Source: Dictyostelium discoideum (lineage: Eukaryota). Taken from it: 64,000 bases of DNA. Made by a program: the position numbers and the translations under genes. Shown one piece after another: positions 1 through 64,000 of this stretch. The notes under the pieces are model-generated. The model made no database searches. It was not told where the DNA came from and saw only the letters and a list, made by a program, of their open reading frames with translations. The stretch is from assembly GCA_000004695.1 (NCBI GenBank), contig CM000150.2, positions 4,608,001 to 4,672,000 on the forward strand, read 5' to 3'. How positions within the stretch are numbered: the first letter of the stretch is position 1; each line of letters starts with the position of its first letter.

Positions 1-1097
1 AAAATCTAGCTTGTGTAAAACTAAATCCTAATACTGCTATTGTCAATATCTAAAACCATTTTTAATTGCAATAAGTATTAGTATTTTTTGTTTTATTTTT
101 TTTATTTTTATTTATTATCCTTATTCTTCATTAGTGATACGTGATTTTAATCATTCTTGTTCTTGTTGATACATACTATATTTAAAAGTAAAACAACCAT
201 TAATTTTGCTTTTGACATTTTTATATTTGTTAATTTCTTTTTATTTTTTTTATATGTGGTGTGTATGTGATTTTAATAAATTATTTTTCTTTTTAAGTGC
301 CCTCAACAAAAATAAAAATATAAAAAACAAAAATAAAAAAATCAAAAAAAAATATTTAGCGACTTTTTTTTTTTTTTTATTTTTTTATTTTTTTTATTTT
401 TTTATTTTTAATAAAAAAATTAAGATTTTCACTATTTTGGTCAAAACAAGACCTTGTTAATTTAAGTCGAAAACTTAAATTTTGATATCCCATTTTAATT
501 TTTTTTTTTGAATTTTTTTTTTAATTATTAAAGTAATTAAACTTTTATTTAACTTACCCAATCATTTTTGTTAATATATTTTTATTTTTATTTTTATTTT
601 TTTTTTTTTTAATCATTATTATTATTTTATCATTTTATTATTTTAAAAATTGTTATTATTATTTTTTTTTTTTTTTACCTTCACTAATTATTGTAATTTA
701 GAAAAAAAAAAAAAAAGGTTTAAAAAAAATAAATATAAAAATAAAAATAAAAATAAAAATAAAAATAAAAATAAATTTAAAAAAAACATTGTAAACTAAC
801 AAACTTTGTTAAATAAATAAACCTCATTTATCATTTTTTTTGTAAAATGATCTTTTTACTTTTTAAAAATAAAGTCAATAATTATTAAAATAAATAAAAA
901 TAAAAAAAAAAATTAAAAAAAATAAAATTAAAAAATTAATTTTTTCATTTTCATTCGTTCGTTCAATACCGATCATTAGAATAGTTTATTTCTCTTTTTC
1001 TAATATGAATAATAACCACCTATACCATAATAAGAAACGGTAGTATTGGGGTTTTAATAATTCATTTCATAATTGTTTAAAATTAATAATATACAAT

Positions 1098-1134
<37 letters not shown>

Positions 1135-1160
1135 CACAATAAAAAAAAAGATTTTACTAT

Positions 1161-1245
1161 AAACACACTCATCAACACGAATACACACCACACCGCACAC
1201 ACACCACACACCACACACCACACCGCATAGACACACACACCAAAT
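1161..1245 (+). promoter_or_regulatory. C/A-rich element (ACACACC/CACACCG repeats) in AT-rich intergenic DNA
   Basis: acactcatcaacacgaatacacaccacaccgcacacacaccacacaccacacaccacaccgcatagacacacacacc lies about 850 bp upstream of the 2085 gene. It resembles the CA-rich elements bound by G-box-binding factor in Dictyostelium developmental promoters. A G/T-rich counterpart, which is C/A-rich on the gene strand, lies at 5560-5595 about 200 bp upstream of the minus-strand F-box-like gene. Confidence 0.3.
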
Positions 1246-2084
1246 ACATGTATACAATTGTATATCTTTATTATATAATTTTATTTTAATTTTTTTTTTT
1301 AGTTCTTTTACTTTTTTTAAAAACCATAAAGAAAAAAAAAAAAAATTATTACATTTTTAAAATAAATATATATATATAAAGATATAAAATAATTATTATC
1401 CAATGGATTGTAGATCAAATTCAATTAAATCTATTAAAGTATATAAATTATAATAAGTTTTTACTTTTAAACAAGGTAAAGTAAATTATTTAATTTTATA
1501 TAAAAATTAATAAATAAAATGAAATGAAATGAAATAAAATTATAAAAATTATCTATATATAATTTAAAGATATAAATTTTTTTAAAAGTGAAAATATTAT
1601 TTAATTTATTATTTTTTTTGTATAATATTTTTATATAAAATTTTTTTTTTTTTTTTGATTTTAAAAATTAAATCAATATATATATCTTTTTATTTTTTTA
1701 TTTTTTCATTTTTATTTTTTTTTATAGTGTGATATATTTGTAAAATAAATATTTTATAAATTTTCTTTATTGTTTATCAAAAAACAAATAAAAAAATCAA
1801 AATAAAAAATAACTTGTTGTATTATTATCCATATTGATCAAAAAAAAAAAAAAAAAAAATCAAAAAAATAATCTTAAATAATAATATATAATATAAAAAA
1901 AAAAAAAATAAAAATAATTACGTTTAAAAAATTTAAAATTTCCTGTAGTAATAATATTATTAAATTGTTGTATAATTAAAAAAAAAAAAAAAAACATTGT
2001 ATATTATTAATTTTGGAAATAAATAAAAATAAAAATAAAAATAAAAATAAAAATAAAAATAAAAATAAAATAAAATAAAATAAA

Positions 2085-3533
2085 ATGATAGTAAATCAAG
2101 CATTAATTGAATTAACAAAACAAGTTGCAGTTGCGGTTGAAGAAATTAAATTTTCACCCAACTCAACTAGTAATAATTCAACACCAACAAATAATAAATT
2201 AAAATCATCATCGTCATCAATTTCAAATTGTGATTCGCCATCATCAAAATCGAAATCGAATAGTTCAACTTCAACCCCAACATCACAACCACAAACACCA
2301 TCACAATTACCACAACAAGCACAACAACAAGCACAACAACAACATTATTCAGCAAATTCAATGAATCCGTATTATGCACAACAAGTTTTATTACAATTAC
2401 AAAAACCATCAACATTTGTAAAACACGTTCATGTCGTTGTAAAGAATACACCATTTGGAATTACATTAAGATCTAAAGAACCATTACAATTTAATTTTCA
2501 AAATTATGTTATAAAAGCCACCCTACTCTATGATAGTGACCCACCAAAAATGGTTGATTTCATTCATAATGAGCCATTACAATATGTTGCAACGGTATCT
2601 GAAGATGGGTCAGAGGTTTGTGTTGATGTTAAAGTTGGTATTTTGTCAAGTCAACATCAAGGATCAATGTTTTTAGTTGTATTACATATTAGTCATTGCT
2701 CAGCACCAACACCATCAAATAGTGAACCAATTAGTACAATTCTAACAAATATTGGTAATAACTCTATACACAGTTTAAACGTTACAAATATTTGTGTTGT
2801 ATCACATCCAATTAGAATTGTTTCAAAATTAGATCACGTTAAAAAAGAAGGTATACCAATTTTAAAGAAAAGAACATTTCACGAAATTTTAACTGATAAA
2901 TTAAAAAAATTACAAAAATCACAAGATAGTCAAAGTAAATGGATTAAAAATCTATATCAACAACATGGTGCTCAATATGATATGGAACCTTATAATAGTA
3001 CTTTACATTCTCAAAAAACTGATTCACTCTGTTCTTCTTCAACTTCCACACCATCATTTAATTCAACCTCCTCCTCCTCAAAGAATCAATCCCAATCAAT
3101 TAAAAATGAAGAAGAAGAAGATGGTGGTGAAGACGAAGAAGAAGAAGGAGGCGAAGATAATGATAATGAAAGTGAATCAAGTAATACCAATAGTACACAA
3201 TTAATTGGGAAAAAAAGTATAAATAAATTACCAATTTCAACAACAACTTCATCTTCAAATTTTAATAATTTAATGGTTAATAATAATATAAATAATAATA
3301 ATAATAATAATAATAATAATCATTTAATTCAAAATACAACTTTTTCATCAACTAGTCATTTTCAAAATTCTTTTAATAGAGTAGTTGAAGTTTATAATTT
3401 AATTCCAGAATATGAAAGAGTTGAAGTTATTAGAAAAATGGTTCAACAATTAAAATCTTATGATTTAGAACAATTGGTTTCAACATTTATTGATGAATTA
3501 AAATGTGGTTATGAATCAACTATAATTTCTTAA
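2085..3533 (+). CDS. hypothetical Ser/Gln/Asn-rich protein (single exon)
   Basis: Uninterrupted 482-aa ORF in the track. Poly-Q, poly-N and acidic low-complexity tracts flank complex blocks (VKHVHVVVKNTPFGITLRSKEPLQFNF...; C-terminal RVVEVYNLIPEYERVEVIRKMVQQLKSYDLEQLV). Flanks are AT-rich. The overlapping ORFs 2167-2454(-) and 2965-3204(+) are low-complexity mirror artefacts. Confidence 0.6.
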   Translation: MIVNQALIELTKQVAVAVEEIKFSPNSTSNNSTPTNNKLKSSSSSISNCDSPSSKSKSNSSTSTPTSQPQTPSQLPQQAQQQAQQQHYSANSMNPYYAQQVLLQLQKPSTFVKHVHVVVKNTPFGITLRSKEPLQFNFQNYVIKATLLYDSDPPKMVDFIHNEPLQYVATVSEDGSEVCVDVKVGILSSQHQGSMFLVVLHISHCSAPTPSNSEPISTILTNIGNNSIHSLNVTNICVVSHPIRIVSKLDHVKKEGIPILKKRTFHEILTDKLKKLQKSQDSQSKWIKNLYQQHGAQYDMEPYNSTLHSQKTDSLCSSSTSTPSFNSTSSSSKNQSQSIKNEEEEDGGEDEEEEGGEDNDNESESSNTNSTQLIGKKSINKLPISTTTSSSNFNNLMVNNNINNNNNNNNNNHLIQNTTFSSTSHFQNSFNRVVEVYNLIPEYERVEVIRKMVQQLKSYDLEQLVSTFIDELKCGYESTIIS

Positions 3534-3668
3534 TAAAAATAAAATGTAATAAAAAAAAAAAATAAAATGTAATAAAAAAAAATAAAATAAAATTATAATT
3601 TTTTTTTTTTTTTTAAATAAATAAATAAATAAATAAATTTTTTTTTTTTATTATTTTAAAAAATAATT

Positions 3669-5378
3669 TTATTTATCAAATCGTAAATAAATTATAATAC
3701 TTTTATCACCATTACTAAAATTACCATCTTTAAAATTATTAAAATAATTTAAAATTTTTTTTTTAAAAATTAATTTTCTATTATAATATTTTTCATCTAA
3801 AGTTAAAGTAAATTCTTTTAAAGTTGAGTGAGAATTTTTTGAAAGTTGTTCTAATTTTTTAATATATTTTAAAGAATCATCAAATTGACATTCATTAATT
3901 TCTAATTCAATTGAATATAAACTTAAATTATTATGATTTTTTAATAATGGATTAAATATTGAAGAGACAAAACCTAATACAGTGAATTTGAAATGTTTAA
4001 TAGTTGAATTGATTGAGAAAACAGTTGAAAAGAAATAATCAGTAAATTGATCAAGTAATGGTGAAATTATTGAATCATCTATTAAGCTATCTAAATTTCT
4101 ACCTTTAGTTTTGAAAATTAAAGCTTTAATTGTTTTATTTCTAATTAAATTTGAATATGTTGATGTGAATTCAGTGAAATCAATATTTGTAAATTTTAAA
4201 TAATGTAATTGCGGTGGTGGACCGTCAAAAAGTGATTTAATACCATAGGATAGTTGAATCATTGATTCTCGAATAGAGGATGTATTATTTTTATCAATAC
4301 CATCATACATGCAATGTGGACCACGGAAACAGAAATTCTTTATCGTCATATTTTTTAACTGTTTGCAAGTATTTATTGAATTTATCATTGTTTCCCAATG
4401 GTTTTTAATTGTTTTAATTGTAGATTCATTTAAACCACCGAAATGATTACAACCATTATCATTGATACTTGAATAATTTCCACTTTCAGCTCTGATCATA
4501 TCATGAAATAAAATTGAACATGATAATGTATGAAGATTTGATAATTTATTTATATTTACCATATGATATGGTTCAACATGGTCAGTTCTATCAATTTGAA
4601 TCGATTCAATTCTTGGATTAATTATTTCATTAAAAAATGGTGAATAATTCATATGACAATATGCATCTTGATAATCATTACCATTTGGATTATATTTAAT
4701 TGAAAGTGGTTTAATTTTTTCAATAATATCTTCAAATGCATTTGGATTATTTTCACTTGTACCAACCATTGTTAATTTATTAATTTCAATATCTTTTAAA
4801 TAATAATCATCTGGTATACGATTTTCTTCATTATCATTTATAATTTTAAATAAATTATTTTCATTTTTATTTTCATGTTGTAGTTGTAGTTGTTGTTGTT
4901 GATTTTCTAAATTAATATTTAAAATTGAAAATTTTCCATTTATTTTTAATTTAAAATTTTTTTTTCCAGTTTTATTTGAAAAATAAAAATATTTTAATTT
5001 TTCATCAGAAATTGATTGAATTGGTTGTTGTTGTTGTTGTTTAATATTATTTGAAATTAAATTTGAAATATTATTAAACCATTTCTTTGATACTAATGAT
5101 ATTTCAATAATTTCATCAATAAAATAATATAAATTTTTAATTGTATATCCAAAATTATCTTTAAAATTATTTGTTCTTTTTTTATCAAAAATTAATAAAT
5201 AATTAATTATTGATTTTATAATTTCAAAATCCAAATAATCTGGAAATATTTTCTTATTTTCATTAAAATTATTATTATTATTTAGTTTTTGTTTTTTAAA
5301 TTGTTGAATTGGTAAATTTGTTGTAGTGGTTGTTGTTGTAGTTTTAGTTGATTGAGTTGTTGTTTGTGTAATTACCAT
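3669..5378 (-). CDS. hypothetical protein with F-box-like N-terminal motif
   Basis: 569-aa ORF. After an N-terminal poly-Thr tract, LDFEIIKSIINYLL...ISLVSKKWFNNIS resembles an F-box (LPxEI..I..L...L.VCKxW). The rest has no recognisable homology. Lies divergent to the next gene across a 1.4 kb AT-rich spacer. Confidence 0.55.
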   Translation of the reverse strand: MVITQTTTQSTKTTTTTTTTNLPIQQFKKQKLNNNNNFNENKKIFPDYLDFEIIKSIINYLLIFDKKRTNNFKDNFGYTIKNLYYFIDEIIEISLVSKKWFNNISNLISNNIKQQQQQPIQSISDEKLKYFYFSNKTGKKNFKLKINGKFSILNINLENQQQQLQLQHENKNENNLFKIINDNEENRIPDDYYLKDIEINKLTMVGTSENNPNAFEDIIEKIKPLSIKYNPNGNDYQDAYCHMNYSPFFNEIINPRIESIQIDRTDHVEPYHMVNINKLSNLHTLSCSILFHDMIRAESGNYSSINDNGCNHFGGLNESTIKTIKNHWETMINSINTCKQLKNMTIKNFCFRGPHCMYDGIDKNNTSSIRESMIQLSYGIKSLFDGPPPQLHYLKFTNIDFTEFTSTYSNLIRNKTIKALIFKTKGRNLDSLIDDSIISPLLDQFTDYFFSTVFSINSTIKHFKFTVLGFVSSIFNPLLKNHNNLSLYSIELEINECQFDDSLKYIKKLEQLSKNSHSTLKEFTLTLDEKYYNRKLIFKKKILNYFNNFKDGNFSNGDKSIIIYLRFDK

Positions 5379-5948
5379 TTTTTTTAATTTTATTTTTATT
5401 TTTTATTTTTATCAGTTTATTTAAAAAATTAAAATGATAAAATAATTTTATAATTTGCTCATGTTTAATTTCTTTTTTTTTTTTTTTTTAATTTTATTTT
5501 AATTTTAATTTTAATTTTTTTTTTTTTTTTTTTTTTTTTACACTTAAACAATAAAAAACCATGGTTGTGGTAGTGTTTCGTGTGTGTTGTTTGAATAAAA
5601 AAAAAAAAAAAAAAACCGAGTGTCTCTTTGATTTTAAAAAGTATAAATATAAAAAAAATAGGAGAACATTATAAAAAAATAAATTAAAAAAAAAAAAAAA
5701 AATTTAAATAAAAAATAAAAAGATCTGGGGGAATGAAAAGACAAACGTTTTTTTTATTTTTTTTTTTTTTTATTTTTTTTTTATTTCTTTTTTATTTTTT
5801 TTTTTATTTTTTTTATTTTTTTTTTGAATTTCAAAGCAACAATTTTATTTTCCCTTCAAAAACCAATCAGTCTTCAAATACGCATATGCCCATTTTTTAT
5901 TTTTTTATTTGAAAAATTAATTTTTTATTTTAATTTAATATTTATTTT

Positions 5949-5979
<31 letters not shown>

Positions 5980-6350
5980 GGGAAAATATCTATCGAGATA
6001 TCATTCCAAATTTAGATTAATCTAAAAATCATCCCACAAATTGATGAGTATAATTTTGACCTTGTTGATAGTAATAATCTTTGAAAATTCAATTAACAAT
6101 CAAACTCTTAACTTTTTTTTTTTTTTTTTTTTTTTAGTTTTAAAGAAAAACAAACAAATAAAAAAAAAAAAAAAACCATTTTTTCAGTTTAAACATTCCT
6201 TTTCCTACAAACACAAACAACTTTTTTTTTTTTTTTTTTTAATTTCTTTTTTTCAAAACTATTTTCTTTATTTCTTTTTTTTTTTAATTTGTTTTTTTTA
6301 TTTTTTGGAATTGAAAAAATTGCATTAGTGATTGGAAAAAAGTGTATAGG

Positions 6351-6382
<32 letters not shown>

Positions 6383-6753
6383 GAAAAAAAATTTAAAAAT
6401 AAAAATTAAATGAAAAAAAGATTTTTTAATTTACAATTCAAATAATTGTGAAGAAAAGGCATGTGATCAAAAAGTGTGAATTAATTTTTAATTTTTTAAT
6501 TTTTTTTTTATTTTTTTAATTTTTTTTTTTTTATTATATAAATAAAAAAAAAAAAAAAAAAAAAAATAAATACCACAAAAACATACACTATTTATTTTTA
6601 TTCTTAATTTTTTTAAATAAAAAAAAAAAAACACATAAAACACATAAAACACATATACAACATAAAAATAAAATTACCCAAAAAAAAAGAAATTTTTTTC
6701 TTTATAAAATTAAAATAAAGAAAAAAAAAAAAAAAAAAAAATAAAAAAAAAAG

Positions 6754-7368
6754 ATGCAAAAACCAAAAGTTTTAAAATTTATCTATAGTTTTATTCTTAG
6801 GCTTTCACTAATTGTTTTAGGTTTATCATTTTCTCAAATTACAAATAAATATAAAGGACAATCATATGGTACAATTGGTAAATATTTTTTTTTTTTTTTT
6901 TTCATTTTTCTCTAGACAAAAAGAAAAATAATAAATTTAATCATTAATATAAATAAAAATCTAAAGAGATCACTAAGAGTTATGTAGATACAATTTGTTT
7001 ATACTCAGAAGCTGTACCATATACTCAAACATTTCTCTTTTATGCAACTGAATGGCAACGTATCAACACAACAGATTCATCATCATCAAATACAACAACA
7101 CCAAACAACAATTCAACAGATAGTCAAACAACACCAACTACAAATGATGGTTGGGGAAATGTTGTTGTGGGAGTGGAAGAAGGTTTTGTGGAATGTGCTT
7201 GGAGAAATAGAAATTCAGTATTAAGAGTTATTGTACACATTCTTTCAATTTTATCATGTGTAATTGCTTTAACCTTAATTAAAAAACAAAAATTAAATCC
7301 ATTTTTAGTTGTAAGTATAGATAGATCCTATTTTATTATTTTCAAATACAACATATGGTTTGTATGTT

Positions 7369-7405
<37 letters not shown>

Positions 7406-7947
7406 TATATTTTGTATTTTAGAATGCATATTTAATGACAATTATAGGTATGGCTGGAATTTATTCTGGTGTAGTTGATAGTATTGGAGTTAAAAGAGCA
7501 TATGATTTTTGTATGACATTAAGTCCATTTTATAGTTCAGATTGTTATTATAAAGCATTTAATTGTACAGTTGTATTGAATTTCTTATGTTCTGCATTCT
7601 TATTCATTTGTGCAGTTTTATCAAGTAGATTTAGATATATACTTTTTAATGAAAGTGGTGATGTAAATAATAATAATACTAATAATAATAGTAGCAATAG
7701 CAATAGCAATAGCAATAGCAATAGAAATCCATCAAATACAAGAAATAGAGAAGTTGATATTGAAAATAATGCATCATCACCAAATAATATTGAATTGAAA
7801 CCACCAAAACCTTCAAAACCTTCAAAACCATCCAAAAATAATAGAGATCATTCAATTTTAGAAGAGGAAGTTGATTTTGAAAATAATGGAACTATTTTAA
7901 CTACAAATGATCAATACATAACCTCAAATAATGATAGAGATTTATAA
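6754..7947 (+). CDS. hypothetical 4-TM membrane protein (3 exons)
   Basis: Exons 6754..6877, 7009..7310, 7423..7947. Donors are g|gtaaat and gtt|gtaagt; acceptors are atactcag| and tttgtattttag|. The track ORFs 7167..7370 and 7435..7947 are exon 2/3 bodies. Four hydrophobic segments are present (LRLSLIVLGLSF, VLRVIVHILSILSCVIALTLI, AYLMTIIGMAGIYSGVV, VVLNFLCSAFLFICAVLS). The exon 1 assignment is the weakest part. Confidence 0.5.
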
Positions 7948-8747
7948 ATTCTTTTATTTTTTTTTTTTCTCTATTTTTTTTTTTTTTTTTTCATAATTTC
8001 TTCAATTCCCCAAAACTGTTTTAAAAATATATTTTTTGTATTAAAATTTTAAAAAATATTACAGTACCTATCTATTCATTTATTATTTTTGTAAAATTAA
8101 AGAAAAAAAAAAAAAGAAAGAAAAATAAAAAATAAAATTAATATTAAAAAATTAATTATAATTTCCAAGTTATAATTTAAAATAATTTTAAAAAGAAAAC
8201 AGATTTTAAAAAGAAATTCAATCTTCCAATTTATAAGAAAATTAAATTTAAATTACCTATCCACAACCATTATTATGGCTAAAAATCTTTTTTTTTTTTT
8301 TTTTTTTTTTTATATTCTTCTTTTTTTTTTATCATTTAATTTATTTTCAAACTGTTTAATTGTCCTACTAATCATGTTAGAATCTCCCCAAAAAAAATTT
8401 TTCAACCAAAGAACAAACCAAATTTCCCTATTATTTTTATTTTTTTATTTTAAAATCACCCCTTTTTTTGAGTTTTTTTTATTTTTTAAATTTTTTAAAA
8501 CAGATTAATTATATTGTAGTTTAAAAAAAAAAAATATTTTTTATATTAATATTAAATTAATCAAACTATCCATAAATTTGGTAAAATTTAATTTAAAAAA
8601 AATAAAATTTTAAAAAATAAAAATAAAAAATGATAAAAATAAAAAATGACAAAAAAAAAAAAAAAATCATTTTATTTTGTTTTTTTTTTTTTTTTTTTGG
8701 GATCTTATTATTGAAATAAACACACAAATAAAATAAAGAATAATAGA

Positions 8748-10103
<1,356 letters not shown>

Positions 10104-10382
10104 AAAAAAATAAAATAAAAAATAAATAAAATAAAAATATTTAAGGAAGAATAAAAAGATATCTTTGATTTGTAAATATTTGTTTAATAAACAATAGTTT
10201 TTAAATCTTTATTTTGTTTTTTTAAATTTTAAATTTTAAATTTTAAATTTTAATTAGAACTATATGCAAATAACATTAAAATAAATATGGTGATACCGGA
10301 AAAAAAAATTTTTTTTAGATAATTTTATATTTAGATTTTTATTGTTAAAAATAATTATTTAAATAATTTTGTTATTACATTT

Positions 10383-11679
10383 TTATTCAATTTTTTTTGG
10401 TTTATATTTATTATGAGTATTGGATTTATTATTAGTTGGGTAACTATTTTTATAAAAAGCACCAAATAATACCAAAAATCCCAACATATAAACTATCATA
10501 CACCAATGCATGAACTTAATAAAGTTACAATCATAATAGATACTATATGCTGATGCACTTAAATTTACCTAACAATTTTTTAAAAAAAGAAATAAAAAAA
10601 ATAATAAGTTAGATCATATATGCATAAACCAATGTATTATTATTATTATTGTTTTTTTTTTGTATATTTACAGCAAATTGGATTAATTGAATTTGAGTTA
10701 AATATTTCTTCCACCAAACATTAATACCAAATAATGCTAAAGTGTAATAACTGTACATAATGGTATGAATAATAGAATTAACCATTGCTGATAAAAAGCT
10801 ATCACCACCACCTACATATGATAGATCTAACCACCATAGGATTGGCATTGTAGAATGATGCCACACATGTCTATGAAAATGCAAAGTTTGTTAGTTTATG
10901 AATAAAATAAAATAATAAATAATAAATAATAAATAATAAATAAAATACTTACAAAACTTTATTATTAAATTTAAAAAAAAAAAATTTATGATAATAAAAA
11001 AATTATTAATAATTTAAAATAAAAAAAAATAAAATTAAATTAAAAATTATTCTAAAGTACTTACATGTGATTTGATTATCTTTTTTTCTTAAAACCATAA
11101 AAAATGTATCCATAAATTCAATAAACTTTGAGAAATAGAATAACCATAATACTTTAGCCATCTATATTAAAAAAAATTTTAAATAATTAATTTATTTTGT
11201 TTGGTTTTTTTTTTTTTTTCAATTTTTTAAGGATTAATAAATGAAAATAAATAATAAAAAAACATTATACATACACCAATTCCTTTTTCAGTATAATCAA
11301 CTGGGTTACATATTGGGGAATAATCATTTGAAATTGCTTGATGTGCAATTTCAATTGTCATATATAAACTTAATAATGTGCAAACTGCATTATGAATAAT
11401 TAATGGATATTTCAATTCAAATGGTTTTTTATTTTTCATTATCTTTTGACCTAATTTGACAATTATTACATATCCAATAATTAAATAGATCATTTCATTT
11501 GGTCTACTTAATAATGGCCAATTTAAAACTCTTTCATCTAATTTAATTAATATAAAAAAATAAGTATCAATGGATTGGTCCCCAAAAAAAAAAAAAAAAA
11601 TAAAAAAATTAAACTGACCTCTTCTTGATAAATAATATTCATATCTTTGAGATAAATAATTAAAATAATTATCGATCAT
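10383..11679 (-). CDS. fatty-acid elongase ELO-family paralog (5 exons), convergent with 8748..10103
   Basis: Exons 11679..11619, 11537..11275, 11161..11061, 10870..10672, 10568..10383. It has the same motif set as the + strand paralog ([38 protein letters not shown]). Four intron positions are shared with it; the intron 3 position differs by one codon. The exon 3 donor has to be GTACTT, because a canonical GTAAGT lies 4 nt upstream but would break the frame. Confidence 0.6.
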
Positions 11680-11898
11680 TTTTTATATAATATATATATT
11701 TTTTTAATTTTATTATGGTTGAAGGTTAACCGGATTGTAGTTTTTTATCTGCCCTTTAAAAAAAAGAAAAAAATAAAAGAAAAAAAAAAAAAAATAAAAA
11801 ATTAATAATAAAAAATTAAATTAAAAAAAAAAAGAAAACAAAAAAATATCGTGTGTCGCAAAGTTTTTTTTTGTAAATGGACCAAAATTATGGATCTT

Positions 11899-11933
<35 letters not shown>

Positions 11934-12199
11934 ATTTTTTTATTATCAATTTTTTTTTTTTAATAATATAATTTTTTAATTATCACAAATGAAGTTCAAA
12001 AAAAAAAAAAAATTAAAAAATTGTAGAAAAAATTAAAAGTATATGTAGTCAAATATTGATTTCTACAAATAATTAATTTCTTTTCTTTTATTTTTTTTTA
12101 AAAAAAAAAAAAGATAAAAATAAAAAAAAAATAAAAAATAAAAAATTTTCAAATAAAAATATCAACCCACTTTTTTTTATTTTTGTTTTTTTTTCATCA

Positions 12200-12232
<33 letters not shown>

Positions 12233-12270
12233 TTCCAAATATATTACTTAATTAACAAACGAAATTCATT

Positions 12271-12351
12271 ATGCCTCCAAAGTTTGGTTCATCAGCCCCT
12301 AAATGTGGCGTTTGTGCTAAAAGGTAACAATAAATAATAATAATAATAATG

Positions 12352-12442
<91 letters not shown>

Positions 12443-12449
12443 TAACAAC

Positions 12450-12483
<34 letters not shown>

Positions 12484-13012
12484 TAATAAAAATAATTATA
12501 ATGATAATTATAACACATTATAAAAATACATATTAATCATTTCAATTATCATAAAAATACAGTGTTTACGCCGCAGAAGCCTCACCATGTACAGTAGATG
12601 GAAAGACTTTTCATAAAAGTCTGTAATTTTTCATTTAAACAAAAAAAAAAACTGAAATTTTGAACTATCAATTTAATATACATGATTTTATTAATATTTT
12701 TTTTACTTTTATTATCATTATTTTTTATAAATAATTAGGTTGTACCTTATGTTCTGATTGCAGAAAAGGACTTGATTCAACAACAATTTGTGAAAATGAA
12801 TCTGTAAGATATTATATTTAATTTGGGTTTATTTTAGTTTTATTTTATTTTCCCATAAATCAGTATTAATATAAAATAATTATTTTAGAAACTTTATTGT
12901 AAATCATGTTATGGAAGAAAATTTGGTCCAAAACTCTTTGGTTTCGGTATTTATCAACTAATTATAAAATCAAATCAATTAAAAAAAAAAAAATTCTCAA
13001 ATTTATTAATTA

Positions 13013-13088
<76 letters not shown>

Positions 13089-13128
13089 ATTTTTAGGTGG
13101 TGGTGGTGCCATTGCTCACACTGAATAA
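12271..13128 (+). CDS. small cysteine-rich LIM-domain protein, CRIP-like (5 exons)
   Basis: Exons 12271..12323, 12563..12618, 12739..12803, 12889..12946, 13097..13128. The spliced product is MPPKFGSSAPKCGVCAKSVYAAEASPCTVDGKTFHKSCTLCSDCRKGLDSTTICENESKLYCKSCYGRKFGPKLFGFGGGGAIAHTE. It has a CxxC-x17-HxxC-x2-C-x2-C-x17-C-x2-C LIM pattern and a GPKxFGFG tail as in vertebrate CRIP1. Introns 1 and 4 carry (AAT)n/(ATT)n repeats. Confidence 0.7.
12332..12500. repeat. (AAT)n microsatellite in LIM-gene intron 1; (ATT)n at 13014..13088 in intron 4
   Basis: Direct observation. They produce the spurious poly-Ile ORFs 12252..12518(-) and 12906..13124(+). Confidence 0.9.
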
Positions 13129-13707
13129 ATTTGAAATCATTATTATTATTTAAAAATTCTATTTAAAAATGTACAAATCATATGAAAAACAACAATAAAT
13201 TATTTTTTTCCCAAACAAGAAATTTAATTTTTTTTTTTTTTTTTTTTTTTTTTCAGGAAAAAGAATTAAATTTAAGTTTCAAATTATGAATTATTGGAAG
13301 AAAAAAAATATATATATATCAAATATAAATTAAATAATTCAATATTCAAAAACTAATGAAGAATATAGGTAGACAATATTCAATGCAATGTTATTTTTTA
13401 ACTTTTTACATTATTTTTTATTTTTTATTTTTTATTTTTGTTTGGTCATTTAATAGCATTTCGATTCAATATTTGGTAACCCCTCAAAATTAATTACAAA
13501 AATGAAAAATGAAAAATAAAATAAACAATAATTTAAAAATAAAATTTTTAGAAATAAATAAACAAGATAAAAAATAAAAATAACTTCTTTAAATAAATAA
13601 CTTTTTTTTTTTATTGATACAAATGATTAAAAAAATTTTTTGATTATTATTTTTAATAATATTATTATTATTAAAATTATTATTATTATTATTACTACTA
13701 TGATAAC

Positions 13708-13762
<55 letters not shown>

Positions 13763-13792
13763 TTATTATTATTATTATTTTTATTATTATTT

Positions 13793-16700
13793 TTATCTTC
13801 TAAATGAAGAAGAATCAAAACTTTCTTTTGTTGATGTGGAAGAATTATTTTTATAGGATAAACCGGACTCACCAACTCTTCTGGAATTTGAATTAAAATC
13901 TTCACGATTTGGAGTTACATAATCTAAATGAACAATATTAGTTGATTGTTTTAAACCAGTGAAATGACCTTGATTATAACAATAGAAAATTGAAAGTGAA
14001 GGAATGATTTCAGTGATAATTAAACCTAAGAAACTAAATGTAATATTTGAAGGATTTGCAGCAACTAAAATTAAAACGAAAACACAATGAATGATAAAAC
14101 CAATTGAACAAGCAAATGTAACTATAAATATTTTCTTTTGATGTTGGCTTGAGGAACTATTTCCGCTTGAACCACTGCCACCACCTGAACTACTACCACC
14201 ATTTGTACTACCACCATTTCTATTTTTTTTAATTGATCTCATTGATAGATATAATGAACCACCCAAATAAAGGAAAGCTGAACCAATAACAAAAGAAATT
14301 ATAGCTTGAATAATGGCATAAACAATTGAAACTACATATTGCGAGGTTGTGCTTGAAACTTCTAAAACGATTCTAGTACCACAATCATTACTTGGATGAT
14401 CTTCAGTATAATTGAATACCAATACAATTACAATGAATAATAAATAAAGTATAAGATTTGTAGCTAAAATTATAATTTTCAAACGTTTAAATAATGTTCT
14501 ACCAGAATCTTTAGAATTTACAATCATATACCAAAGTGAAACGATAATGGTAAAAGCTGTAAAATAAATAAAAGTTGGTAAAACCACTAAAATATAATCT
14601 GCACTTGAATTATTTTGAAGTGCACCACTTGGTATAATAAAGAAATAAATGGCTCTAATTAAAATGAAAATTGATACAATCACAATTAAAAAGTGTACCA
14701 ATTTAATTTGTTCGACACCTTTATATTTTCTAATAACAACCATTACAACTTGGAAAATACCCCAAATTGCTGTTAACATGAAAATACAAGCCAATGTATA
14801 AATTAAACCGGTTGCAGTTTTATCAAAAACTTCTTTCTCTTGACTTGACCAATTTTCAATACGAATAATTGGAAAGAATGATTTATCCTCTGTGAAATTG
14901 GTTAATATTGTACAAAGTAATTCACTTTCATCAACTGGCGATTTTTTAGTAAAAGTTTCAACATCCAATGGTCTTAATGGTGAATTTGAAGTTGAGATTG
15001 CAAAATCATAAATATCATAGGATTTTGAATATTTTGTACCATTAAATTGTAAACAAATTGTTAATGATAAAACACCTTGTGTATTAATAGTTATACCATC
15101 ACCTAAAATTGTACCAATAATTGCATCTTTATCATTTAGAATACCATAATTGTCAGGCTTTTTATATGATACGAAATTTGATGATAAAGTTTGTGCAATA
15201 GTTGATTTATAAAGTTGTTGAGAAACTTGTGATACCAATACTGATGTACAACCCGATTGTACTGATTTCTTAGTAAATTCAACTCTACCAAATGAAAAAT
15301 CATATGATGATTCTTCATTTGCACATGGTTTAGATTGACCTAATAATAATGCCGATGATGAGAAACAATCTGGTGAACCATTTTCAGAACAACTACAACT
15401 AATTGAACGTAAATTACCTTCAACTCTTTCCATTCTACATAATACTTCAGAACGATAAAGATCTGCAATATGAGTATTTACTGAATCATCCAATTCATTA
15501 AAAAGTTGTTCATAATTTAATACTTTTCTAACAGAGGTTGGATAAACATATTGATTGGTTCTCCATTGTGGTTTAATAGAGATACCACCTTGCCAAACTG
15601 CTGGAGTCCATTGGAAAATATTTTCCCAAGAATTTAATGATTCATTACCACATCCTGTACAAAGTTCTTCTGTCATTTGATTGAATCTAAAATTATAAGG
15701 TAAATTGTATGGACTATTATCAAGGATTTTACAACCCATTGGTGCTTCACATTCTTCACGTGTTGTTGCTGGTGCCCACCAAGTGAAACCTTCATCAGCT
15801 TGTAAATTACAAACTCTATGTGAACCCTCTGGATAATATGGGAAACAACCCATTGGTGAATCTGACTGATAGAATGTATCACAAGTTGGAGTTTGGAAAC
15901 CAGTTAAATAAGCGAAATGACCTCTAACACATTTACCCATGTTCTCTGGATAGTATGGTACATTTTCTGTTGTGAAAAAGTAAGAATCTGAACATTGACC
16001 TGCATTTTCACATTCTGCTTTGGTTGCACATTCAATTGGTTGAAGATAACATTGACTAAATGTAAAATCATAACATTCATCATATGGTTGATTTTCACAA
16101 TCTACCCATTGATAAATAAGATCAACTCCATCATCATTTAATGCAGCACATGCTTCTTTAGTTTTAGTATTTGCTAATTCACACATATAATTATCTTCAG
16201 ACCAAGTTGTATTTAAAATTGTTTGACAAACTGTTTCATTCATATAGAAGCTACCACCTTCAACACCACAACCACTATAACCTAAACCAACACATTCTTT
16301 ACCACATGGTAAATTACAATTACCATAATTATTTTCACAATCAGTTGGATCAACATCATATAATACTTCACCATTTGATAATATACAAACATTTGCTACA
16401 GTTGGTGATTTACATTGAACTTCATCAAAGTTATCGTCGAAATTAAAACAATCTGTTGAATTTGTTGAACAATAACCACAATACTCTTGAATTGCATTAC
16501 ATTTATCGATACAAGTTTGTTCGTCATCAACTTCAGGATCACAATCTGTTGGAATTTGACAGAATCCAATTGATTCACAAGTATCTAAATTTGATTGTAA
16601 TGAAAAACTCCAACCACCGATCTGACCATCGAAACAAGCATCATGTACAGTTACACAAGAATGATCTAAACAATTGGTTGTTGGATAACATGAATAATTA

Positions 16701-19393
16701 ATACCAATACCACTAGCAGTATAAGTATAGGTACCACGATAATCATTACCATATTGATTGGTACAATCATCCCAACTCATTGCGTTGAAAACATTTGAAA
16801 TTAATGAAGCATTACTTTGAATACCATATTTATTTAAAAATGAATAAGTATATGATGCTGGTAACCTATTGAAAACACATTCTAAATATTTCAAATCCAA
16901 TTGTTCTGGTGGTATCATGCAAATTCTTTGTTTTAAATCACAAATGATTGATTGGTTAGTTGGACCATAGGTACCACAATCGTTATCGGAAATACATGGT
17001 GTATCATTTAAAACATCTTTACAATCTCTTAATGCATCTCTCATTTCCATTGCACTATTGGTTGAAACAAATGCTGGTACATCACAGTCACTAACTACTG
17101 ATAATGAATTATAATATTCATTTAAAACTGATGCTGTACATTGTGAACTAAAACATTGATCTTCAACCAAATCATCATAGATTCCAATGAATTCTGATAC
17201 TTTCACTGGCACCATTTTTGGTTGACAACATTGGAAAAATGATAATGTAACATTACAACATGGATCCAAATCATATTCTGGGTCATTCGATGAATATGAA
17301 CAAACTGAAAGACTTTTATTAACAAAACTATTATCAGTTTGTAAAAAACTACCTGCTTTATCACTACATGCTTTCCATGAATCTGATAATGTCAATGTAT
17401 CAATATTAAAAATAATTGAATTTACAATTGAAAAATCAGTATTATTATATAATGTACTCTCTAAACTATCCATTTCCTTTAATAATTCTTCAAATTTTTC
17501 ATTATCACATTTTAATTCATTATTTAATGTTAATGTAAAATTACCTTCTAATGGCTAATAAATAAATAAATAAATGAATATTAATTATTTTTTTTTTCTA
17601 TTATTATTTAATAATAATTAATAAATAACTTACATTTCCATTTTTATCAACCAAAGTATTTAAAAATTCAATTTTTGAAGTTAAAATATCTTGAAAACCT
17701 TTATTTAATTGAGAAAATTCACCTTCAGTAGTTGATAATAAAAATGCAGTTGAATAATGATTTTTTCTACTTTTATCATTATAATAAGTGATTTTATTAA
17801 ATCTATAATCATCAACAAATTGTGCTGGAATTGGCCAAACTGGAAATGATTCTAAAAATGGGTATAAAATTGAATAGGATGTACAGGTTGACCAACCACT
17901 ACATTTATAAAAACTACCATTTGGTAAGAATAATCTTGATGATCCTAAAATTGAAAATGCACCACCTCTTGCATAATTATCACTAATTGATATTAATTCT
18001 GTTGTTGTTAATGTTGATATTGTAAATGAATAAACTGATGCATAATATGTTGATACTGTAATATATAAAGTTTTTGGGGTACCATCTGAATTTGGTTTTA
18101 ATGATAAAATTATATAATCATCATCTAAATTAAATTAAATTTAAAAAAATTATTATTATTATTATTATTAATATTTATTAATATTTTTTTTTTTTTTTTT
18201 TTTTTTTCGAAAAAAAAAATATTTACTTTCATTAATACATTCCCATTTTGAAGGGTTTGTATAATTTGGTTTTGTATTTGATGGATCATCTGAAATGAAA
18301 AAATCAATATCTTGGAAAATTGTTGGTGCTGAAAATGAAACAATACTTGGTTTGGTAACTTGAAAAGTGTAATAAGCAAGTTCACTTGCAAGTTTAGTTT
18401 CACCAACTGCTGGTACACCATCAACAATACATTCATGATCTGGTAAATTTGGTAAATTTGTACATGTTGTTGTTGGTAATTTTGATGTTGGTTGAATTTC
18501 TAAAAATAAAAAAAAAAAAAAAAAATTAATAATTAAATATATTTCTATTTATAATTATTATTATTATTATTTTTATTTTTTTAATTTTTTTACCTTTTGA
18601 AATTATTGTTAAATTAAAGTTTATATATTTTGATAATGGTATAATTGTTAAGAAATAAGTATCCAAAGTCCAAACATCTAAAGAGGTACCATCAAGATCA
18701 AAACCATTATCAGATGGACAAAACGCTGGTTGAATAAAAGTATCTGGTGAAATGTTTGGAGTTAATCTATTGAATAGACTTGATGGTGAATTTCCAATAG
18801 ATATGTAGTATCTACCTTGATTTTGAGATGACTCAATTCTTATGCCTTCACAAATGAATGCATTTGCTTTATAACGAATTGTAATTGGTTTATCTGTAGA
18901 TTCAAAATTTGTTGGAACATTTGCCTTTATTGTATCCCAATTTGGATATTTTGTACTATTACAAAAATCAACATTACATAATGTTTGGTCACATGATGAA
19001 TCCAATATTTTTGGACATTCATTCATATTGGTATAATCGCATGAACAATCAATATTTCCATTAATTATTGGTAAAGTACAATCAAAGTTACCACATGGAA
19101 CATTTCTAATACGATATAAATCTTGATCAAATTCAAAATCTATTAATGCATAATCAAACTCAACTCCTAATACATTTGTTGATTTTTCTATAATTTTACT
19201 TGATTTTACATTTATACAATTTATTAAATATATACCTAAAAAAAATAAAAATAAAAAAAAATAAAAAATAATAAAATAAATGAGTAAGTAATTAATTAAT
19301 TTATTAAAATAAAAAAATAAAATAATTTTAATATTTACAATTTATTAAAATTAATATAATAAAAATTATATTAATTATTTTTTTTATTATCAT
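13793..19393 (-). CDS. large cysteine-rich extracellular-domain protein with C-terminal seven-transmembrane domain (GPCR-like), 5 exons
   Basis: Exons 19393..19339, 19235..18594, 18499..18227, 18123..17633, 17554..13793. Exon 1 is a signal peptide (MIIKKIINIIFIILILIN). Phases are consistent across all junctions. The track ORFs 18526..19026 and 13793..17473 are exon bodies; the apparent Met at 17473 is internal. The C-terminal 400 aa contains seven hydrophobic helices, with a Gly/Ser loop between TM5 and TM6. The N-terminal roughly 1,300 aa are Cys-rich. Confidence 0.55.
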
Positions 19394-19872
19394 AGTATGA
19401 TAATTTATTTTATTTTATTTTTTTTCTATTAATACAAAATTTGCTGTTTGGAAAAACTTTTTAGAAAAAGAAAAAGAAAAAAGTTAAAAAATAAAAAAAT
19501 AAAAATATAAAAAAAAAAATAAAAATATAAAAAATAAATGTAAAAAAAAAAAAAAAAAAAAAAATATTTTTTTTTATTGTAATTTAAAAAAAAAGATTTT
19601 TATCCAACCACAAATATCTTCGAAACGTTTTTCGTTTGATCAAATTTTTTTTTTTATTTTCCAAAAAGTTTTTTTTTATTTTAAAAAATTCCCCACTCAA
19701 AAAAAAAAAAAAATATTTTTGGATTTTTTAAAAAAAAAAAGATCTTTTTAAATTTTTTTATTTTTTTTTTATTTTTATTTTTATTTTTATTTTTGATTGA
19801 TTTTCCAAAATACCCAAATATAACACACATATAAAAATATCTTTGCACACATACGCACCAAATTTGTTATTG

Positions 19873-20079
19873 TTAGAAAAAGTCTAATAATAATTGGGGT
19901 AGGACTTTTTCTAATTGTTGTAAATCAATGTCTGATGAGGGGTCATTCCTGTGCATCCTTGAAACTGATTCCTTTATAAATATTTCAATAAAGTCACATA
20001 ACATATCCATTGCATCTTCTGTTATTTTAATATTATCATTTTTAAAATTTAATCTTATTATTGATTCTATTGTTTTCTA

Positions 20080-20134
<55 letters not shown>

Positions 20135-20214
20135 AAACAAAATTATTAACATATGTTCAAAATAATAAAAAAAAAAACAAATAATAATGATAATACTTTT
20201 TTTACTTGAGACAT
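19873..20214 (-). CDS. CENP-X / MHF2 histone-fold protein (2 exons, about 70 aa)
   Basis: Exons 20214..20206 (MSQ, donor gtaaaa) and 20076..19873. The product is MSQKTIESIIRLNFKNDNIKITEDAMDMLCDFIEIFIKESVSRMHRNDPSSDIDLQQLEKVLPQLLLDFF. It aligns along its length to human CENPX (LLHLHFKDD...VDVDQLEKVLPQLLLDFL). The track ORF 19928..20149(+) is antisense to it. Confidence 0.65.
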
Positions 20215-20418
20215 ATTTATTGGTTAAAAAAAAAAATAAAAGAAATTAATTTTTTTTACATTTTTGTAATTTTGAAATTTTTTAAAAAAAAAAATATCTG
20301 AAAAATAAAAAAATTAAAGTTATGACGAATAAATAAAAATAAAATTTTAAATATTTGATTAGTTAAATAGTATATATTTTTTTTTTAAAAAATCTAAATA
20401 ATTATTTTATTAATTAAT

Positions 20419-21156
20419 TTAGTTATCTGGAGCAGACCATTCAGCAATTGGTTGTTGAGTGAATTCAACAGCTTCAACGGCAGCAACTGGAGCGGCAGCA
20501 ACAGCGGCGGTTTTTTCTTTTTCTGGTTCTTCATCAGTATCTCTGTAGATGAAGAGATCGACTTTGACAGACCAGGTGGTGTTTCTTGGGATGGTACCTC
20601 TTAAGTATAAAACTTCACGAGCTAATAACCAGAACATTAAGGCAATTGAGTTTTTACCACGGTTGTTACATGGGATAGCAATATCAACACCGTCTAAACA
20701 TGAGGTGGTATCACAGAGAGCGATGGTTGGGATATTTACGTATGAAGCTTCCATTAATGGTTGTTTATCTAATAATGGATCAGCAACAATCAAAAGTCTT
20801 GGTTCAGTGAATTTTGATTGGATTTGATTGGTAAAGGTACCTGGGGTGAAACGACCAGAGAAAGCGGTGGCACCGATAAAGTTGGCGAATTTGAGGACGG
20901 CACGTTGACCCAATGGTTTGGCAGAGATAACTGAGATATCAGCTGGGTTTTCAATAGCAACGATGACACGAGCAGCTAATTGAATCTTTTCCCAAGTTTT
21001 GGCAAGATTGATGATGAAGTGACCATTATCCTTTCTCTTCCAGGTGTATGATTCCATTTCAACATCAACGTTGTTACCACCGAGATGGGTTTGACAAGCT
21101 AACATCTTTAAGATATCATCTTGATGTGGGTTTAATGCAGCTGGGAATTGAGTCAT
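20419..21156 (-). CDS. rpsA: 40S ribosomal protein SA (p40 / laminin-receptor homolog)
   Basis: 245-aa single-exon ORF with strong identity to eukaryotic RPSA ([90 protein letters not shown]). Codon usage is C-ending, typical of highly expressed Dictyostelium genes. Confidence 0.9.
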
Positions 21157-21763
21157 CTTTTATAAGAGTAACGTAGACGCTAAATTGTTCATTGTGTGTT
21201 ATTTATCAATTATCAATTATCAAAAATCAATCATTTATATATAATAATAATAATAATTTTGATTAATATTCATTCTATTATTTGATTATTTAAATTTTCT
21301 CACAGATTGACCAATATAAACTAAAATTCATTCCACTATTGATAATATGCATAGAATATGGATATGTGATATGTGATATAGATACCGTACATTTTAAAAT
21401 TCTTGACAAAAGAAAGAAAAAAAAAAAAAATTTTCAATTTGCGCGAATTTTTTTTTTTCATTTTTTTTTTTTTTCCCAATTTTTTTTTTAATTTTTTTTT
21501 TTTGATTACGTTTTAAACTTTTGGAAAATATGGCCGACAAAACAAGAAATTTTATGTGGTTGGCAAAAGATAAAAATAAATATATTAAAGAATATCAAAG
21601 AATTTTTAAATTTTAAATGATTCAAAATATAAAAAAAATATGTTCACACAAAAAAAAAAAAAAATAAATATTTTTACACAAAAAAAAAAAAAAAAAAAAA
21701 AAGATTGATAAAAAATTATCACTTTTTTTTTTTTTTACTATTTTCTTTTTTTTTTTTATTTAT

Positions 21764-23107
21764 TTAAAAATTTTGATAATATTGTTGTTGTTGTTGTTGT
21801 GGTGGTTGTTGATATTGTTGAGAAGTTGGTTTATTAAAGTTTATATTACTAAGAAGCATAATTTCATTACCAATTTGAAGAGAATGTTGAGAGTTTGTGG
21901 TATTTAAAGATAAATTATCATTATTAAAGAGTTTTAAAGGTGGAGCTATTTTACAGAGTTTTAGGAAATCAGCGATTTCACTTTCATGTGTTGTTTGTTT
22001 TGAATTTCTCAATGTTGATACAAACACAGCATCATCATTGTCGTCAAGTGTATTGATGGGTGGTGAGGATATTCTTGATCCATCCTTTGTAAATTGATTA
22101 ATATGATGTTCACTCAATAGTAAAGGACCATGAATTTGGCTGATTTTACTATTTTTCATTGAGGAATTGTTTAATCTATCTATACCACTTGCACCAAATG
22201 AATTGGTTGAACCTGGTGAAGAACTTTGATAGAGTGGATTATTGAATAATGCATTATTACCACTTATACCAATTAAATTATTATTGCTATTGTTGTTGCT
22301 GTTTAACAATGTTAAATTACCACTACTATTATTACCAACTAAACCACCACCACTACCACCAATACCATTACTATTATTTAATAAGGTTAAATTGTTATTA
22401 CTATTATTACCAACCAAACCACCACCACTTGCACCTGTACTACCAATTAAACCGCCACTTGTACCTGTACTACCACCACCACTGTAATAGTCCAAAGTTG
22501 AGGGTTCTTTAAATGGAGATATACTAACATGAAATGGTGGACTTTTTGTGCCAGATGAAGATGATTTTGGAAAGTTTTGAAATGGTGGAGCTTGTTGATG
22601 AATAGCAATTGGAGCAGAGGTTGCTCTAGTTTTTGATTGTTGATTATTGTATGATGTTGGTGATATACCAGTGGTTTGATTTGGAATTGTGAAACTAACC
22701 TGTCTTATTGGAAGTGGATTTGATGATGGATGATTATTAATGTTAATACCACCACTTGTATTAATATTATTACTTGTTGTTGTTGTTGTAGTTGTTGAAC
22801 CAAATGGTGGTGATGAACCATATTGATTATTATAATTTGCATTTCCACTTCCAATCTTTATTGAGTTTGATGAAAATGGTGGGGATGATGATAGTGATGG
22901 TGGTTTATTAAATGATGATGAATATTGTTGTTGTTGCTGTTGCTGTTGCTGTTGATATTGTCTATTATTTTGCATACCTGGTATAAATATTGGGTTGCTT
23001 TGTGGGTTATTATTATTATTTTCATTGAAATTATAGTTATTATTATTACTATTGATTATATTATTATTATTGTTATAACTATTATTGTTTGTATTAAAGT
23101 TATTGAA

Positions 23108-23142
<35 letters not shown>

Positions 23143-24502
23143 TGATGTTATTAAAATTATAGTTTGCATTACTATTACTATTATTGTAGTTATTAAAATT
23201 ATTATTTGTTTCAAAAGGCATCGAATTTGAGTCGTAAGGTGATGAAGAGGTTGGTTTTGAGTTATTATTATTATTATTGTTATTTAATAAATCTTGTAAT
23301 GTACCCATTCTCGTAAGTTGGGGGTATGATGATGGATAATCTCTGTTATATGATGTTGATAAATTATTATCATTGGTATTATTATTGTTATTGTCATTGT
23401 TGTTGTTATTATTATTGTTGATATTAATGTTATTTGTATTGTTTATAATATTCGTATAGTCATTATTACTATTGCTGTTGTTGCTATTATTATTATTATT
23501 ATCATAGTTATTTCCAGATTGATAGTTATTATAATCTTTAATTATAAATTGTGATTCTAAACCTATATGAGAACTAGCTGAAATCTCTCTCGTTAAATTT
23601 TCTTTATAGGATAAGTCAATTTTTAAAATACCCATAGGAGTTGGAATTGCTGTAAATGATACTGTTTTTATACTCGTAGCTATAATAAATATACATATAT
23701 ATATATATATATATTGTGTTAGTTTTTTTTTTTTTTTTTTTTATTTTTTTTTTTTATTTTTTTTTTTTTTTCTAGTTTTAATAATAATATATTTACATAA
23801 TGGAAATGAAGGAGTTGTAATTGATTGTGAATCACAAACTCTTAGTTGGTAATTAACTGAACAAGTTGCTGATCTATTTTTTGAAAAATTTTTAAATAGA
23901 GAATAGCAAGGTATATTTCTAAGCATTGCATAAATTGTTCTAATTAAAATAATAACATTTTTATAAAATTTAGGTAACTCAACTGAATTATCAATCTCTC
24001 TTCTACAAATTTAAAAAATAATTTTTTTTTTTTTTTTAACAATTAGTAAAATTATTATTAATTTTTTGTGATAGTATTGTGTATACATACGGATCAAATA
24101 TTATTCTCCAAGATTCAACAATTGTATTTAAACCTAAACCAACATTTTCATCAAAATGAATTTCTATAACAAATAAAATTCTCATATCATTTTTGAGTAC
24201 TATTCTATCAATTTCCTGTCTATGTATGTCTGATTCCTCTGTTTCTAAATGAAACTATATTATATATATAAAAAAAATAAATAAAAATAATAATTAAAAT
24301 AAAATAACAAACAAAAAAAAAAAAAAAAAAAAAAAAGTTAATCATTTGATCATATATGTGTGTAGTGTGTCTATGATTTATATATACATACAGTTTTATT
24401 AACCCTTCTTGAAACTGATGAAGTTTCAACTCTTGATAATAATATACATTGTGATATCTTTGAAATGGTTTTTCGGATTAAATCTGAATATCTTGAATCC
24501 AT
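21764..24502 (-). CDS. autophagy-related protein 13 (Atg13)-like HORMA-domain protein with long Asn/Gln/Ser/Gly-rich C-terminal region (4 exons)
   Basis: Exons 24502..24392, 24254..24091, 24002..23797, 23679..21764, with phases consistent. The N-terminal roughly 200 aa (ISQCILLSRVETSS..., RILFVIEIHFDE, YKNVIILIRTIYAMLRNIPCYSLFKNFSKN, ATCSVNYQLRVC) follow the Atg13 HORMA pattern (compare human KTVQVIVQARLGEK / [27 protein letters not shown]). The track ORF 21764..23635 is the low-complexity last exon. Confidence 0.5.
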
Positions 24503-25125
24503 TTTTTCTTTTTTTTTAATTAATATATAAAGTTGTGTCTGTATGAAATTATTCGTTTAATAATAAATATATAAAAATGATCTTTGTTATACTAAGATAC
24601 TATGACAATCGTTTGTACAATAGTAGTAAAGTATATATAAATATACATAAATAGTTTGTTAAATTATTTGAACTATATGGGCGAGTGTGGTGTTTTTTTT
24701 TTTTTTTTAATGTGTAATTTAAAAAAAAAAAAAAAAATAAAATAATAAAAAAATAAAAAAAAATAAAAAATAAAAAATAAAAAATAAAAAATAAAAAAAA
24801 AAAAACACCACAAAACTTATTTTTTTAATTTTTTCAAATATTATTTTTATTTTATTTTATTTTTTTATTAAAGTAAAAGGACAAAAATAGTACCAATTTT
24901 AAAAATAAAATAAAAAAAAAAAAAAAAAAAAAATTAAAAATAAAAATAATATCTAAAAAAAAAAAAAAAAAAAAACAAAATTAATATGGGAAAAACTTCT
25001 CATTTTAATGAGATATTATTTTTATATATAATTTTCATTCATAGCAAAAATAACCTTTTTCTCGATTAAATCGCACAATTTCTTATTATTATAAAAAAAA
25101 AAAAAAAAAAAAAAAAATAATAATA

Positions 25126-25160
<35 letters not shown>

Positions 25161-25486
25161 TATTCTAAAAATAGGATATTTTTATTTTTTATTTTTTTTT
25201 TTATAAAAATTTTATATTATTTAAATAATTTAAAGAAAATTGGATGACTATTCATTCAATTTTTAAAAGCAATTAATTGTTTAAAAAATTTTTCTCACAT
25301 TTTCACCCATTAATATTTTGGGAAATTTTCCATATTTCTAAAACAGTTTTTTTTTTTTTTTTTTTTTTTTTTAATAAACAATTTTTTTTTTTTTATTTTT
25401 TTTTATCATAAACACAAAAAACAATAATTAAATATTTTATATTTCTAAAAAATTAAATTTTTAACTTTAAAACTAAAAAATCAAAA

Positions 25487-26149
25487 ATGTCAGATAATAA
25501 CAATATCTTAATTAGTGAATGTATTAAAGAATCATTAATTGAATTTAAAGAAGTTTTAGAAGATGAATCAACAATTGTTTATCTTGGTGGCTTAATATCA
25601 GAAAGTGAATCATTTGAAGAGATTAAAGACCAATTCAATTTATTTTGTAAAGATTTCGATATGCCATTCAAAGATGAGGATAATGAAATTGATAGGGTAT
25701 TTAATCAATTAATTAATTTATTGAAGCGTAAAGGCTGCATTTCCTTCTCCGTTGAAAGTAAGCCAAAATCTCATTTAGTCTGCACCAATGGTGATAAGAA
25801 ATCCGTTAATTTGGAAGACCCAAATCTAACAATGGAGCAGTATTTATCATTGACTTATTCTGAAGACAGTCGTACCAGACTCGCAACTTTACGTACCATG
25901 TGTCCATGCAAGGTCAAAGCAGACATTGACCAGTTCTATGACAGAATCATCGAAATGTCCAAAGACAGTGATAGAAACATTCGTTATCAAGCAATGCATA
26001 ACCTCTGCGATGGTTCTCCTGCATGGAGAGAGGATGCCGTCATCCAAACTTTGGAGTCAATGCACAATGACAGTGACCCAAAGATCAGAAGAAGAATTCA
26101 CAACATTCTCACCCACTACAAGCATACTGGTAAATGGAACATTATGTAA
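25487..26149 (+). CDS. hypothetical two-module protein; C-terminal half with HEAT-like (PBS-lyase type) repeats
   Basis: 220-aa single ORF. The C-terminal DSDRNIRYQAMHNLCDGSP...DSDPKIRRRIHNIL segment resembles HEAT/PBS-lyase repeats. Third-codon-position composition shifts sharply from A/T-ending in the N-terminal half to C-ending after about 25740. Confidence 0.55.
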   Translation: MSDNNNILISECIKESLIEFKEVLEDESTIVYLGGLISESESFEEIKDQFNLFCKDFDMPFKDEDNEIDRVFNQLINLLKRKGCISFSVESKPKSHLVCTNGDKKSVNLEDPNLTMEQYLSLTYSEDSRTRLATLRTMCPCKVKADIDQFYDRIIEMSKDSDRNIRYQAMHNLCDGSPAWREDAVIQTLESMHNDSDPKIRRRIHNILTHYKHTGKWNIM

Positions 26150-26980
26150 ACTTTTTAGTTTACAAAATTCTAATAATAGTTTTAAAAATAGTAATAATAA
26201 TAATATTATTCAACACCATCATCAATATGGAGCTTATTATTATCATCTTTATTATTATTTTAATAACTACTTTATGTTTTCAATTATAATTGTTAGAATA
26301 GTAACAATTACAAAACATCAACTTTGTAGTATTAAAAAATATCGTCCTTGGAGATGGAAATTTTAAAAGATTTCTAACGTTGGGCCAACAAGTGACACAA
26401 CAAATATCATTTATTCAACCAAAAAAAAAAAAAAAAATACTTTTTTTTTTTCTTTTTTACTTGTTCAATATTATTATTTTCTTTTTTTTTTTTTTAAAAA
26501 AAAAACAAATAACATATGGTTGTTCAGTCAATAGTAAAAATTAAAAAAAAAAAAAAAGAGCTTCTTTTTTTTTAATTAGTTATTTCTATATATTAATCAT
26601 TTTTTAAACTATAAAATTAAATTTATAATTAAAAAAGGTTCACTTCACTTCTAAATAATTAATAAATAAACTAAAAAAATATTAATTATTTCATTCATAT
26701 ACAAAATTGTTTTTTTTTTTTTTTTAACACTATTATTTTTTCTGGTTTTTTATTTTTTTTATATTTTATTTTAATCTTTAATAATTATTAAACGATCGAA
26801 CAAAAATAAAGGTTAAAAGTTTTTTTATTATGAAAAATTATTAATTTAAATTTTTTTATTTTTTATTTTTTTTATTTTTGTAAATATTGTTTTGGAAAAA
26901 AAATAATAATAAAATGTAATATTTATATTTACAATATTTTAATCTAATTAAATAATATAATTTTTTTATTTTTGTAAAAA

Positions 26981-27241
26981 ATGACAAGTATAATTAGTAA
27001 AGTTATTTCTGAAGTATTTGTTGAATTTAATGAATCAATTGGAAAGCAAGCTATTTTCTTTTTAACAAATTTAATAAAACAATGTACAAATCTTGATGAA
27101 ATGAAACAAGAATTTATAATATTTTGTAAAGATAATTCTTTAATTGAAAAGGATTCCGATATCGAAAAAACTTTTAGAGAGATTATTAATAATTTAAAAA
27201 AAAGAAAAATGAATTGCATTTACCATCAGATCATCCAATAA
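26981..27241 (+). CDS. truncated paralog of the N-terminal module of the 25487..26149 gene (possible gene fragment)
   Basis: 86-aa ORF. ISEVFVEFNESIGKQAIFFLTNLIKQ...FIIFCKDNSLIEKDSDIEKTFREIINNLKKRKMNCIY aligns at roughly 35% identity with residues 8-95 of the upstream gene (ISECIKESLIEFKEV...FNLFCKDFDMPFKDEDNEIDRVFNQLINLLKRKGCISF). It stops where the upstream gene continues. Confidence 0.3.
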   Translation: MTSIISKVISEVFVEFNESIGKQAIFFLTNLIKQCTNLDEMKQEFIIFCKDNSLIEKDSDIEKTFREIINNLKKRKMNCIYHQIIQ

Positions 27242-27488
27242 TTCAATCCTCACCAATTCTTCCTTCATCTCCTATTATTGAAAATAATAATAACTATAAA
27301 TAAACTTTTTTTTATTAATTTAGTTGTTCAATGCTTTTTTTATTTATAAATTTATTTATTATCTAATTTTTTTATTTAATTTTTTTATTAAAATTATATG
27401 GGGTTTTCAATATTATTTGTATTTTTTCAAATTATTTTTATAAAATTATTAAATTATATTTAGTATAACAATTTTTTTATTTATTATG

Positions 27489-27528
<40 letters not shown>

Positions 27529-27593
27529 ACAAAATTTTTTTATTTTTTTTATTTTCATTTTTTTTTTTTTTCATTTTAGTCAAAAAAACAATA

Positions 27594-29043
27594 ATGCAAG
27601 TTCAACAACCACAACAGATACAGCAACAACATTTACAACAACAACAGGCACAGCAGCACCAACAACAACAGGTACAGCAACATCAACAGCAACAACAACA
27701 ACAACAACAACAACAACAAATATATCAACAAATTGTAAATCAACCAGTTAATAATGTACATCAATTACCATCATTACAACAACAACAATTATTAGAACAA
27801 TATGATGAATTATTAAAACAAGTTAGTTTAATTAGGTCAAATGTTTCAGATTTTTTTAATAGTTTTATAGAGGATGCAAAACAACAACAAACCATTGTAA
27901 ATAAAGAAGAGATGAAACAAAAATTAAAGAAATCTATGGATTTAGTACTTGGATCAATTTCATCAATTGATAAAGTTTCAAAGAGAATATCGAGTTATTC
28001 ATTTCAAATTGCATCATCAAATTTCTCAACACAAGAAGCATCATGGGCTTATTCAACTGGTATCTATGATAATAGGAATATTAAAGTTCAATTAGAAATT
28101 AGAAATGAAAATTATTGGAGATCTCAAACTTCCTATAAATCATCACTAGCTTCATCAAATTTAGAAAATAAATTAAAAGATTTATTTCCAATCATTTTTC
28201 AAGAGGATGAAGAATCTTCATCATTATCAAAAAAAAGAAAACAAATTTCATCTTTAACTTCGAATTCACTAAGTACCACTACCATTACAACTACTACTAC
28301 ACCATCACCATTATTTAAATTACCATCAACACCACCAACTTTATTATTGTCAGGTACAATATCACCATTTTATGATTATTTTGCACAAATTGAGCGTGTA
28401 ATTCATTCAATTAGACAAGAATCTGCTTTGGAAATATTTGAAATTCAAAAACAATCATCTGGTGCACCAAAAGGTTTATTCGTTGAATGTCCTGACGTTT
28501 TTAAATGTTTAATTTGTTTTGGTATACCAAATGATAGAAAAGATTGTTTTACAATTGATAGAATTTCATTTTTTGGTGTAAAAGAAAATGTATGTATTTT
28601 AATTATTTTATTTATTTATTTATTAATTTATTAATTTATTTATTTATTAATTAATTAATTAATTAATTATTTATTTATTTTTATAGTTTGATTCATTATG
28701 GGCATCTTCAAAATATAATATATTTAAAAAGATTTCAGAAAATTCATTTGAAGCAATTAGTTATTATTCAGCAAATCCAAATGGTGGATCAATTTTAAAA
28801 TGTATTTTATCTTGGATTTGGTCATTTAGAGGTTTATTTTTAGAAGAATGTAAAGGTTGTCAAGATATTTTACATTTAGATTCTCCTCAATATATGTATT
28901 TACCACCTTCATTTAGAACTTTTGATAATTATACTCCTTACCATCCATCTTGTTATCAAAATCATTTATTATCTTGTAATTCTTTTTCTTCTTCAACTTC
29001 TTCCTCTATTCAACAAAGCCCTTTCTCACCTCTAAATAAATAA
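27594..29043 (+). CDS. Mediator subunit 27 (Med27)-like protein with poly-Gln N-terminus (2 exons)
   Basis: Exons 27594..28589 and 28687..29043; the donor is aaaat|gtatgt and the acceptor ttatag|. The C-terminal ILSWIWSFRGLFLEECKGCQDILHLDSP...YHPSCYQNHLLSC carries a C-x2-C...H-x3-C zinc-finger-like signature as in the Med27 family. The upstream Met at 27486 is a poly-Lys artefact of an A-run. Confidence 0.5.
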
Positions 29044-29127
29044 AATAAAATAATAATAATAATAATAATAATAATAATTTAATTAAAAATAATAATAAAA
29101 ATAAATTGTAAATATTTTAAAATTGGT

Positions 29128-29414
29128 TTATTTTATTAAGATTATTTGTTGTTTTTGGGAGCTTTTTTTTCTTTTTGGGACCCCAGAAAAATTAAGATCC
29201 AAAATATTGACGAAAAATAGATCTTGAATATTTTTATTTCCTAATAATCCATCATCACCACTATAGTAGCACATTATGTCTGAAAATTTAAAAGTTGGGT
29301 AGGTTCCATCTTCTTTAGGTTTTAATGAAGCATAAAGCATTGCAGTACTTTTGTATTTTTCAAAATATTCCACCAAATCGGAGACTAATTTAGCTGGGCT
29401 ACCATCAGGTATCT
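29128..29414 (-). CDS. 3'-terminal exon of an unidentified gene (partial model)
   Basis: The frame is open from an acceptor (tgactag|) to the stop at 29128, encoding ...EIPDGSPAKLVSDLVEYFEKYKSTAMLYASLKPKEDGTYPTFKFSDIMCYYSGDDGLLGNKNIQDLFFVNILDLNFSGVPKRKK... An in-frame TGA lies immediately upstream, so 5' exon(s) must lie at 29415-30200, but they could not be placed. The track start is a TTG. Confidence 0.3.
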
Positions 29415-30216
29415 CTAGTCATTAAAATCATATTCGAATTTCATATTTGATATTTTATTTTATTTTATTTTATTTTATTTTATTTTATTTTATTTTATTT
29501 TATTTTTTCAGTTTTTTTGTGTTTTTACAAAATTAATGAAAATTGTTGAACTAAAATAGAATATACAAAAATTGAAATGAACTTACTTTTTTTTTTACTT
29601 TTTTATTTATTTTTATATTTTTATTTATTTTTTTTGGGTGAAAAGTAATTTTGTACGACTCTGGTGGGTTTGCCACCTCTTTTTTTTTTTTTTTACTTTT
29701 AAATTTTTTATTTTCTATGCAACTCCCCTTATTATATTCATTTTAAAATATTTTGAGTGATTCATATAAAAAATAAAAAAAATTAAATCATTTTAAAAAA
29801 AATAAGGTTAAAGAAACGCTAAATTTAAATGAAAAAAAAATTTTATCAATAATTTTCGGTCAAATTCAGGGACATGATATTTTATATTTTGAAAAAAAAT
29901 AAATAAAAAAATTTTTAGTTATTTTCAAAATTAAACCCCCACATGACGTCAAGTTTTAAAATAAAAAAATTAAGATATTTTTTTTTTTTTTTTTTTTTTT
30001 TTTTCTAAAAAAATATCTAACCCCTCACTCAGAAGCTTCTTTGTTTTTTTTTGATCGTCACATATAAAGAAAGTTATATTGAAAAGGAATTTAATTTTTC
30101 TTTAAATTTTTACTTTTAATAAATTTTTTTTTTGATTTTGAACTATAAAAAGATGTTTTAAAATAGTTTTTTCATTTTTTTTAAACATTTTAAAATAAAA
30201 CAATTAAAAAAATAAA

Positions 30217-31569
<1,353 letters not shown>

Positions 31570-31578
31570 AAAAATTAA

Positions 31579-31610
<32 letters not shown>

Positions 31611-31722
31611 TTACCACCACCTTGCCATGTGTTTTTTTTTTTTAATGTGAAAAATATAGGGGAAAGGATGAAATTATTTTAATTTATAAAATTTTATTTT
31701 ATTTTAGTTTATTTTATTTATC

Positions 31723-33353
<1,631 letters not shown>

Positions 33354-33554
33354 TCTTTTTTTTTATTTCCTTTGTTTTTCTAGAAATGTAAAATTTTCTG
33401 ATAATCTCTCCCAACAACAAACCAACCCCTTGAAATTTTCGAAAAATAAAAAAAAAATGAAAAATAAAAAAAATAAAAATTAAAAAAAAATAAAAATTAA
33501 AAAAAAAATTGATTTTGAAATTATTTTTTTTATTAATTTAATAAAAAAATTTTC

Positions 33555-33586
<32 letters not shown>

Positions 33587-33716
33587 TACACAATAAAAAA
33601 AAAAATATAGTAATAATAACAAATACATTTACATTATATATATATATTTATATATATTTAAAAATCAATAATTTTAAAAAATCAAAATAAAATATATAAA
33701 AAAAAAAAAAAAAAAA

Positions 33717-35879
33717 ATGAAAACAAATTTCACACCACCATCAAAAATAATTAAAAAGAATATATTTGATTTAACATTTACAATTAATAGTTTACCAACA
33801 CATTTAATTAGAAAGATATTATCATATTATTATAATCACTGTTTATCAATGTATGAGTATATTGAAAAGAGTAAAGGTAGTCAATTCTCAGGATATAAAT
33901 TAAGATTTCGTTGGATGGATTTATGTTTAGTTTGTAAATTTTGGATGGAAATGGTTATGCCGTACCTACCGAATACATTCTATTTTATGGATTCTCAGCA
34001 AAAGTTGGAAACCTATTTAAATCTATGTGAATATGGTGGCACGTTTCCAAGACGTTATTTAAAGCAAACTGTACTTCGTGTATCAAAACCACCAGCTTCA
34101 ATAAAGAAATACCCATTCCACATAAACTCGCTAGCAATTTATATCAATCGTTATCAAATGCCAAATCATTATCAGCCAGATACAATCATACCAGAATTTA
34201 TCTATCAACAAATCTTAAAGATATCACCAGACTTGAAGAATCTTAAATTTCAAACTGCAAAAACTGAAAAAGATTTATACTACCTATTGAAATCAATTAA
34301 TGAATCTATAACTCAATCGATTACACCATTACTATCATCATTGAATTTCGATTATTCAATATTTTCAGCCTCAATGCTTTATCAACTTTGTAAAATAATA
34401 GAATCACCAAATTGTACTATTACAAATCTATCATTAAACAATTGCACTTTGTCAACCAATTCATTAGGTGAATTTAGTGATGGCATCATTGATGATGGTG
34501 ATGATGATACAAAAGTTTCATTCATTACATCATTTAAAAAGAATAAATCAATTACAACTTTAAAAATGAATGAAAATAATTTCTTTACAAATTCAAAATC
34601 ATCAAAGAATAGAATTTTAATGGGTGGCACAATTTTACAATTTTTAAAATTGGTTTTAGTAGATTCAACTTCAATTTCAAATTTTCAATTCAATGGTAGT
34701 GAAATATTTTTAGATGAATTAAATAATGAATGTAATAAAATCAATTATCTAACACCAATGCAATCATCATTTGAAAAACTATCATTATCCCTATTGAATA
34801 TTGATAGTTTCTTACCATATTTAGAATATTTAATCACTAGTTCAAGTAATAGTATTAAAGAATTGGATCTTTCTCATTCAAGATTTTCAAATTATTCAAA
34901 TTTAAATAATTTATTAATTTCAATTCAACATTGTCAATCATTATTAAAATTAAATTTATCATCTTCTTCATTTAATATAATTGAAAATTCAAATAATAAT
35001 AATAATAATGTTGGTTTTATTCAACATCCTCAACCACAACAACCACCATTACCACCACAACAACAACAAGATTTTAATGGAAATGGTGGTGATGATGATG
35101 AATTTTTTGATGAAAATGGTGGTGGTGGTTTTGGTGGTAATAATTTTGATGCAAATTCAACAAATGCTTTTAATGAAAATTTTAATGATCAAACTTTATT
35201 TAATAGATCACCAATTGGTTGGGAAAGATTTAGTTTTTTATATGGTACACAATCGTTGATTTCAATTAATTTATCATCGATTAGAATGAGAGATGAAAAA
35301 GAGATGAACTCATTATTTCAATCATTGTGTGGTTCACCTCAAATTCAACAACTATATTTGAATAGATGTGGTTTAACAAGTGGTTGTTTAACTCAATTAA
35401 CCAATTTCATTAGACAACCAAATTCAAAGTTAGAGCTATTACATATTGGTAGTAATGGATTGGGTGGTGGTGGCTCGTCAATTCAAATTCTATTAATGGC
35501 ATTTCAATTAAATAAATCATTAAGTGATATCGATTTATCCTATAATAGTATGACTGATATAGAGGGTTATCATATTGCAAACTTTTTAAAATCAAATGTA
35601 TATGGTGATAAACAACAAATTAGACATTTAAATCTTTCTGGTAGTAGTTTTAAATTGGGTGCAATCAATCAATTGGGTCATGCTCTAATGACCAATAATT
35701 CTTTGGTCTCTTTAAACCTTTCAAATATTCAAATGGGTATGTTGGAAATTACCTATATCTTTGATGCTTTGGTCTCTCATCCAACTATCTCTTTATTAAA
35801 TCTTTCAAATGTTGGTTCAAATGAAATGATTACTTCTTTAGTTCAAACTTCTGCTTTGCGTTGTAATGTAATTTATTAA
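33717..35879 (+). CDS. F-box-like / leucine-rich-repeat (RNI-type) protein
   Basis: 720-aa single ORF. It has an N-terminal F-box-like segment (LPTHLIRKILSYYYNHC) and C-terminal ribonuclease-inhibitor-type LRRs (LYLNRCGLTSGCLTQLTNFIRQPNSKLELLHIGSNGLGGGG..., IDLSYNSMTDIEGYHIANFLKSN). Confidence 0.65.
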   Translation: MKTNFTPPSKIIKKNIFDLTFTINSLPTHLIRKILSYYYNHCLSMYEYIEKSKGSQFSGYKLRFRWMDLCLVCKFWMEMVMPYLPNTFYFMDSQQKLETYLNLCEYGGTFPRRYLKQTVLRVSKPPASIKKYPFHINSLAIYINRYQMPNHYQPDTIIPEFIYQQILKISPDLKNLKFQTAKTEKDLYYLLKSINESITQSITPLLSSLNFDYSIFSASMLYQLCKIIESPNCTITNLSLNNCTLSTNSLGEFSDGIIDDGDDDTKVSFITSFKKNKSITTLKMNENNFFTNSKSSKNRILMGGTILQFLKLVLVDSTSISNFQFNGSEIFLDELNNECNKINYLTPMQSSFEKLSLSLLNIDSFLPYLEYLITSSSNSIKELDLSHSRFSNYSNLNNLLISIQHCQSLLKLNLSSSSFNIIENSNNNNNNVGFIQHPQPQQPPLPPQQQQDFNGNGGDDDEFFDENGGGGFGGNNFDANSTNAFNENFNDQTLFNRSPIGWERFSFLYGTQSLISINLSSIRMRDEKEMNSLFQSLCGSPQIQQLYLNRCGLTSGCLTQLTNFIRQPNSKLELLHIGSNGLGGGGSSIQILLMAFQLNKSLSDIDLSYNSMTDIEGYHIANFLKSNVYGDKQQIRHLNLSGSSFKLGAINQLGHALMTNNSLVSLNLSNIQMGMLEITYIFDALVSHPTISLLNLSNVGSNEMITSLVQTSALRCNVIY

Positions 35880-36151
35880 AAAAAATAAAAATAAAAAATA
35901 AAATTTTAAAAAAAAAAATAAATAAATAAATAAATAATAAAATAAATAAATAAATAATAAAATAAAATAATAATAAAAATCAAATAATCATTTTTTAAAA
36001 TCCTGGAAAAAAAAAAAAAAAAAAAAAAAAATAAATAAAAAAAAAAATGTCACCCCAATTTTTCACCATGATTTTAACCTCTAAATAAAATTTTCAAAGA
36101 AAAATGCCAAAATTAATCAACCTGGTCCTCCCAGATAATTTATTTAGAATG

Positions 36152-36190
<39 letters not shown>

Positions 36191-36389
36191 ATAAATTTCT
36201 AAACATGTCTAAAATTCTTATTTTCATTTTTTTAAACCTTCACTCCGTCGTCAAGTGTCAAATTTTATTTGAATTTATTTATTTTTAATTATTTTTAATT
36301 TTTTTTTTTTTTTTTTTACGATAATTTATTTTTAATTTTTTTAATTTAATTTTTTTTTTTATTATTTTTTTTTTTTATTTTTAAATTTT

Positions 36390-36435
<46 letters not shown>

Positions 36436-36689
36436 TTTTTTTAATTTTTATTTCTATTTTTATTCACAATTGAAATAAAAATATAAACATAAAAAATAAA
36501 TAAATATATATAGGGTTTTGCAGAGCAAAAAAAAAAAAAAAAAAAAAAAAAAAGATATAGCAAAACAAAACAAAATAAAATAAAATAAAACAAAAAAAAA
36601 TAAAATAATAAAATTAGAATTTTTTAGCACAGATAGAGTAATATTATAAACGAATTAGTAATATCAAAAAAAAAAAATAATAATTAAAT

Positions 36690-36938
36690 ATGTCATCATT
36701 AAATAAATCAATTGGAAGTGTTACAGAATCACCAATTAATGTAGTAGTTCATAATTATGATAATAATGACCCAACAGAAACTAGACATGAAGTTCAAACT
36801 AAACATGGTAAATTAGTTTGTTTTCAAAAAATAGGTTCAAATCAATCACCAAATATGCCAACAATAATTTCTTATCATGATTTGGGATTAAATCGTATGT
36901 TTTTTTTTTAAAAAATTTTTTATTTTAATTTATTTTTT

Positions 36939-36983
<45 letters not shown>

Positions 36984-37066
36984 CCCATATTATTAGGAAT
37001 TTAAATATTAATCAAAATTATTTTATTTGTAAAAAAAAAAAAAAAAACCAACATCAACAACTTTTT

Positions 37067-37144
<78 letters not shown>

Positions 37145-38184
37145 AATAGATACAACATGTTTTTCACCATTTTTCAATCATCCAAATATGAATCATATTT
37201 TACCATATTTAAATATTATTCATATCGAAGCACCAGGTCATGAATTTAATGCAGAAACCATTCCATCATCACAATATCCATCAATTACTGAAATGGCTGA
37301 AGACATTCAATATGTTTTAGATTATTTTAAGTATGTAGTATATATATAAATTAAAATATTTTACATTTTCTAACATGTAACTTTTATTTTTTATTTTATT
37401 TTTTTTTACTTAGGGTTAAAGTATTTATTGGATTAGGTGCAGGTGCAGGTGGTTGTATTTTAACACAATATTCAATTTTTTATCCAAGATCAGTGGTTGG
37501 TTTAGTTTTAGTTGGTTCAGTTATTAAATCATTTAGTTGGTTAGATTGGGTTAAATCATGGGTTGAATTAACAACATTACCATCTTTAAAAAATCCAACT
37601 GGTGTTAGAAAATATCTTATTGATCATTATTATGCTGATGTAAGCTTAGAGGATTTTTTTTATTTTTTAATTTTTATTTTTAAAATTTTCATTCTAATAT
37701 ATTTATTTTATTTATTATCTATATATTTAGAATTTAGAAGAAACCAACCCAGATTTATTAGAGATAATTAAAAAGGAAATGGTTTTAATTAATCCAGATA
37801 ATTTATATCATTATGTTCATTCATTTGTAAAGTGAGTAGTAAAATTAATATATATATATATATATATAAATTAATTAGATTTATGGTTATTAACAAAATA
37901 ATAATAATAATAATAGGAGAGATGATATTAAAGAAGAACAAATTAAAGCATTAGGATGTAAAATTTTATTAGTAGTTGGTAAAGATTCAACATATAAAGA
38001 GGATATCATTGATTTATTCTCACAATTTAATCCAAGAAATTCAACTATTCTTCAAGTTCCAGATTGCGGTATTTTGGTAACTGCTGAGAAACCAGGTGAT
38101 ATCGTAGAACCATTTAAATTATTTATGCAAGGTATTGGTTTCTTATTGGATTATTATCAAAGTCATGACGATGCTCAAAAATAA
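36690..38184 (+). CDS. NDRG-family alpha/beta-hydrolase-fold protein (5 exons)
   Basis: Exons 36690..36894, 37150..37330, 37414..37639, 37731..37831, 37917..38184, with phases consistent. HDLGLNHTTCFSPFFNHPNMNHILPYLNIIHIEAPGH and GLGAGAGGCILTQYSIFYPRSVVGLVLVGS match NDRG consensus (HDVGLNHKSCFNPLF...HVDAPGQ; GIGVGAGAYILSRFAL..VEGLVLIN). Confidence 0.75.
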
Positions 38185-38244
38185 TACATATTAAATAAAT
38201 TTTATTTTTTTTATTTTTATTTTTTTTTTTTTTATTTTTTAATT

Positions 38245-38275
<31 letters not shown>

Positions 38276-38537
38276 TTAGATTCTTATTATTTTTTTATTT
38301 TTTATTTTATTTATTTATTTTTTTTTTTTTTGTTGGGTTCTATTGTTTCTTTGAGAATTCTTTTTTTTTTTTTTTTTTTTTTGAACATTGTTTTAAATTA
38401 ATTTTAATTTATTTTTATTTTTTTTTATTTTTTTATTTTTTTTGGAAAAATGTTTTATTAATTAATTTTTTAATTTTATTTTCTTATTTTTATTTTTTAT
38501 TTTTTTTTTTTTTTAATGAAAATTTTTAATTATTTAA

Positions 38538-38978
38538 ATGCTTTCTTCTAAATTTTTTTCATTGTATTCAAAAACAAAGTTATTAAAATCAACAACATCA
38601 AATTTTATATTATTTAATAAATTAAAGTACAGTAGTAACAATCAAGATTTCGAGAAAAGATTTTTTAAAATGTCAGATAACAAAACAACAACAACAACAA
38701 CGACAGCTACATCAACATCAACACCAACACCATCAACATTAAATGATAAATCGACTATAAAAACAACTCCAATAACAGATAATAATAATAATAATGAAAA
38801 TTTTAAATATACAAATAAATTAATAAATGAAAAATCACCATATTTATTAAAACACGCTCATAATCCAGTTGATTGGTTGCCATGGGGAGAAGAGGCTTTT
38901 AAAATTGCAAGAGATAATGATAAATTAATATTTCTTAGTGTTGGTTATATGGCATGTCATTGGGTAAGTAAATAGTAA

Positions 38979-39037
<59 letters not shown>

Positions 39038-41118
39038 TTTAAATTCTAATATTTTTAAAAATATATTAGTGTAATGTTATGGAACGTGAATGTTTTGAAA
39101 ATGTTGAAATTGCTAAAGTAATGAATGAATATTGTGTAAATATTAAAATTGACCGTGAAGAAAGACCAGATATTGATAAGATTTATATGACCTATTTAAC
39201 CGAGATTAGTGGATCAGGTGGTTGGCCGATGAGCATTTGGTTAACACCTCAATTACATCCAATCACAGGTGGTACATATTTCGCACCAGAAGCAAAGTAT
39301 GGTAGACCAGGGTTCCCTGACCTTATAAAGAAATTGGATAAACTTTGGAGAAAAGATAGAGAAATGGTTCAAGAGAGAGCAGATTCATTCATTAAATTCT
39401 TGAAGGAAGAAAAACCAATGGGTAATATTAATAATGCATTGTCAAGTCAAACCATAGAGAAATGTTTTCAACAAATTATGAAAGGTTATGATCCAATCGA
39501 TGGTGGTTATTCTGATGCACCAAAATTTCCAAGATGTTCGATTTTCAATCTCCTATTAATGACTTTAAAAGAGGATTATTCAAAACAAGTTGGATCATTA
39601 GATAAGCTAGTATTCACATTGGAGAAAATGGCAAATGGTGGAATGTATGATCAAGTTGGTGGTGGTTTTCATAGATATTCAGTTACCTCTGACTGGATGA
39701 TACCACATTTTGAAAAGATGTTATATGATAATGCACAATTGGCATCAGTTTATTTAGATGCTTATCAAATCACTAAATCACCATTATTTGAAAGAGTAGC
39801 TAAAGAAATCTTACACTATGTTTCAACTAAATTAACTCATACTCTTGGTGGTTTCTTTTCAGCTGAGGATGCAGATAGTTTAAATTTAGAAATAAATGAA
39901 AAACAAGAAGGTGCATTCTACGTTTGGTCATATCAAGATATTAAAAAAGCAATTCAAGATAAAGATGATATTGAAATTTATTCATTTCACCATGGTTTAA
40001 TTGAAAATGGTAATGTAGATCCAAAAGATGATCCACATAATGAATTTAAAGATAAGAATGTAATAACAATTGTAAAGAGTTTAAAAGAAACTGCAGCATA
40101 CTTTAAAAAGACTCAAGAGGAAATTGAAAAATCATTAAATCAATCAAAAGAGAAATTATTCAAATTTAGAGAACAATTTAAACCAAAACCACAATTGGAT
40201 GATAAAATCATTGTATCATGGAATGGTTTAATGGTATCATCATTTTGTAAAGCTTATCAATTATTTAAAGATGAAAAATATTTAAATAGTGCAATTAAAT
40301 CAATTGAATTCATAAAAACCCATCTATACGATAGTGTTGGTGATGATAATGATTACGATGATGAAGACGATAAACTTAATAATTGTAGATTAATTAGAAA
40401 TTATAAAGATGGTCCATCGAAAATTCACGCATTCACAGATGATTATTCATTTTTAATTCAAGCATTATTGGATTTATATCAAGTTACATTTGATTATAAA
40501 CATTTGGAATGGGCAATGAAATTACAAAAACAACAAGATAATTTATTCTATGATTTAGAGAATGGTGGTTATTACTCAACATCTGGTTTAGATAAATCAA
40601 TTCTATCTAGAATGAAAGAAGAACATGATGGTGCTGAACCATCACCTCAATCAATTAGTGTTTCAAATTTATTAAAACTTTACTCAATAACCTATAATGA
40701 AGCCTATAAAGAGAAAGCAAAGAAAACCTTGGAGAATTGTTCATTATATTTAGAAAAGGCACCACTTGTTTTCCCACAAATGGTTTGTTCATTATATTTA
40801 TACTTAAATTCAATCAATACAATCATTCTATCAACTAATAGTAATGATAATCAACAAAAACAACAATTACTATCAATTCTTGATGAAATTCATTCAAATT
40901 ATATACCAAATAAATTAATTCTATTAAATGATCATTCAAATAATTCAATTACACAATTCTTTGAAAAGAGTACTTCAAATTTAAATTTATCACTTTCAAC
41001 ACCAGTTTATGATAAAACTACATTTTCATTATGTAATCCAAATGGTTGCACAATTTCAACAAATCAATTACAACAAATTAAATCAAATTTAATAAATCAA
41101 ATTTATCCAAAATATTAA
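38538..41118 (+). CDS. SPATA20-like protein (thioredoxin-like N-domain + six-hairpin glycosidase-like domain; DUF255 family), 2 exons
   Basis: Exons 38538..38963 and 39070..41118. An intron with a roughly 60-nt A-run splits the conserved CHW|CNVME motif. [81 protein letters not shown] matches the SPATA20/YyaL N-terminus. Confidence 0.75.
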
Positions 41119-41482
41119 AATTTTGTTAAATAAAAATTAAATAAATAAAAAAAAAAAAAAAATAATAAAAAAAGATATTCTTTTTTTTTTTTTTAAGAAA
41201 AATATCTGAATATTGGTGACTGTGTTTTTAAGGGAGTCATATATTGAAAAAAAGTAAAAATAAAAAACTGACCAATGCCACATAAAATTACTTTTCACCT
41301 TTTGGTTTCAGTTTTTTTTTTTTTTAATTTTTTTTTTTATTTTTTTTATTTTTACAATTTTGATCAAAAAAAAATCTTTTTTTTTTTTTTTTTCTTAATT
41401 TTTTATTTTTACTCCCACCATAAAAAAAAAAAACAATCAAAAAAACAAATATTTTCAAAGTTATATAAAAAAAATTATAAAA

Positions 41483-44400
41483 ATGGAAATCTTATTCTGG
41501 AAAGTTTTTAAAAATAAATATTTGTTTAGATTAATATTTGATGATGTAAAGAATCAAAGTATATATAGTGATCAAAGAAGACATATGATTTCAAAAAGAA
41601 TTAGATTTGAACAAATTCAATCATTAGAATGGTTAATTCAAAAGAAACAATATAATCTTTTAAAAGATAAATTAAAATCAAATCAACCAATACATATAAC
41701 TGAACAATCTATAAAGAGATTATTTCAAGATATTAAATCAATTGAAATTAAATCAAAACTTGGAAAACAAATAATTGAAATTTTAAAACTTTTATATCAC
41801 CACAAAAGAGATGAAATGAATACACTCGATTTAATTGAAACATCAATGATTTTTAATTCAAAAATTGCATTATCAACATTTTTAGAAATTTTCAATAATA
41901 CTACTGATGATAGTGAAGATGATGATGAAAATAATAATGAAAATAATAATAATAATAATAAATTATCAAAAGAATTATTTGATTTAGGTATAATTAATTC
42001 AAGTTTTGAATGTTTAAAATTTATAATTGAAAATTATTCAATTAATTATACAGAGTCAGATTTAATAAAGAATGCGTTGGATTCAAATGAACCAGATAGA
42101 ATGTTAGAATTTATTGAAATTGAATTAAAATTAGATTTAAAAGAATTGATTAATAAATATAGAGATAGGAAACAAAGTCATATTAAATGTTTATCAATTT
42201 ATTTTTTAAAATCAATTAGATATAAATTATTAATTTTAGAGAATAATTTCATTATTGATAAAGGTGATGATGGTGCACATAGTCAAACTATTTCAACGAC
42301 ATCATCGAATTTCGCTGCTATAATGGATGGTCCAAATAAGAATTCATTTCAAGAACAAGAGGAGAATTCTTCAAATTTAGATTTCAACAATTTAAAAGCA
42401 ATGCTATTGGAAAGATTTGATACGACTTTAAAGAGAACACCAATAATTGAATCAATGAAAAATGTTACAACAACTAATCAACTATTGGAATTACATAAAA
42501 AACATTTAGATTTACAATTTATATCATTCAATGTTATAAATGAAAGAGTTGATGATGAAATTCCAACATTTTTAAAATCGATTTTCTTAACTAGGAATAC
42601 ACTATTTCATCTTATTAAATTATCTTGTATGTATTTTAATTTGGATGCTTTGAATCTTTATTTTAAAGTTTCTAGTTCCGGTTGTGATTTAAGATTTCCA
42701 GATGCTGTAAATGTTTCATCATTCAATTATAATGGAATTAATAAATTGGTTCAATCTGAAACTAAAATAGTGGAATTTATAAATAAAGCCTTTGAAATAC
42801 TTTCAGAAAAACTACTTTATGAAAAAGATATCTTTAAAATCATTGTAAATGTATTATTAATTAAATATGATAGTAATGTAATTGAAGCAGTATTAAACAA
42901 TTGTTTATCTTTTTCAAGTCAATTTCTATCATTCATTTTAAATGATTCAATTAATGGTGATGAAGTTGTAAGGTTAATTTGGAAAAATCCAACAATACCA
43001 ATAGATAATTTATTAATAGTTTTATCAAGAAAACGTGAACCATTTAGAGAAAGAGGTTTATCATTATTCATTTCAAATCATACCGATCAAGATAAAATTA
43101 AAATTTTTAATAATATTTGTAAAGTTGATAGAATCTTATTAAAATCAAAAGGATTACAACCATCATTAACAAAATCCTATAGAAAGAAATTAATTGAAGA
43201 TTATTTACAATTAAATAAAAAATCATTATCAAATTCAATTAATATATTTAAACAATTAGATTTAGATTCAATTGAATTAAAAGATGAAATCATTTCATTT
43301 TTATTTAAAGATTTTATTTTAAATTCAATATTTAATAATGATAATGATTATGATAATGGTCAAGAAGAAGAAGAGGAGGAAGAAGATAAGGAAAATAAAA
43401 TTAAAATATTAAATGAAATTTTTACAAATATATCTCAAGTTTGTGGTGATGGTGAAAATCAAATAGTTTTTTCAATTGATTTATCAATTATTGAAAAAAT
43501 TACAATAATTTTTAAAATTTTAAAAAATAATTTTATAAATATTGAAATTATAAAGAAATCAATTGAAAAAGGATTTTCAGATGAATTAATTATAAAATTA
43601 TTTCAACTTTCAAAAGAATGTAATTCGATTATACCAAAGGATATAATTTTTAATAGTTTATTAGTTGATAAAAGATATTTTTTAGTTAGTAACCTTATTG
43701 AATCATTTAAAGAATCAAATGGTAAAATTCAATATTTTACACCATCACCATTTTCATTGGATCCAAGTTTTAGAGAATCAAGTTTAAATGTTGATAGATT
43801 ATTTACAAATTTAAAGAATAAACAATTTTTAAGTTCAAAAATTCCATTAGGTGCAGATTGGAATCTAACAAGTCATAATGAATTTCTTTTAGATTTTAAA
43901 TCTTCAAATTCAATTGCCAGTTGTTTCTTTAAGAGAAGTGATATTTTTGAACATTTAATTGAATTTTTAGATTTCAGTAGGTTTAAATCAATTTATTCTT
44001 TAGATCATTCATTTGATGAAAAAATAAAGAAATCATTACCTTCACTTATAAAAGCAAATAGATTAGATCTTTTACAATATTATTTCCCATTCATTCAATT
44101 TCAATCGTCAAATGAAGTTACACCATTAATAATGTTATCAATTCAATTGGGTAATATTCAAATTTTAAATTTCTTTTTAAACTATCCAACTTTTAAAAAC
44201 TCTGAAATACAATTAGATTTTCAAGAACTTTTTAGAGAATCTTTAAAATTTTGTCATTTTAATATTATTAAATTATTAATTTCAACCGTTTCAAATAGTA
44301 ATAATAATAAAAAGAATTCCCTTGAAATTAATTCAAATCAAATTTGTCATCTTATTATCAATAATAGATTAGAGATTTTAAAATACCTATACAAAGAAAG

Positions 44401-44713
44401 GTTATTGGGAATTTCTGATTTTCAAGATTTCTCACTTGATACTCGTACAAATTCAATCATTTCCAGAAAATCTTTATTTGCTACTCGTCTACAAAAAGAT
44501 AATTATACTTTCTTTGCAAATTATCTGTACCCAATTTTTATATCACCATCAAATATTATATTACCTGAAAAATTATTTTATTTTATATTAAAAATTAAAG
44601 AAAATGATTGTTTAGTTTTTAACGAAAAAAAAACAAAAAAAATCATTGAAATTCGTAATAACAAAAGATTAGAAAAATTAATAAAACAAAAAAATAAAAT
44701 GAAATTAACTTAA
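41483..44713 (+). CDS. hypothetical 1076-aa protein
   Basis: Single long ORF with Dictyostelium-typical composition. It has an N-terminal MEILFWKVFKNKYLFRLIF motif and an acidic/Asn tract. No family was recognised. Confidence 0.55.
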   Translation: MEILFWKVFKNKYLFRLIFDDVKNQSIYSDQRRHMISKRIRFEQIQSLEWLIQKKQYNLLKDKLKSNQPIHITEQSIKRLFQDIKSIEIKSKLGKQIIEILKLLYHHKRDEMNTLDLIETSMIFNSKIALSTFLEIFNNTTDDSEDDDENNNENNNNNNKLSKELFDLGIINSSFECLKFIIENYSINYTESDLIKNALDSNEPDRMLEFIEIELKLDLKELINKYRDRKQSHIKCLSIYFLKSIRYKLLILENNFIIDKGDDGAHSQTISTTSSNFAAIMDGPNKNSFQEQEENSSNLDFNNLKAMLLERFDTTLKRTPIIESMKNVTTTNQLLELHKKHLDLQFISFNVINERVDDEIPTFLKSIFLTRNTLFHLIKLSCMYFNLDALNLYFKVSSSGCDLRFPDAVNVSSFNYNGINKLVQSETKIVEFINKAFEILSEKLLYEKDIFKIIVNVLLIKYDSNVIEAVLNNCLSFSSQFLSFILNDSINGDEVVRLIWKNPTIPIDNLLIVLSRKREPFRERGLSLFISNHTDQDKIKIFNNICKVDRILLKSKGLQPSLTKSYRKKLIEDYLQLNKKSLSNSINIFKQLDLDSIELKDEIISFLFKDFILNSIFNNDNDYDNGQEEEEEEEDKENKIKILNEIFTNISQVCGDGENQIVFSIDLSIIEKITIIFKILKNNFINIEIIKKSIEKGFSDELIIKLFQLSKECNSIIPKDIIFNSLLVDKRYFLVSNLIESFKESNGKIQYFTPSPFSLDPSFRESSLNVDRLFTNLKNKQFLSSKIPLGADWNLTSHNEFLLDFKSSNSIASCFFKRSDIFEHLIEFLDFSRFKSIYSLDHSFDEKIKKSLPSLIKANRLDLLQYYFPFIQFQSSNEVTPLIMLSIQLGNIQILNFFLNYPTFKNSEIQLDFQELFRESLKFCHFNIIKLLISTVSNSNNNKKNSLEINSNQICHLIINNRLEILKYLYKERLLGISDFQDFSLDTRTNSIISRKSLFATRLQKDNYTFFANYLYPIFISPSNIILPEKLFYFILKIKENDCLVFNEKKTKKIIEIRNNKRLEKLIKQKNKMKLT

Positions 44714-44828
44714 AATAAAATTCTTATTTAAATTTTATTATTACTATGAAGATTTGTTTTAATTATTTATTTATTAAATTTAATTTTATTTTTTATTTTT
44801 CTTTATTATTTTCTTTTTTTGGTTGTAT

Positions 44829-45941
44829 TTATATACATAATAGAGATACTGAATTCATATCAGGAACACAATTTCCAGTTGATTGATCACAGTAGTGATT
44901 TCTACAAATTAATCCTATAAGAATAATGTCCACAACTTTTTTTGGTGGGCATGTAATATTTGTATGTGTACAACCATTTAGACCACATTGATCTATAGTG
45001 CATTTCTTTCCATCATTACAATTTGAATTATTCAATGTGAATTGGCAACCAGTGGAGGGATTACAGGTGTCATCAGAACATGGATTTCCATCTTCGCAAA
45101 CTATTGGAACTGGTAATGAACAACCATCTTCAGTACATGTACTATTTACACATTTATTACCATTTGTACAAATAGTATCATTTAATATTGAACCACATCC
45201 AAATAAGGGATGACAAAAATCTTCTGAACATGGGTTATCATCATCACAATCGACCTCTTGTTGAACACATCCATTGTCGGTACATATACCTTCGGAACAT
45301 GCACTTAGTGAATCACAATTCCAATCGTTTTTTTGTGAAACACATCCGTTTTTAAAATCGCAATAATCATCTGTGCATGGATTACCATCATTGCAATTAT
45401 CTTCTACGTATTTACAGCCAAACTCTCCACATACTCCACTTAGGACACAAGTAGAGAAGTTACTTGCTTTATTTGAACAAATGGTATCATTGGAAAAGTG
45501 GATGCATTCTCCAAGTATTGGGTCACAATAGTCGTTGGTACATTCATTATCATCATGGCAATCAATTTCATCGTATTCACAAATACCAGTTTCTCTATTA
45601 CAACCTAATGGAATTTGACATGGGTTTGGTGCTGGACAATTTACTTTTGGTATAGCAACACAACCACTTTGAGTATCACATAGAAACATATCACATAAAT
45701 TTTCTGGTGGGCATAATGAATTATTTGGAGTATTTTTAACACCATATCTATCACTACATGTGTCGACTGTACAATCAACTTCATCATCTAAATCTATTGT
45801 TTCATATAAACATGTTGAATTTCTGCAACCTATAAATGAATAACAATTTCTATTTTCAACGCAATAAGTTTCTCCACAATACTCTGAACAACAAAGTTTT
45901 ATAGCAAATAATAAAAATACTACAATATATAATAATTTCAT
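44829..45941 (-). CDS. secreted cysteine-rich protein with Dictyostelium CTDC-type repeats
   Basis: 370-aa ORF with a signal peptide (MKLLYIVVFLLFAIKLCCS) and about 12 repeats of a C-x-D/E-G-N-P-C-T/S-x-D-x-C...GC module (for example NCNDGNPCTDDYCDFKNGC, CEDGNPCSDDTCNPSTGC). This matches the Dictyostelium 'slime mold repeat' (Dicty_CTDC) found in extracellular-matrix proteins. Confidence 0.65.
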   Translation of the reverse strand: MKLLYIVVFLLFAIKLCCSEYCGETYCVENRNCYSFIGCRNSTCLYETIDLDDEVDCTVDTCSDRYGVKNTPNNSLCPPENLCDMFLCDTQSGCVAIPKVNCPAPNPCQIPLGCNRETGICEYDEIDCHDDNECTNDYCDPILGECIHFSNDTICSNKASNFSTCVLSGVCGEFGCKYVEDNCNDGNPCTDDYCDFKNGCVSQKNDWNCDSLSACSEGICTDNGCVQQEVDCDDDNPCSEDFCHPLFGCGSILNDTICTNGNKCVNSTCTEDGCSLPVPIVCEDGNPCSDDTCNPSTGCQFTLNNSNCNDGKKCTIDQCGLNGCTHTNITCPPKKVVDIILIGLICRNHYCDQSTGNCVPDMNSVSLLCI

Positions 45942-46028
45942 ATTATTTAAAATTAGATTTAATTATTATAATAAATTAAATAGAATGTAGTTTGTTTATT
46001 TAAAAAAAGAATTTAAAAAAAAAAAAAA

Positions 46029-46062
<34 letters not shown>

Positions 46063-46260
46063 GATTTTGGTTACCGAAAAAAGTTTGATTTAAATAAACG
46101 GTTAATTTTATTATGTAATTTTGAAATAAAATTTATGACGAAAAAAAAAAAAAAGGAAAGAAATCTGGTTTGGAGATTTTTAGCTTGTGGGCCAATCTAA
46201 AAAAAAAAAAAATAATCTTGAATTAAAAATCATTGAACGGGGCTAATCAAATTAATATTT

Positions 46261-46292
<32 letters not shown>

Positions 46293-46440
46293 CCCAAAGA
46301 TATTGATTTTTAAAATATTAGACCCAATAAATTTAAAATTTTTCAGTTTTTATCTTTAGAAATGGAGTGATGAAAAAATTTTTTTTTTTTTTTTTTTTTT
46401 TAATTTAATTTTTAATTAATTTAAATTGAGAATCGTAAAA

Positions 46441-46590
46441 TTTATTGGGCAACTTTTAAAAAAAAACAAAATGTTTGGGCAACTTTTTAAAAAATTTATT
46501 GGGCAACTTGATCCTAAAAAACAAAATTTATTGGGCAACTTTTTAAAAAAAACAAAATGTTTGGTCCTTTAAAATATTATGGGTCAATTA
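46441..46590 (+). promoter_or_regulatory. cluster of 4-6 copies of a TTGGGCAACTT(TT) motif 150-300 bp upstream of the 46733 gene
   Basis: The motif occurs as tttattgggcaactttt (46441), tgtttgggcaacttttt (46473), tttattgggcaacttg (46495) and tttattgggcaacttttt (46528), with degenerate copies tgtttggtcc and attatgggtcaatt. Related GGGCCAATC and GGGGCTAATC sequences occur at 46190 and 46238. These are GC-containing boxes in an otherwise greater-than-90% AT promoter. Confidence 0.4.
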
Positions 46591-46732
46591 ATTCACAAAA
46601 ATCATTATTTTAAAGCAAAGGAAAATTTCAGGTAATACTATTTAAACTTAATAGTTTTTTTTTTAAAATTTTAAATACATTATATTTTTTTTTTAAAAAA
46701 AAAAAAATTTAATCACTATCGATTTTATCAAA

Positions 46733-47617
46733 ATGAAAAAAGTTATCTTTTTATCTTTAATTGTTTTTTTATGTTTATTACTTTTACCTTCAAATGATGC
46801 TCATATAGTAAATGATCCCACATTACCAGATTATATTGGTTTGGTTAGAGGTGGTAAGATTTATTTCTTTTAATTAAAATTGAAATTTTAATTTTAAAAA
46901 AACTAATTATATTTCATTTTAGGAATTTGTAGTATTCCAGTTTATGGTGCAGCCATAGATTCTTGTTTATATTTTGTATTCAATTTGGTATGTATTATTA
47001 AATTATTAAATTATGATAAAAAAGCTTTAAAATATTAATTTTAAAATCTAGTTTTATCCAAAACAACCAGAAGAACCAAAAGTAACGTAAGTAAAACACT
47101 TTTTATAAAAATAAAAGATATATATTGTAAATATATTTACAAATAATTTTAAAATTTAATTTAATTTAGAATGAAAGAGTTTAACGAAAGGTTGGAATTT
47201 ATTGCAAAAGATATGAAAACCTATACCAATAAAGTCATTAATGCAAGTGTTCTTCAAACATGCAGATATCAATTTAAAACTTTGAAAAAATCTTCAGATA
47301 ATTATATGGATATGCTCAATATATGGAAAAAAGAATTTGGTGCAACTGGTTTAACTACAGAAGAAACTAAAAACAATTTACCACCAGTGTTTTATGTTTT
47401 TTTAAGTAAATTGGAAGATTGTTTAATACAATTTTCAGATCCAACTCGTATTAGCCTCTTAGCCAAATTGTATATTGATACTGCAGTAATATACTCAGCA
47501 CTACTCCGTGATGCTAATTATAATGGAATTTCAATGGGTTTACATCCAGGAATTGTAAATGGAACAAACAAAGATATAATATTTAGTGCTAAAATTCGAT
47601 TACATTCACTTGATGTA

Positions 47618-47698
<81 letters not shown>

Positions 47699-48612
47699 CT
47701 AATTCTTTATTATGATTACATGTTAAATAGGTGTTTTCAAATTATATGATTATTTTACCACAAATATTAATTCAAAATGATAATAGATGTAGAACAAATT
47801 CAAATGGAAATTGGCGTTGTGAAGATAAATTTCCAGTACCAGATTGGAGCGGAACTATTTCACTATTCTTGTACTCAGATGTTACAAGATATGACCGTGA
47901 GGTAGTTTATAAACCAACCTCGACATCCTCAACAGGTGAAAGAATCAGTTGGGAACGTGGAGATAATACACAGAAAGGTGATAGTGGAACAATTATTATT
48001 CGTGACTTTGCAGATGTTGGTAGAAATATTAAAAAAGGTGTAGTTTGGACGTTGCCTTATGAAAGACCTCAACAATCTTTTGATTTTTTAACAGGATGCT
48101 ATGGAATTTACGTTCAATCTTATCCCTATAGAAAGTATGTTTCAGATGATGCTGTTGATATAACTTTTGTTGAGACTGAAAATCAACCAAATTATGATAT
48201 AGCCTTCATTCAAAGCTTTTTGTTATCCAAGCCAAACAATCAAGTTAAAATCAGAATTTATTATTCATATCACTTAAATAAAACCTATGAATATATACCA
48301 AATAACTTTCAACTAAAAGTAATAAAAACAAACTCAAATGGATATGAACTTAATAAAATTAGAAGAATTCTTGCCTCTGGATCTGATGACCTTTATTATT
48401 TAAATAAAACATACAGTTTTCATACTCAAGGATCAAGTAAAAACTTGGTTACTCGTTTAACATTCCATCAAAATAGAAGTTATCAATTGTATGATAGATT
48501 TGTATTTGAAACTCCAAAATTTGATGTAGGAAAGGATTTCTCTGTAATTCTATTACCAATCTCAAGATTTTCAATCCATTTATTTTCTATAGAAGTTATA
48601 TCTGATAAATAA
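46733..48612 (+). CDS. hypothetical secreted protein (5 exons); parent of the decayed copies at 50.5-51.2 kb
   Basis: Exons 46733..46853 (signal peptide), 46923..46987, 47052..47086, 47170..47614, 47731..48612. Donors are GTAAGA, GTATGT, GTAAGT, GTAAGT. Intron 4 is GTAAGT plus about 78 T plus a short acceptor region. The track ORFs 47171.. and 47731.. are the exon 4/5 bodies. No homologs were recognised. Confidence 0.55.
47621..47698. repeat. roughly 78-nt poly(T) homopolymer making up most of intron 4 of the 46733..48612 gene
   Basis: The intron is GTAAGT followed by an uninterrupted T run and then ctaattctttattatgattacatgttaaatag. Confidence 0.9.
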
Positions 48613-48992
48613 AATATTTAATCATGAGATAATATTTTTTTATTTTCTTAAATAAAATAATTACTCCAATAAAAATTTAGTTTTCTTTATTTCTACTTTT
48701 TTTTTTTTATTTTTTTTATTTTTGGTGTAGTAATTATTTTATTTTTGTTTTTATTTCTATTTTTTCAACCTCATTAACTCTCCTCTGTCTTAATTAGAAT
48801 TAAAACAAGTAAAAAAAAATTTCAAATAAATTAATTTTTACCAGCACACTGTTAATAATATTTTTTTTTTTTTTTTTTTTGGGAGATCTAACCACAACCA
48901 ACCTTTAATGTGGTTATTATTTTTTTTTTTCAGTGATTTCAAATTTTTAATATAAATTGATTTTTACAATAATAATAATAATTAATAATAAT

Positions 48993-49054
<62 letters not shown>

Positions 49055-49371
49055 TAATAATAATAATAAAAATAATAATAAACTGAATTGGAGAGCACTA
49101 AAATTATTAACTTGTAAAAAGTTTTTTTGAAGTAATTATCTCACAAGTATGGGTTAAAATTAATTTACGTTTTTATCACCCCAACAGTTTATTAAATAAA
49201 TTAATTTTTTATTTATAAATAATTAATATTATTTTTTTTTTTTTCTATAATAATTAATATTATTATTTTAGGTATTTAAACAATTATAAAAAAAAAATTA
49301 ATTTCATTTTCAAAAAATTTTATTCAATTGTAAATAACCAATTAAAATAAAATAAATTATTAAATTTAAAA

Positions 49372-50181
49372 ATGAAATTATTATTAGTTTTATTATCTCT
49401 TCTTTTAACATTTTCAGTATTGGTACAATCTGAAGAAGCCTATTTTGCTTTAAAAACCTATCAAGACAATGATTTTATTTTCAAATTAACTGATTCAGAA
49501 AAAATACAAAAAGCCAGAGATATTTTGTCTGGAAGTATGTTATAAATTTTAACAAACTTTAATAATAATAGTAACAATATACACGATTTTATAAAAATAT
49601 CCATATGCTAAAAATATTTTTTTATTTTTAAAATATAGAGGAAACTGAAGAAGTTCATGTAATGGGTAGAATTAGAAAGTCAAATAAAGACTATAATCCA
49701 AGTAAATATTGTTTTGACTTTTAATTAATTTTTTTATAATTATTTTACTAATTTCATTTCATCACTTATAGAGTATTCCTTTCATATTGACCCAGATACA
49801 GTCACATTTTTCAGTATGGCCATTGAAGTTTGTGATGCTACAGCTAGTTATGTAGAAGATTACCTTGATGAGGCCTGTGGTGGTGAGTATTTTAATATAT
49901 AAATTATAAAATTTTAATTAAAAACTAATACAATATTATTATTATTATTATTATTATTATTTTTTTTTATTTTTTTTTTATTTTTTTTATAAAATAAATA
50001 ATAGCTTTCCTCCCAGGGTATGTATTTAATTAAATATAATTTTGAAAAAATTAAAAACTACAATTTGATTAACACATATTTTTTTATAAAAAAAAAAAAT
50101 ATATATATAAATAATAAATGATTCAATAGTTGCTTCTGGTGTCCATGGGCTTCAAAGCTAACAAAAGAAATTAAAGTTTAA
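49372..50181 (+). CDS. small hypothetical secreted protein (4-5 short exons)
   Basis: Exons 49372..49534 (signal peptide MKLLLVLLSLLLTFSVLVQS), 49639..49701, 49772..49882, an optional 13-nt micro-exon 50005..50017, and a terminal exon 50130..50181. The product ends ...FHIDPDTVTFFSMAIEVCDATASYVEDYLDEACG(AFLP)GCFWCPWASKLTKEIKV. The first three exons are reasonably secure. The 3' end is uncertain. Confidence 0.4.
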
Positions 50182-50535
50182 GAGTTAAATCAAATTAGCC
50201 ATGATAAATCAAATTAAATAATTTTTAAAAAAATTATTAATAAAGTTTTTTTTAACTAAAGTTTTTATAAAAAAAAATATGTATATTCTTTATAAAATAT
50301 TTTCTTGTTTTTAAATACTGCACTTCTTTGTGATGGTTATTTCAATGGATTTTAATGGTTTTACATAAATCATAAATAAATGAAACAATATCAGATGAAA
50401 TGACTTTTTCAACAAAACTATAACTACATTCAAAAGAGGTATTTTCTAACTATATGTATATTTTGTCAAGGTTTAATGTGGCTGCTGAAATTAATATTGT
50501 AATTCTAGCAGACATAAGTCCATATTAATTTTGGC

Positions 50536-50690
50536 ATGGGACACTTGGAACATAAATCCTATAGGCACCTATAGGATATTACAAAATCAAAACTTTGTTT
50601 ATACCTTAATTACCAAATTATACCTTGATCTATATTTTTACCAACATCAGCAAAGTAACTTATATGAGGAATACCTCTATCACCATAATA
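50536..50690 (-). pseudogene. frameshifted fragment homologous to exon 5 of the 46733..48612 gene
   Basis: The minus-strand translation gives ...GDRGIPHISYFADVGKNIDQGIIW*LRYKQSFDFVISY..., which matches GDSGTIIIRDFADVGRNIKKGVVWTLPYERPQQSFDFLTGCY of the parent gene. It has an internal stop and frameshifts and no flanking exons. It sits in a GC-richer patch (about 35% GC) that is atypical for local intergenic DNA. Confidence 0.4.
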
Positions 50691-50840
50691 ACATCAATAC
50701 ATTACTTTGGTATTAATTCCCATGCAACTCTATCTCGACCTTTTATTGAGGGGTAAAATTGTACAAAAAGATCATATGTTTTAACATCAGAGTATAAAAA
50801 CAGTGATATTTTACCACTTCAATCTGGCACTGGATCATAA

Positions 50841-51171
50841 ATTAAAAAAGTTATCCTTTTATCATTTTTTGTACTTCCTTCCTTTGGTTCTGGTTATAGT
50901 TTAAATGACCCGACTACTCCTAATTATGTTGGTTTGGTTCGTGGGGGTATTTATTTTTTTTTTAATTTATTTTAAAATAATAATTAATAATTTTGTTTTT
51001 TTATAAGGTATATGCTCTATCCCTACTTACGGGGCAATAGTAGATTCTATTTTCGGATTTGTTTTTGAAACTGAAACTTTGGTTGTTTCTTCAAATAAAT
51101 TTACAATACTCATTTTACCAATACAAAGATTTTCCACCCATTTATTAACCTTAGAGGTTATTATTGATTAA
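50841..51171 (+). pseudogene. internally deleted, start-less copy of the 46733..48612 gene (signal-peptide exon + exon 2 fused to the C-terminal end)
   Basis: The fragment encodes KKVILLSFFVLPSFGSGYSLNDPTTPNYVGLVRG|GICSIPTYGAIVDSIFGFVF...FTILILPIQRFSTHLLTLEVIID*, which parallels the parent MKKVIFLSLIV...NDPTLPDYIGLVRGG|ICSIPVYGAAIDSC...FSVILLPISRFSIHLFSIEVISDK*. The ATG is replaced by ATT (ataaATTaaaaaag versus caaaATGaaaaaag). The first intron is retained at the same position, and about 450 codons of the middle are absent. Confidence 0.5.
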
Positions 51172-51265
51172 TAAAAAAAATAAAAAAATAAAAATAAAAT
51201 AAAATTATTAAATTAAAAAAAAAAAGAAAAACATCTTATATACAAATGTTTATTAGAGTGTACAA

Positions 51266-51315
<50 letters not shown>

Positions 51316-51321
<6 letters not shown>

Positions 51322-52875
51322 TAATTTTGATTCTGATTGTTGGTCAGCAATATTTGAATTTCTTAACCATAAAATTAAATTTGTTCTTTCACCACTTGTT
51401 AAACCTAATGCACCATGACGATGAACACCAATATGAATTAAAGCTACACCTGGAATATGTTTGAATTCAAAGTATTCGTTATGAGTTTCAGGTTTATCTA
51501 AAATTCCTTTAAAGTATAAAGAACCGCCAGTGAATTCGCTACCTAAACATAAATTTACAGTTATATCAGATTCATCATAATGGAAACCTAATTCTTTTTC
51601 TTTATCCATTTTATATTGAACTGCAAATGCATGATGACTATTTAACTTTTCACCATTGTAATCTTTATATAGAATTGATGTGAATAATGATAAATAATCT
51701 TCTCTAAGTTGTTTAAAAAACTCGGTGAATCCCATTTCATCCAATACTGCGCCATAATTATTCATAGAGTTTGGTCTTGCTGTTGGTAATCCTGTATTTT
51801 TAAAATTTTCGATCTCTTCTAATAATTTACTAAAATAAAAATAAAAATGAAAATAAAATTAAAATTAAAATTAGATTTTTTTACTTTTGTTAATCAATTA
51901 TAATAATAATAAAATTAAATTACATACGTGCAAAATTCCATTGTAAATATTCTAAAAGAATAAATTCTAGTTTCAGTTAATTTCGTTAATGCTTTTAAAA
52001 GGTCATCTTGGTTTTTAGTTTTCTTATATTGTTTAATTGGTTCTATGAAATCTTTATCAAAATACTCTTCTCTCAATTCAAAAATTTCTGGATATTTTCT
52101 TTTATATAATTTCGAAATCATATTAATTCTAGCCTCTCTCATTTTTAATAGTTTATTAAATCCTATATTATATTAAATATTAAATATTAAATTGGAAAAA
52201 AAAAAAAAACTATTAGTATAAAAAAAAAAAGAAATAATAAAATTGAATATAATTACCATTTTGTGAATTTTGAATACGCTTTAGTTCTGATTTGGTTGCG
52301 TTATGATGCTTTGAACAACATTGTTGCGAATCTTCATTGTCATCATGTTCATGATGACCATCAGTATTACAACATCCCTTATGTTCGTGTTGGTGATGCT
52401 CATGCTCATGCTCATGCTCATGATCATTGTCATTGTCATGTTTTTCGTTGTGTGTTTCATCTTCATCAGCATCATCATCACTTTCGTCGGTATCACTATC
52501 TAAATCTTTCTCCGATACAATAGTATAGGTTTTATTTGGTACCAAATCATAATTATTATCCTCATCTGGGAAGTATTCTTCACCATTTCCGTCTACAACG
52601 ATGAGACCTCCTTCAGTTTGAAATAAATCATCCAATATATCTTTGGTTGAATATTTTTTGGCCAATCTTAATTCTCCATAACCTTTTTTTAAAATTGTAT
52701 AAATAATAATAAAAAAAAAGAAAAAAAATAAAAAAAGAAAATAGTTAATAAAAATGATATTGTTTTTTTTTTTTTTTTTAATATTCTATTACTTACCCAA
52801 ACTTGTGAAATGAATAATTTCATTGTTGATGTTGTTGTTATTGTTGTTGTTTGAAGAAGAAATTGAAGTTGTCAT
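51316..52875 (-). CDS. 2OG-Fe(II) oxygenase (PKHD/PiuC-type, PF13640-like) with N-terminal Asn tract and His/acid-rich region (4 exons)
   Basis: Exons 52875..52797, 52682..52257, 52162..51928, 51829..51316, all GT..AG (GTAAGT, GTAATT, GTATGT) with phases consistent. The His-rich ORF (track 52213..52665, ...HEHEHEHEHHQHEHKGCCNTDGHHEH...CCSKHH) ends only about 70 nt before the 'start' of the oxygenase ORF (track 51915..52142), and a GTAATT..TATAG intron joins them in frame. The oxygenase part carries HYDESD...H.HG...GERTNLILW (HxD...H, R), the Fe/2OG ligand pattern. Confidence 0.55.
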
Positions 52876-53546
52876 TTTGTTTATTATTGAGTTTTAAAAT
52901 TATTATTGGAAAGTTATTTGTTTATTTGTTTGAATAAAAAAATTATTTAGAACTTATATATATATATATATTTAATATTATTTATTTAAATTTGAATATA
53001 AAAATAAAAAAATAAAAATAAAAAAAATATTTTGTTTTAAAATTTTAAGTGGGAAAGGGGGTGTGTTATTATTATTATTATTATTATTATAATTATTTTT
53101 ATTATAATTGTTTTTTGCTTTATTTTAAAAATATAAAAGAAAAGAAAAAAAAAAAAAAATTTTATTTAGTTATTTTTAAAATATCTATGCTTTTTTTTTA
53201 ATATCTATAAAAAGGTAATCGATTTTTTTTTTTTAATTTTTTAATTTTTTTTTATTTTTATTTTTAAATTAAAAAAAAAACGATTTCAATTTTTTTTCTT
53301 TTTTTTCTCATTTTTATTTTTTTTTTATTTTTTTATTTTTTTATTTTTTTTTATTTTTTTATTTTTTTTTTTTTTTTAATTTAAATTTGAAATTAAAAAA
53401 TGAAAAAAAAAAAATGGAAATAAAGAAAATAAATTAATTAATTAACCTGATTATTCGGATTTTAGGAAAAAACCATGAAACTTGAATTAAATAATTATTT
53501 AATTAAAAATAATATTTTTTTTATTACTCTGTTTTTTTAAATATTA

Positions 53547-54128
53547 TCAAAAATTATTTAATATTGTTTTCTCAATTGTTTGTAAATCTGATCCAGCTTT
53601 AGTTTGGCAAAAATACAAAAATTAAAAATTAAAAATTAAAAAAATAAAAAAATATGGGGTTAATAAATAAATAGATAAATAAATAAAAAAAATAAAAAAC
53701 CAAATACATACAATACTCTGATATTTTAGAACCATTTTTTAAAAAAATGAAATGAAGAACGGTGGATAACTTTGAAATCAATGGATGAATCAAACTTTGG
53801 ATATCTACTTTTAAGAAATTAACTGTTGGATATTGTTCACTTAATTTTGAAAAAGGTTGTGAAATCATTCTACATAACTATTAATAATATTAAAATTAAT
53901 ACAAAAAAATATTTAAGTTGCACTTTAATATTAAATTTAAAACATAATTGCCTGGATTTTTTTTTTTTTTTAAAAAAAAAATACTATTATTATAAAAAAA
54001 AAAAAAAAAAAAAAAAAATATTTATAATACTTACATTTTAATGAACTGTAAAATACAAAAACATATATAGACCTGTTTAGATAAAAGTCTAATTCTTGAG
54101 ATGAATTTATAATTATTACTTTTTCCAT
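53547..54128 (-). CDS. thioredoxin-fold protein with degenerate active site (3 exons)
   Basis: Exons 54128..54031, 53869..53712, 53596..53547. The product is MEKVIIINSSQELDFYLNRSIYVFVFYSSLKCKMISQPFSKLSEQYPTVNFLKVDIQSLIHPLISKLSTVLHFIFLKNGSKISEYSGSDLQTIEKTILNNF. It is collinear with thioredoxin (MxKVxxIxSxxEFDxxL....VVDFxAxWCGPCKMIxPxFxxLSExYxxVxFxKVDVD....MPTFxFxKNGxKVxExxGAxxxxLExxI). The WCGPC active site is reduced to LKCK. The first donor is the weaker GTATTA; the canonical GTAAGT 4 nt upstream breaks the frame. Confidence 0.5.
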
Positions 54129-54178
54129 TTTGTTAATGAAAAAAAATTCAAATAAATGAAAAAAAAAAATTCAAATAA

Positions 54179-54214
<36 letters not shown>

Positions 54215-54404
54215 AAAAGTAGTGTTTCATAATTTACCTTTTTTATATAGATTGTAATGTTTATTTTTATTGTTTTGATAAAATAATAATTTAAACTTTA
54301 TTAATAAAAACATTCAAGTTTGAGACTTTTTTAAAACTTTTAATTTTAATTTTTATTTTTATTATTTTAAAACTTTTAATTTTTATTTTTATTATTTTAA
54401 AAAA

Positions 54405-58147
<3,743 letters not shown>

Positions 58148-58182
58148 TTATTACTTGTCTATTATAGAGATACAAAGATAGG

Positions 58183-58215
<33 letters not shown>

Positions 58216-59183
58216 CCGAACGACAAAAAAAAAAAGGTTTTTTCAAATAATTATTTTTAATTTTTTTTTATTTTTTTATTTTTTTTATTTTTTTTTTTTA
58301 ACTGAAGTGTAATTAAAAAAAAAAAAAAAAACAGTGTTGTTGGAATTGTGATTAAAATGTTCTAGGGCATAGTTGGTTTTCCGATTATCAAGAGTGTAAT
58401 CAATTGGATCAAAGGTTTTTGAATTTATATTGGAACTCTCATCAGCTGTGCTTAAAAAATCATTATCATTTGATTTTTGTTGGTAATAGAAATACCATTG
58501 TTCACAATCCCACAATTAATTTAAAAAGCCACTTGATGAAATCTATTTATTTATTAACTCATTTCCTAAAAGAATATTCAGTAAACTCGATTTCAACAAA
58601 TTTCCTTTTTTTTTTTTTTTTTTTTTTTTTGTCAGATCAATGGATATTAGTTTGAATAAATATTTTTTAGTTTTTTAGTTTTCTTTTTTCTTTATCATTT
58701 CAAAGGGTGTCATTTTATTTCGACATTTATTGGGTAAAAAATAAAAAAAATGATAAATATCTTTTATTTTGGATTTTAACCCAATGTTACGTTTGTTTCA
58801 AAAAAAAAAAATAAAAATATATTTTTTCAACAATTTTTTTTTTTTTTTTTTTTTTTTTAAAATTTTTTTTTTTTTTTTTTTTTTATTTCAACAAATAATA
58901 CCAAAAAGATAAAAATAAAAATTTACTTAACCTTTGTATATTAGTAGTTTTTCTTTTTTTATTTAATAGAAAAGAAAAAAGAAAAAAAGTATCAACTTTA
59001 TAAACCATTAAAGATTGTTTCTCATCTTCATCATTCTTCATTCATAATTGTGGTCATTATTGGTATCATAAATAGAATTAATTTTAGTTTAATATAATTT
59101 CGTAAAAATACACATAAAATATAAAAATACATTAAACAATAATCATTCTTCATTCATCATTCATCATTATCATTTTTTAAAAT

Positions 59184-59553
59184 ATGGAATATAATACAAT
59201 TTTAAACAATACAAGTAAAACAAGAGTATGTTATTTCTTTGATCAAGATGTTGGTAATTACTTTTATGGTCCTTATCATCCAATGAAACCTCATCGTTTA
59301 TGTTTAACAAATAATTTAGTTTTAAACTATGGTTTACATAAGAAAATGCATCTTTACAAAGCTAGACCTGCTGATGCTGAAGATATGTTGAAATTTCATT
59401 CTGAAGATTATGTTGATTTTTTAGAAAGGTATTTATAATAACTATTATAATAATTATCATTATTTATTTTAATTCTAATTGTAATTTAATTTATATTTAC
59501 TTTATATGTAATAATAAAAATAAATTACAAATTCAATTCAATTCAAAAAAAAA

Positions 59554-59602
<49 letters not shown>

Positions 59603-60673
59603 ATAATAAAAAAAAGAGTTACACCAGAAAATATTAATGAATGGAAAGATGTTAAAAGGTTTCATATTGGAGAGGATTGTCCAGTATTTCCAGGATTGTA
59701 TGATTATTGTTCAATTTATTCAGGTGGATCAATTGAAGGAGCGTTAAAATTAAATCATAGGATGTATGATATTGCAATTAATTGGAGTGGTGGATTACAT
59801 CATGCAAGAAAGGATGAAGCATCTGGTTTCTGTTATGTAAATGATATAGTATTGGCAATTTTAGAACTTTTGAAATTTCATGCACGTGTACTCTACATTG
59901 ATATCGATGTTCATCATGGCGATGGTGTTCAAGAGGCATTCTATCTAACTGATAGAGTTATGACTGTAAGTTTTCATAAATTTGGTGGTGATTTCTTTCC
60001 TGGTACTGGTGATATCGATGAAATTGGTGCTAAAACTGGTAAACTCTATTCTGTAAATGTACCATTAGCTGATGGTATTGATGATAAAAACTATTTAAAT
60101 ATTTTTAAACCTGTAATTCAAGTAAGTAATTAATAAATAATAATAATCAAGTTCAATAAAAATACTAATAATAATAATAATAATAATGATTAATAAAAGG
60201 GAGTAATGGATTATTATAGGCCATCAGTTATAGTATTACAATGTGGAGCAGATTCATTAAGATTTGATAGATTAGGTTGTTTTAATTTAACAATTAAAGG
60301 TCATGCAGAATGTGTTAGATTTGTAAAGAGTTTTAATATACCAACCTTGGTATTGGGTGGTGGTGGCTATACAGTTAGAAATGTAGCAAGATGTTGGACT
60401 TATGAAACATCAGTTTGTGTAGACACTGAAGTTAATAATGAACTACCATACAATGATTACATTCAATTCTATAGTCCCGATTTTCAATTGATACCTGATT
60501 ACACTGGTTTACCATTTAAATATGAAAATGCAAACACCAAGTCTTATTTAGAATCTCTCAGAATTAAAATTTTAGAAAATTTAAGAATTTTACAATGGGC
60601 ACCAAGTGTTCAAATACAAGATGTTCCACCTGATATAATGCCAATTGATTTTGATAGAGATGAAGATTCAAAA
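59184..60673 (+). CDS. class I histone deacetylase (RPD3/HDAC1-2 type), at least 3 exons
   Basis: Exons 59184..59428, 59617..60121, 60200..60673. The product follows HDAC1 closely ([101 protein letters not shown]). A perfect GTAAGT follows DEDSK at 60674. The only in-frame acceptor found (60808) gives a 4-codon terminal exon 60809..60823 (GKYG*), so the true C-terminus is uncertain. Confidence 0.8.
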
Positions 60674-60684
60674 GTAAGTTGGAG

Positions 60685-60716
<32 letters not shown>

Positions 60717-60891
60717 ATTATTATTATTATAAAAAAAAAAATATCCAGGGTTGCTAATAGATTTTTTTATTTTTTTTATTTTTTTATTTATTTATTTATA
60801 AAAATTAGGAAAATATGGATAAAAGAAAGAAAAAGCATAATGATTTTAGTTGACACCCAAAAGCAAAGAATGAAAGAACGAAAAGAATGGG

Positions 60892-60924
<33 letters not shown>

Positions 60925-61473
60925 AGACCACAATCAAAAGATTTGTTGTTCTACTTTGCCAAATGATGTTTTTTTTTATTTTTATTTTATTTTTTTTTTT
61001 TAGAAATTTTGACTTTAATAAAGATTAAAAAAAAAAAAAAAATTGCAAAGATACTGTTGTAAATACTGCTACCCAAAAAATTCGTTTTTTTTTTTTTACT
61101 TTTAAAATTTTATTCCCATTTGCTGAAACCTTTTGGTTTTAAACGAAAGACACAACGAGATCAACACAATCACGGTTTTTATTTTTACTCTAATTTTTAT
61201 TTTTATTTTTTTTTATTTTCATTTTTTTTTTTTTTTTTTTATCGTCTGGGATGATTGGGCGAATTTTTATTTTTAACTACAACACGAGAAATTTTTTTTT
61301 TTTTTTTAAATAATTTCAAGGAAGTGGTGGAAAATTAAATTTGATTGGGTCATTTTTTATTCTATTTTTAAAATTTTTAATCACACCATTAATTAAATTT
61401 TAAATTAATTAATTAATTAAAAAACCGTTTACCCAGGTAATTTTTACTAATTTCTGTTTTTGCACAAAACACA

Positions 61474-61523
61474 GAAAAAAACGTCAAAACATAAATTTTA
61501 GAAACAACTTGTTGACGTTTTTA
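61474..61523. promoter_or_regulatory. perfect 11-bp inverted repeat AAAAACGTCAA...TTGACGTTTTT with 25-nt spacer (hairpin / palindromic site)
   Basis: aaaaacgtcaaaacataaattttagaaacaacttgttgacgttttt. The arms are exact reverse complements. It sits in a GC-richer intergenic pocket between the HDAC 3' end and the Rap-like gene. Confidence 0.35.
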
Positions 61524-61709
61524 ATATTAAATTTTTTAACTGAAAAAAAAAAAGTGTTATAATTCCATTTTAATAGCATTCATTGTATTGATTATTATAA
61601 TAAGGGAATCAATCACCAAAAAATATCCAAAAAATAAAAAAAAATAAATAAAAAAAAATAAAAAAAAAAAATTAAATCCTAAAATTGTGGCGATTGTTTT
61701 ATTTTTTTT

Positions 61710-61758
<49 letters not shown>

Positions 61759-62321
61759 GATGATGGGCAATCGTGAGAAGAATCTAAAAAAAAACTTTTT
61801 TCCCACCCAATAAAAATCTTTTTATCGTTTTTGTGAACCAATGAGCTATCAGTTTTTTACTTGAAAATGGATTTTTTTTTTCTTTTTTTTTTAATTTTGA
61901 GTTATTTTTTCAGTCGAATCATTTGATGATTTTTTTTTTTCACTTTTTTTTTTTTTTTTCAATTTTGATTAAAAATCAAAAATCAATTATCATAATCCAT
62001 TTTTTATTAAATTATTATAATTTTATTAAATTTTTTTTTGTTTGTCCCAATATCAAAAAAAAAAAAAAAATTAAAAAATAAAAAATAAAAAATAAAATTA
62101 AATATTGGTAATAACACCTTAAACACAATAATTTGTAAAATAAAATAAAAGATAAATAAATAAAATTTTAAATAAATAAAAAAATAAATAATTAAATTAT
62201 TAAATAAATAAAATAAAATAAAATAAAATAAAATAAATTAAAATAAAATAAAATAAAATAAAATAAAATAAAAACAAAAATAAATAAAATATATAAATTT
62301 AATAAAATAAAATAAATAAAA

Positions 62322-62514
62322 ATGCAAACCTATAAAGTAGTTGTTTTGGGCGCAAGTGGTACTGGTAAGACTTCATTAACTGTTAGATTTGTCAATGGTG
62401 ATTTCGTTGAGACAGTATGTATAATTAAATAATCCACAATATTATAATTTTTTTTTTTTTTTTTCATTCTTGCTTTCCTAAAAAAAAAAAAAAAAAATAA
62501 AAATAAAAATAAAA

Positions 62515-62595
<81 letters not shown>

Positions 62596-63453
62596 TAATA
62601 ATAATAATAAAATCTAACCGTCATCTTTATAATTTTATTTTTATTTTTATTTTTATTTTTTTTTTTTATTTATTTTTTTAATTTATTTTTTCCTTATTTA
62701 TTTTTTTAGTATGATCCAACAATTGAAGATTTATATAGAAAAGTAATTGAAACTAATAAAGGTGAACATATTATGTTAGAAATTATGGATACATCTGGTA
62801 CAGAAAGATATTTGGCAATGAGAGATTTATATATAAGAAATGCCCAAGCTTTTGTATTGGTTTATTCAATTACATCACGTGTTAGTTTATTAGAACTTGA
62901 AAATATTAAAAATTATATTTGCCAAGTTAAAGATAGACCAATTTCACAAATTCCAATGGTTGTTTTGGGTAATAAATGTGATTTAGAAGATACACGTGTT
63001 GTTTTTCCAGAAGAAGTTGAAGCATTGACTAAAAAGTGGGGTATTGAAGATTTCTTGGAAACATCAGCCAAAATAGATATGAACATCCAAAGTGCCTATG
63101 ATTGTCTAACACTTCAATTAATGTCAAAACAATCATTTTTAAATGGATCATCCAATGGAAAAGATAAAAAAGATAAAAAAGAAAAGAAAACTCATAAAAA
63201 AGATTCTGGCTCCAATAACTCTTCAATTAATAGTAGTAGCTCCTCTTTATCAGTTTCTGGTGGTTCAAATTTAAGTATCAGTAGTAGTTGTAGTTCAAGT
63301 TCATTTTCTAATCTAAGTAACTCTACAAGTTCCACTAGTGTAAACAATTTAAATCAATCACAAACCAATGCTCCAATTAGAACTAAATCTAAAAGATCCT
63401 TAAAATCTGCCAAGGTTGACAAAAATCCAAAAGGAAAATGTTTAATCATGTAA
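62322..63453 (+). CDS. Ras-superfamily small GTPase, Rap-like, with long Ser-rich tail and CAAX box (2 exons, 278 aa)
   Basis: Exons 62322..62414 and 62710..63453, with donor aca|gtatgt and acceptor tttttttag|. It has the P-loop [19 protein letters not shown], a G3 DTSGTE (Thr at the Gln61 position as in Rap), LAMRDLY, NKCDL and ETSAK motifs. A roughly 110-aa Ser/Lys-rich extension precedes the CLIM prenylation box. This may correspond to the Dictyostelium Rap with a C-terminal extension (RapC). Confidence 0.8.
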
Positions 63454-64000
63454 ATAGTTTAAACCCAAAAAAAAAAAAACACAAAAAAACCACAAATCAA
63501 ATTATTTAATTTCTCGTCTCTTCCTGTATTTTACTCTTTATCCGTTGTAAAAAAAAAAATAACCAAAGTAGAACTTCATACGCCATCCCATTCAAACATC
63601 ATTGCCAAGTGTTGGGTAAACTCAGAGGGAAATCATTTGATCTTTAATATATCAAAAAAAAAAAAAAAGAATTCAAATGATTAATGGTACCTTCTTTAGA
63701 AACCAAATCTCGGATTATTCCTTTACATCATATATATTATTGTATTGGATTTAATTTATAATTATTTATATTTATTTATTAATTTGGAATTTCCAAAAAA
63801 AAAAAAAAAAAAAAAAAAATTAAATTTAATTATATATAATAATTAAATTTATATTTAAAATTTATAAAAATACAAAAATAAATAATTTTTTATAGTATTG
63901 TTAAAAGAATAAAGTTTTAAAATTTGGTTTTTTATTTATTTTTGTTTTTAATTATTAATAAAATAATATTAATCTTTCAGGTTCACAATTATTATAAAAT

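Follow-up and report, generated by a model that had tools for sequence, protein, structure and literature searches.

The THH1/TOM1/TOM3 proteins of plants (PF06454, formerly DUF1084; tobamovirus multiplication proteins) are small, of about 290 amino acids, and consist of hardly more than a seven-transmembrane (7TM) bundle. TOM1 and TOM3 are known as proteins of the vacuolar membrane that bind the tobamovirus replicase, and not as surface receptors, and to our knowledge service as host factors in viral replication is the sole function known for the plant proteins. Their standing as receptors has been unsettled ever since TOM1 was first put forward as a possible GPCR. TOM1 and TOM3 are the founders of this 7TM family and are host factors for tobamovirus replication (PMC9366062). 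A split-ubiquitin assay showed no binding of TOM1 to the G-alpha subunit GPA1, whereas the TOM1-like proteins Cand3 and Cand5 were found to bind GPA1 (PMC2530877); a 2026 preprint does not count the TOM proteins among the canonical GPCRs (10.64898/2026.03.02.708220).

The protein described here, from the social amoeba Dictyostelium discoideum, has a 7TM domain homologous by profile to that of the plant proteins, and shares with them seven helices, a non-cytosolic N-terminus and a GPCR status that is debated and unproven in both. It departs from the TOM1 archetype, which is little beyond its 7TM domain, in that its bundle is preceded by a signal peptide and by an ectodomain of 1,358 amino acids. 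Its layout is adhesion-GPCR-like, with no recognisable autoproteolysis motif. Unlike adhesion GPCRs (class B2: latrophilin, CD97/ADGRE5, BAI and CELSR), it lacks a 7tm_2 signature and shows no recognisable GPS motif or HL-T/S site, and it has only one long helix where they have a six-helix GAIN subdomain A; the two 7TM domains come from different sequence families. Like the GOLD-domain seven-helix proteins (TMEM87, GPR107/108, GPR180 and Wntless), it has a luminal or extracellular beta-sandwich adjoining a bundle of GPCR fold, and for them as for it coupling to G proteins is uncertain.

The gene lies on the minus strand (19393 to 13793) of the window, that is, of the whole 64,000-nucleotide stretch of D. 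discoideum DNA that was analysed (contig CM000150.2, positions 4,608,001 to 4,672,000), and its features are collected in Table 1. Spliced in frame, its five exons give a coding sequence of 5,223 nt for 1,740 amino acids with a single, terminal stop codon. All four introns are of the GT...AG type and 79 to 103 nt long, and exon 5 by itself is an open frame of 1,253 codons which, in DNA of about 22% GC, is not attributable to chance. The family ectodomain profile matches each of exons 2 to 5 and nothing else in the window, and the orthologues in D. firmibasis and D. purpureum have N-termini that match the signal-peptide exon 1. The first-pass annotation, made from the sequence by eye, had placed these five exons in one gene with a secreted-type N-terminus and a product of about 1,750 amino acids, which proves close to the spliced length. 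That exon 5 alone is the real gene and the 5' exons are part of a different transcript is hardly credible: the NCBI models P0001 and P0002 do have a different 5' end, fused to an upstream CENP-X, but exons 2 to 5 cover contiguous stretches of the homologue-derived profile, the full-length architecture is kept in 18 dictyostelid proteins as well as in many distant relatives, and the signal peptide at the start is shared by the orthologues. The CENP-X-fused model was rejected, since the CENP-X frame in the window has its own stop codon and reaches the end of its Pfam profile, and since CENP-X in D. firmibasis is a separate 73-aa gene annotated just upstream of the receptor orthologue. A tandem paralogue in the window was likewise rejected, the receptor gene being the sole match to the family profiles.

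Table 1. Exons and protein features of the receptor gene (nucleotide positions are those of the window; aa, residues of the 1,740-aa product)
Feature	Residues (aa)	Position	Strand	Remarks
Exon 1		19339..19393	-	Start codon plus greater part of signal peptide (MIIKKIINIIFIILILIN, phase 1); orthologues P0003 and P0004 match at the N-terminus; strongest N-terminal hydrophobic peak
Exon 2		18594..19235	-	End of signal peptide, small Cys cluster C66-C110, first N-terminal beta-rich region; family ectodomain profile E=1.8e-13; Cys invariant
Exon 3		18227..18499	-	First half of PPC-like beta-sandwich; family ectodomain profile E=4.3e-30
Exon 4		17634..18124	-	Second half of PPC-like sandwich and alpha/beta region; family ectodomain profile E=1.4e-62
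Exon 5		13793..17554	-	Conserved ectodomain core, 7TM bundle, tail, stop codon; profiles: 1,265 bits (ectodomain), 444 bits (7TM)
PPC/collagen-binding-like beta-sandwich	254-360	18015..18437	-	Crosses intron 3; from fold comparison
Family-wide conserved ectodomain core	~485-1385	14861..17642	-	Crosses intron 4; profile positions ~300-1183 covered by most of 123 distant matches; invariant Cys
Helical/hairpin part of core	505-746			
DPCCN...CCxP(K/R) motif	584-600	17216-17266	-	Inside conserved core
Cys-rich part of core	747-1166			
Long helix before juxtamembrane sandwich	1168-1208	15392-15514	-	
Juxtamembrane beta-sandwich	1222-1385	14861..15352	-	Last strand SFFPIIR runs into TM1
Seven-helix bundle	1399-1679	13979..14821	-	THH1/TOM1/TOM3 domain, GPCR fold
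Gly/Ser low-complexity insert in ICL3 (TM5-TM6)	1601-1619	14159..14215	-	pLDDT <50; variable in length and sequence among orthologues
Cytosolic Ser-rich tail (61 aa)	1680-1740	13796..13978	-	LxYVTPN motif conserved in dictyostelid orthologues

The product is a seven-pass, signal-peptide-led membrane protein with its N-terminus out, and its bundle is of the THH1/TOM1/TOM3 family and has the GPCR fold, superposing on solved GPCRs. Kyte-Doolittle hydropathy gives one N-terminal segment and seven segments within residues 1400-1680, and AlphaFold2 likewise gives exactly seven helices (1399-1431, 1439-1463, 1470-1500, 1507-1539, 1557-1600, 1620-1652 and 1658-1679), the number first counted by eye; the Gly/Ser third intracellular loop between TM5 and TM6 and the short Ser-rich cytosolic tail after TM7 were also read correctly at that stage. 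Lys and Arg are grouped at the cytosolic helix ends and almost absent from the outer loops, a distribution consistent with the N-terminus-out topology. The match of the Dictyostelium sequence to PF06454 is borderline (27.3 bits for the C-terminal fragment, above the cut-off of 25, and 24.1 bits for the full-length protein, just below it), and the profile is matched by 16 of the 18 homologues (best E-value 9.3e-13) and, at 47.4 bits over positions 14-265 of 273, by the distant relative P0046. Within the protein, conservation is highest in the 7TM domain (identity 0.73 around TM3), which has invariant polar residues inside its helices (D1473, N1520, Q1570, H1643 and E1669), which speaks against a passive anchor.

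Other receptor families fared differently in Pfam searches with the protein and its 18 homologues. There was no match to 7tm_2 (none at E up to 1 for the protein and at E up to 0.1 for the homologues), to the Frizzled 7TM domain or Fz CRD of the Frizzled/Smoothened class F, to the Lung_7-TM_R profile of LUSTR/GPR107-108 proteins, or to the 7tm_3 and Venus-flytrap (ANF receptor) domains of class C (GABA-B and glutamate) receptors. GpcrRhopsn4 and clear Wntless matches were absent from the protein and homologues as well, a very weak Wntless-like TM match (E=0.06) being seen in one homologue, and PDB sequence searches, whether with the protein itself or with profiles for the ectodomain and the C-terminal part, gave nothing meaningful. 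The first-pass annotation had described the architecture as GPCR-like, of adhesion, frizzled or LUSTR type, and had also named GABA-B among the families to be searched; by sequence its three candidate families are not supported, the 7TM domain being of PF06454.

The ectodomain (residues 28-1385) contains 76 Cys and 20 N-glycosylation sequons, and 71 of the 83 Cys of the whole protein are at least 90% conserved among the 18 dictyostelid homologues; together with the signal peptide, these nearly all conserved Cys and the sequons indicate that the N-terminal part is outer or luminal. It had earlier been described, closely enough, as a very large Cys-rich region of about 1,300 amino acids. The structure prediction that had been proposed for it returned a confident model (pLDDT 81.3 and pTM 0.77 over 1,200 residues), which marks the ectodomain as a genuine folding unit. 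This outer part is a module of several domains, rigid, rich in disulfides and open to glycosylation, in which N-terminal beta-sandwiches (one of them PPC/collagen-binding-like) are followed by an unmatched helical and Cys-rich core and by a further beta-sandwich directly before TM1. The PPC-type sandwich resembles the collagen-binding/PPC domains of bacterial collagenases in fold, with identity of 13-18% and no match to Pfam PPC, and any calcium or collagen binding by the amoeba domain is putative. For the helical and Cys-rich core, fold comparison returned no specific match, only generic helical bundles. Pfam gave no match across 10 family ectodomains (weak Spectrin_7 and DUF3836 matches, at E about 0.2, were dismissed as chance), and the ectodomain had no match in the PDB by sequence. 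Fz CRD, GPS/GAIN and Venus-flytrap signatures were undetectable by Pfam in the sequences of the protein, its homologues and the family ectodomains, in agreement with what had been noted by eye.

Fold comparison of the ectodomain model also produced ZU5 and GAIN matches, and GOLD matches weaker than those to ZU5, GAIN and PPC. The ZU5 and GAIN matches most likely belong to the beta-sandwich before TM1. They give the earlier adhesion-like idea a measure of structural support, even though the hallmark GPS motif is not recognisable: the last turn (NFTEDKSFFP) has neither an HL-T/S nor an HF-S cleavage motif, and the GPS/GAIN Pfam profiles matched none of the 18 homologues. ZU5 domains (ankyrin, UNC5, PIDD, and the FIIND of NLRP1 and CARD8) are cytosolic, whereas the amoeba domain is extracellular with conserved Cys (C1321 and C1368 are both more than 90% conserved), and identity between the two is 3-15%, which amounts to no sequence similarity. 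The last strand and linker form a family motif, YFPIxRxxxW, directly before TM1, which is 50-65% conserved and present in single-pass relatives too, and may thus be purely structural; the turn preceding the last strand is not conserved across the family.

Word-indexed searches, with the protein or with the family alignment, recovered only the same 18 dictyostelid proteins, and an exhaustive profile search with the ectodomain found 957 cluster representatives, most with the same 7TM domain and some with a single TM helix. All the named representatives are amoebozoan, Planoprotostelium, Protostelium and Stygamoeba among them besides the dictyostelids, so that the lineage-specific expansion suggested earlier is not upheld. 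In D. purpureum there are at least six paralogues. All 124 of 124 multi-pass members have the same 7TM type, and about 25 relatives have a single TM helix after the same core ending in YFPIxR. The possibility that some multi-pass relatives missed by the first 7TM profile have a different 7TM domain was rejected when one profile iteration brought all of them to a match (E=1e-30 to 1e-53). The family is old and large, with an ectodomain core always joined to this 7TM type or to one TM helix. In databases the protein is named only as hypothetical or THH1/TOM1/TOM3 domain-containing, and the most complete census of social-amoeba GPCRs does not mention the family (PMC10445921). We found no study of the amoeba family in the literature on THH1/TOM1/TOM3 (DUF1084) proteins in Dictyostelium, and no paper describing a THH1/TOM1/TOM3 7TM domain fused to a conserved ectodomain of 1,358 amino acids. 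The earlier proposal of an undescribed receptor class is reasonable where the ectodomain and the architecture as a whole are concerned; it does not extend to the 7TM domain, which was already known as PF06454.

We interpret the protein, with moderate confidence, as an uncharacterised surface receptor in which an adhesion-GPCR-like layout is combined with a bundle from another 7TM family, its function and G-protein coupling being what we infer from this architecture. As a cell-surface receptor or adhesion sensor, it would bind an extracellular partner through its ectodomain, perhaps a polymer of the matrix or cell wall, the surface of prey or of bacteria, or another cell; the sandwich next to the membrane, the probable source of the ZU5/GAIN matches, would relay binding or pulling force to the bundle, whose change of shape may then be passed, via basic intracellular loops and the Ser-rich, probably phosphorylated tail, to a cytosolic partner, either a heterotrimeric G protein or something else. 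The PPC/collagen-binding-like sandwich supports a binding-type ectodomain, and the occurrence of the same core, ending in YFPIxR, on one TM helix in about 25 relatives points to its modularity. There is a smaller but real chance that the protein is instead, like plant TOM1 and TOM3 on the vacuolar membrane, a seven-pass component of endomembranes (vacuolar, lysosomal, Golgi or contractile-vacuole), whose large domain is luminal and which, with no signalling through G proteins, serves as a receptor for cargo or glycans or as a scaffold of the membrane. Its bundle is of the TOM1 family, TOM1 did not bind G-alpha (PMC2530877), the GOLD-domain 7TM proteins of the Golgi (TMEM87, GPR107 and Wntless) also place a luminal beta-sandwich before a GPCR-fold bundle, and there is the faint Wntless-like signal of one homologue. 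Yet GOLD is outscored by the ZU5, GAIN and PPC folds, there is no Lung_7-TM_R or GpcrRhopsn4 match and no clear Wntless one, an ectodomain of 1,358 amino acids that includes a domain of collagen-binding type would be more usual in a surface or matrix protein, and the single-pass relatives with the same core resemble type I surface proteins.

These single-pass relatives, the PPC/collagen-binding-like domain and the many conserved disulfides would also suit a protein concerned mainly with adhesion or matrix organisation, in which the ectodomain does the work (cell-substrate, cell-cell or cell-prey) and the seven helices are an anchor exchangeable with one TM helix. We consider this rather unlikely, because a pure anchor would be expected to drift or be exchanged, and the 7TM domain is the best-conserved region, keeps invariant polar intramembrane residues and is of one type in every multi-pass member. 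Self-cleavage, with the sandwich as a divergent GAIN/ZU5-type autoproteolytic domain and its last strand (SFFPIIR...) as a built-in agonist of the bundle, as in adhesion GPCRs, appears improbable: the motif YFPIxRxxxW does stand right before TM1 and a putative C1321-C1368 disulfide could pin the penultimate strand, but neither the HL-T/S (GPS) nor the HF-S (ZU5) motif is present, the GPS/GAIN profiles are unmatched, the turn leading into the last strand lacks conservation, and single-pass relatives carry YFPIxR too. A bolder proposal, which we regard as doubtful, is that the Amoebozoa have their own adhesion-type seven-helix class, joining a GAIN/ZU5-like domain to a TOM1-family bundle (as an ancient GAIN-7TM relative or an independent invention), with the conserved last strand as tethered activator and the Cys-rich core of about 900 amino acids as a previously unseen extracellular fold; plant TOM1 proteins would in that case be a stripped-down remnant of a once receptor-like family.

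What appears to be new at this locus is not the 7TM domain, already catalogued, but its fusion to a conserved ectodomain, whose core, for all its 957 cluster representatives, has no Pfam model and marks a blind spot of the domain databases. The likely ZU5/GAIN-type juxtamembrane domain bears on the origin of the pairing of beta-sandwich and seven helices in adhesion-type receptors. Should the protein prove to signal, the tractable genetics of Dictyostelium would allow a test of whether THH1/TOM1/TOM3 proteins are receptors at all; if it serves only in adhesion or trafficking, it still defines a major uncharacterised family of amoeba surface or luminal proteins.

The candidate receptor protein finds its top database match in Dictyostelium discoideum (100% identity) and is most aptly described as a TOM1-family seven-helix protein bearing an undescribed giant ectodomain in an adhesion-GPCR-like layout. 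The first-pass annotation had joined five exons across 13793-19393 in this window (GC about 22%, introns short and AT-rich), and a spliced model recovers the same structure: all introns (79-103 nt) start with GT and end with AG, and the joined 5,223-nt coding sequence is read in frame into 1,740 aa with one stop, which is terminal. In two NCBI models, P0001 and P0002 (D. discoideum, 1,790 aa; D. dimigraforme, 1,791 aa), a piece of the CENP-X gene lying upstream takes the place of the signal-peptide exon 1. Because the CENP-X ORF in the window has its own stop codon and extends to the end of its Pfam profile, and because D. firmibasis is annotated with Ribosomal_S2, a separate CENP-X gene (73 aa) and a 1,732-aa receptor orthologue, an order identical to that in the window, these fused models are most likely annotation errors. 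Exons 2-5 each match a homologue-built profile that has no other match within the window, and the signal-peptide N-terminus MIIKKIINIIFIILILINCIYLINCINVKSS... has a counterpart in D. firmibasis and D. purpureum orthologues; together with the separateness of CENP-X, this places all exons, including the 5' ones, in one gene, and an artefactual gene model is very improbable.

Features of the candidate receptor gene and protein (aa, AlphaFold2 model) and of neighbouring genes (window positions)
Feature	Position	Strand	Remark
Exon 1	ATG at 19393	-	55 nt; opens gene; signal-peptide N-terminus
Exon 2	19235-18594	-	
Exon 3	18499-18227	-	
Exon 4	18124-17634	-	
Exon 5	17554-13793	-	
Beta-sandwich	aa 254-360		ectodomain
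Alpha/beta region	aa 375-495		ectodomain
Helices and long hairpin	aa 505-746		hairpin bears conserved DPCCN...CCxP(K/R) motif
Cys-rich region	aa 747-1166		small elements
Helix	aa 1168-1208		41 residues
Juxtamembrane beta-sandwich	aa 1222-1385		12 strands
CENP-X	19873-20010 and upstream	-	locus L001 3268-3572 given alongside
40S ribosomal protein SA	20419-21156	-	Ribosomal_S2 family; 245-aa ORF
DUF255 thioredoxin-like protein	39079-41118	+	weak C5-epimerase C-terminal match
Dicty_CTDC cysteine-repeat protein	44829-45941	-	
Importin-beta-like HEAT-repeat protein	54405-56666	-	
Long ORF	41483-44713	+	no Pfam match
Long ORF	33717-35879	+	no Pfam match
Long ORF	21764-23635	-	no Pfam match
Long ORF	3669-5378	-	no Pfam match
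Long ORF	2085-3533	+	no Pfam match

Hydropathy identifies an N-terminal signal segment and seven segments within aa 1400-1680, and no others; an AlphaFold2 run on aa 1150-1705, aligned with 18 homologues, likewise gives seven C-terminal helices, the number first described (1399-1431, 1439-1463, 1470-1500, 1507-1539, 1557-1600, 1620-1652 and 1658-1679). Of the helix ends on the cytosolic side, those of TM1, TM4, TM5 and TM6 have clustered basic residues, and the three outer loops together have only one, in line with an N-terminus-out topology. This places the Gly/Ser run at aa 1601-1619 in intracellular loop 3, and the Ser-rich tail of 61 aa is cytosolic, both as initially read; all details of the initial observation are thereby borne out. 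At aa 1696-1705 (window 13850-13900, minus strand) the tail carries the motif L-x-Y-V-T-P-N-x-E, a possible site of docking or phosphorylation that is conserved in dictyostelid orthologues but not in paralogues.

The sole meaningful Pfam match of the receptor is THH1/TOM1/TOM3 (PF06454), at 24.1 bits for the full-length protein, slightly below the cut-off of 25, and 27.3 bits for the C-terminal fragment; the profile also matches 16 of the 18 homologues (best E-value 9.3e-13) and, across nearly its whole length, a distant environmental relative (47.4 bits). Neither for the protein nor for its 18 homologues did the Pfam search match a profile of the adhesion/secretin, Frizzled, LUSTR or class C type: of the initial comparison with adhesion, frizzled and LUSTR receptors, the GPCR-like fold stands, but the family lies outside those named. 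The bundle is strongly conserved, with invariant polar helix residues D1473, N1520, Q1570, H1643 and E1669.

The large Cys-rich ectodomain (residues 28-1385) contains 76 Cys and 20 N-glycosylation sequons, and 71 of 83 receptor Cys are at least 90% conserved across 18 dictyostelid homologues. The ectodomains of ten family members gave no Pfam match, nor did searching the full set of PDB sequences with a profile yield any. The AlphaFold2 model of aa 186-1385 is confident (36-sequence alignment; pLDDT 81.3, pTM 0.77). Its juxtamembrane sandwich, which also appears in the separate earlier prediction of aa 1150-1705, ends in the strand SFFPIIR, and TM1 follows after fourteen residues. The only PDB structures that Foldseek retrieved were collagenase collagen-binding/pre-peptidase C-terminal (PPC) domains (E about 4e-4) and, at E=1.7e-3, the CD97 ectodomain; for the helical and Cys-rich core, some 660 residues long, generic helical bundles were all that matched. 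Since the ZU5 and GAIN fold alignments span 118-157 residues, exceeding the 107-residue PPC-like domain, they would belong to the juxtamembrane sandwich (164 residues).

An exhaustive HMMER search of 1.84 billion cluster representatives with the ectodomain profile (aa 186-1385) matched 957 proteins at E≤1e-3 (521 at E≤1e-10, 188 at E≤1e-30). We examined 164 family sequences (top matches plus dictyostelid homologues). Most of these measure 1,300-1,800 aa, begin with a signal peptide and end in seven helices; once the profile had been iterated one time, 124 proved to have the same 7TM type as this protein. About 25 share the ectodomain core, including the juxtamembrane sandwich, followed by one C-terminal TM helix (P0099, P0103, P0105, P0119, P0126 and about 20 more), with FG-GAP repeats in front of the core in P0126. 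The family-wide shared part corresponds to receptor aa ~485-1385, N-terminal sandwiches being less common. Among 30 representatives looked up by name, all named ones are amoebozoan (many dictyostelids, Planoprotostelium fungivorum, Protostelium nocturnum and Stygamoeba regulata); the remainder are metagenome or read-archive assemblies of highly variable amino-acid composition. D. purpureum has at least six paralogues. The family is large, old and uncharacterised, and this is no Dictyostelium oddity: the suggested undescribed receptor class is fair for the ectodomain and the architecture as a whole, though not for the 7TM, and the suggested lineage-specific expansion is not supported. One member, P0019 (3,464 aa), has two complete ectodomain copies, each followed by its own seven-helix set; it probably represents two tandem paralogues joined by gene prediction, a hint that some dictyostelid has undergone tandem duplication. 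Another, P0088 (P. fungivorum, 2,331 aa; UniRef name 'Guanylate cyclase'), starts with a protein kinase domain (aa 198-451), which is followed by a hydrophobic segment, the ectodomain and the 7TM; either the fusion is genuine and its topology odd, or the gene model merges separate genes.

Family members go by no other database names than 'hypothetical protein' and 'THH1/TOM1/TOM3 domain-containing protein', and our literature search found no paper on this combination of giant ectodomain and TOM1-type 7TM. A phylogeny-wide social-amoeba GPCR census, which relied on the InterPro signatures of families 1-6 to pick its receptors, leaves TOM1 and THH1 unmentioned; for family 2 receptors of Amoebozoa it reports neither long N-terminal domains nor GAIN domains (PMC10445921). 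In a choanoflagellate GPCR survey, THH1/TOM1/TOM3 figures solely as a structural neighbour, and a weak one, of a family that consists of the 7TM alone (PMC12716839).

The protein enters the secretory pathway and spans the membrane seven times with its N-terminus outside; its outer domain is large and disulfide-rich, and its bundle, of GPCR fold, is strongly conserved. We put at about an even chance that it works as a surface receptor or adhesion sensor, in which the outer module would bind something extracellular, the juxtamembrane sandwich would pass the signal to the bundle, and the basic loops and Ser-rich tail would contact cytosolic partners. That the THH1/TOM1/TOM3 family are receptors is unproven: in plants, TOM1 and TOM3 serve as host factors for tobamovirus replication (PMC9366062), a split-ubiquitin test detected G-alpha binding for the TOM1-like Cand3 and Cand5 but not for TOM1 (PMC2530877), and a 2026 preprint sets TOM proteins outside canonical GPCRs (10.64898/2026.03.02.708220). 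An endomembrane role, like that of plant TOM1 or GOLD-domain seven-helix proteins, is a distinctly less probable reading, and a chiefly adhesive role with the seven helices as an anchor is unlikelier still. A true self-cleaving receptor with a tethered agonist is improbable and without any motif support: as first noted for GAIN, neither a GPS nor a GAIN signature was found by sequence in the receptor homologues with Pfam, and the turn that precedes the last strand (NFTEDKS), itself not conserved, contains neither HL-T/S, the motif of GAIN domains, nor HF-S, that of self-cleaving ZU5 domains.

Elsewhere in the window, the Pfam search (E up to 0.001) gave nothing for the five long ORFs (482-1,076 aa), which are further uncharacterised proteins. 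Just downstream of the receptor gene, the "ORFs" on both strands at 12906-13124 and 13627-13905 are long poly-Ile/poly-Asn runs, that is, non-coding, intergenic AT-rich simple repeats.

Follow-up and report, generated by a model that had tools for sequence, protein, structure and literature searches.

Lineage-specific tandem duplication as the very probable origin of iterated GC-cored boxes in the promoter of DDB_G0270330 of Dictyostelium discoideum

Minisatellites of unstable copy number are known from promoters, both in yeast and upstream of the human insulin gene, where the repeat is a VNTR. Developmental promoters of Dictyostelium carry homotypic repeats of short elements, namely G-box/CAE repeats (GBF) and TTGA repeats (STAT proteins), while bidirectional promoters are the classic setting of the CCAAT box. 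Here we compare with these systems a cluster of GC-cored boxes upstream of DDB_G0270330, a gene on chromosome 1 of D. discoideum AX4, within a stretch of 64 kb that was analysed as a whole (hereafter the window; G+C ~22%). The cluster consists of head-to-tail units of a few tens of bp inside a promoter, its copy number varies among close relatives and slippage or unequal exchange would account for its origin, in all of which it resembles the promoter minisatellites; by analogy with them it could alter expression through the number or the spacing of sites. It differs from them in that the difference in copy number was seen between lineages diverged by ~11% at the DNA level and not within one population. 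With the homotypic clusters of Dictyostelium it shares the presence of several copies of one short GC-containing element within a few hundred bp of very A/T-rich upstream DNA, but the units, when read directly, match none of the known sites that the initial annotation had named for comparison (GBF G-box, Myb, GATA and CAE). The units contain neither a G/T-rich GTGTGGG or CACCC run nor a TTGA dyad or a GATA, and the CAACTT of the array departs from the Myb site, YAACKG, at its last base. Moreover, the Dictyostelium clusters recur across many co-regulated promoters and across species, whereas the box described here occurs at one locus in one lineage group.

The five-exon model of DDB_G0270330 (Table 1) gives a protein 100% identical to the database sequence, and the ATG at 46733 is the annotated start. 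The protein is uncharacterised and its N-terminus, MKKVIFLSLIVFLCLLLLPSNDA, looks like a signal peptide. In one source it is named "pesticidal crystal protein"-like, a name that our searches did not confirm; a Pfam search placed it in no family, a search of PDB sequences returned no meaningful match and a literature search found no paper on the gene. Homologues (9 matches) were confined to a few recent Dictyostelium assemblies. The AlphaFold model, built on an alignment of 8 sequences, was poor (mean pLDDT 41.5), and in this poor model the N-terminal half is helical and the C-terminal half rich in beta structure. Intron 4 is for the most part an unbroken run of 79 T (47620-47698). The protein of the neighbouring gene has Dicty_CTDC repeats and a hydrophobic N-terminus. 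The two genes diverge from an intergenic region of 791 bp (45942-46732; 16% G+C), in which CTATTTAAAC with the T run that follows it is likely to be the core promoter or TATA box of DDB_G0270330, judging by the usual layout of Dictyostelium promoters; on that assignment, the array would lie ~100-230 bp upstream of the transcription start. The divergent promoter also contains long homopolymers, A46 (46015-46060), A26 (46267-46292) and T23 (46379-46401), whose lengths vary among the relatives.

The initial annotation had described four near-perfect copies of a box 150-300 bp upstream of the ATG. Both points were borne out, the copies being four exact plus-strand occurrences of TTGGGCAACTT within 97 bp, 192-288 bp upstream of the ATG, and the only exact ones in the 64 kb. 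Four identical 11-mers in 97 bp are far above the expectation for independent chance, and it was from such improbability, in a region said to be above 90% A+T, that transcription-factor sites had been proposed. The A+T content was measured as 81% in the interval concerned (46180-46590) and 84% in the whole intergenic region, and the argument from improbability falls away, since the boxes are not independent and their repetition is fully explained by tandem duplication. Each array unit reads AAAAT(T/G)T(A/T), then TTGGGCAACTT, then an A-rich spacer. Tandem Repeats Finder (TRF) described the array (46437-46558) with a period of 56 (2.1 copies, score 179) and with a period of 32 (2.2 copies), and there is a higher-order period of ~56/86 bp; the direct-repeat families D2 and D3 likewise support the array. 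The A/T flanks were duplicated along with the core, a 42-nt stretch being 98% identical between 46437 and 46523. Box copy 1 is preceded by AAATTTA and has GCCCAATAAATTT as its reverse complement; copy 2 lacks ATTGG/CCAAT because of the AAAATGT that precedes it; and the GATCCTAAAAAA after copy 3 resembles the GATCCCTTAAAAA of one-copy relatives. Start-to-start spacings are 30, 24 and 32 bp, within the 22-33 bp first reported, but at 2.86, 2.29 and 3.05 helical turns there is no consistent helical phasing of the boxes. The core is identical in 4/4 units while the flanks differ (Fisher p ~4e-5). We rejected this contrast as evidence of selection, since it is circular, the core having been defined as the invariant part, and since most of the flank differences are duplication junctions and differences in homopolymer length.

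Table 1. Features of the DDB_G0270330 locus, in window coordinates (L002, L003 and L004 are loci of related genomes described in the text)
Feature	Position	Strand	Remarks
DDB_G0270330	46733-48612	+	five-exon model, 515 aa
DDB_G0270330 exons	46733-46853, 46923-46987, 47052-47086, 47170-47614, 47731-48612	+	
Dicty_CTDC gene, divergent neighbour	44829-45941	-	370 aa, cysteine-rich
Upstream box GGGCCAATC at 46189, within GTGGGCCAATCTA	46186-46198	+	contains CCAAT; unit 1 of second repeat
Upstream box GGGGCTAATC at 46240, within CGGGGCTAATCAAATT	46237-46252	+	last unit of second repeat; CCAAT changed to CTAAT
Inverted box CCCAATAAATTT	46323-46334	+	exact inverted copy of the 12-mer AAATTTATTGGG
Tandem array (minisatellite)	46437-46558	+	24-32-bp head-to-tail units
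Box copy 1, TTGGGCAACTT	46445-46455	+	orthologue of the single L003/L004 box
Box copy 2, TTGGGCAACTT	46475-46485	+	preceded by AAAATGT
Box copy 3, TTGGGCAACTT	46499-46509	+	followed by GATCCTAAAAAA
Box copy 4, TTGGGCAACTT	46531-46541	+	
Weaker box TTTGGTCCTTT	46560-46570	+	orthologous to GATGATCCCTT of L003 and L004
Weaker box TATGGGTCAATT	46578-46589	+	orthologous to TTAAGGGTAAATT in L004 and ATTGGGGTTTAGAT in L002; deleted in L003
Candidate core promoter of DDB_G0270330	46638-46665	+	CTATTTAAAC, then T run

The history of the array was read from homologous loci, L001 to L008, compared with the window. The locus L002 is from D. cf. discoideum, L003 and L004 are both labelled D. discoideum, L005 is from D. 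citrinum and L007 from D. dimigraforme. L002, L003 and L004 are syntenic with AX4 and each shows ~88-90% DNA identity to it in the flanks. At the orthologous site there are four copies of the box in AX4 and in L001, one each in L003 and L004, and none in L002. As L001 differs from the window by 3 gaps and 0 base substitutions over 6.4 kb, it supplies no independent evidence and says nothing about fixation of the array within the species. In the three-way alignment with AX4, both L003 and L004 have a single AAATTTATTGGGCAACTTTT at the orthologous place, their unit reading CGTAA(AA)TTTATTGGGCAACTTTTAAAAAATCAAAAGAT... or, at greater length, CGTAA(AA)TTTATTGGGCAACTTTTAAAAAATCAAAAGATTTTTTAAAAAAAAAACAAAATGATGATCCCTTAAAAA, and the ~88 extra bp of AX4 hold three further copies of the unit. 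The one-copy strains are represented by the assemblies GCA_054859385.1 and GCA_054859355.1. L002 has kept the TCAAAAGAT spacer of the one-copy state and has AATTGAATAATTT at the position of the box. The single copy of L003 and L004, together with the lack of a copy beside a one-copy spacer in L002, indicates that the one-copy or zero-copy state is ancestral, and thus that the array arose by expansion in the AX4 lineage. The homologous genes of D. dimigraforme, D. citrinum and L006 have promoters that lack any GGGCAAC box, and in the paralogous pair of L008 the whole array segment is deleted together with exon 1.

These comparisons make it very probable that the array originated by lineage-specific tandem duplication, and we consider it probable that it is a young minisatellite of the AX4 lineage, grown from one copy to four. 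A stretch of ~30 bp of the promoter common to the CTDC gene and DDB_G0270330, AAATTTATTGGGCAACTTTT with its A-rich spacer, was present once in the ancestor shared with the closest relatives and was amplified to four head-to-tail copies, with a gain of ~88 bp, presumably in at least two rounds of replication slippage or of unequal exchange involving the A/T-rich flanks. The GC-rich cores are identical because they descend from one another and not because of four independent selections. The mechanism is routine in this DNA, since a TRF scan of the whole window returned tandem duplications by the dozen in intergenic sequence, with periods of 20-70 bp, some with GC-containing cores (21624-21698, period 30, ...ATATGTTCACACAAAA; 41319-41431, period 57, ...ACAACCACCAT). 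Other indels of at least 10 bp also occur within the 791 bp among AX4, L003 and L004.

The alternative closest to the initial proposal is that TTGGGCAACTT is a transcription-factor binding site of which four copies have been kept by selection for the expression of DDB_G0270330. The proposal of a homotypic cluster held in so far as identical elements stand at a position typical of promoters (190-290 bp upstream of the ATG), and further points in its favour are the number of copies of one motif near a promoter (4 in 97 bp, where three or more would count), the invariance of the core in 4/4 copies, a partial copy in inverted orientation at 46323-46334 and the retention of the single copy in two relatives, L003 and L004. 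Copy number, however, is not conserved between relatives, the box is absent from the promoters of L002, D. dimigraforme, D. citrinum and L006, no other promoter of the window carries the motif, nor does it recur elsewhere in the 64 kb, the boxes lack helical phasing, and the literature search found no record of either motif or gene. The maintenance of four copies by selection is therefore doubtful, and repetition alone does not show a selected set of transcription-factor sites. A distinct question is whether the single ancestral box is a functional factor site. In L003 and L004 the box is well preserved together with ~50 bp of surrounding sequence, in a region where G/C positions are conserved at ~0.66-0.71 against these two loci; at a conservation of ~0.7, keeping all five G/C positions of the box has a probability of ~0.17, and they were kept in 2/3 equally distant relatives. 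We regard a functional single box as a tentative possibility on this comparison of sequences; the retention of the box, the inverted 12-mer and the invariance of the core each weigh little in its favour. Beyond these relatives, the promoter of AX4 has no GC-containing 7- or 8-mer in common with those of D. dimigraforme, D. citrinum and L006 except ACCCATAA, which is discussed below.

Two degenerate copies had also been counted with the four. Sequences of this kind are present in AX4 (TTTGGTCCTTT and TATGGGTCAATT, Table 1), but they are older than the array: their orthologues occur in the one-copy genomes, and they thus represent earlier sequence bordering the array, not decayed repeats. Related boxes noted at 46190-46245 are likewise present, as GGGCCAATC and GGGGCTAATC, but belong to a second, older tandem repeat with the consensus CTTRTGGGSCCAATSAAATTAATTTTTTAATTAATTA, units of which read (AAAAATCATTAAA)CTTRTGGGSCCAATSAAATTAATTTTTTAATTAATTA in the relatives. 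This repeat has two units in AX4 but three in each of L003, L004 and the paralogous L008; a ~90-bp unit of the upstream repeat is present in L003 and L004 and not in AX4. The likeness of these upstream boxes to the boxes of the array is limited to GGGC.AA. The promoter between the CTDC gene and DDB_G0270330 thus holds two separate repeats, both of lineage-variable copy number. The inverted box CCCAATAAATTT, 103 bp upstream of the box, repeats exactly, in inverted orientation, the 12-mer AAATTTATTGGG with which array units 1, 3 and 4 begin. It is retained as CCCCAATAAATTT in L003 and as GCCCCAATAAATCT in L008 and is altered to CCCTAATAAATTT in L004, and an inverted 12-mer of such a kind appeared in 3.8% of Markov simulations.

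On the other strand, box units 1, 3 and 4 read GTTGCCCAATAAATTT, which contains CCAAT, and this raises the possibility that the ATTGG at the left edge of the boxes, with the CCAAT at 46192 and 46324, forms an NF-Y/HAP (CCAAT-box) cluster of a bidirectional promoter. The pentamer is found in both orientations, in 3/4 array units (1, 3 and 4, as ATTGG), in the inverted box at 46323 and in one upstream box, at 46189. Among the upstream boxes of L003, L004 and L008, GGGCCAATCA and AGCCAATGA fit the metazoan consensus, RRCCAATSR; a minus-strand TTGCCAATGA (TCATTGGCAA on the plus strand) lies ~115 bp upstream of the homologous ATG in D. dimigraforme; and CCAATAA fits CCAATNA, the yeast HAP form. Against this, there are 5 CCAAT in the 791 bp, or 3 if the array is collapsed, with ~1.5-2.7 expected, a near-chance density in that at least 5 occur in 19% of windows of this size. 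Copy 2 of the array reads CCAAA (TTTGG) instead, and several upstream units are broken (CTAAT, CAAAT, CCAAC). The flanks of the array boxes, which read GCCCAATAA, misfit the metazoan consensus, which requires S (C or G) directly after CCAAT, the fit to RRCCAATSR being confined to the upstream boxes (GGCCAATCT; GGCCAATCA in L003 and L004), and the invariant GGGCAACTT part of the box is left unexplained. A search of the literature on CCAAT promoters in Dictyostelium found nothing relevant. Taken together, these points make a CCAAT-box cluster quite improbable.

The box can also be compared with the palindrome of C/EBP-type bZIP proteins, ATTGCGCAAT. The plus-strand sequence ATTGGGCAAC matches it at 8/10 positions and shows the half-site symmetry TTG..CAA, but its central step is GG where the palindrome has CG, and its last base differs. 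We know of no Dictyostelium bZIP protein with this specificity. A role of the box as a CCAAT-like or C/EBP-like regulatory site is possible from its sequence, while the binding of any one named class of factor is improbable.

A different reading of the region starts from its minus strand. The DUSE, the Dictyostelium upstream sequence element of ncRNA genes with the consensus [AT]CCCA[AT]AA (PMC3188802, PMC7919456), shares with this locus a C-rich core that leads into A-rich sequence (CCCA.AA), and the consensus has one exact match here, ACCCATAA on the minus strand at 46577-46584. The GC-cored units could accordingly be envisaged as small non-coding RNA genes or as elements of DUSE type, with minus-strand transcription downstream of ACCCATAA (46584-46577). 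Some ~60 nt downstream on that strand, AAGTTGCCCAA is faintly like the start of a Class I RNA (AAG + GTTGA), and ACCCATAA is the sole GC-containing 8-mer common to the promoters of AX4 and D. dimigraforme. In D. dimigraforme, however, the match differs in both position and orientation, and a rough calculation gives ~6 chance matches per 64 kb for an 8-mer of such composition. No ncRNA was found ~60 nt downstream: Rfam gave no match in the whole window at gathering thresholds and none in 45900-46800 at E values up to 10, ARAGORN found no tRNA, and CCTTACAGCAA, the motif conserved in Class I RNAs, is missing. Folding of the array gave no signal above shuffled controls for either strand (z of -0.22 and +1.28), T runs within the units would stop Pol III, and the array units themselves read GCCCAATA, a misfit to [AT]CCCA[AT]AA. 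The match at 46577-46584 therefore looks like a chance match, and an RNA gene or DUSE-type promoter is highly improbable.

Retroelements do lie near the locus in some genomes. L001 diverges from the window after position 50199 with an LTR-like end (TGTTGTAGGGAATTTTCC...), which is followed by an integrase-domain gene (L001 6430-7843); here two D. discoideum assemblies that are otherwise identical differ by the insertion of a retroelement. An origin of the boxes from a mobile element or dispersed repeat, a fragment of which was inserted into the promoter, can be considered in this light. The 11-mer, however, is found nowhere else in the window or in the compared loci except at the orthologous site, the alignment shows that the extra DNA of AX4 consists of copies of the local unit alone, and no terminal repeats or target-site duplication were seen, so that such an insertion is extremely improbable.

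Beyond the array, the motif shows no sign of wider use. The initial annotation had called for a genome-wide check of motif enrichment; on the 64-kb window, such a check showed no enrichment outside the array. With up to two mismatches allowed, TTGGGCAACTT has 20 matches in the 64 kb against 18.8 expected, and the 16 matches with one or two mismatches fit the shuffle expectation for this window. There are 33 matches to ATTGGG (32 expected), 7 to TTATTGGG (4.4 expected) and 9 to TGGGCRA (4.6 expected, the matches falling to 6 when the array is collapsed to one). Similar TGGGCRA cores had been reported near 61250 and 61755 and linked to the promoter of the Rap-like gene. Such cores do exist, at 61256 and 61764, but the 7-mer occurs at chance frequency, and the proposed link, which rests on that 7-mer, cannot be upheld. 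Both sites read GGATGAT(T)GGGC after a long T run and resemble one another more than they resemble the array. They lie in GC islands, GGATGATTGGGCGA (61249-61262) and GGATGATGGGCAAT (61758-61771), each preceded by a long T run, in the ~1.5-kb intergenic region that lies upstream of the Rap-like GTPase gene and separates it from a deacetylase-like gene; a good CCAAT box, GAACCAATGAG, lies at ~61836 and CACCCAATAAAA at ~61804. In the literature on Dictyostelium we found no record of the motif, whether as GGGCAAC, TTGGGCAA, TTGCCCAA or GCCCAAT, the returns being primer sequences or unrelated. A scan for promoters and terminators of bacterial type, irrelevant for a eukaryote, gave counts at chance level and was set aside.

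The two genes that share the intergenic region recur together. A head-to-head pair of a CTDC gene on the minus strand and a DDB_G0270330-like gene on the plus strand is found as a unit in the window (44829-48612), in L007 (8336-11941), in L008 (1213-7966) and in L006 (1192-5039), where the upstream gene shows 67-69% identity when aligned with the CTDC gene. In D. dimigraforme (L007) the pair adjoins a further tandem DDB_G0270330-like gene, and L008 is a second copy of the pair within the genome of D. cf. discoideum. In that copy the GCCCCAATAAATCT box runs almost straight into exon 2 (ATGGTGCAGCCATTGATTC...; L008 2760-2860), the core promoter also being deleted, and the DDB_G0270330-like gene is probably truncated or dead. 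The recurrence of the unit suggests that the genes form a conserved, co-duplicated pair with a common promoter. Should a factor bind the box, its amplification would raise occupancy at the promoter of DDB_G0270330, and possibly also at that of the divergent CTDC gene. We can sketch, as a speculative and rather unlikely extension of the duplication reading, that ATTGGGCAAC is the site of an uncharacterised Dictyostelium factor, perhaps of bZIP or CCAAT-binding type, and that its fourfold amplification in the lineage of D. discoideum sensu stricto rewired the expression of both genes.

The array carries a caution for genomes of this kind. Those that are A/T-rich and prone to repeats readily yield iterated GC-cored boxes in promoters by local tandem duplication, and iterated boxes that lack comparative or genome-wide support are not evidence for selected factor sites. 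If the box does bind a factor, the four-copy and one-copy relatives would constitute a natural experiment on the effect of site number on expression, modest and specific to this locus. Rewiring, if true, would have affected a toxin-like, lineage-restricted secreted protein, and the locus would then provide a natural example, from a social amoeba, of a promoter that evolved through the expansion of a tandem repeat.

Follow-up and report, generated by a model that had tools for sequence, protein, structure and literature searches.

A scrambled pseudogene relic, very probably of an old third paralogue, in a Cry-like secreted-protein gene cluster of Dictyostelium discoideum AX4

About 2 kb downstream of the secreted-protein gene DDB_G0270330, the genome of Dictyostelium discoideum AX4 carries an interval of less than 0.9 kb (50309-51171) in which pieces of the same gene family lie out of order, one of them on the opposite strand. 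The locus raises the question from which gene these pieces are derived, how they came to be rearranged and whether any of them still has a function. Coordinates refer to the window, the whole 64-kb stretch of DNA that was analysed, unless another sequence is named. A sequence-only reading of the window had proposed a copy of DDB_G0270330 that was inverted, deleted and inactivated. We conclude that the interval is very probably the dead, scrambled remnant of an old third member of the family, here called copy 3.

DDB_G0270330 (46733..48612, plus strand) is intact. Its five exons (46733-46853, 46923-46987, 47052-47086, 47170-47614 and 47731-48612) encode a secreted protein of 515 amino acids, and the translation of the spliced model is 100% identical to XP_646712.1. 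A literature search on the gene found no papers. The UniRef label of the protein points to the three-domain Cry toxins of Bacillus thuringiensis, and a search of the PDB with the family profile returned Cry1 chains only, residues ~132-284 of the profile matching residues ~90-238 of Cry1, i.e. the helical domain I. Moreover, the N-terminal half of the family protein is predicted to be helical and the C-terminal half to be beta-rich, as would suit a Cry-like protein. Unlike Cry toxins, DDB_G0270330 is only 515 amino acids long and has a eukaryotic signal peptide; a Pfam scan of the protein gave no family match, and the Cry1 E-values are marginal (0.0075-0.38). An AlphaFold2 model built from a 7-sequence family alignment had a mean pLDDT of 41.8, too low for fold comparison. 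The family has expanded in tandem, with three copies in the sister lineage D. cf. discoideum (L001) and two in D. dimigraforme. The cluster is small and fast-evolving, and its secreted-protein genes are putatively Cry-toxin-like.

The spliced 515-aa protein was used as tblastn query against the whole window. Outside DDB_G0270330 itself, matches were confined to 50340-51168. On the plus strand, amino acids 191-231 matched at 50340-50465, 1-63 at 50841-50972, 41-60 at 51007-51066 and 479-514 at 51058-51168; on the minus strand, amino acids 257-297 matched at 50833-50717 and 305-342 at 50684-50580. A family HMM run over all six frames of the window likewise found only DDB_G0270330 and the relic pieces (i-E 6e-11 to 8e-6). 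The suspicion of decayed family pieces within 50280-51172 is hereby borne out, and direct comparison of 46733-48612 with the relic region gives 68-81% nucleotide identity for the pieces. To the L001 orthologue described below, identity is 80-96%. Altogether four non-overlapping family pieces, named A to D after their order in the gene, extend over 50309-51171 in the order B (plus), a 70-bp filler, C' (minus), A (plus) and D (plus). A, D and part of C had been noticed from the sequence alone; B had been missed.

Piece B (50309..50474, plus strand) corresponds to family amino acids ~185-234 and is 86.8% identical by blastn to L001 14908-15074; tblastn and HMM both match it. In it, exons 4 and 5 are joined with no intron 4 between them, and it contains two in-frame stops. 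The filler (50475..50544, GC 34%) separates it from piece C' (50545..50838, minus strand), an inverted segment of amino acids ~257-350 that is 79.8% identical by blastn to the minus strand of L001 15407-15146 and is matched by tblastn and HMM in two frames. C' has a stop at a conserved Trp codon (PVPD*S), one further stop and one frameshift. An opposite-strand piece with frameshifts had been proposed correctly, but at 50536-50690; its homology ends at 50838, and it abuts the plus-strand remnant.

That remnant begins with piece A (50839..51070, plus strand; 81.7% by blastn to L001 14164-14404), which retains 2-3 nt of the 5' leader, the signal-peptide exon 1 (50841-50946), intron 1 (50947-51007) and the start of exon 2 (from 51008), the last three as had been read from the sequence. 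The intron is bounded by GT..AG, lies in phase 1 and has a length of 61 nt (69 nt in DDB_G0270330) at 1.7% GC; splice sites and reading frame were checked. The proposed loss of the start codon in a conserved context also holds, since the relic reads AAA-ATT-AAAAAAGTTATCC (ATT at 50841-50843) where the L001 orthologue reads AAA-ATG-AAAAAAGTTATCC. Piece D (51056..51171, plus strand; HMM i-E 6e-11) comprises the last 36 codons and the stop TAA (51169-51171), and 111 of its 116 nt are identical to L001 15752-15867 (95.7%). It runs into the downstream flank and the convergent OGFOD2-like gene, and the alignment to L001 extends to position 53000 at 89.9%. Spliced A and D form 89 open codons ending in ...LEVIID*. 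Exon 2 is indeed joined in frame to the C-terminus; the internal deletion amounts to about 418 codons (amino acids 61-478 of DDB_G0270330) instead of the 450 first estimated. The stop had been called parental in type, which it is not: it lies one codon before that of DDB_G0270330 (...VISDK*), where proteins of the family typically end (...IID*).

The origin of the pieces became apparent from related lineages. In L001 and in three further genomes (L002, L003 and the sibling strain L004), the locus has the order toxin-like gene, BP74_N gene and then OGFOD2-like gene. In L001, the slot between the latter two holds a collinear copy 3, itself disabled, which lacks intron 4 and keeps introns 1-3. 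All four AX4 pieces map without overlap to this gene alone, and the C-terminal ...LLTLEVIID* of the relic is of the copy 3 type. At the protein level, the relic is 77% identical (140/182 aa) to L001 copy 3 vs 56% (104/186 aa) to DDB_G0270330. Because of this difference the relic is, by sequence comparison, the orthologue of an older, separate third paralogue, and DDB_G0270330 is its paralogue, not its parent. Two further candidate comparators, P0008 and P0009, were set aside, as they belong to another locus, beside an aspartic protease gene and a TgrO1-like gene. Automatic gene callers produce chimeric models over the relic and its orthologue (e.g. P0004 in L001; models of 110 and 675 aa in L004).

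Divergence of the OGFOD2-like gene from AX4 is 3.0-3.7% in L002 and L003 and 5.2% in L001, which makes L001 the outgroup and collinearity the ancestral condition. Of the relic, L002 and L003 have retained no more than a stub of about 110 bp from B, in the same place and with the same flank/B junction as AX4; C', A and D are gone. In L002, ~45 bp stand in place of the relic; compared with C', A and D as possible sources, they gave AT-rich matches only. Piece B differs by 8.2% between AX4 and L002, about two to three times the coding rate and neutral-like. The idea of a mutation burst in the rearranged pieces was dropped, as the changes in B are ordinary and lineage-specific.

Relative to the gene order A-x-B-g-C-y-D, the relic has B, filler, inverted C, A and D; the 314-bp promoter is missing, as are segments x, g and y. 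Four junctions lie inside 0.9 kb, with sources within 1.7 kb of the reference gene. The clearest is the A/D fusion, which falls exactly on a 15-nt direct repeat, GATTTGTTTTTGAAA (51056..51070, plus strand). Exact pattern search and three-way junction comparison found this repeat once in the relic and twice in L001 (14390 and 15752). Since it is present twice in the collinear orthologue and once in AX4, the junction is unambiguously a repeat-mediated deletion of 1.35 kb, and since it encodes (G/R)FVFE at both places in the gene, the deletion is in frame. The flank/B junction zone (TTTTAAAT, 50309-50316), being common to AX4, L002 and L003, is the only datable one. Its microhomology is about 7 nt and imperfect (TTTAAAC vs TTTATAC), that of C'/A is 2-3 nt, and both are uninformative in DNA so AT-rich. 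For the filler at B/C' no template emerged. Aligned as nucleotides with either strand of L001 copy 3, or searched by k-mers in the window and the compared loci, it showed no similarity above shuffled controls; in a three-frame protein comparison 75 of 200 shuffles scored the same or higher, and the stretch expected to follow C in four family genes did not match it at the nucleotide level either.

These data are compatible with the following history. Copy 3 would probably have been a pseudogene before the rearrangement and before the split from the L001 lineage, as suggested by one shared codon position, where the conserved Trp codon TGG has become a stop in both lineages, though a different one (TGA in AX4, TAA in L001). 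After the split, a break may have occurred just upstream of the ATG. During its repair, by template switching or templated insertion, two segments from further downstream in the gene would have been copied to where the promoter had been, one of them in inverse orientation, and a deletion between the two 15-nt repeats would then have removed the original copies of these segments. Alternatively, all four junctions might stem from one multi-switch replication event. The end state does not reveal in what order the events took place or how many there were, and an inversion and deletions in a tandem duplicate lead to the same arrangement.

Replication template switching and templated-insertion repair (FoSTeS/MMBIR, polymerase-theta-type end joining) make complex local rearrangements in other eukaryotes. 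The relic resembles their products in its four clustered junctions, the inverted segment, the filler at one junction, the homology at one other and sources within about 2 kb. It differs in that no segment is present twice and a single event is not demonstrated, and microhomologies carry no information in DNA of 75-90% AT. The A/D junction, which keeps exactly one perfect copy of the repeat, agrees in every respect with direct-repeat deletion by replication slippage, single-strand annealing or MMEJ, a process that accounts for this one junction of the four only. A bolder proposal is that the relic records one sub-kilobase, multi-breakpoint template-switching event in a social amoeba, a miniature chromoanasynthesis that would have brought copies of two downstream segments, one inverted, to the promoter of the gene itself, and that the coincidence of breakpoint and module boundary could mark a recurrently fragile or recombinogenic site. 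In AX4, a module of at least 6 kb (CTDC, toxin-like gene, BP74_N and spacer) is present twice, inverted and about 57 kb apart, and the upstream breakpoint of the relic lies about 6-14 bp from the end of the window's homology to the second module. A search of that second module (L008) for the missing relic segments found none, nor were there family HMM matches. We regard the proposal as decidedly doubtful.

Other origins have to be weighed against a single rearranged copy 3. Tandem duplication of copy 3 in the common ancestor of AX4, L002 and L003 would lead to the same end product and the same lack of function: the upstream copy would have lost its 5' half, giving flank/B, and its 3' end, with C inverted, and the downstream copy would have undergone the A/D repeat deletion. 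Such a route suits a family that expands in tandem, lets a simple deletion make flank/B while A survives downstream, and fits the 15-nt repeat at A/D equally well. It needs at least four events, however, with the C'/A breakpoint used twice, and the zero overlap of the four pieces on the reference gene is expected from one copy and coincidental from two. Two copy-3 genes were found in none of the lineages examined (L001, L002 and L003), and we consider this origin unlikely. Far less probable still is the initial proposal, in which a recent duplicate of DDB_G0270330 was inverted, deleted and inactivated by a transposon whose remains would be 50280-50830. The family member about 2 kb upstream, the shared signal-peptide exon and intron 1 position, the raised GC of the patch and a genuine DNA transposon, which a sibling strain carries about 110 bp upstream of the relic, all speak for it, and lesions and an inverted segment are present as proposed, but their source is copy 3 and not the neighbour. 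The patch was said to have about 35% GC; it has 27.6% (pieces 23-34%), which remains clearly higher than the 7-13% of local intergenic DNA and equals exon GC, as its coding ancestry explains. Except for the filler, 50280-50838 is gene-derived (B and C'), leaving no recognizable transposon remnant in the relic. No terminal repeats of its own were found in 50280-50830, and elsewhere in the window 50250-50840 matches only DDB_G0270330 and a few short, weak AT-rich stretches. The transposon of the sibling strain, L004, is a separate matter. This 3.4-kb element (L004 11430-14864, flanked by window 44001-50199 and 50191-53173) has inverted terminal repeats of 245 nt (86% complementarity), an Integrase_H2C2 ORF and a duplicated target site TTAGC. 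The insertion is polymorphic, the AX4 site (50195..50199) being empty and unduplicated, and 50250-50840 has no match to the element. A tRNA gene near the insertion, as an explanation of targeting, was not found. Tdd-4, a DNA transposon of Dictyostelium, has inverted terminal repeats of about 145 bp and an integrase-like ORF. By this description, the L004 element is like it in its long terminal inverted repeats, the 5-bp target duplication and the ORF with an integrase zinc-binding domain, and unlike it in repeat length.

It is barely conceivable that piece B is a processed, retro-copied fragment. B does read through exon 4/exon 5 without an intron, and intron 4 is present in DDB_G0270330, L001 copy 1 and the D. 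dimigraforme gene P0006. The collinear L001 copy 3 lacks it as well while keeping introns 1-3, so that the loss is a property of the copy 3 lineage rather than of the fragment; moreover, piece A keeps intron 1, and neither a poly(A) tract nor a target-site duplication lies beside B. An assembly error in the AX4 reference as the source of the scrambling seems next to impossible. The surroundings are AT-rich and repetitive, and the first AX4 assembly is old and Sanger-based, yet all 1131 nt of 50200-51330 recur with 100% identity in the independent assembly GCA_054883475.1, which is not a copy of the reference since it differs by a nearby 3.4-kb insertion, and the flank/B junction is common to L002 and L003. 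Finally, the relic or a part of it might be functional, as a short non-ATG secreted peptide, as a non-coding or antisense RNA directed at the family, or as 3' UTR or terminator of the OGFOD2-like gene. The conservation of D (95.7% between AX4 and L001, against 80-87% for A, B and C') and the 89-codon open frame of A and D could hint at residual constraint, for instance as 3' UTR of the convergent gene, and C' would be antisense to the family if transcribed by read-through from BP74_N. On the other side, the ATG is absent and an in-frame TAA (50838-50840) stands directly before the ATT. No ORF in the relic exceeds 61 aa (the longest is out of frame) and no ATG-initiated ORF exceeds 33 aa; an open frame of 89 codons would be within chance for about 270 nt at such divergence. 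The longest exact match to either AX4 family gene is 12-13 nt, A/T-rich and too short for small-RNA targeting. Despite its conservation in L001, piece D is missing altogether from L002 and L003. Because these lineages, only about 3% diverged from AX4, share flank/B and have wholly lost C', A and D, the relic is dispensable. A function is thus very improbable.

A single old copy 3, broken up in place, remains the reading that we hold with considerable confidence, and it includes that the relic would now be without function and drifting neutrally. The relic has family homology, a kept intron 1, disabling lesions and a syntenic orthologue in relatives. It is very probably a non-processed pseudogene of the ordinary kind, with an unusually well-resolved local rearrangement. 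Like other such pseudogenes in birth-and-death tandem families, it keeps homology to its paralogues and the position and phase of intron 1, has lost its start, has acquired stops and frameshifts, sits in a syntenic slot, diverges in a neutral-like manner and is progressively lost in sister lineages. Decay usually leaves a gene collinear; here, by contrast, the order of the pieces has changed and one of them is inverted, all in less than 0.9 kb.

The main use of the result is in annotation, where the interval should be treated as a pseudogene, the remnant of a third member of the family, and neither as a gene nor as a transposon. Nothing established is overturned by it. Within the D. discoideum species complex, the locus provides a dated series of gene death, from collinear but disabled to scrambled to almost deleted, and this series shows the quick turnover of a Cry-like secreted-protein cluster.

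The neighbouring gene (window 46733-48612) was modelled as five spliced exons encoding a 515-amino-acid protein with a signal peptide; the protein matches DDB_G0270330 (Dictyostelium discoideum AX4, chromosome 1) at 100% identity. When this protein was compared with the whole window by tblastn, matches besides the gene itself were confined to 50340-51168. On the plus strand these comprised residues 1-63 (50841-50972), 41-60 (51007-51066) and 479-514 (51058-51168), as well as residues 191-231 (50340-50465), a piece unreported in the sequence-only reading; residues 257-297 (50833-50717) and 305-342 (50684-50580) matched on the minus strand. In all six frames of the 64-kb window, matches to a family HMM were confined to the gene and the relic pieces, so chance is excluded and the homology claimed from the sequence alone is borne out. 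Equally correct was the description of the plus-strand remnant: ATT replaces the start codon in a conserved context, intron 1 is retained (phase 1, GT..AG), and exon 2 is joined in frame to the final 36 codons and the stop. The spliced frame has 89 open codons but lacks an ATG and is immediately preceded by an in-frame TAA. The internal deletion, estimated at 450 codons, measures about 418. The minus-strand piece, placed at 50536-50690 and about 250 bp upstream of the remnant, spans 50545-50838 and abuts it. GC content of the patch, given as about 35% and locally unusual, does far exceed the 7-13% of intergenic DNA nearby, but its value is 27.6%, equal to that of exons. An inverted, deleted and inactivated family member was thus the right kind of description.

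The suspicion that 50280-50830 is a transposon remnant which mediated the rearrangement did not hold. The stretch 50280-50838 is composed of gene pieces and shows no mobile-element features; its matches elsewhere in the window are limited to the neighbouring gene and, weakly, a few short AT-rich stretches. Neither does it match the transposon found in the sibling strain locus L004, a 3.4-kb element (L004 11430-14864) inserted at the position of window 50195-50199. It is bounded by terminal inverted repeats of 245 nt (86% complementary) and flanked by a duplicated 5-bp target (TTAGC); an ORF within it encodes an integrase zinc-binding domain (Integrase_H2C2). The element resembles the DNA transposon Tdd-4. 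As the cause of the relic it was rejected: it is a polymorphism beside the relic, its insertion lies outside it, and the TTAGC site of AX4 is empty. The automatic gene models of L004 (11800-12198, 12435-15783) are chimeric, one of them linking the transposon ORF with the relic's inverted piece.

Regarding parentage, the sequence-only reading took the relic for a decayed copy of the neighbouring gene. Among the family hits, P0004 ('D. cf. discoideum', GCA_054859205.1) is a chimeric gene model (10001-14966 of its locus, L001), which joins a pseudogenic copy 2 to the start of copy 3. L001 holds three family copies followed by an OGFOD2-like gene, which also follows the relic in the window. By blastn of the window against L001, all relic pieces map to the third copy: B (50309-50474) to 14908-15074 with 86.8% identity, C' (50545-50807) to 15407-15146 on the minus strand with 79.8%, A (50839-51070) to 14164-14404 with 81.7%, and D (51056 onwards) to 15752 onwards with 89.9%, unbroken into the next gene. 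The relic is therefore the orthologue of a separate, older paralogue rather than a decayed form of the neighbouring gene, because the protein identity of its pieces is 77% to L001 copy 3 versus 56% to the AX4 neighbour.

Copy 3 of L001 is collinear, yet dead, carrying a signal-peptide frameshift, several substitution-type stops and further frameshifts. A conserved Trp codon is TGG in the neighbouring gene, TGA in the AX4 relic and TAA in L001 copy 3. This suggests, without proving it, that copy 3 was already dead in the common ancestor. Intron 4, in the neighbouring gene (47615-47730) mostly an unbroken run of about 80 T residues, is shared with L001 copy 1 and a D. dimigraforme gene. Copy 3 lacks it precisely, in L001 and AX4 alike, and retains introns 1-3 (sites compared: window 50340-50474, L001 15000-15060 and, at a further comparison locus, L007 10950-10970), which reads as a clean single-intron loss in the copy 3 lineage. 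A retro-copy origin of B for want of intron 4 was rejected, since the intron is also missing from the collinear copy; the intron-less B is therefore a trait of the lineage.

The collinear gene has the order flank F, promoter P, A, x, B, g, C, y, D, while AX4 has F, B, a 70-bp filler, inverted C, A and D. Lost in AX4 are P (314 bp), x (503 bp), g (51 bp) and y (344 bp). L001 contains the 15-mer GATTTGTTTTTGAAA both at the end of exon 2 (14390) and in the C-terminal region (15752), AX4 only at 51056; the A|D junction thus reads unambiguously as a deletion at this repeat. Because each L001 copy encodes (G/R)FVFE, loss of the sequence between the two necessarily preserves the reading frame. The C'|A junction is direct, with no more than 2-3 nt of homology to A preceding the former start codon. 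The flank|B junction falls within TTTTAAAT (50309-50316), an imperfect 7-nt match of the two source sites, uninformative at such AT-richness. No source of the filler (50475-50544) was detected. Piece D (51056-51171) is identical between AX4 and L001 at 111 of 116 nt (95.7%), compared with 80-87% for the other pieces; the stop codon of the convergent OGFOD2-like gene is about 150 bp away, and D may belong to the 3' UTR of that gene.

A simple deletion cannot be the origin of this structure, since A is still found downstream of flank|B. The alternatives are that B and C were placed upstream of A, by copying or by transfer, or that the locus once held two copies of the gene. The most economical path found has two steps. 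A break just upstream of the ATG would have been repaired by copying B and then C, from the opposite strand, in the place of the promoter; recombination between the 15-nt repeats would then have removed the original x-B-g-C-y. This path accounts for the total absence of overlap among the four pieces. A single replication event with multiple template switches fits equally well, as does a tandem duplicate followed by inversion and deletions, and the end state does not discriminate among these three histories.

The neighbour's family counts nine proteins in a large protein collection, all from Dictyostelium. No Pfam domain was found; UniRef labels the family 'Pesticidal crystal protein N-terminal domain-containing', and the sole PDB matches of the family profile are Cry1 toxins, at domain I with marginal E values (0.0075-0.38). 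An AlphaFold2 model of a family protein (pLDDT 41.8) is too poor for use. The distant members P0008 and P0009 (43-45% identity) lie at another locus, beside genes for an aspartic protease and a TgrO1-like protein (L005 and L006, from D. citrinum and another D. cf. discoideum), so the family occupies two genomic sites at least. In its promoter region (46430-46570), DDB_G0270330 contains 4-5 spaced copies of (T/G)TT(A/T)TTGGGCAACTT, each surrounded by A-rich spacers, which could be a repeated regulatory element. Between this gene and the relic sits a gene for a small secreted BP74_N-domain protein (49373-50181).

AX4 holds a second copy of the neighbouring gene, DDB_G0270366, which is 98% identical. 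In L004 and L008 (the second module locus), two modules of CTDC gene, toxin-like gene, BP74_N gene and spacer form an inverted pair separated by about 57 kb; at the second, the BP74_N gene has the reverse orientation with respect to the toxin-like gene. Comparison of L008 (GCA_054883475.1 record 209926-231773) with window 44001-50303 gave 91.7% identity in the gene part versus 79-82% in the BP74_N and spacer part, which suggests gene conversion across the toxin-like gene. Inter-module homology runs as far as window 50303, nearly coinciding with the flank|B junction (about 6-14 bp away). Just past the second module (L008 14100-14200, minus strand) we noticed by eye a short fragment resembling protein-kinase subdomains VIb-VII (HTDIK...DFGRAK) with an in-frame stop, probably another gene relic.

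L004 (GCA_054883475.1) is 100% identical to the window across 50200-51330, which rules out mis-assembly as the source of the scrambled structure. This strain may be AX2, since a 2025 study of long-read genomes included AX2 (PMC12745789). L002 and L003, from assemblies labelled D. discoideum, have the gene order of the AX4 locus and keep, between the BP74_N and OGFOD2-like genes, just the first ~110 bp of B. The OGFOD2-like gene of AX4 diverges from theirs by 3.0-3.7%, compared with 5.2% for L001, which makes L001 the outgroup and the collinear arrangement ancestral. Their flank|B junction is identical in position to that of AX4 and is therefore older than the split, and C', A and D were deleted later in L002 and L003. 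Between AX4 and L002, B diverges by about 8%, 2-3 times the coding rate. This loss of pieces in close relatives argues strongly that the relic has no function; it is an ordinary pseudogene relic with a well-resolved history.

Follow-up and report, generated by a model that had tools for sequence, protein, structure and literature searches.

OGFOD2 is among the few human 2-oxoglutarate (2OG) oxygenases without a known substrate or function, and the function of its family is unknown (PMC10083964). The closest solved fold to the Dictyostelium protein described here, DDB_G0270778, is the LH domain of the collagen lysyl hydroxylases, represented by mimivirus L230 (PDB ID: 6ax6) and human LH3/PLOD3 (PDB ID: 6fxk). 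The L230 residues Y814, H825, D827, H877 and R887 all align with ligands of the Dictyostelium protein (Y319, H330, D332, H385 and R395, respectively; 5/5; PMC5802723). A “second Fe2+ site” of L230, considered as an analogue, was dropped, since it is the catalytic Fe2+ that stabilises the L230 dimer (PMC5802723). Identity to the lysyl hydroxylases is just about 25%, and Pfam finds none of the glycosyltransferase or accessory PLOD domains in DDB_G0270778. By its predicted fold and ligands the protein would be an LH-type oxygenase, though not one to be filed as a PLOD, and a collagen-type substrate is not implied.

Two other groups of proteins bear on the comparison. PHD2/EGLN1, with its MYND zinc finger, and the JmjC demethylases, with their Zn fingers, combine an Fe(II)/2OG domain with a separate Cys/His metal site. 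These fingers are folded and have a defined ligand spacing, whereas the candidate site in DDB_G0270778 lies in a linker that contains repeats and is predicted to be disordered. ZnuA, ZrgA, RcnA, HypB, UreE and SlyD are known for metal-binding loops or tails rich in His and Asp/Glu. The His-rich loops of ZnuA and ZrgA, the RcnA loop and the HypB/UreE/SlyD tails resemble our linker in being disordered segments with an alternating His-Asp/Glu composition.

The locus lies on the minus strand of a 64,000-nucleotide stretch of D. discoideum DNA (the window, to which all coordinates refer). Its product has the same helical domain and double-stranded beta-helix core as the OGFOD2 family, with the HxD...H motif and the Arg and Tyr ligands, and its N-terminal beta-grasp domain recurs in members from Amoebozoa and from Capsaspora. 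Most other members carry a Cys pair after the core or a Cys/His tail; the dictyostelid proteins lack these and instead have an acidic/His/Cys insert, 77–157 aa long, that separates the N-domain from the helical domain. The account that best explains the locus as a whole is, very likely, a four-exon gene for an OGFOD2 ortholog whose linker is built in two layers and contains a candidate metal patch.

A single four-exon gene

The locus is a single four-exon gene, with a coding sequence running from 52875 to 51316 and a product of 417 aa (Table 1). Three GT..AG introns of 114, 94 and 98 nt, about 91% A+T, link the minus-strand ORFs of this interval, and their splice sites and reading phases are mutually consistent. 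The 30-nt sequences across the three exon–exon junctions, including that between exons 1 and 2, match exactly in three independent intron-less contigs (L002–L004; 3/3 in each), which were assembled from the public sequencing runs SRR24091721, SRR24091725 and SRR24091726. Polysphondylium violaceum has introns 2 and 3 at the same positions and in the same phases; its N-terminus is a single continuous ORF, with the equivalents of exons 1 and 2 contiguous.

The preliminary description had proposed that a His-rich ORF and the oxygenase ORFs belong to one spliced gene, and the transcript contigs, the P. violaceum introns and the identity of the product to D. discoideum AX4 DDB_G0270778 (XP_001732961.1; UniProt B0G0Z0) all bear this out. 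The ORF from which it started (52213..52665, minus strand) is present with the acidic, His-rich sequence quoted for it and with two CC pairs. Both introns that it drew, GTAATT..TATAG and the GTAAGT..AAAAAAG intron that joins the mini-exon, are exact to the nucleotide and in phase 1, each junction being found in the transcript contigs. What its gene model missed was the third intron (51927-51830), which is required to connect MREARINM...EFC with the HYDESD/HRHG exon. The complete model is already public, with the same 417-aa product in RefSeq and UniProt, and the gene-structure call adds nothing new.

The ORF list does show separate ORFs with a possible start codon in each, but the chance that there are two genes here, one whose ORF 52665-52213 would encode a small protein rich in His and acidic residues and one for an oxygenase starting at the Met at 52142, is negligible: transcript contigs that continue across every junction already refute it, both parts occur in one protein in nine dictyostelid orthologs and in other eukaryotes, the public annotation is of a single gene, and the fold of the N-domain requires exon 1 together with exon 2. 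That there is one gene, and that it encodes the OGFOD2 ortholog, we hold to be virtually certain.

Table 1. Features of the DDB_G0270778 locus, listed in the direction of transcription
Feature	Position in window	Strand	Remarks
5′ UTR, minimum extent	52876..52944	-	longest transcript contig (L002) begins at 52944
Exon 1, coding	52797..52875	-	ATG at 52875; aa 1-26 and base 1 of codon 27
N-terminal beta-grasp (ubiquitin-like) domain	52498..52821	-	aa 19-88, across intron 1
Intron 1	52683..52796	-	114 nt, GTAAGT..AAAAAAG, phase 1, 91% A+T; missing from transcript contigs
Exon 2	52257..52682	-	aa 27-169; remainder of N-domain and acidic/His/Cys linker
Disordered acidic/His/Cys linker	52294..52497	-	aa 89-156; from composition, pLDDT and alignment A1
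Linker His/Cys core	52452-52303	-	aa 104-153; CC pairs at aa 130-131 and 148-149
(CATGAG)x5.3 microsatellite	52396..52427	-	codes for (His-Glu)n run; Tandem Repeats Finder
Helical OGFOD2-like region and 2OG/Fe(II) oxygenase fold	51361..52293	-	aa 157-403, across introns 2 and 3; PF25238, Foldseek
Intron 2	52163..52256	-	94 nt, GTAATT..TATAG, phase 1; missing from transcripts; conserved in P. violaceum
Exon 3	51928..52162	-	aa 170-246 and two bases of codon 247; long helix, start of OGFOD2-like domain
Intron 3	51830..51927	-	98 nt, GTATGT..TTTTAG, phase 2; missing from transcripts; conserved in P. violaceum
Exon 4	51316..51829	-	aa 247-417 and stop codon TAA (51318-51316)
2OG ligands Y319, R395	51615-51613, 51387-51385	-	alignment to L230 Y814/R887
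Fe(II) ligands H330, D332, H385	51582-51580, 51576-51574, 51417-51415	-	alignment to L230 H825/D827/H877
3′ UTR, minimum extent	51296..51315	-	begins within (AAT)n microsatellite, where transcript contigs end
AATAAA, likely polyadenylation signal	51249..51254	-	about 60 nt past stop codon; predicted from sequence, outside transcript contigs

The oxygenase and its family

The Pfam family PF25238 (OGFOD2-like) matches aa 184–306 over its full model (1–123 of 123; E 4.8e-34, 117.5 bits against a cut-off of 31). Sequence-search matches and cluster names include homologs called OGFOD2 in Balamuthia, Xenopus, Rhopilema and Capsaspora, and only one D. discoideum cluster stands among the matches. Some 1,200 homologs score below E 1e-10. 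Judged by these comparisons, DDB_G0270778 is the single dictyostelid ortholog of the orphan 2OG/Fe(II) oxygenase OGFOD2.

From N- to C-terminus, the predicted fold has the beta-grasp domain, about 70 aa of disordered linker, one long helix and finally a double-stranded beta-helix like that of lysyl hydroxylases. The AlphaFold2 model has a mean pLDDT of 83.5 and a pTM of 0.80, and most of the oxygenase region lies above a pLDDT of 90. The double-stranded beta-helix, the HxD...H triad and the basic 2OG ligand by which the 2OG/Fe(II) oxygenase superfamily is recognised are all present, and the five catalytic residues are invariant in alignment A1 and invariant or nearly so in A1 and A3 together. 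Foldseek returns 2OG oxygenases exclusively, with L230 (E 3.5e-12, target TM 0.78; phmmer E 7.7e-10) and human LH3 as top matches; P4H and PHD2 structures follow well behind the lysyl hydroxylases, with E of about 1e-5 and lower TM. The enzyme would hydroxylate a protein side chain. In Heterostelium, Tieghemostelium and Cavenderia the ortholog is named prolyl 4-hydroxylase alpha subunit, probably by automatic transfer.

An initial assignment to the PiuC/PKHD type, under 2OG-FeII_Oxy_3, did not survive these searches. Apart from PF25238, Pfam gives a match of the C-terminal domain to PF03171 that falls below threshold (E 0.074); PF13640 (2OG-FeII_Oxy_3) does not match the isolated C-terminal domain even at E<=10, and no PKHD or PiuC model is among the NCBIfam matches at the same limit.

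An N-terminal ubiquitin-like domain

The region upstream of the linker has the topology beta-beta-alpha-beta-beta and superposes on ubiquitin-like domains. Exon 1 contributes a poly-Asn tract and the first beta-strand, and the domain is common to OGFOD2 relatives in other Amoebozoa and in Capsaspora. The reading of the “His-rich exon” as a plain metal module must be revised here, as its first 60 or so codons, together with the mini-exon, make up this conserved beta-grasp domain. The majority of that exon codes for a conserved N-terminal ubiquitin-like domain.

The acidic/His/Cys linker

The metal-ligand residues are concentrated downstream of this domain. The 69 residues from aa 86 to 154 include 15 His, 27 Asp and Glu and 4 Cys, with just 3 Lys and Arg; only 9 His occur in the other 348 aa, and the binomial probability of such an enrichment is 2e-10. 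A pLDDT below 50 at aa 106–150 in the AlphaFold2 model predicts disorder. In alignment A1 the insert is found in dictyostelid orthologs only, and there its composition is kept: all nine have 10–18 His and 2–7 Cys, His-flanked Cys pairs among them, with a CC or CxxC pair placed 15–35 aa before the KLLxMRE helix.

A search with the linker alone turned up a single chance match (E 1.5) and no relative in the solved structures, and no family in Pfam. Its NCBIfam matches (the acidic region of RpoD, the His loops of ZnuA and ZrgA, and RcnA) are all sub-threshold, far so for the loops of ZnuA, ZrgA and the nickel/cobalt efflux transporter (E 0.06–4), and were set aside as compositional, not homologous. 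Pfam matches of the protein to CDC45, MCD_N, ArlS_N and DUF2457 (E 0.002–0.65, below cut-off) were likewise discarded as effects of acidic low-complexity sequence.

We suggest that the linker would have two layers: a filler prone to slippage, made of the Asp/Glu and (His-Glu)n runs and drifting in length between strains, and within it a constrained patch in which His flanks the Cys pairs (HEHKGCCNTDGHHEH and QQCCSKHH).

Cys/His-rich segments elsewhere in the family

The combination of a His/Cys/acidic segment with this oxygenase had at first been taken for an architecture not previously described. Comparable Cys/His-rich segments are nonetheless frequent on the same core: Capsaspora, Naegleria (for example XP_044554518), Balamuthia and many protist OGFOD2s have them as C-terminal tails, with motifs such as CxCGHxH and CPxC directly after the core that are often lengthened by (HE)n, (HD)n or (HG)n. 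The 128 non-dictyostelid homologs whose tail reaches 15 aa or more include 70 with at least two Cys no further than 45 aa from the core, 33 with at least five His and 16 with at least eight, counts that are made over related sequences and not over independent evolutionary events. Animal-type OGFOD2s have compact pairs: of the 22 that carry a CxC at the N-terminus, 19 show CxC plus CPxC. A Cys pair right after the catalytic core appears from these comparisons to be a frequent OGFOD2 trait rather than a defining one. The D. discoideum tail that follows NLILW, LRNSNIADQQSESKLE, has neither Cys nor His and lacks the post-core Cys pair, and the other dictyostelid tails are also short and free of Cys, except for one Cys in Cavenderia.

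Since Cys/His segments are this frequent among OGFOD2 homologs, the association of such a module with the oxygenase is, as far as sequences can tell, a family trait found at a different position and not a new architecture. Its placement follows the groups, with interdomain linkers in dictyostelids, C-terminal tails in other Amoebozoa, Naegleria and Capsaspora, and compact CxC and CPxC pairs in animals. The dictyostelid patch would probably be the counterpart of the Cys/His-rich tail of other OGFOD2s that dictyostelid tails lack. The module may have been relocated from tail to linker, a reading that draws on composition and mutually exclusive placement in segments without alignable homology.

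A candidate metal site and its alternatives

Metal binding by the linker is plausible from its sequence. If so, the His/Cys patch would most likely bind a divalent metal, Zn2+ or another transition metal. That the patch is a functional metal site is a serious possibility, to which we give somewhat less than an even chance.

Part or all of the stretch could also be neutral, because D. discoideum proteins are rich in repeats, the (HE)n microsatellite is polymorphic and the linker is predicted to be disordered. The acidic/His-rich stretch would then be a low-complexity expansion, produced by replication slippage in an A+T-rich, repeat-prone genome and accepted by a tolerant linker. The (HE)n run is indeed a CATGAG microsatellite, and it and the poly-Asn tract differ in length between strains, whose alleles range from 408 to 430 aa; between species the linkers vary over the twofold range given above and can hardly be aligned. 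Several observations speak against drift of this kind. Each dictyostelid ortholog has retained its His content together with a Cys pair that has His beside it and always sits towards one and the same end of the linker, and the Cys-containing blocks HEHHQHEHKGCCN and NEDSQQCCSKHH are invariant in seven alleles from D. discoideum and D. citrinum although the repeats around them differ. The oxygenase also bears His/Cys-rich tails in the unrelated Naegleria, Capsaspora and Balamuthia, and to our knowledge Dictyostelium homopolymers do not usually consist of His or Cys. Neutral expansion of the stretch seems to us possible but rather unlikely.

The preliminary description went further than metal binding and saw in the module a reservoir or chaperone dedicated to capturing Fe(II) and either delivering it to the catalytic site or buffering it there, in a new architecture. 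The strong enrichment in metal ligands fits such a role, as does the attachment of the module to an enzyme that uses Fe(II) and has kept its facial triad intact, and the recurrence of similar segments in homologs suggests selection. The same data fit Zn binding, scavenging of an inhibitory metal or a structural role equally well, and the compact CxC and CPxC pairs of animal-type OGFOD2s look more like a structural Cys4 site than a reservoir. Iron reaches 2OG oxygenases through PCBP-type chaperones or out of the labile pool, and they are not known to carry a built-in reservoir; the arrangement already occurs within the OGFOD2 family. We regard a dedicated Fe(II) reservoir as improbable, and supply or buffering of the catalytic iron by the linker as speculative.

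Returning to the patch as a metal site, a wider reading is that OGFOD2 in general may depend on a second, non-catalytic metal site, serving regulation, assembly or protection of the Fe(II) centre, which dictyostelids would have moved to the linker. This generalisation is doubtful at present.

Implications for OGFOD2

A literature search found nothing published on DDB_G0270778, on OGFOD2 in Dictyostelium or on a His-rich 2-oxoglutarate oxygenase in Dictyostelium, and the link of OGFOD2 with Cys/His-rich segments and a ubiquitin-like N-domain is absent from the papers covered by the search. With the gene model already public, the remaining value of the locus is modest: Dictyostelium has a single OGFOD2 ortholog that is easily knocked out, and the association of Cys/His segments and a ubiquitin-like N-domain with this oxygenase could inform work on human OGFOD2. 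If the second metal site should prove true, it would open a concrete route to testing, in an amoeba amenable to genetics, the biochemistry of a human 2OG oxygenase that has yet to be characterised.

Gene structure and transcripts

The acidic, His-rich minus-strand ORF 52213..52665, with two CC pairs, is present as the preliminary description quoted it, and four segments of this strand join into an open coding sequence of 1254 nt (417 aa). The three introns (114, 94 and 98 nt; phases 1, 1 and 2) all run from GT to AG and are about 91% A+T, against 65–77% in the exons, in a window that, at 21.8% G+C, is Dictyostelium-like. Both introns proposed earlier are exact at all four of their junction coordinates; a third, which that proposal lacked, is required to link the MREARINM...EFC exon with the HYDESD/HRHG exon.

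Features of the oxygenase gene and its product
Feature	Position	Strand	Remarks
Exon 1	52875-52797	-	
Exon 2	52682-52257	-	
Exon 3	52162-51928	-	MREARINM...EFC exon
Exon 4	51829-51316	-	HYDESD/HRHG exon
Intron 3	51927-51830	-	GTATGT..TTTTAG
Poly-Asn tract	52823-52851	-	AAC/AAT repeat; length varies between isolates
(CATGAG)x5.3 microsatellite	52396-52427	-	encodes (His-Glu)n run; length varies between isolates
N-domain (ubiquitin-like)	aa 20-88		confident in AlphaFold2 model
Disordered stretch	aa 106-150		pLDDT <50, AlphaFold2 model
Long helix	aa 157-187		AlphaFold2 model
Helical region and double-stranded beta-helix	up to aa 403		AlphaFold2 model

Three transcript contigs (1309–1355 nt), assembled from the separate public runs SRR24091721, SRR24091725 and SRR24091726, encode a 420-aa allele (P0059); against the window, each aligns as four blocks matching the four exons. 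All three 30-nt exon–exon junction sequences occur exactly in each contig. Since these intron-less contigs carry every junction, the two-gene alternative is refuted and the single spliced gene proposed earlier is correct. This model is already in the public annotation: the 417-aa product is 100% identical to the D. discoideum AX4 "hypothetical protein DDB_G0270778" (XP_001732961.1; EDR41119.1; UniProt B0G0Z0, "Fe2OG dioxygenase domain-containing protein"), of which our literature search found no mention. The contigs start at 52944, so the 5′ UTR measures 69 nt or more, and all three end within an (AAT)n repeat just past the stop codon. This repeat, a perfect (TAT/AAT)x18 microsatellite (51266-51320), starts within the stop codon region and opens the 3′ UTR, and we infer that an AATAAA at 51254-51249 is the poly(A) signal.

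The Polysphondylium violaceum ortholog (AJWJ01000770.1; L001 3001-4438) reads from the N-terminus through the His/Cys-rich region as a single continuous ORF, which validates the mini-exon join (SL to GYGELRL). Introns 2 and 3 are kept there at identical codon positions and phases. The absence of intron 1 points to either a gain in the Dictyostelium lineage or a loss in Polysphondylium.

The flanking genes are unrelated to the oxygenase gene. Upstream on the same strand, a 753-aa ORF (54405-56666, minus) contains importin-beta/IPO5-like HEAT/TPR repeats (PF25574, E 1e-16; PF25780, E 1e-12) and a His-free acidic Asp-rich run of its own; a larger karyopherin gene probably includes this ORF as one of its exons. 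A short ORF (53629-53868, minus) without a Pfam match at E<=0.01 contains FSKLSEQYPTVNFLKVD, which may resemble a thioredoxin-fold exon. The similar ends of plus-strand ORFs 47731-48612 and 51079-51171 (LPISRFSIHLFSIEVISDK and LPIQRFSTHLLTLEVIID), together with a signal-peptide-like start at 49372 (MKLLLVLLSLLLTFSVLVQS), suggest two tandem paralogs without a Pfam family. The second lies downstream in convergent orientation, its stop at 51171 being about 125 nt from the 3′ end of the oxygenase transcript contigs.

Family identity

The sole significant Pfam family is PF25238, "OGFOD2-like domain", which covers aa 184-306 with E 4.8e-34 and scores 117.5 bits, the cut-off being 31. With the C-terminal domain alone, the Pfam search returned only PF25238 and a sub-threshold PF03171 and did not find 2OG-FeII_Oxy_3 (PF13640). 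An NCBIfam search matched no PKHD or PiuC model; the PiuC/PKHD-type label initially given to the enzyme is therefore wrong, and the family is OGFOD2. Homologs from Balamuthia, Xenopus, Rhopilema and Capsaspora bear this name, and a full HMMER scan gave 2343 relatives at E<=1e-3, of which 1166 reach E<=1e-10. The function of OGFOD2 has been described as unknown (PMC10083964); among 84 papers mentioning it, our literature search found none with OGFOD2 in the title.

By sequence, mimivirus L230 gives the nearest solved structure, that of its lysyl hydroxylase domain (PDB ID: 6ax6; E 7.7e-10), with human LH3 next. Foldseek likewise places L230 first (E 3.5e-12, target TM 0.78) and LH3 second, with PHD2 and P4H structures behind them (E ~1e-5). 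Residues Y319, H330, D332, H385 and R395 align with the L230 catalytic residues Y814, H825, D827, H877 and R887 (PMC5802723), and are invariant or nearly so across the family alignments.

The His/Cys-rich linker

The AlphaFold2 model has a mean pLDDT of 83.5 and a pTM of 0.80. Its N-domain is present in about 50 collected homologs, Capsaspora Ogfod2 among them; a conserved YxVVSExDLE motif closes the domain, and an acidic run comes next. The larger part of the "His-rich exon" thus encodes a domain conserved in the family, and the acidic tract is likewise conserved where it begins. The His/Cys-rich stretch is a dictyostelid-specific insert when aligned with non-dictyostelid relatives, and searches of solved structures and of Pfam found no relative of the linker. 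Among residues 86-154, 15 are His, 27 Asp+Glu, 4 Cys and only 3 Lys+Arg, against 9 His in the other 348 residues (binomial probability 2e-10). The linkers of nine dictyostelids span 77–157 aa, with 10–18 His, 2–7 Cys and 23–44 Asp+Glu, and every one carries a His-flanked CC or CxxC 15–35 aa ahead of the KLLxMRE helix. Dictyostelid tails after the catalytic core are short and Cys-free, except for one Cys in Cavenderia.

Alleles from D. discoideum and "cf. discoideum" isolates encode 408, 417, 420, 423, 427 or 430 aa; indels in the poly-Asn tract and (HE/HD)n run account for the differences, while the HEHHQHEHKGCCN and NEDSQQCCSKHHNATKSELKRIQNSQNG blocks are invariant across them and in D. citrinum too. 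As our leading but tentative reading, we take the conserved His-flanked Cys pairs for a putative auxiliary divalent-metal site, at which Fe, Zn and Ni would be alike possible, and the repeat portions as probably slippage-driven filler. A purely neutral low-complexity origin of the His/Cys stretch is somewhat less likely. The Fe(II) supply or buffering that the preliminary description suggested for this module is improbable.

Cys/His segments across the family

Most non-dictyostelid homologs have Cys and His immediately C-terminal to the core. Amoebozoan-type tails read CDCGHEH, CACGHEHDH or CRACGKDEPHHHPGHQHDHGEH; further examples come from Balamuthia (HHHHDHDGCSCSC), Naegleria (GDHCCCDHHDEHSCHDHDGACEHHH), Capsaspora (HHHGHSHEHGHGHGHSH) and animals (CPMC), and tails of several metagenomic protist sequences hold 18–37 His. 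In a set of 128 non-dictyostelid homologs whose tails reach 15 aa or more, at least two Cys lie within 45 aa of the core in 70; at least five His occur in 33 and at least eight in 16, though these are related sequences and not numbers of independent evolutionary events. Two non-dictyostelid homologs (P0113 and P0064) carry His/Cys in linker and tail alike.

An N-terminal CxC occurs in 22 full-length collected homologs (again related sequences), 19 of which combine it with a C-terminal CxC or CxxC, including P0205 (Xenopus), P0207 (Rhopilema), P0112 and P0023; in animal sequences having the N-terminal CxC, the C-terminal pair is CPxC. This co-occurrence, and the position of the CxC of P0023 in the beta1-beta2 hairpin of the N-domain, suggest an undescribed Cys4 metal site bridging the N-domain and the C-terminal tail.

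With Cys/His segments recurring beside the same core in family homologs, the claim of a novel architecture was overstated. The pairing of a Cys/His-rich element with the OGFOD2 oxygenase core is a recurrent family trait; what sets dictyostelids apart is that the element lies in the interdomain linker and is inflated by acidic and (HE)n repeats.
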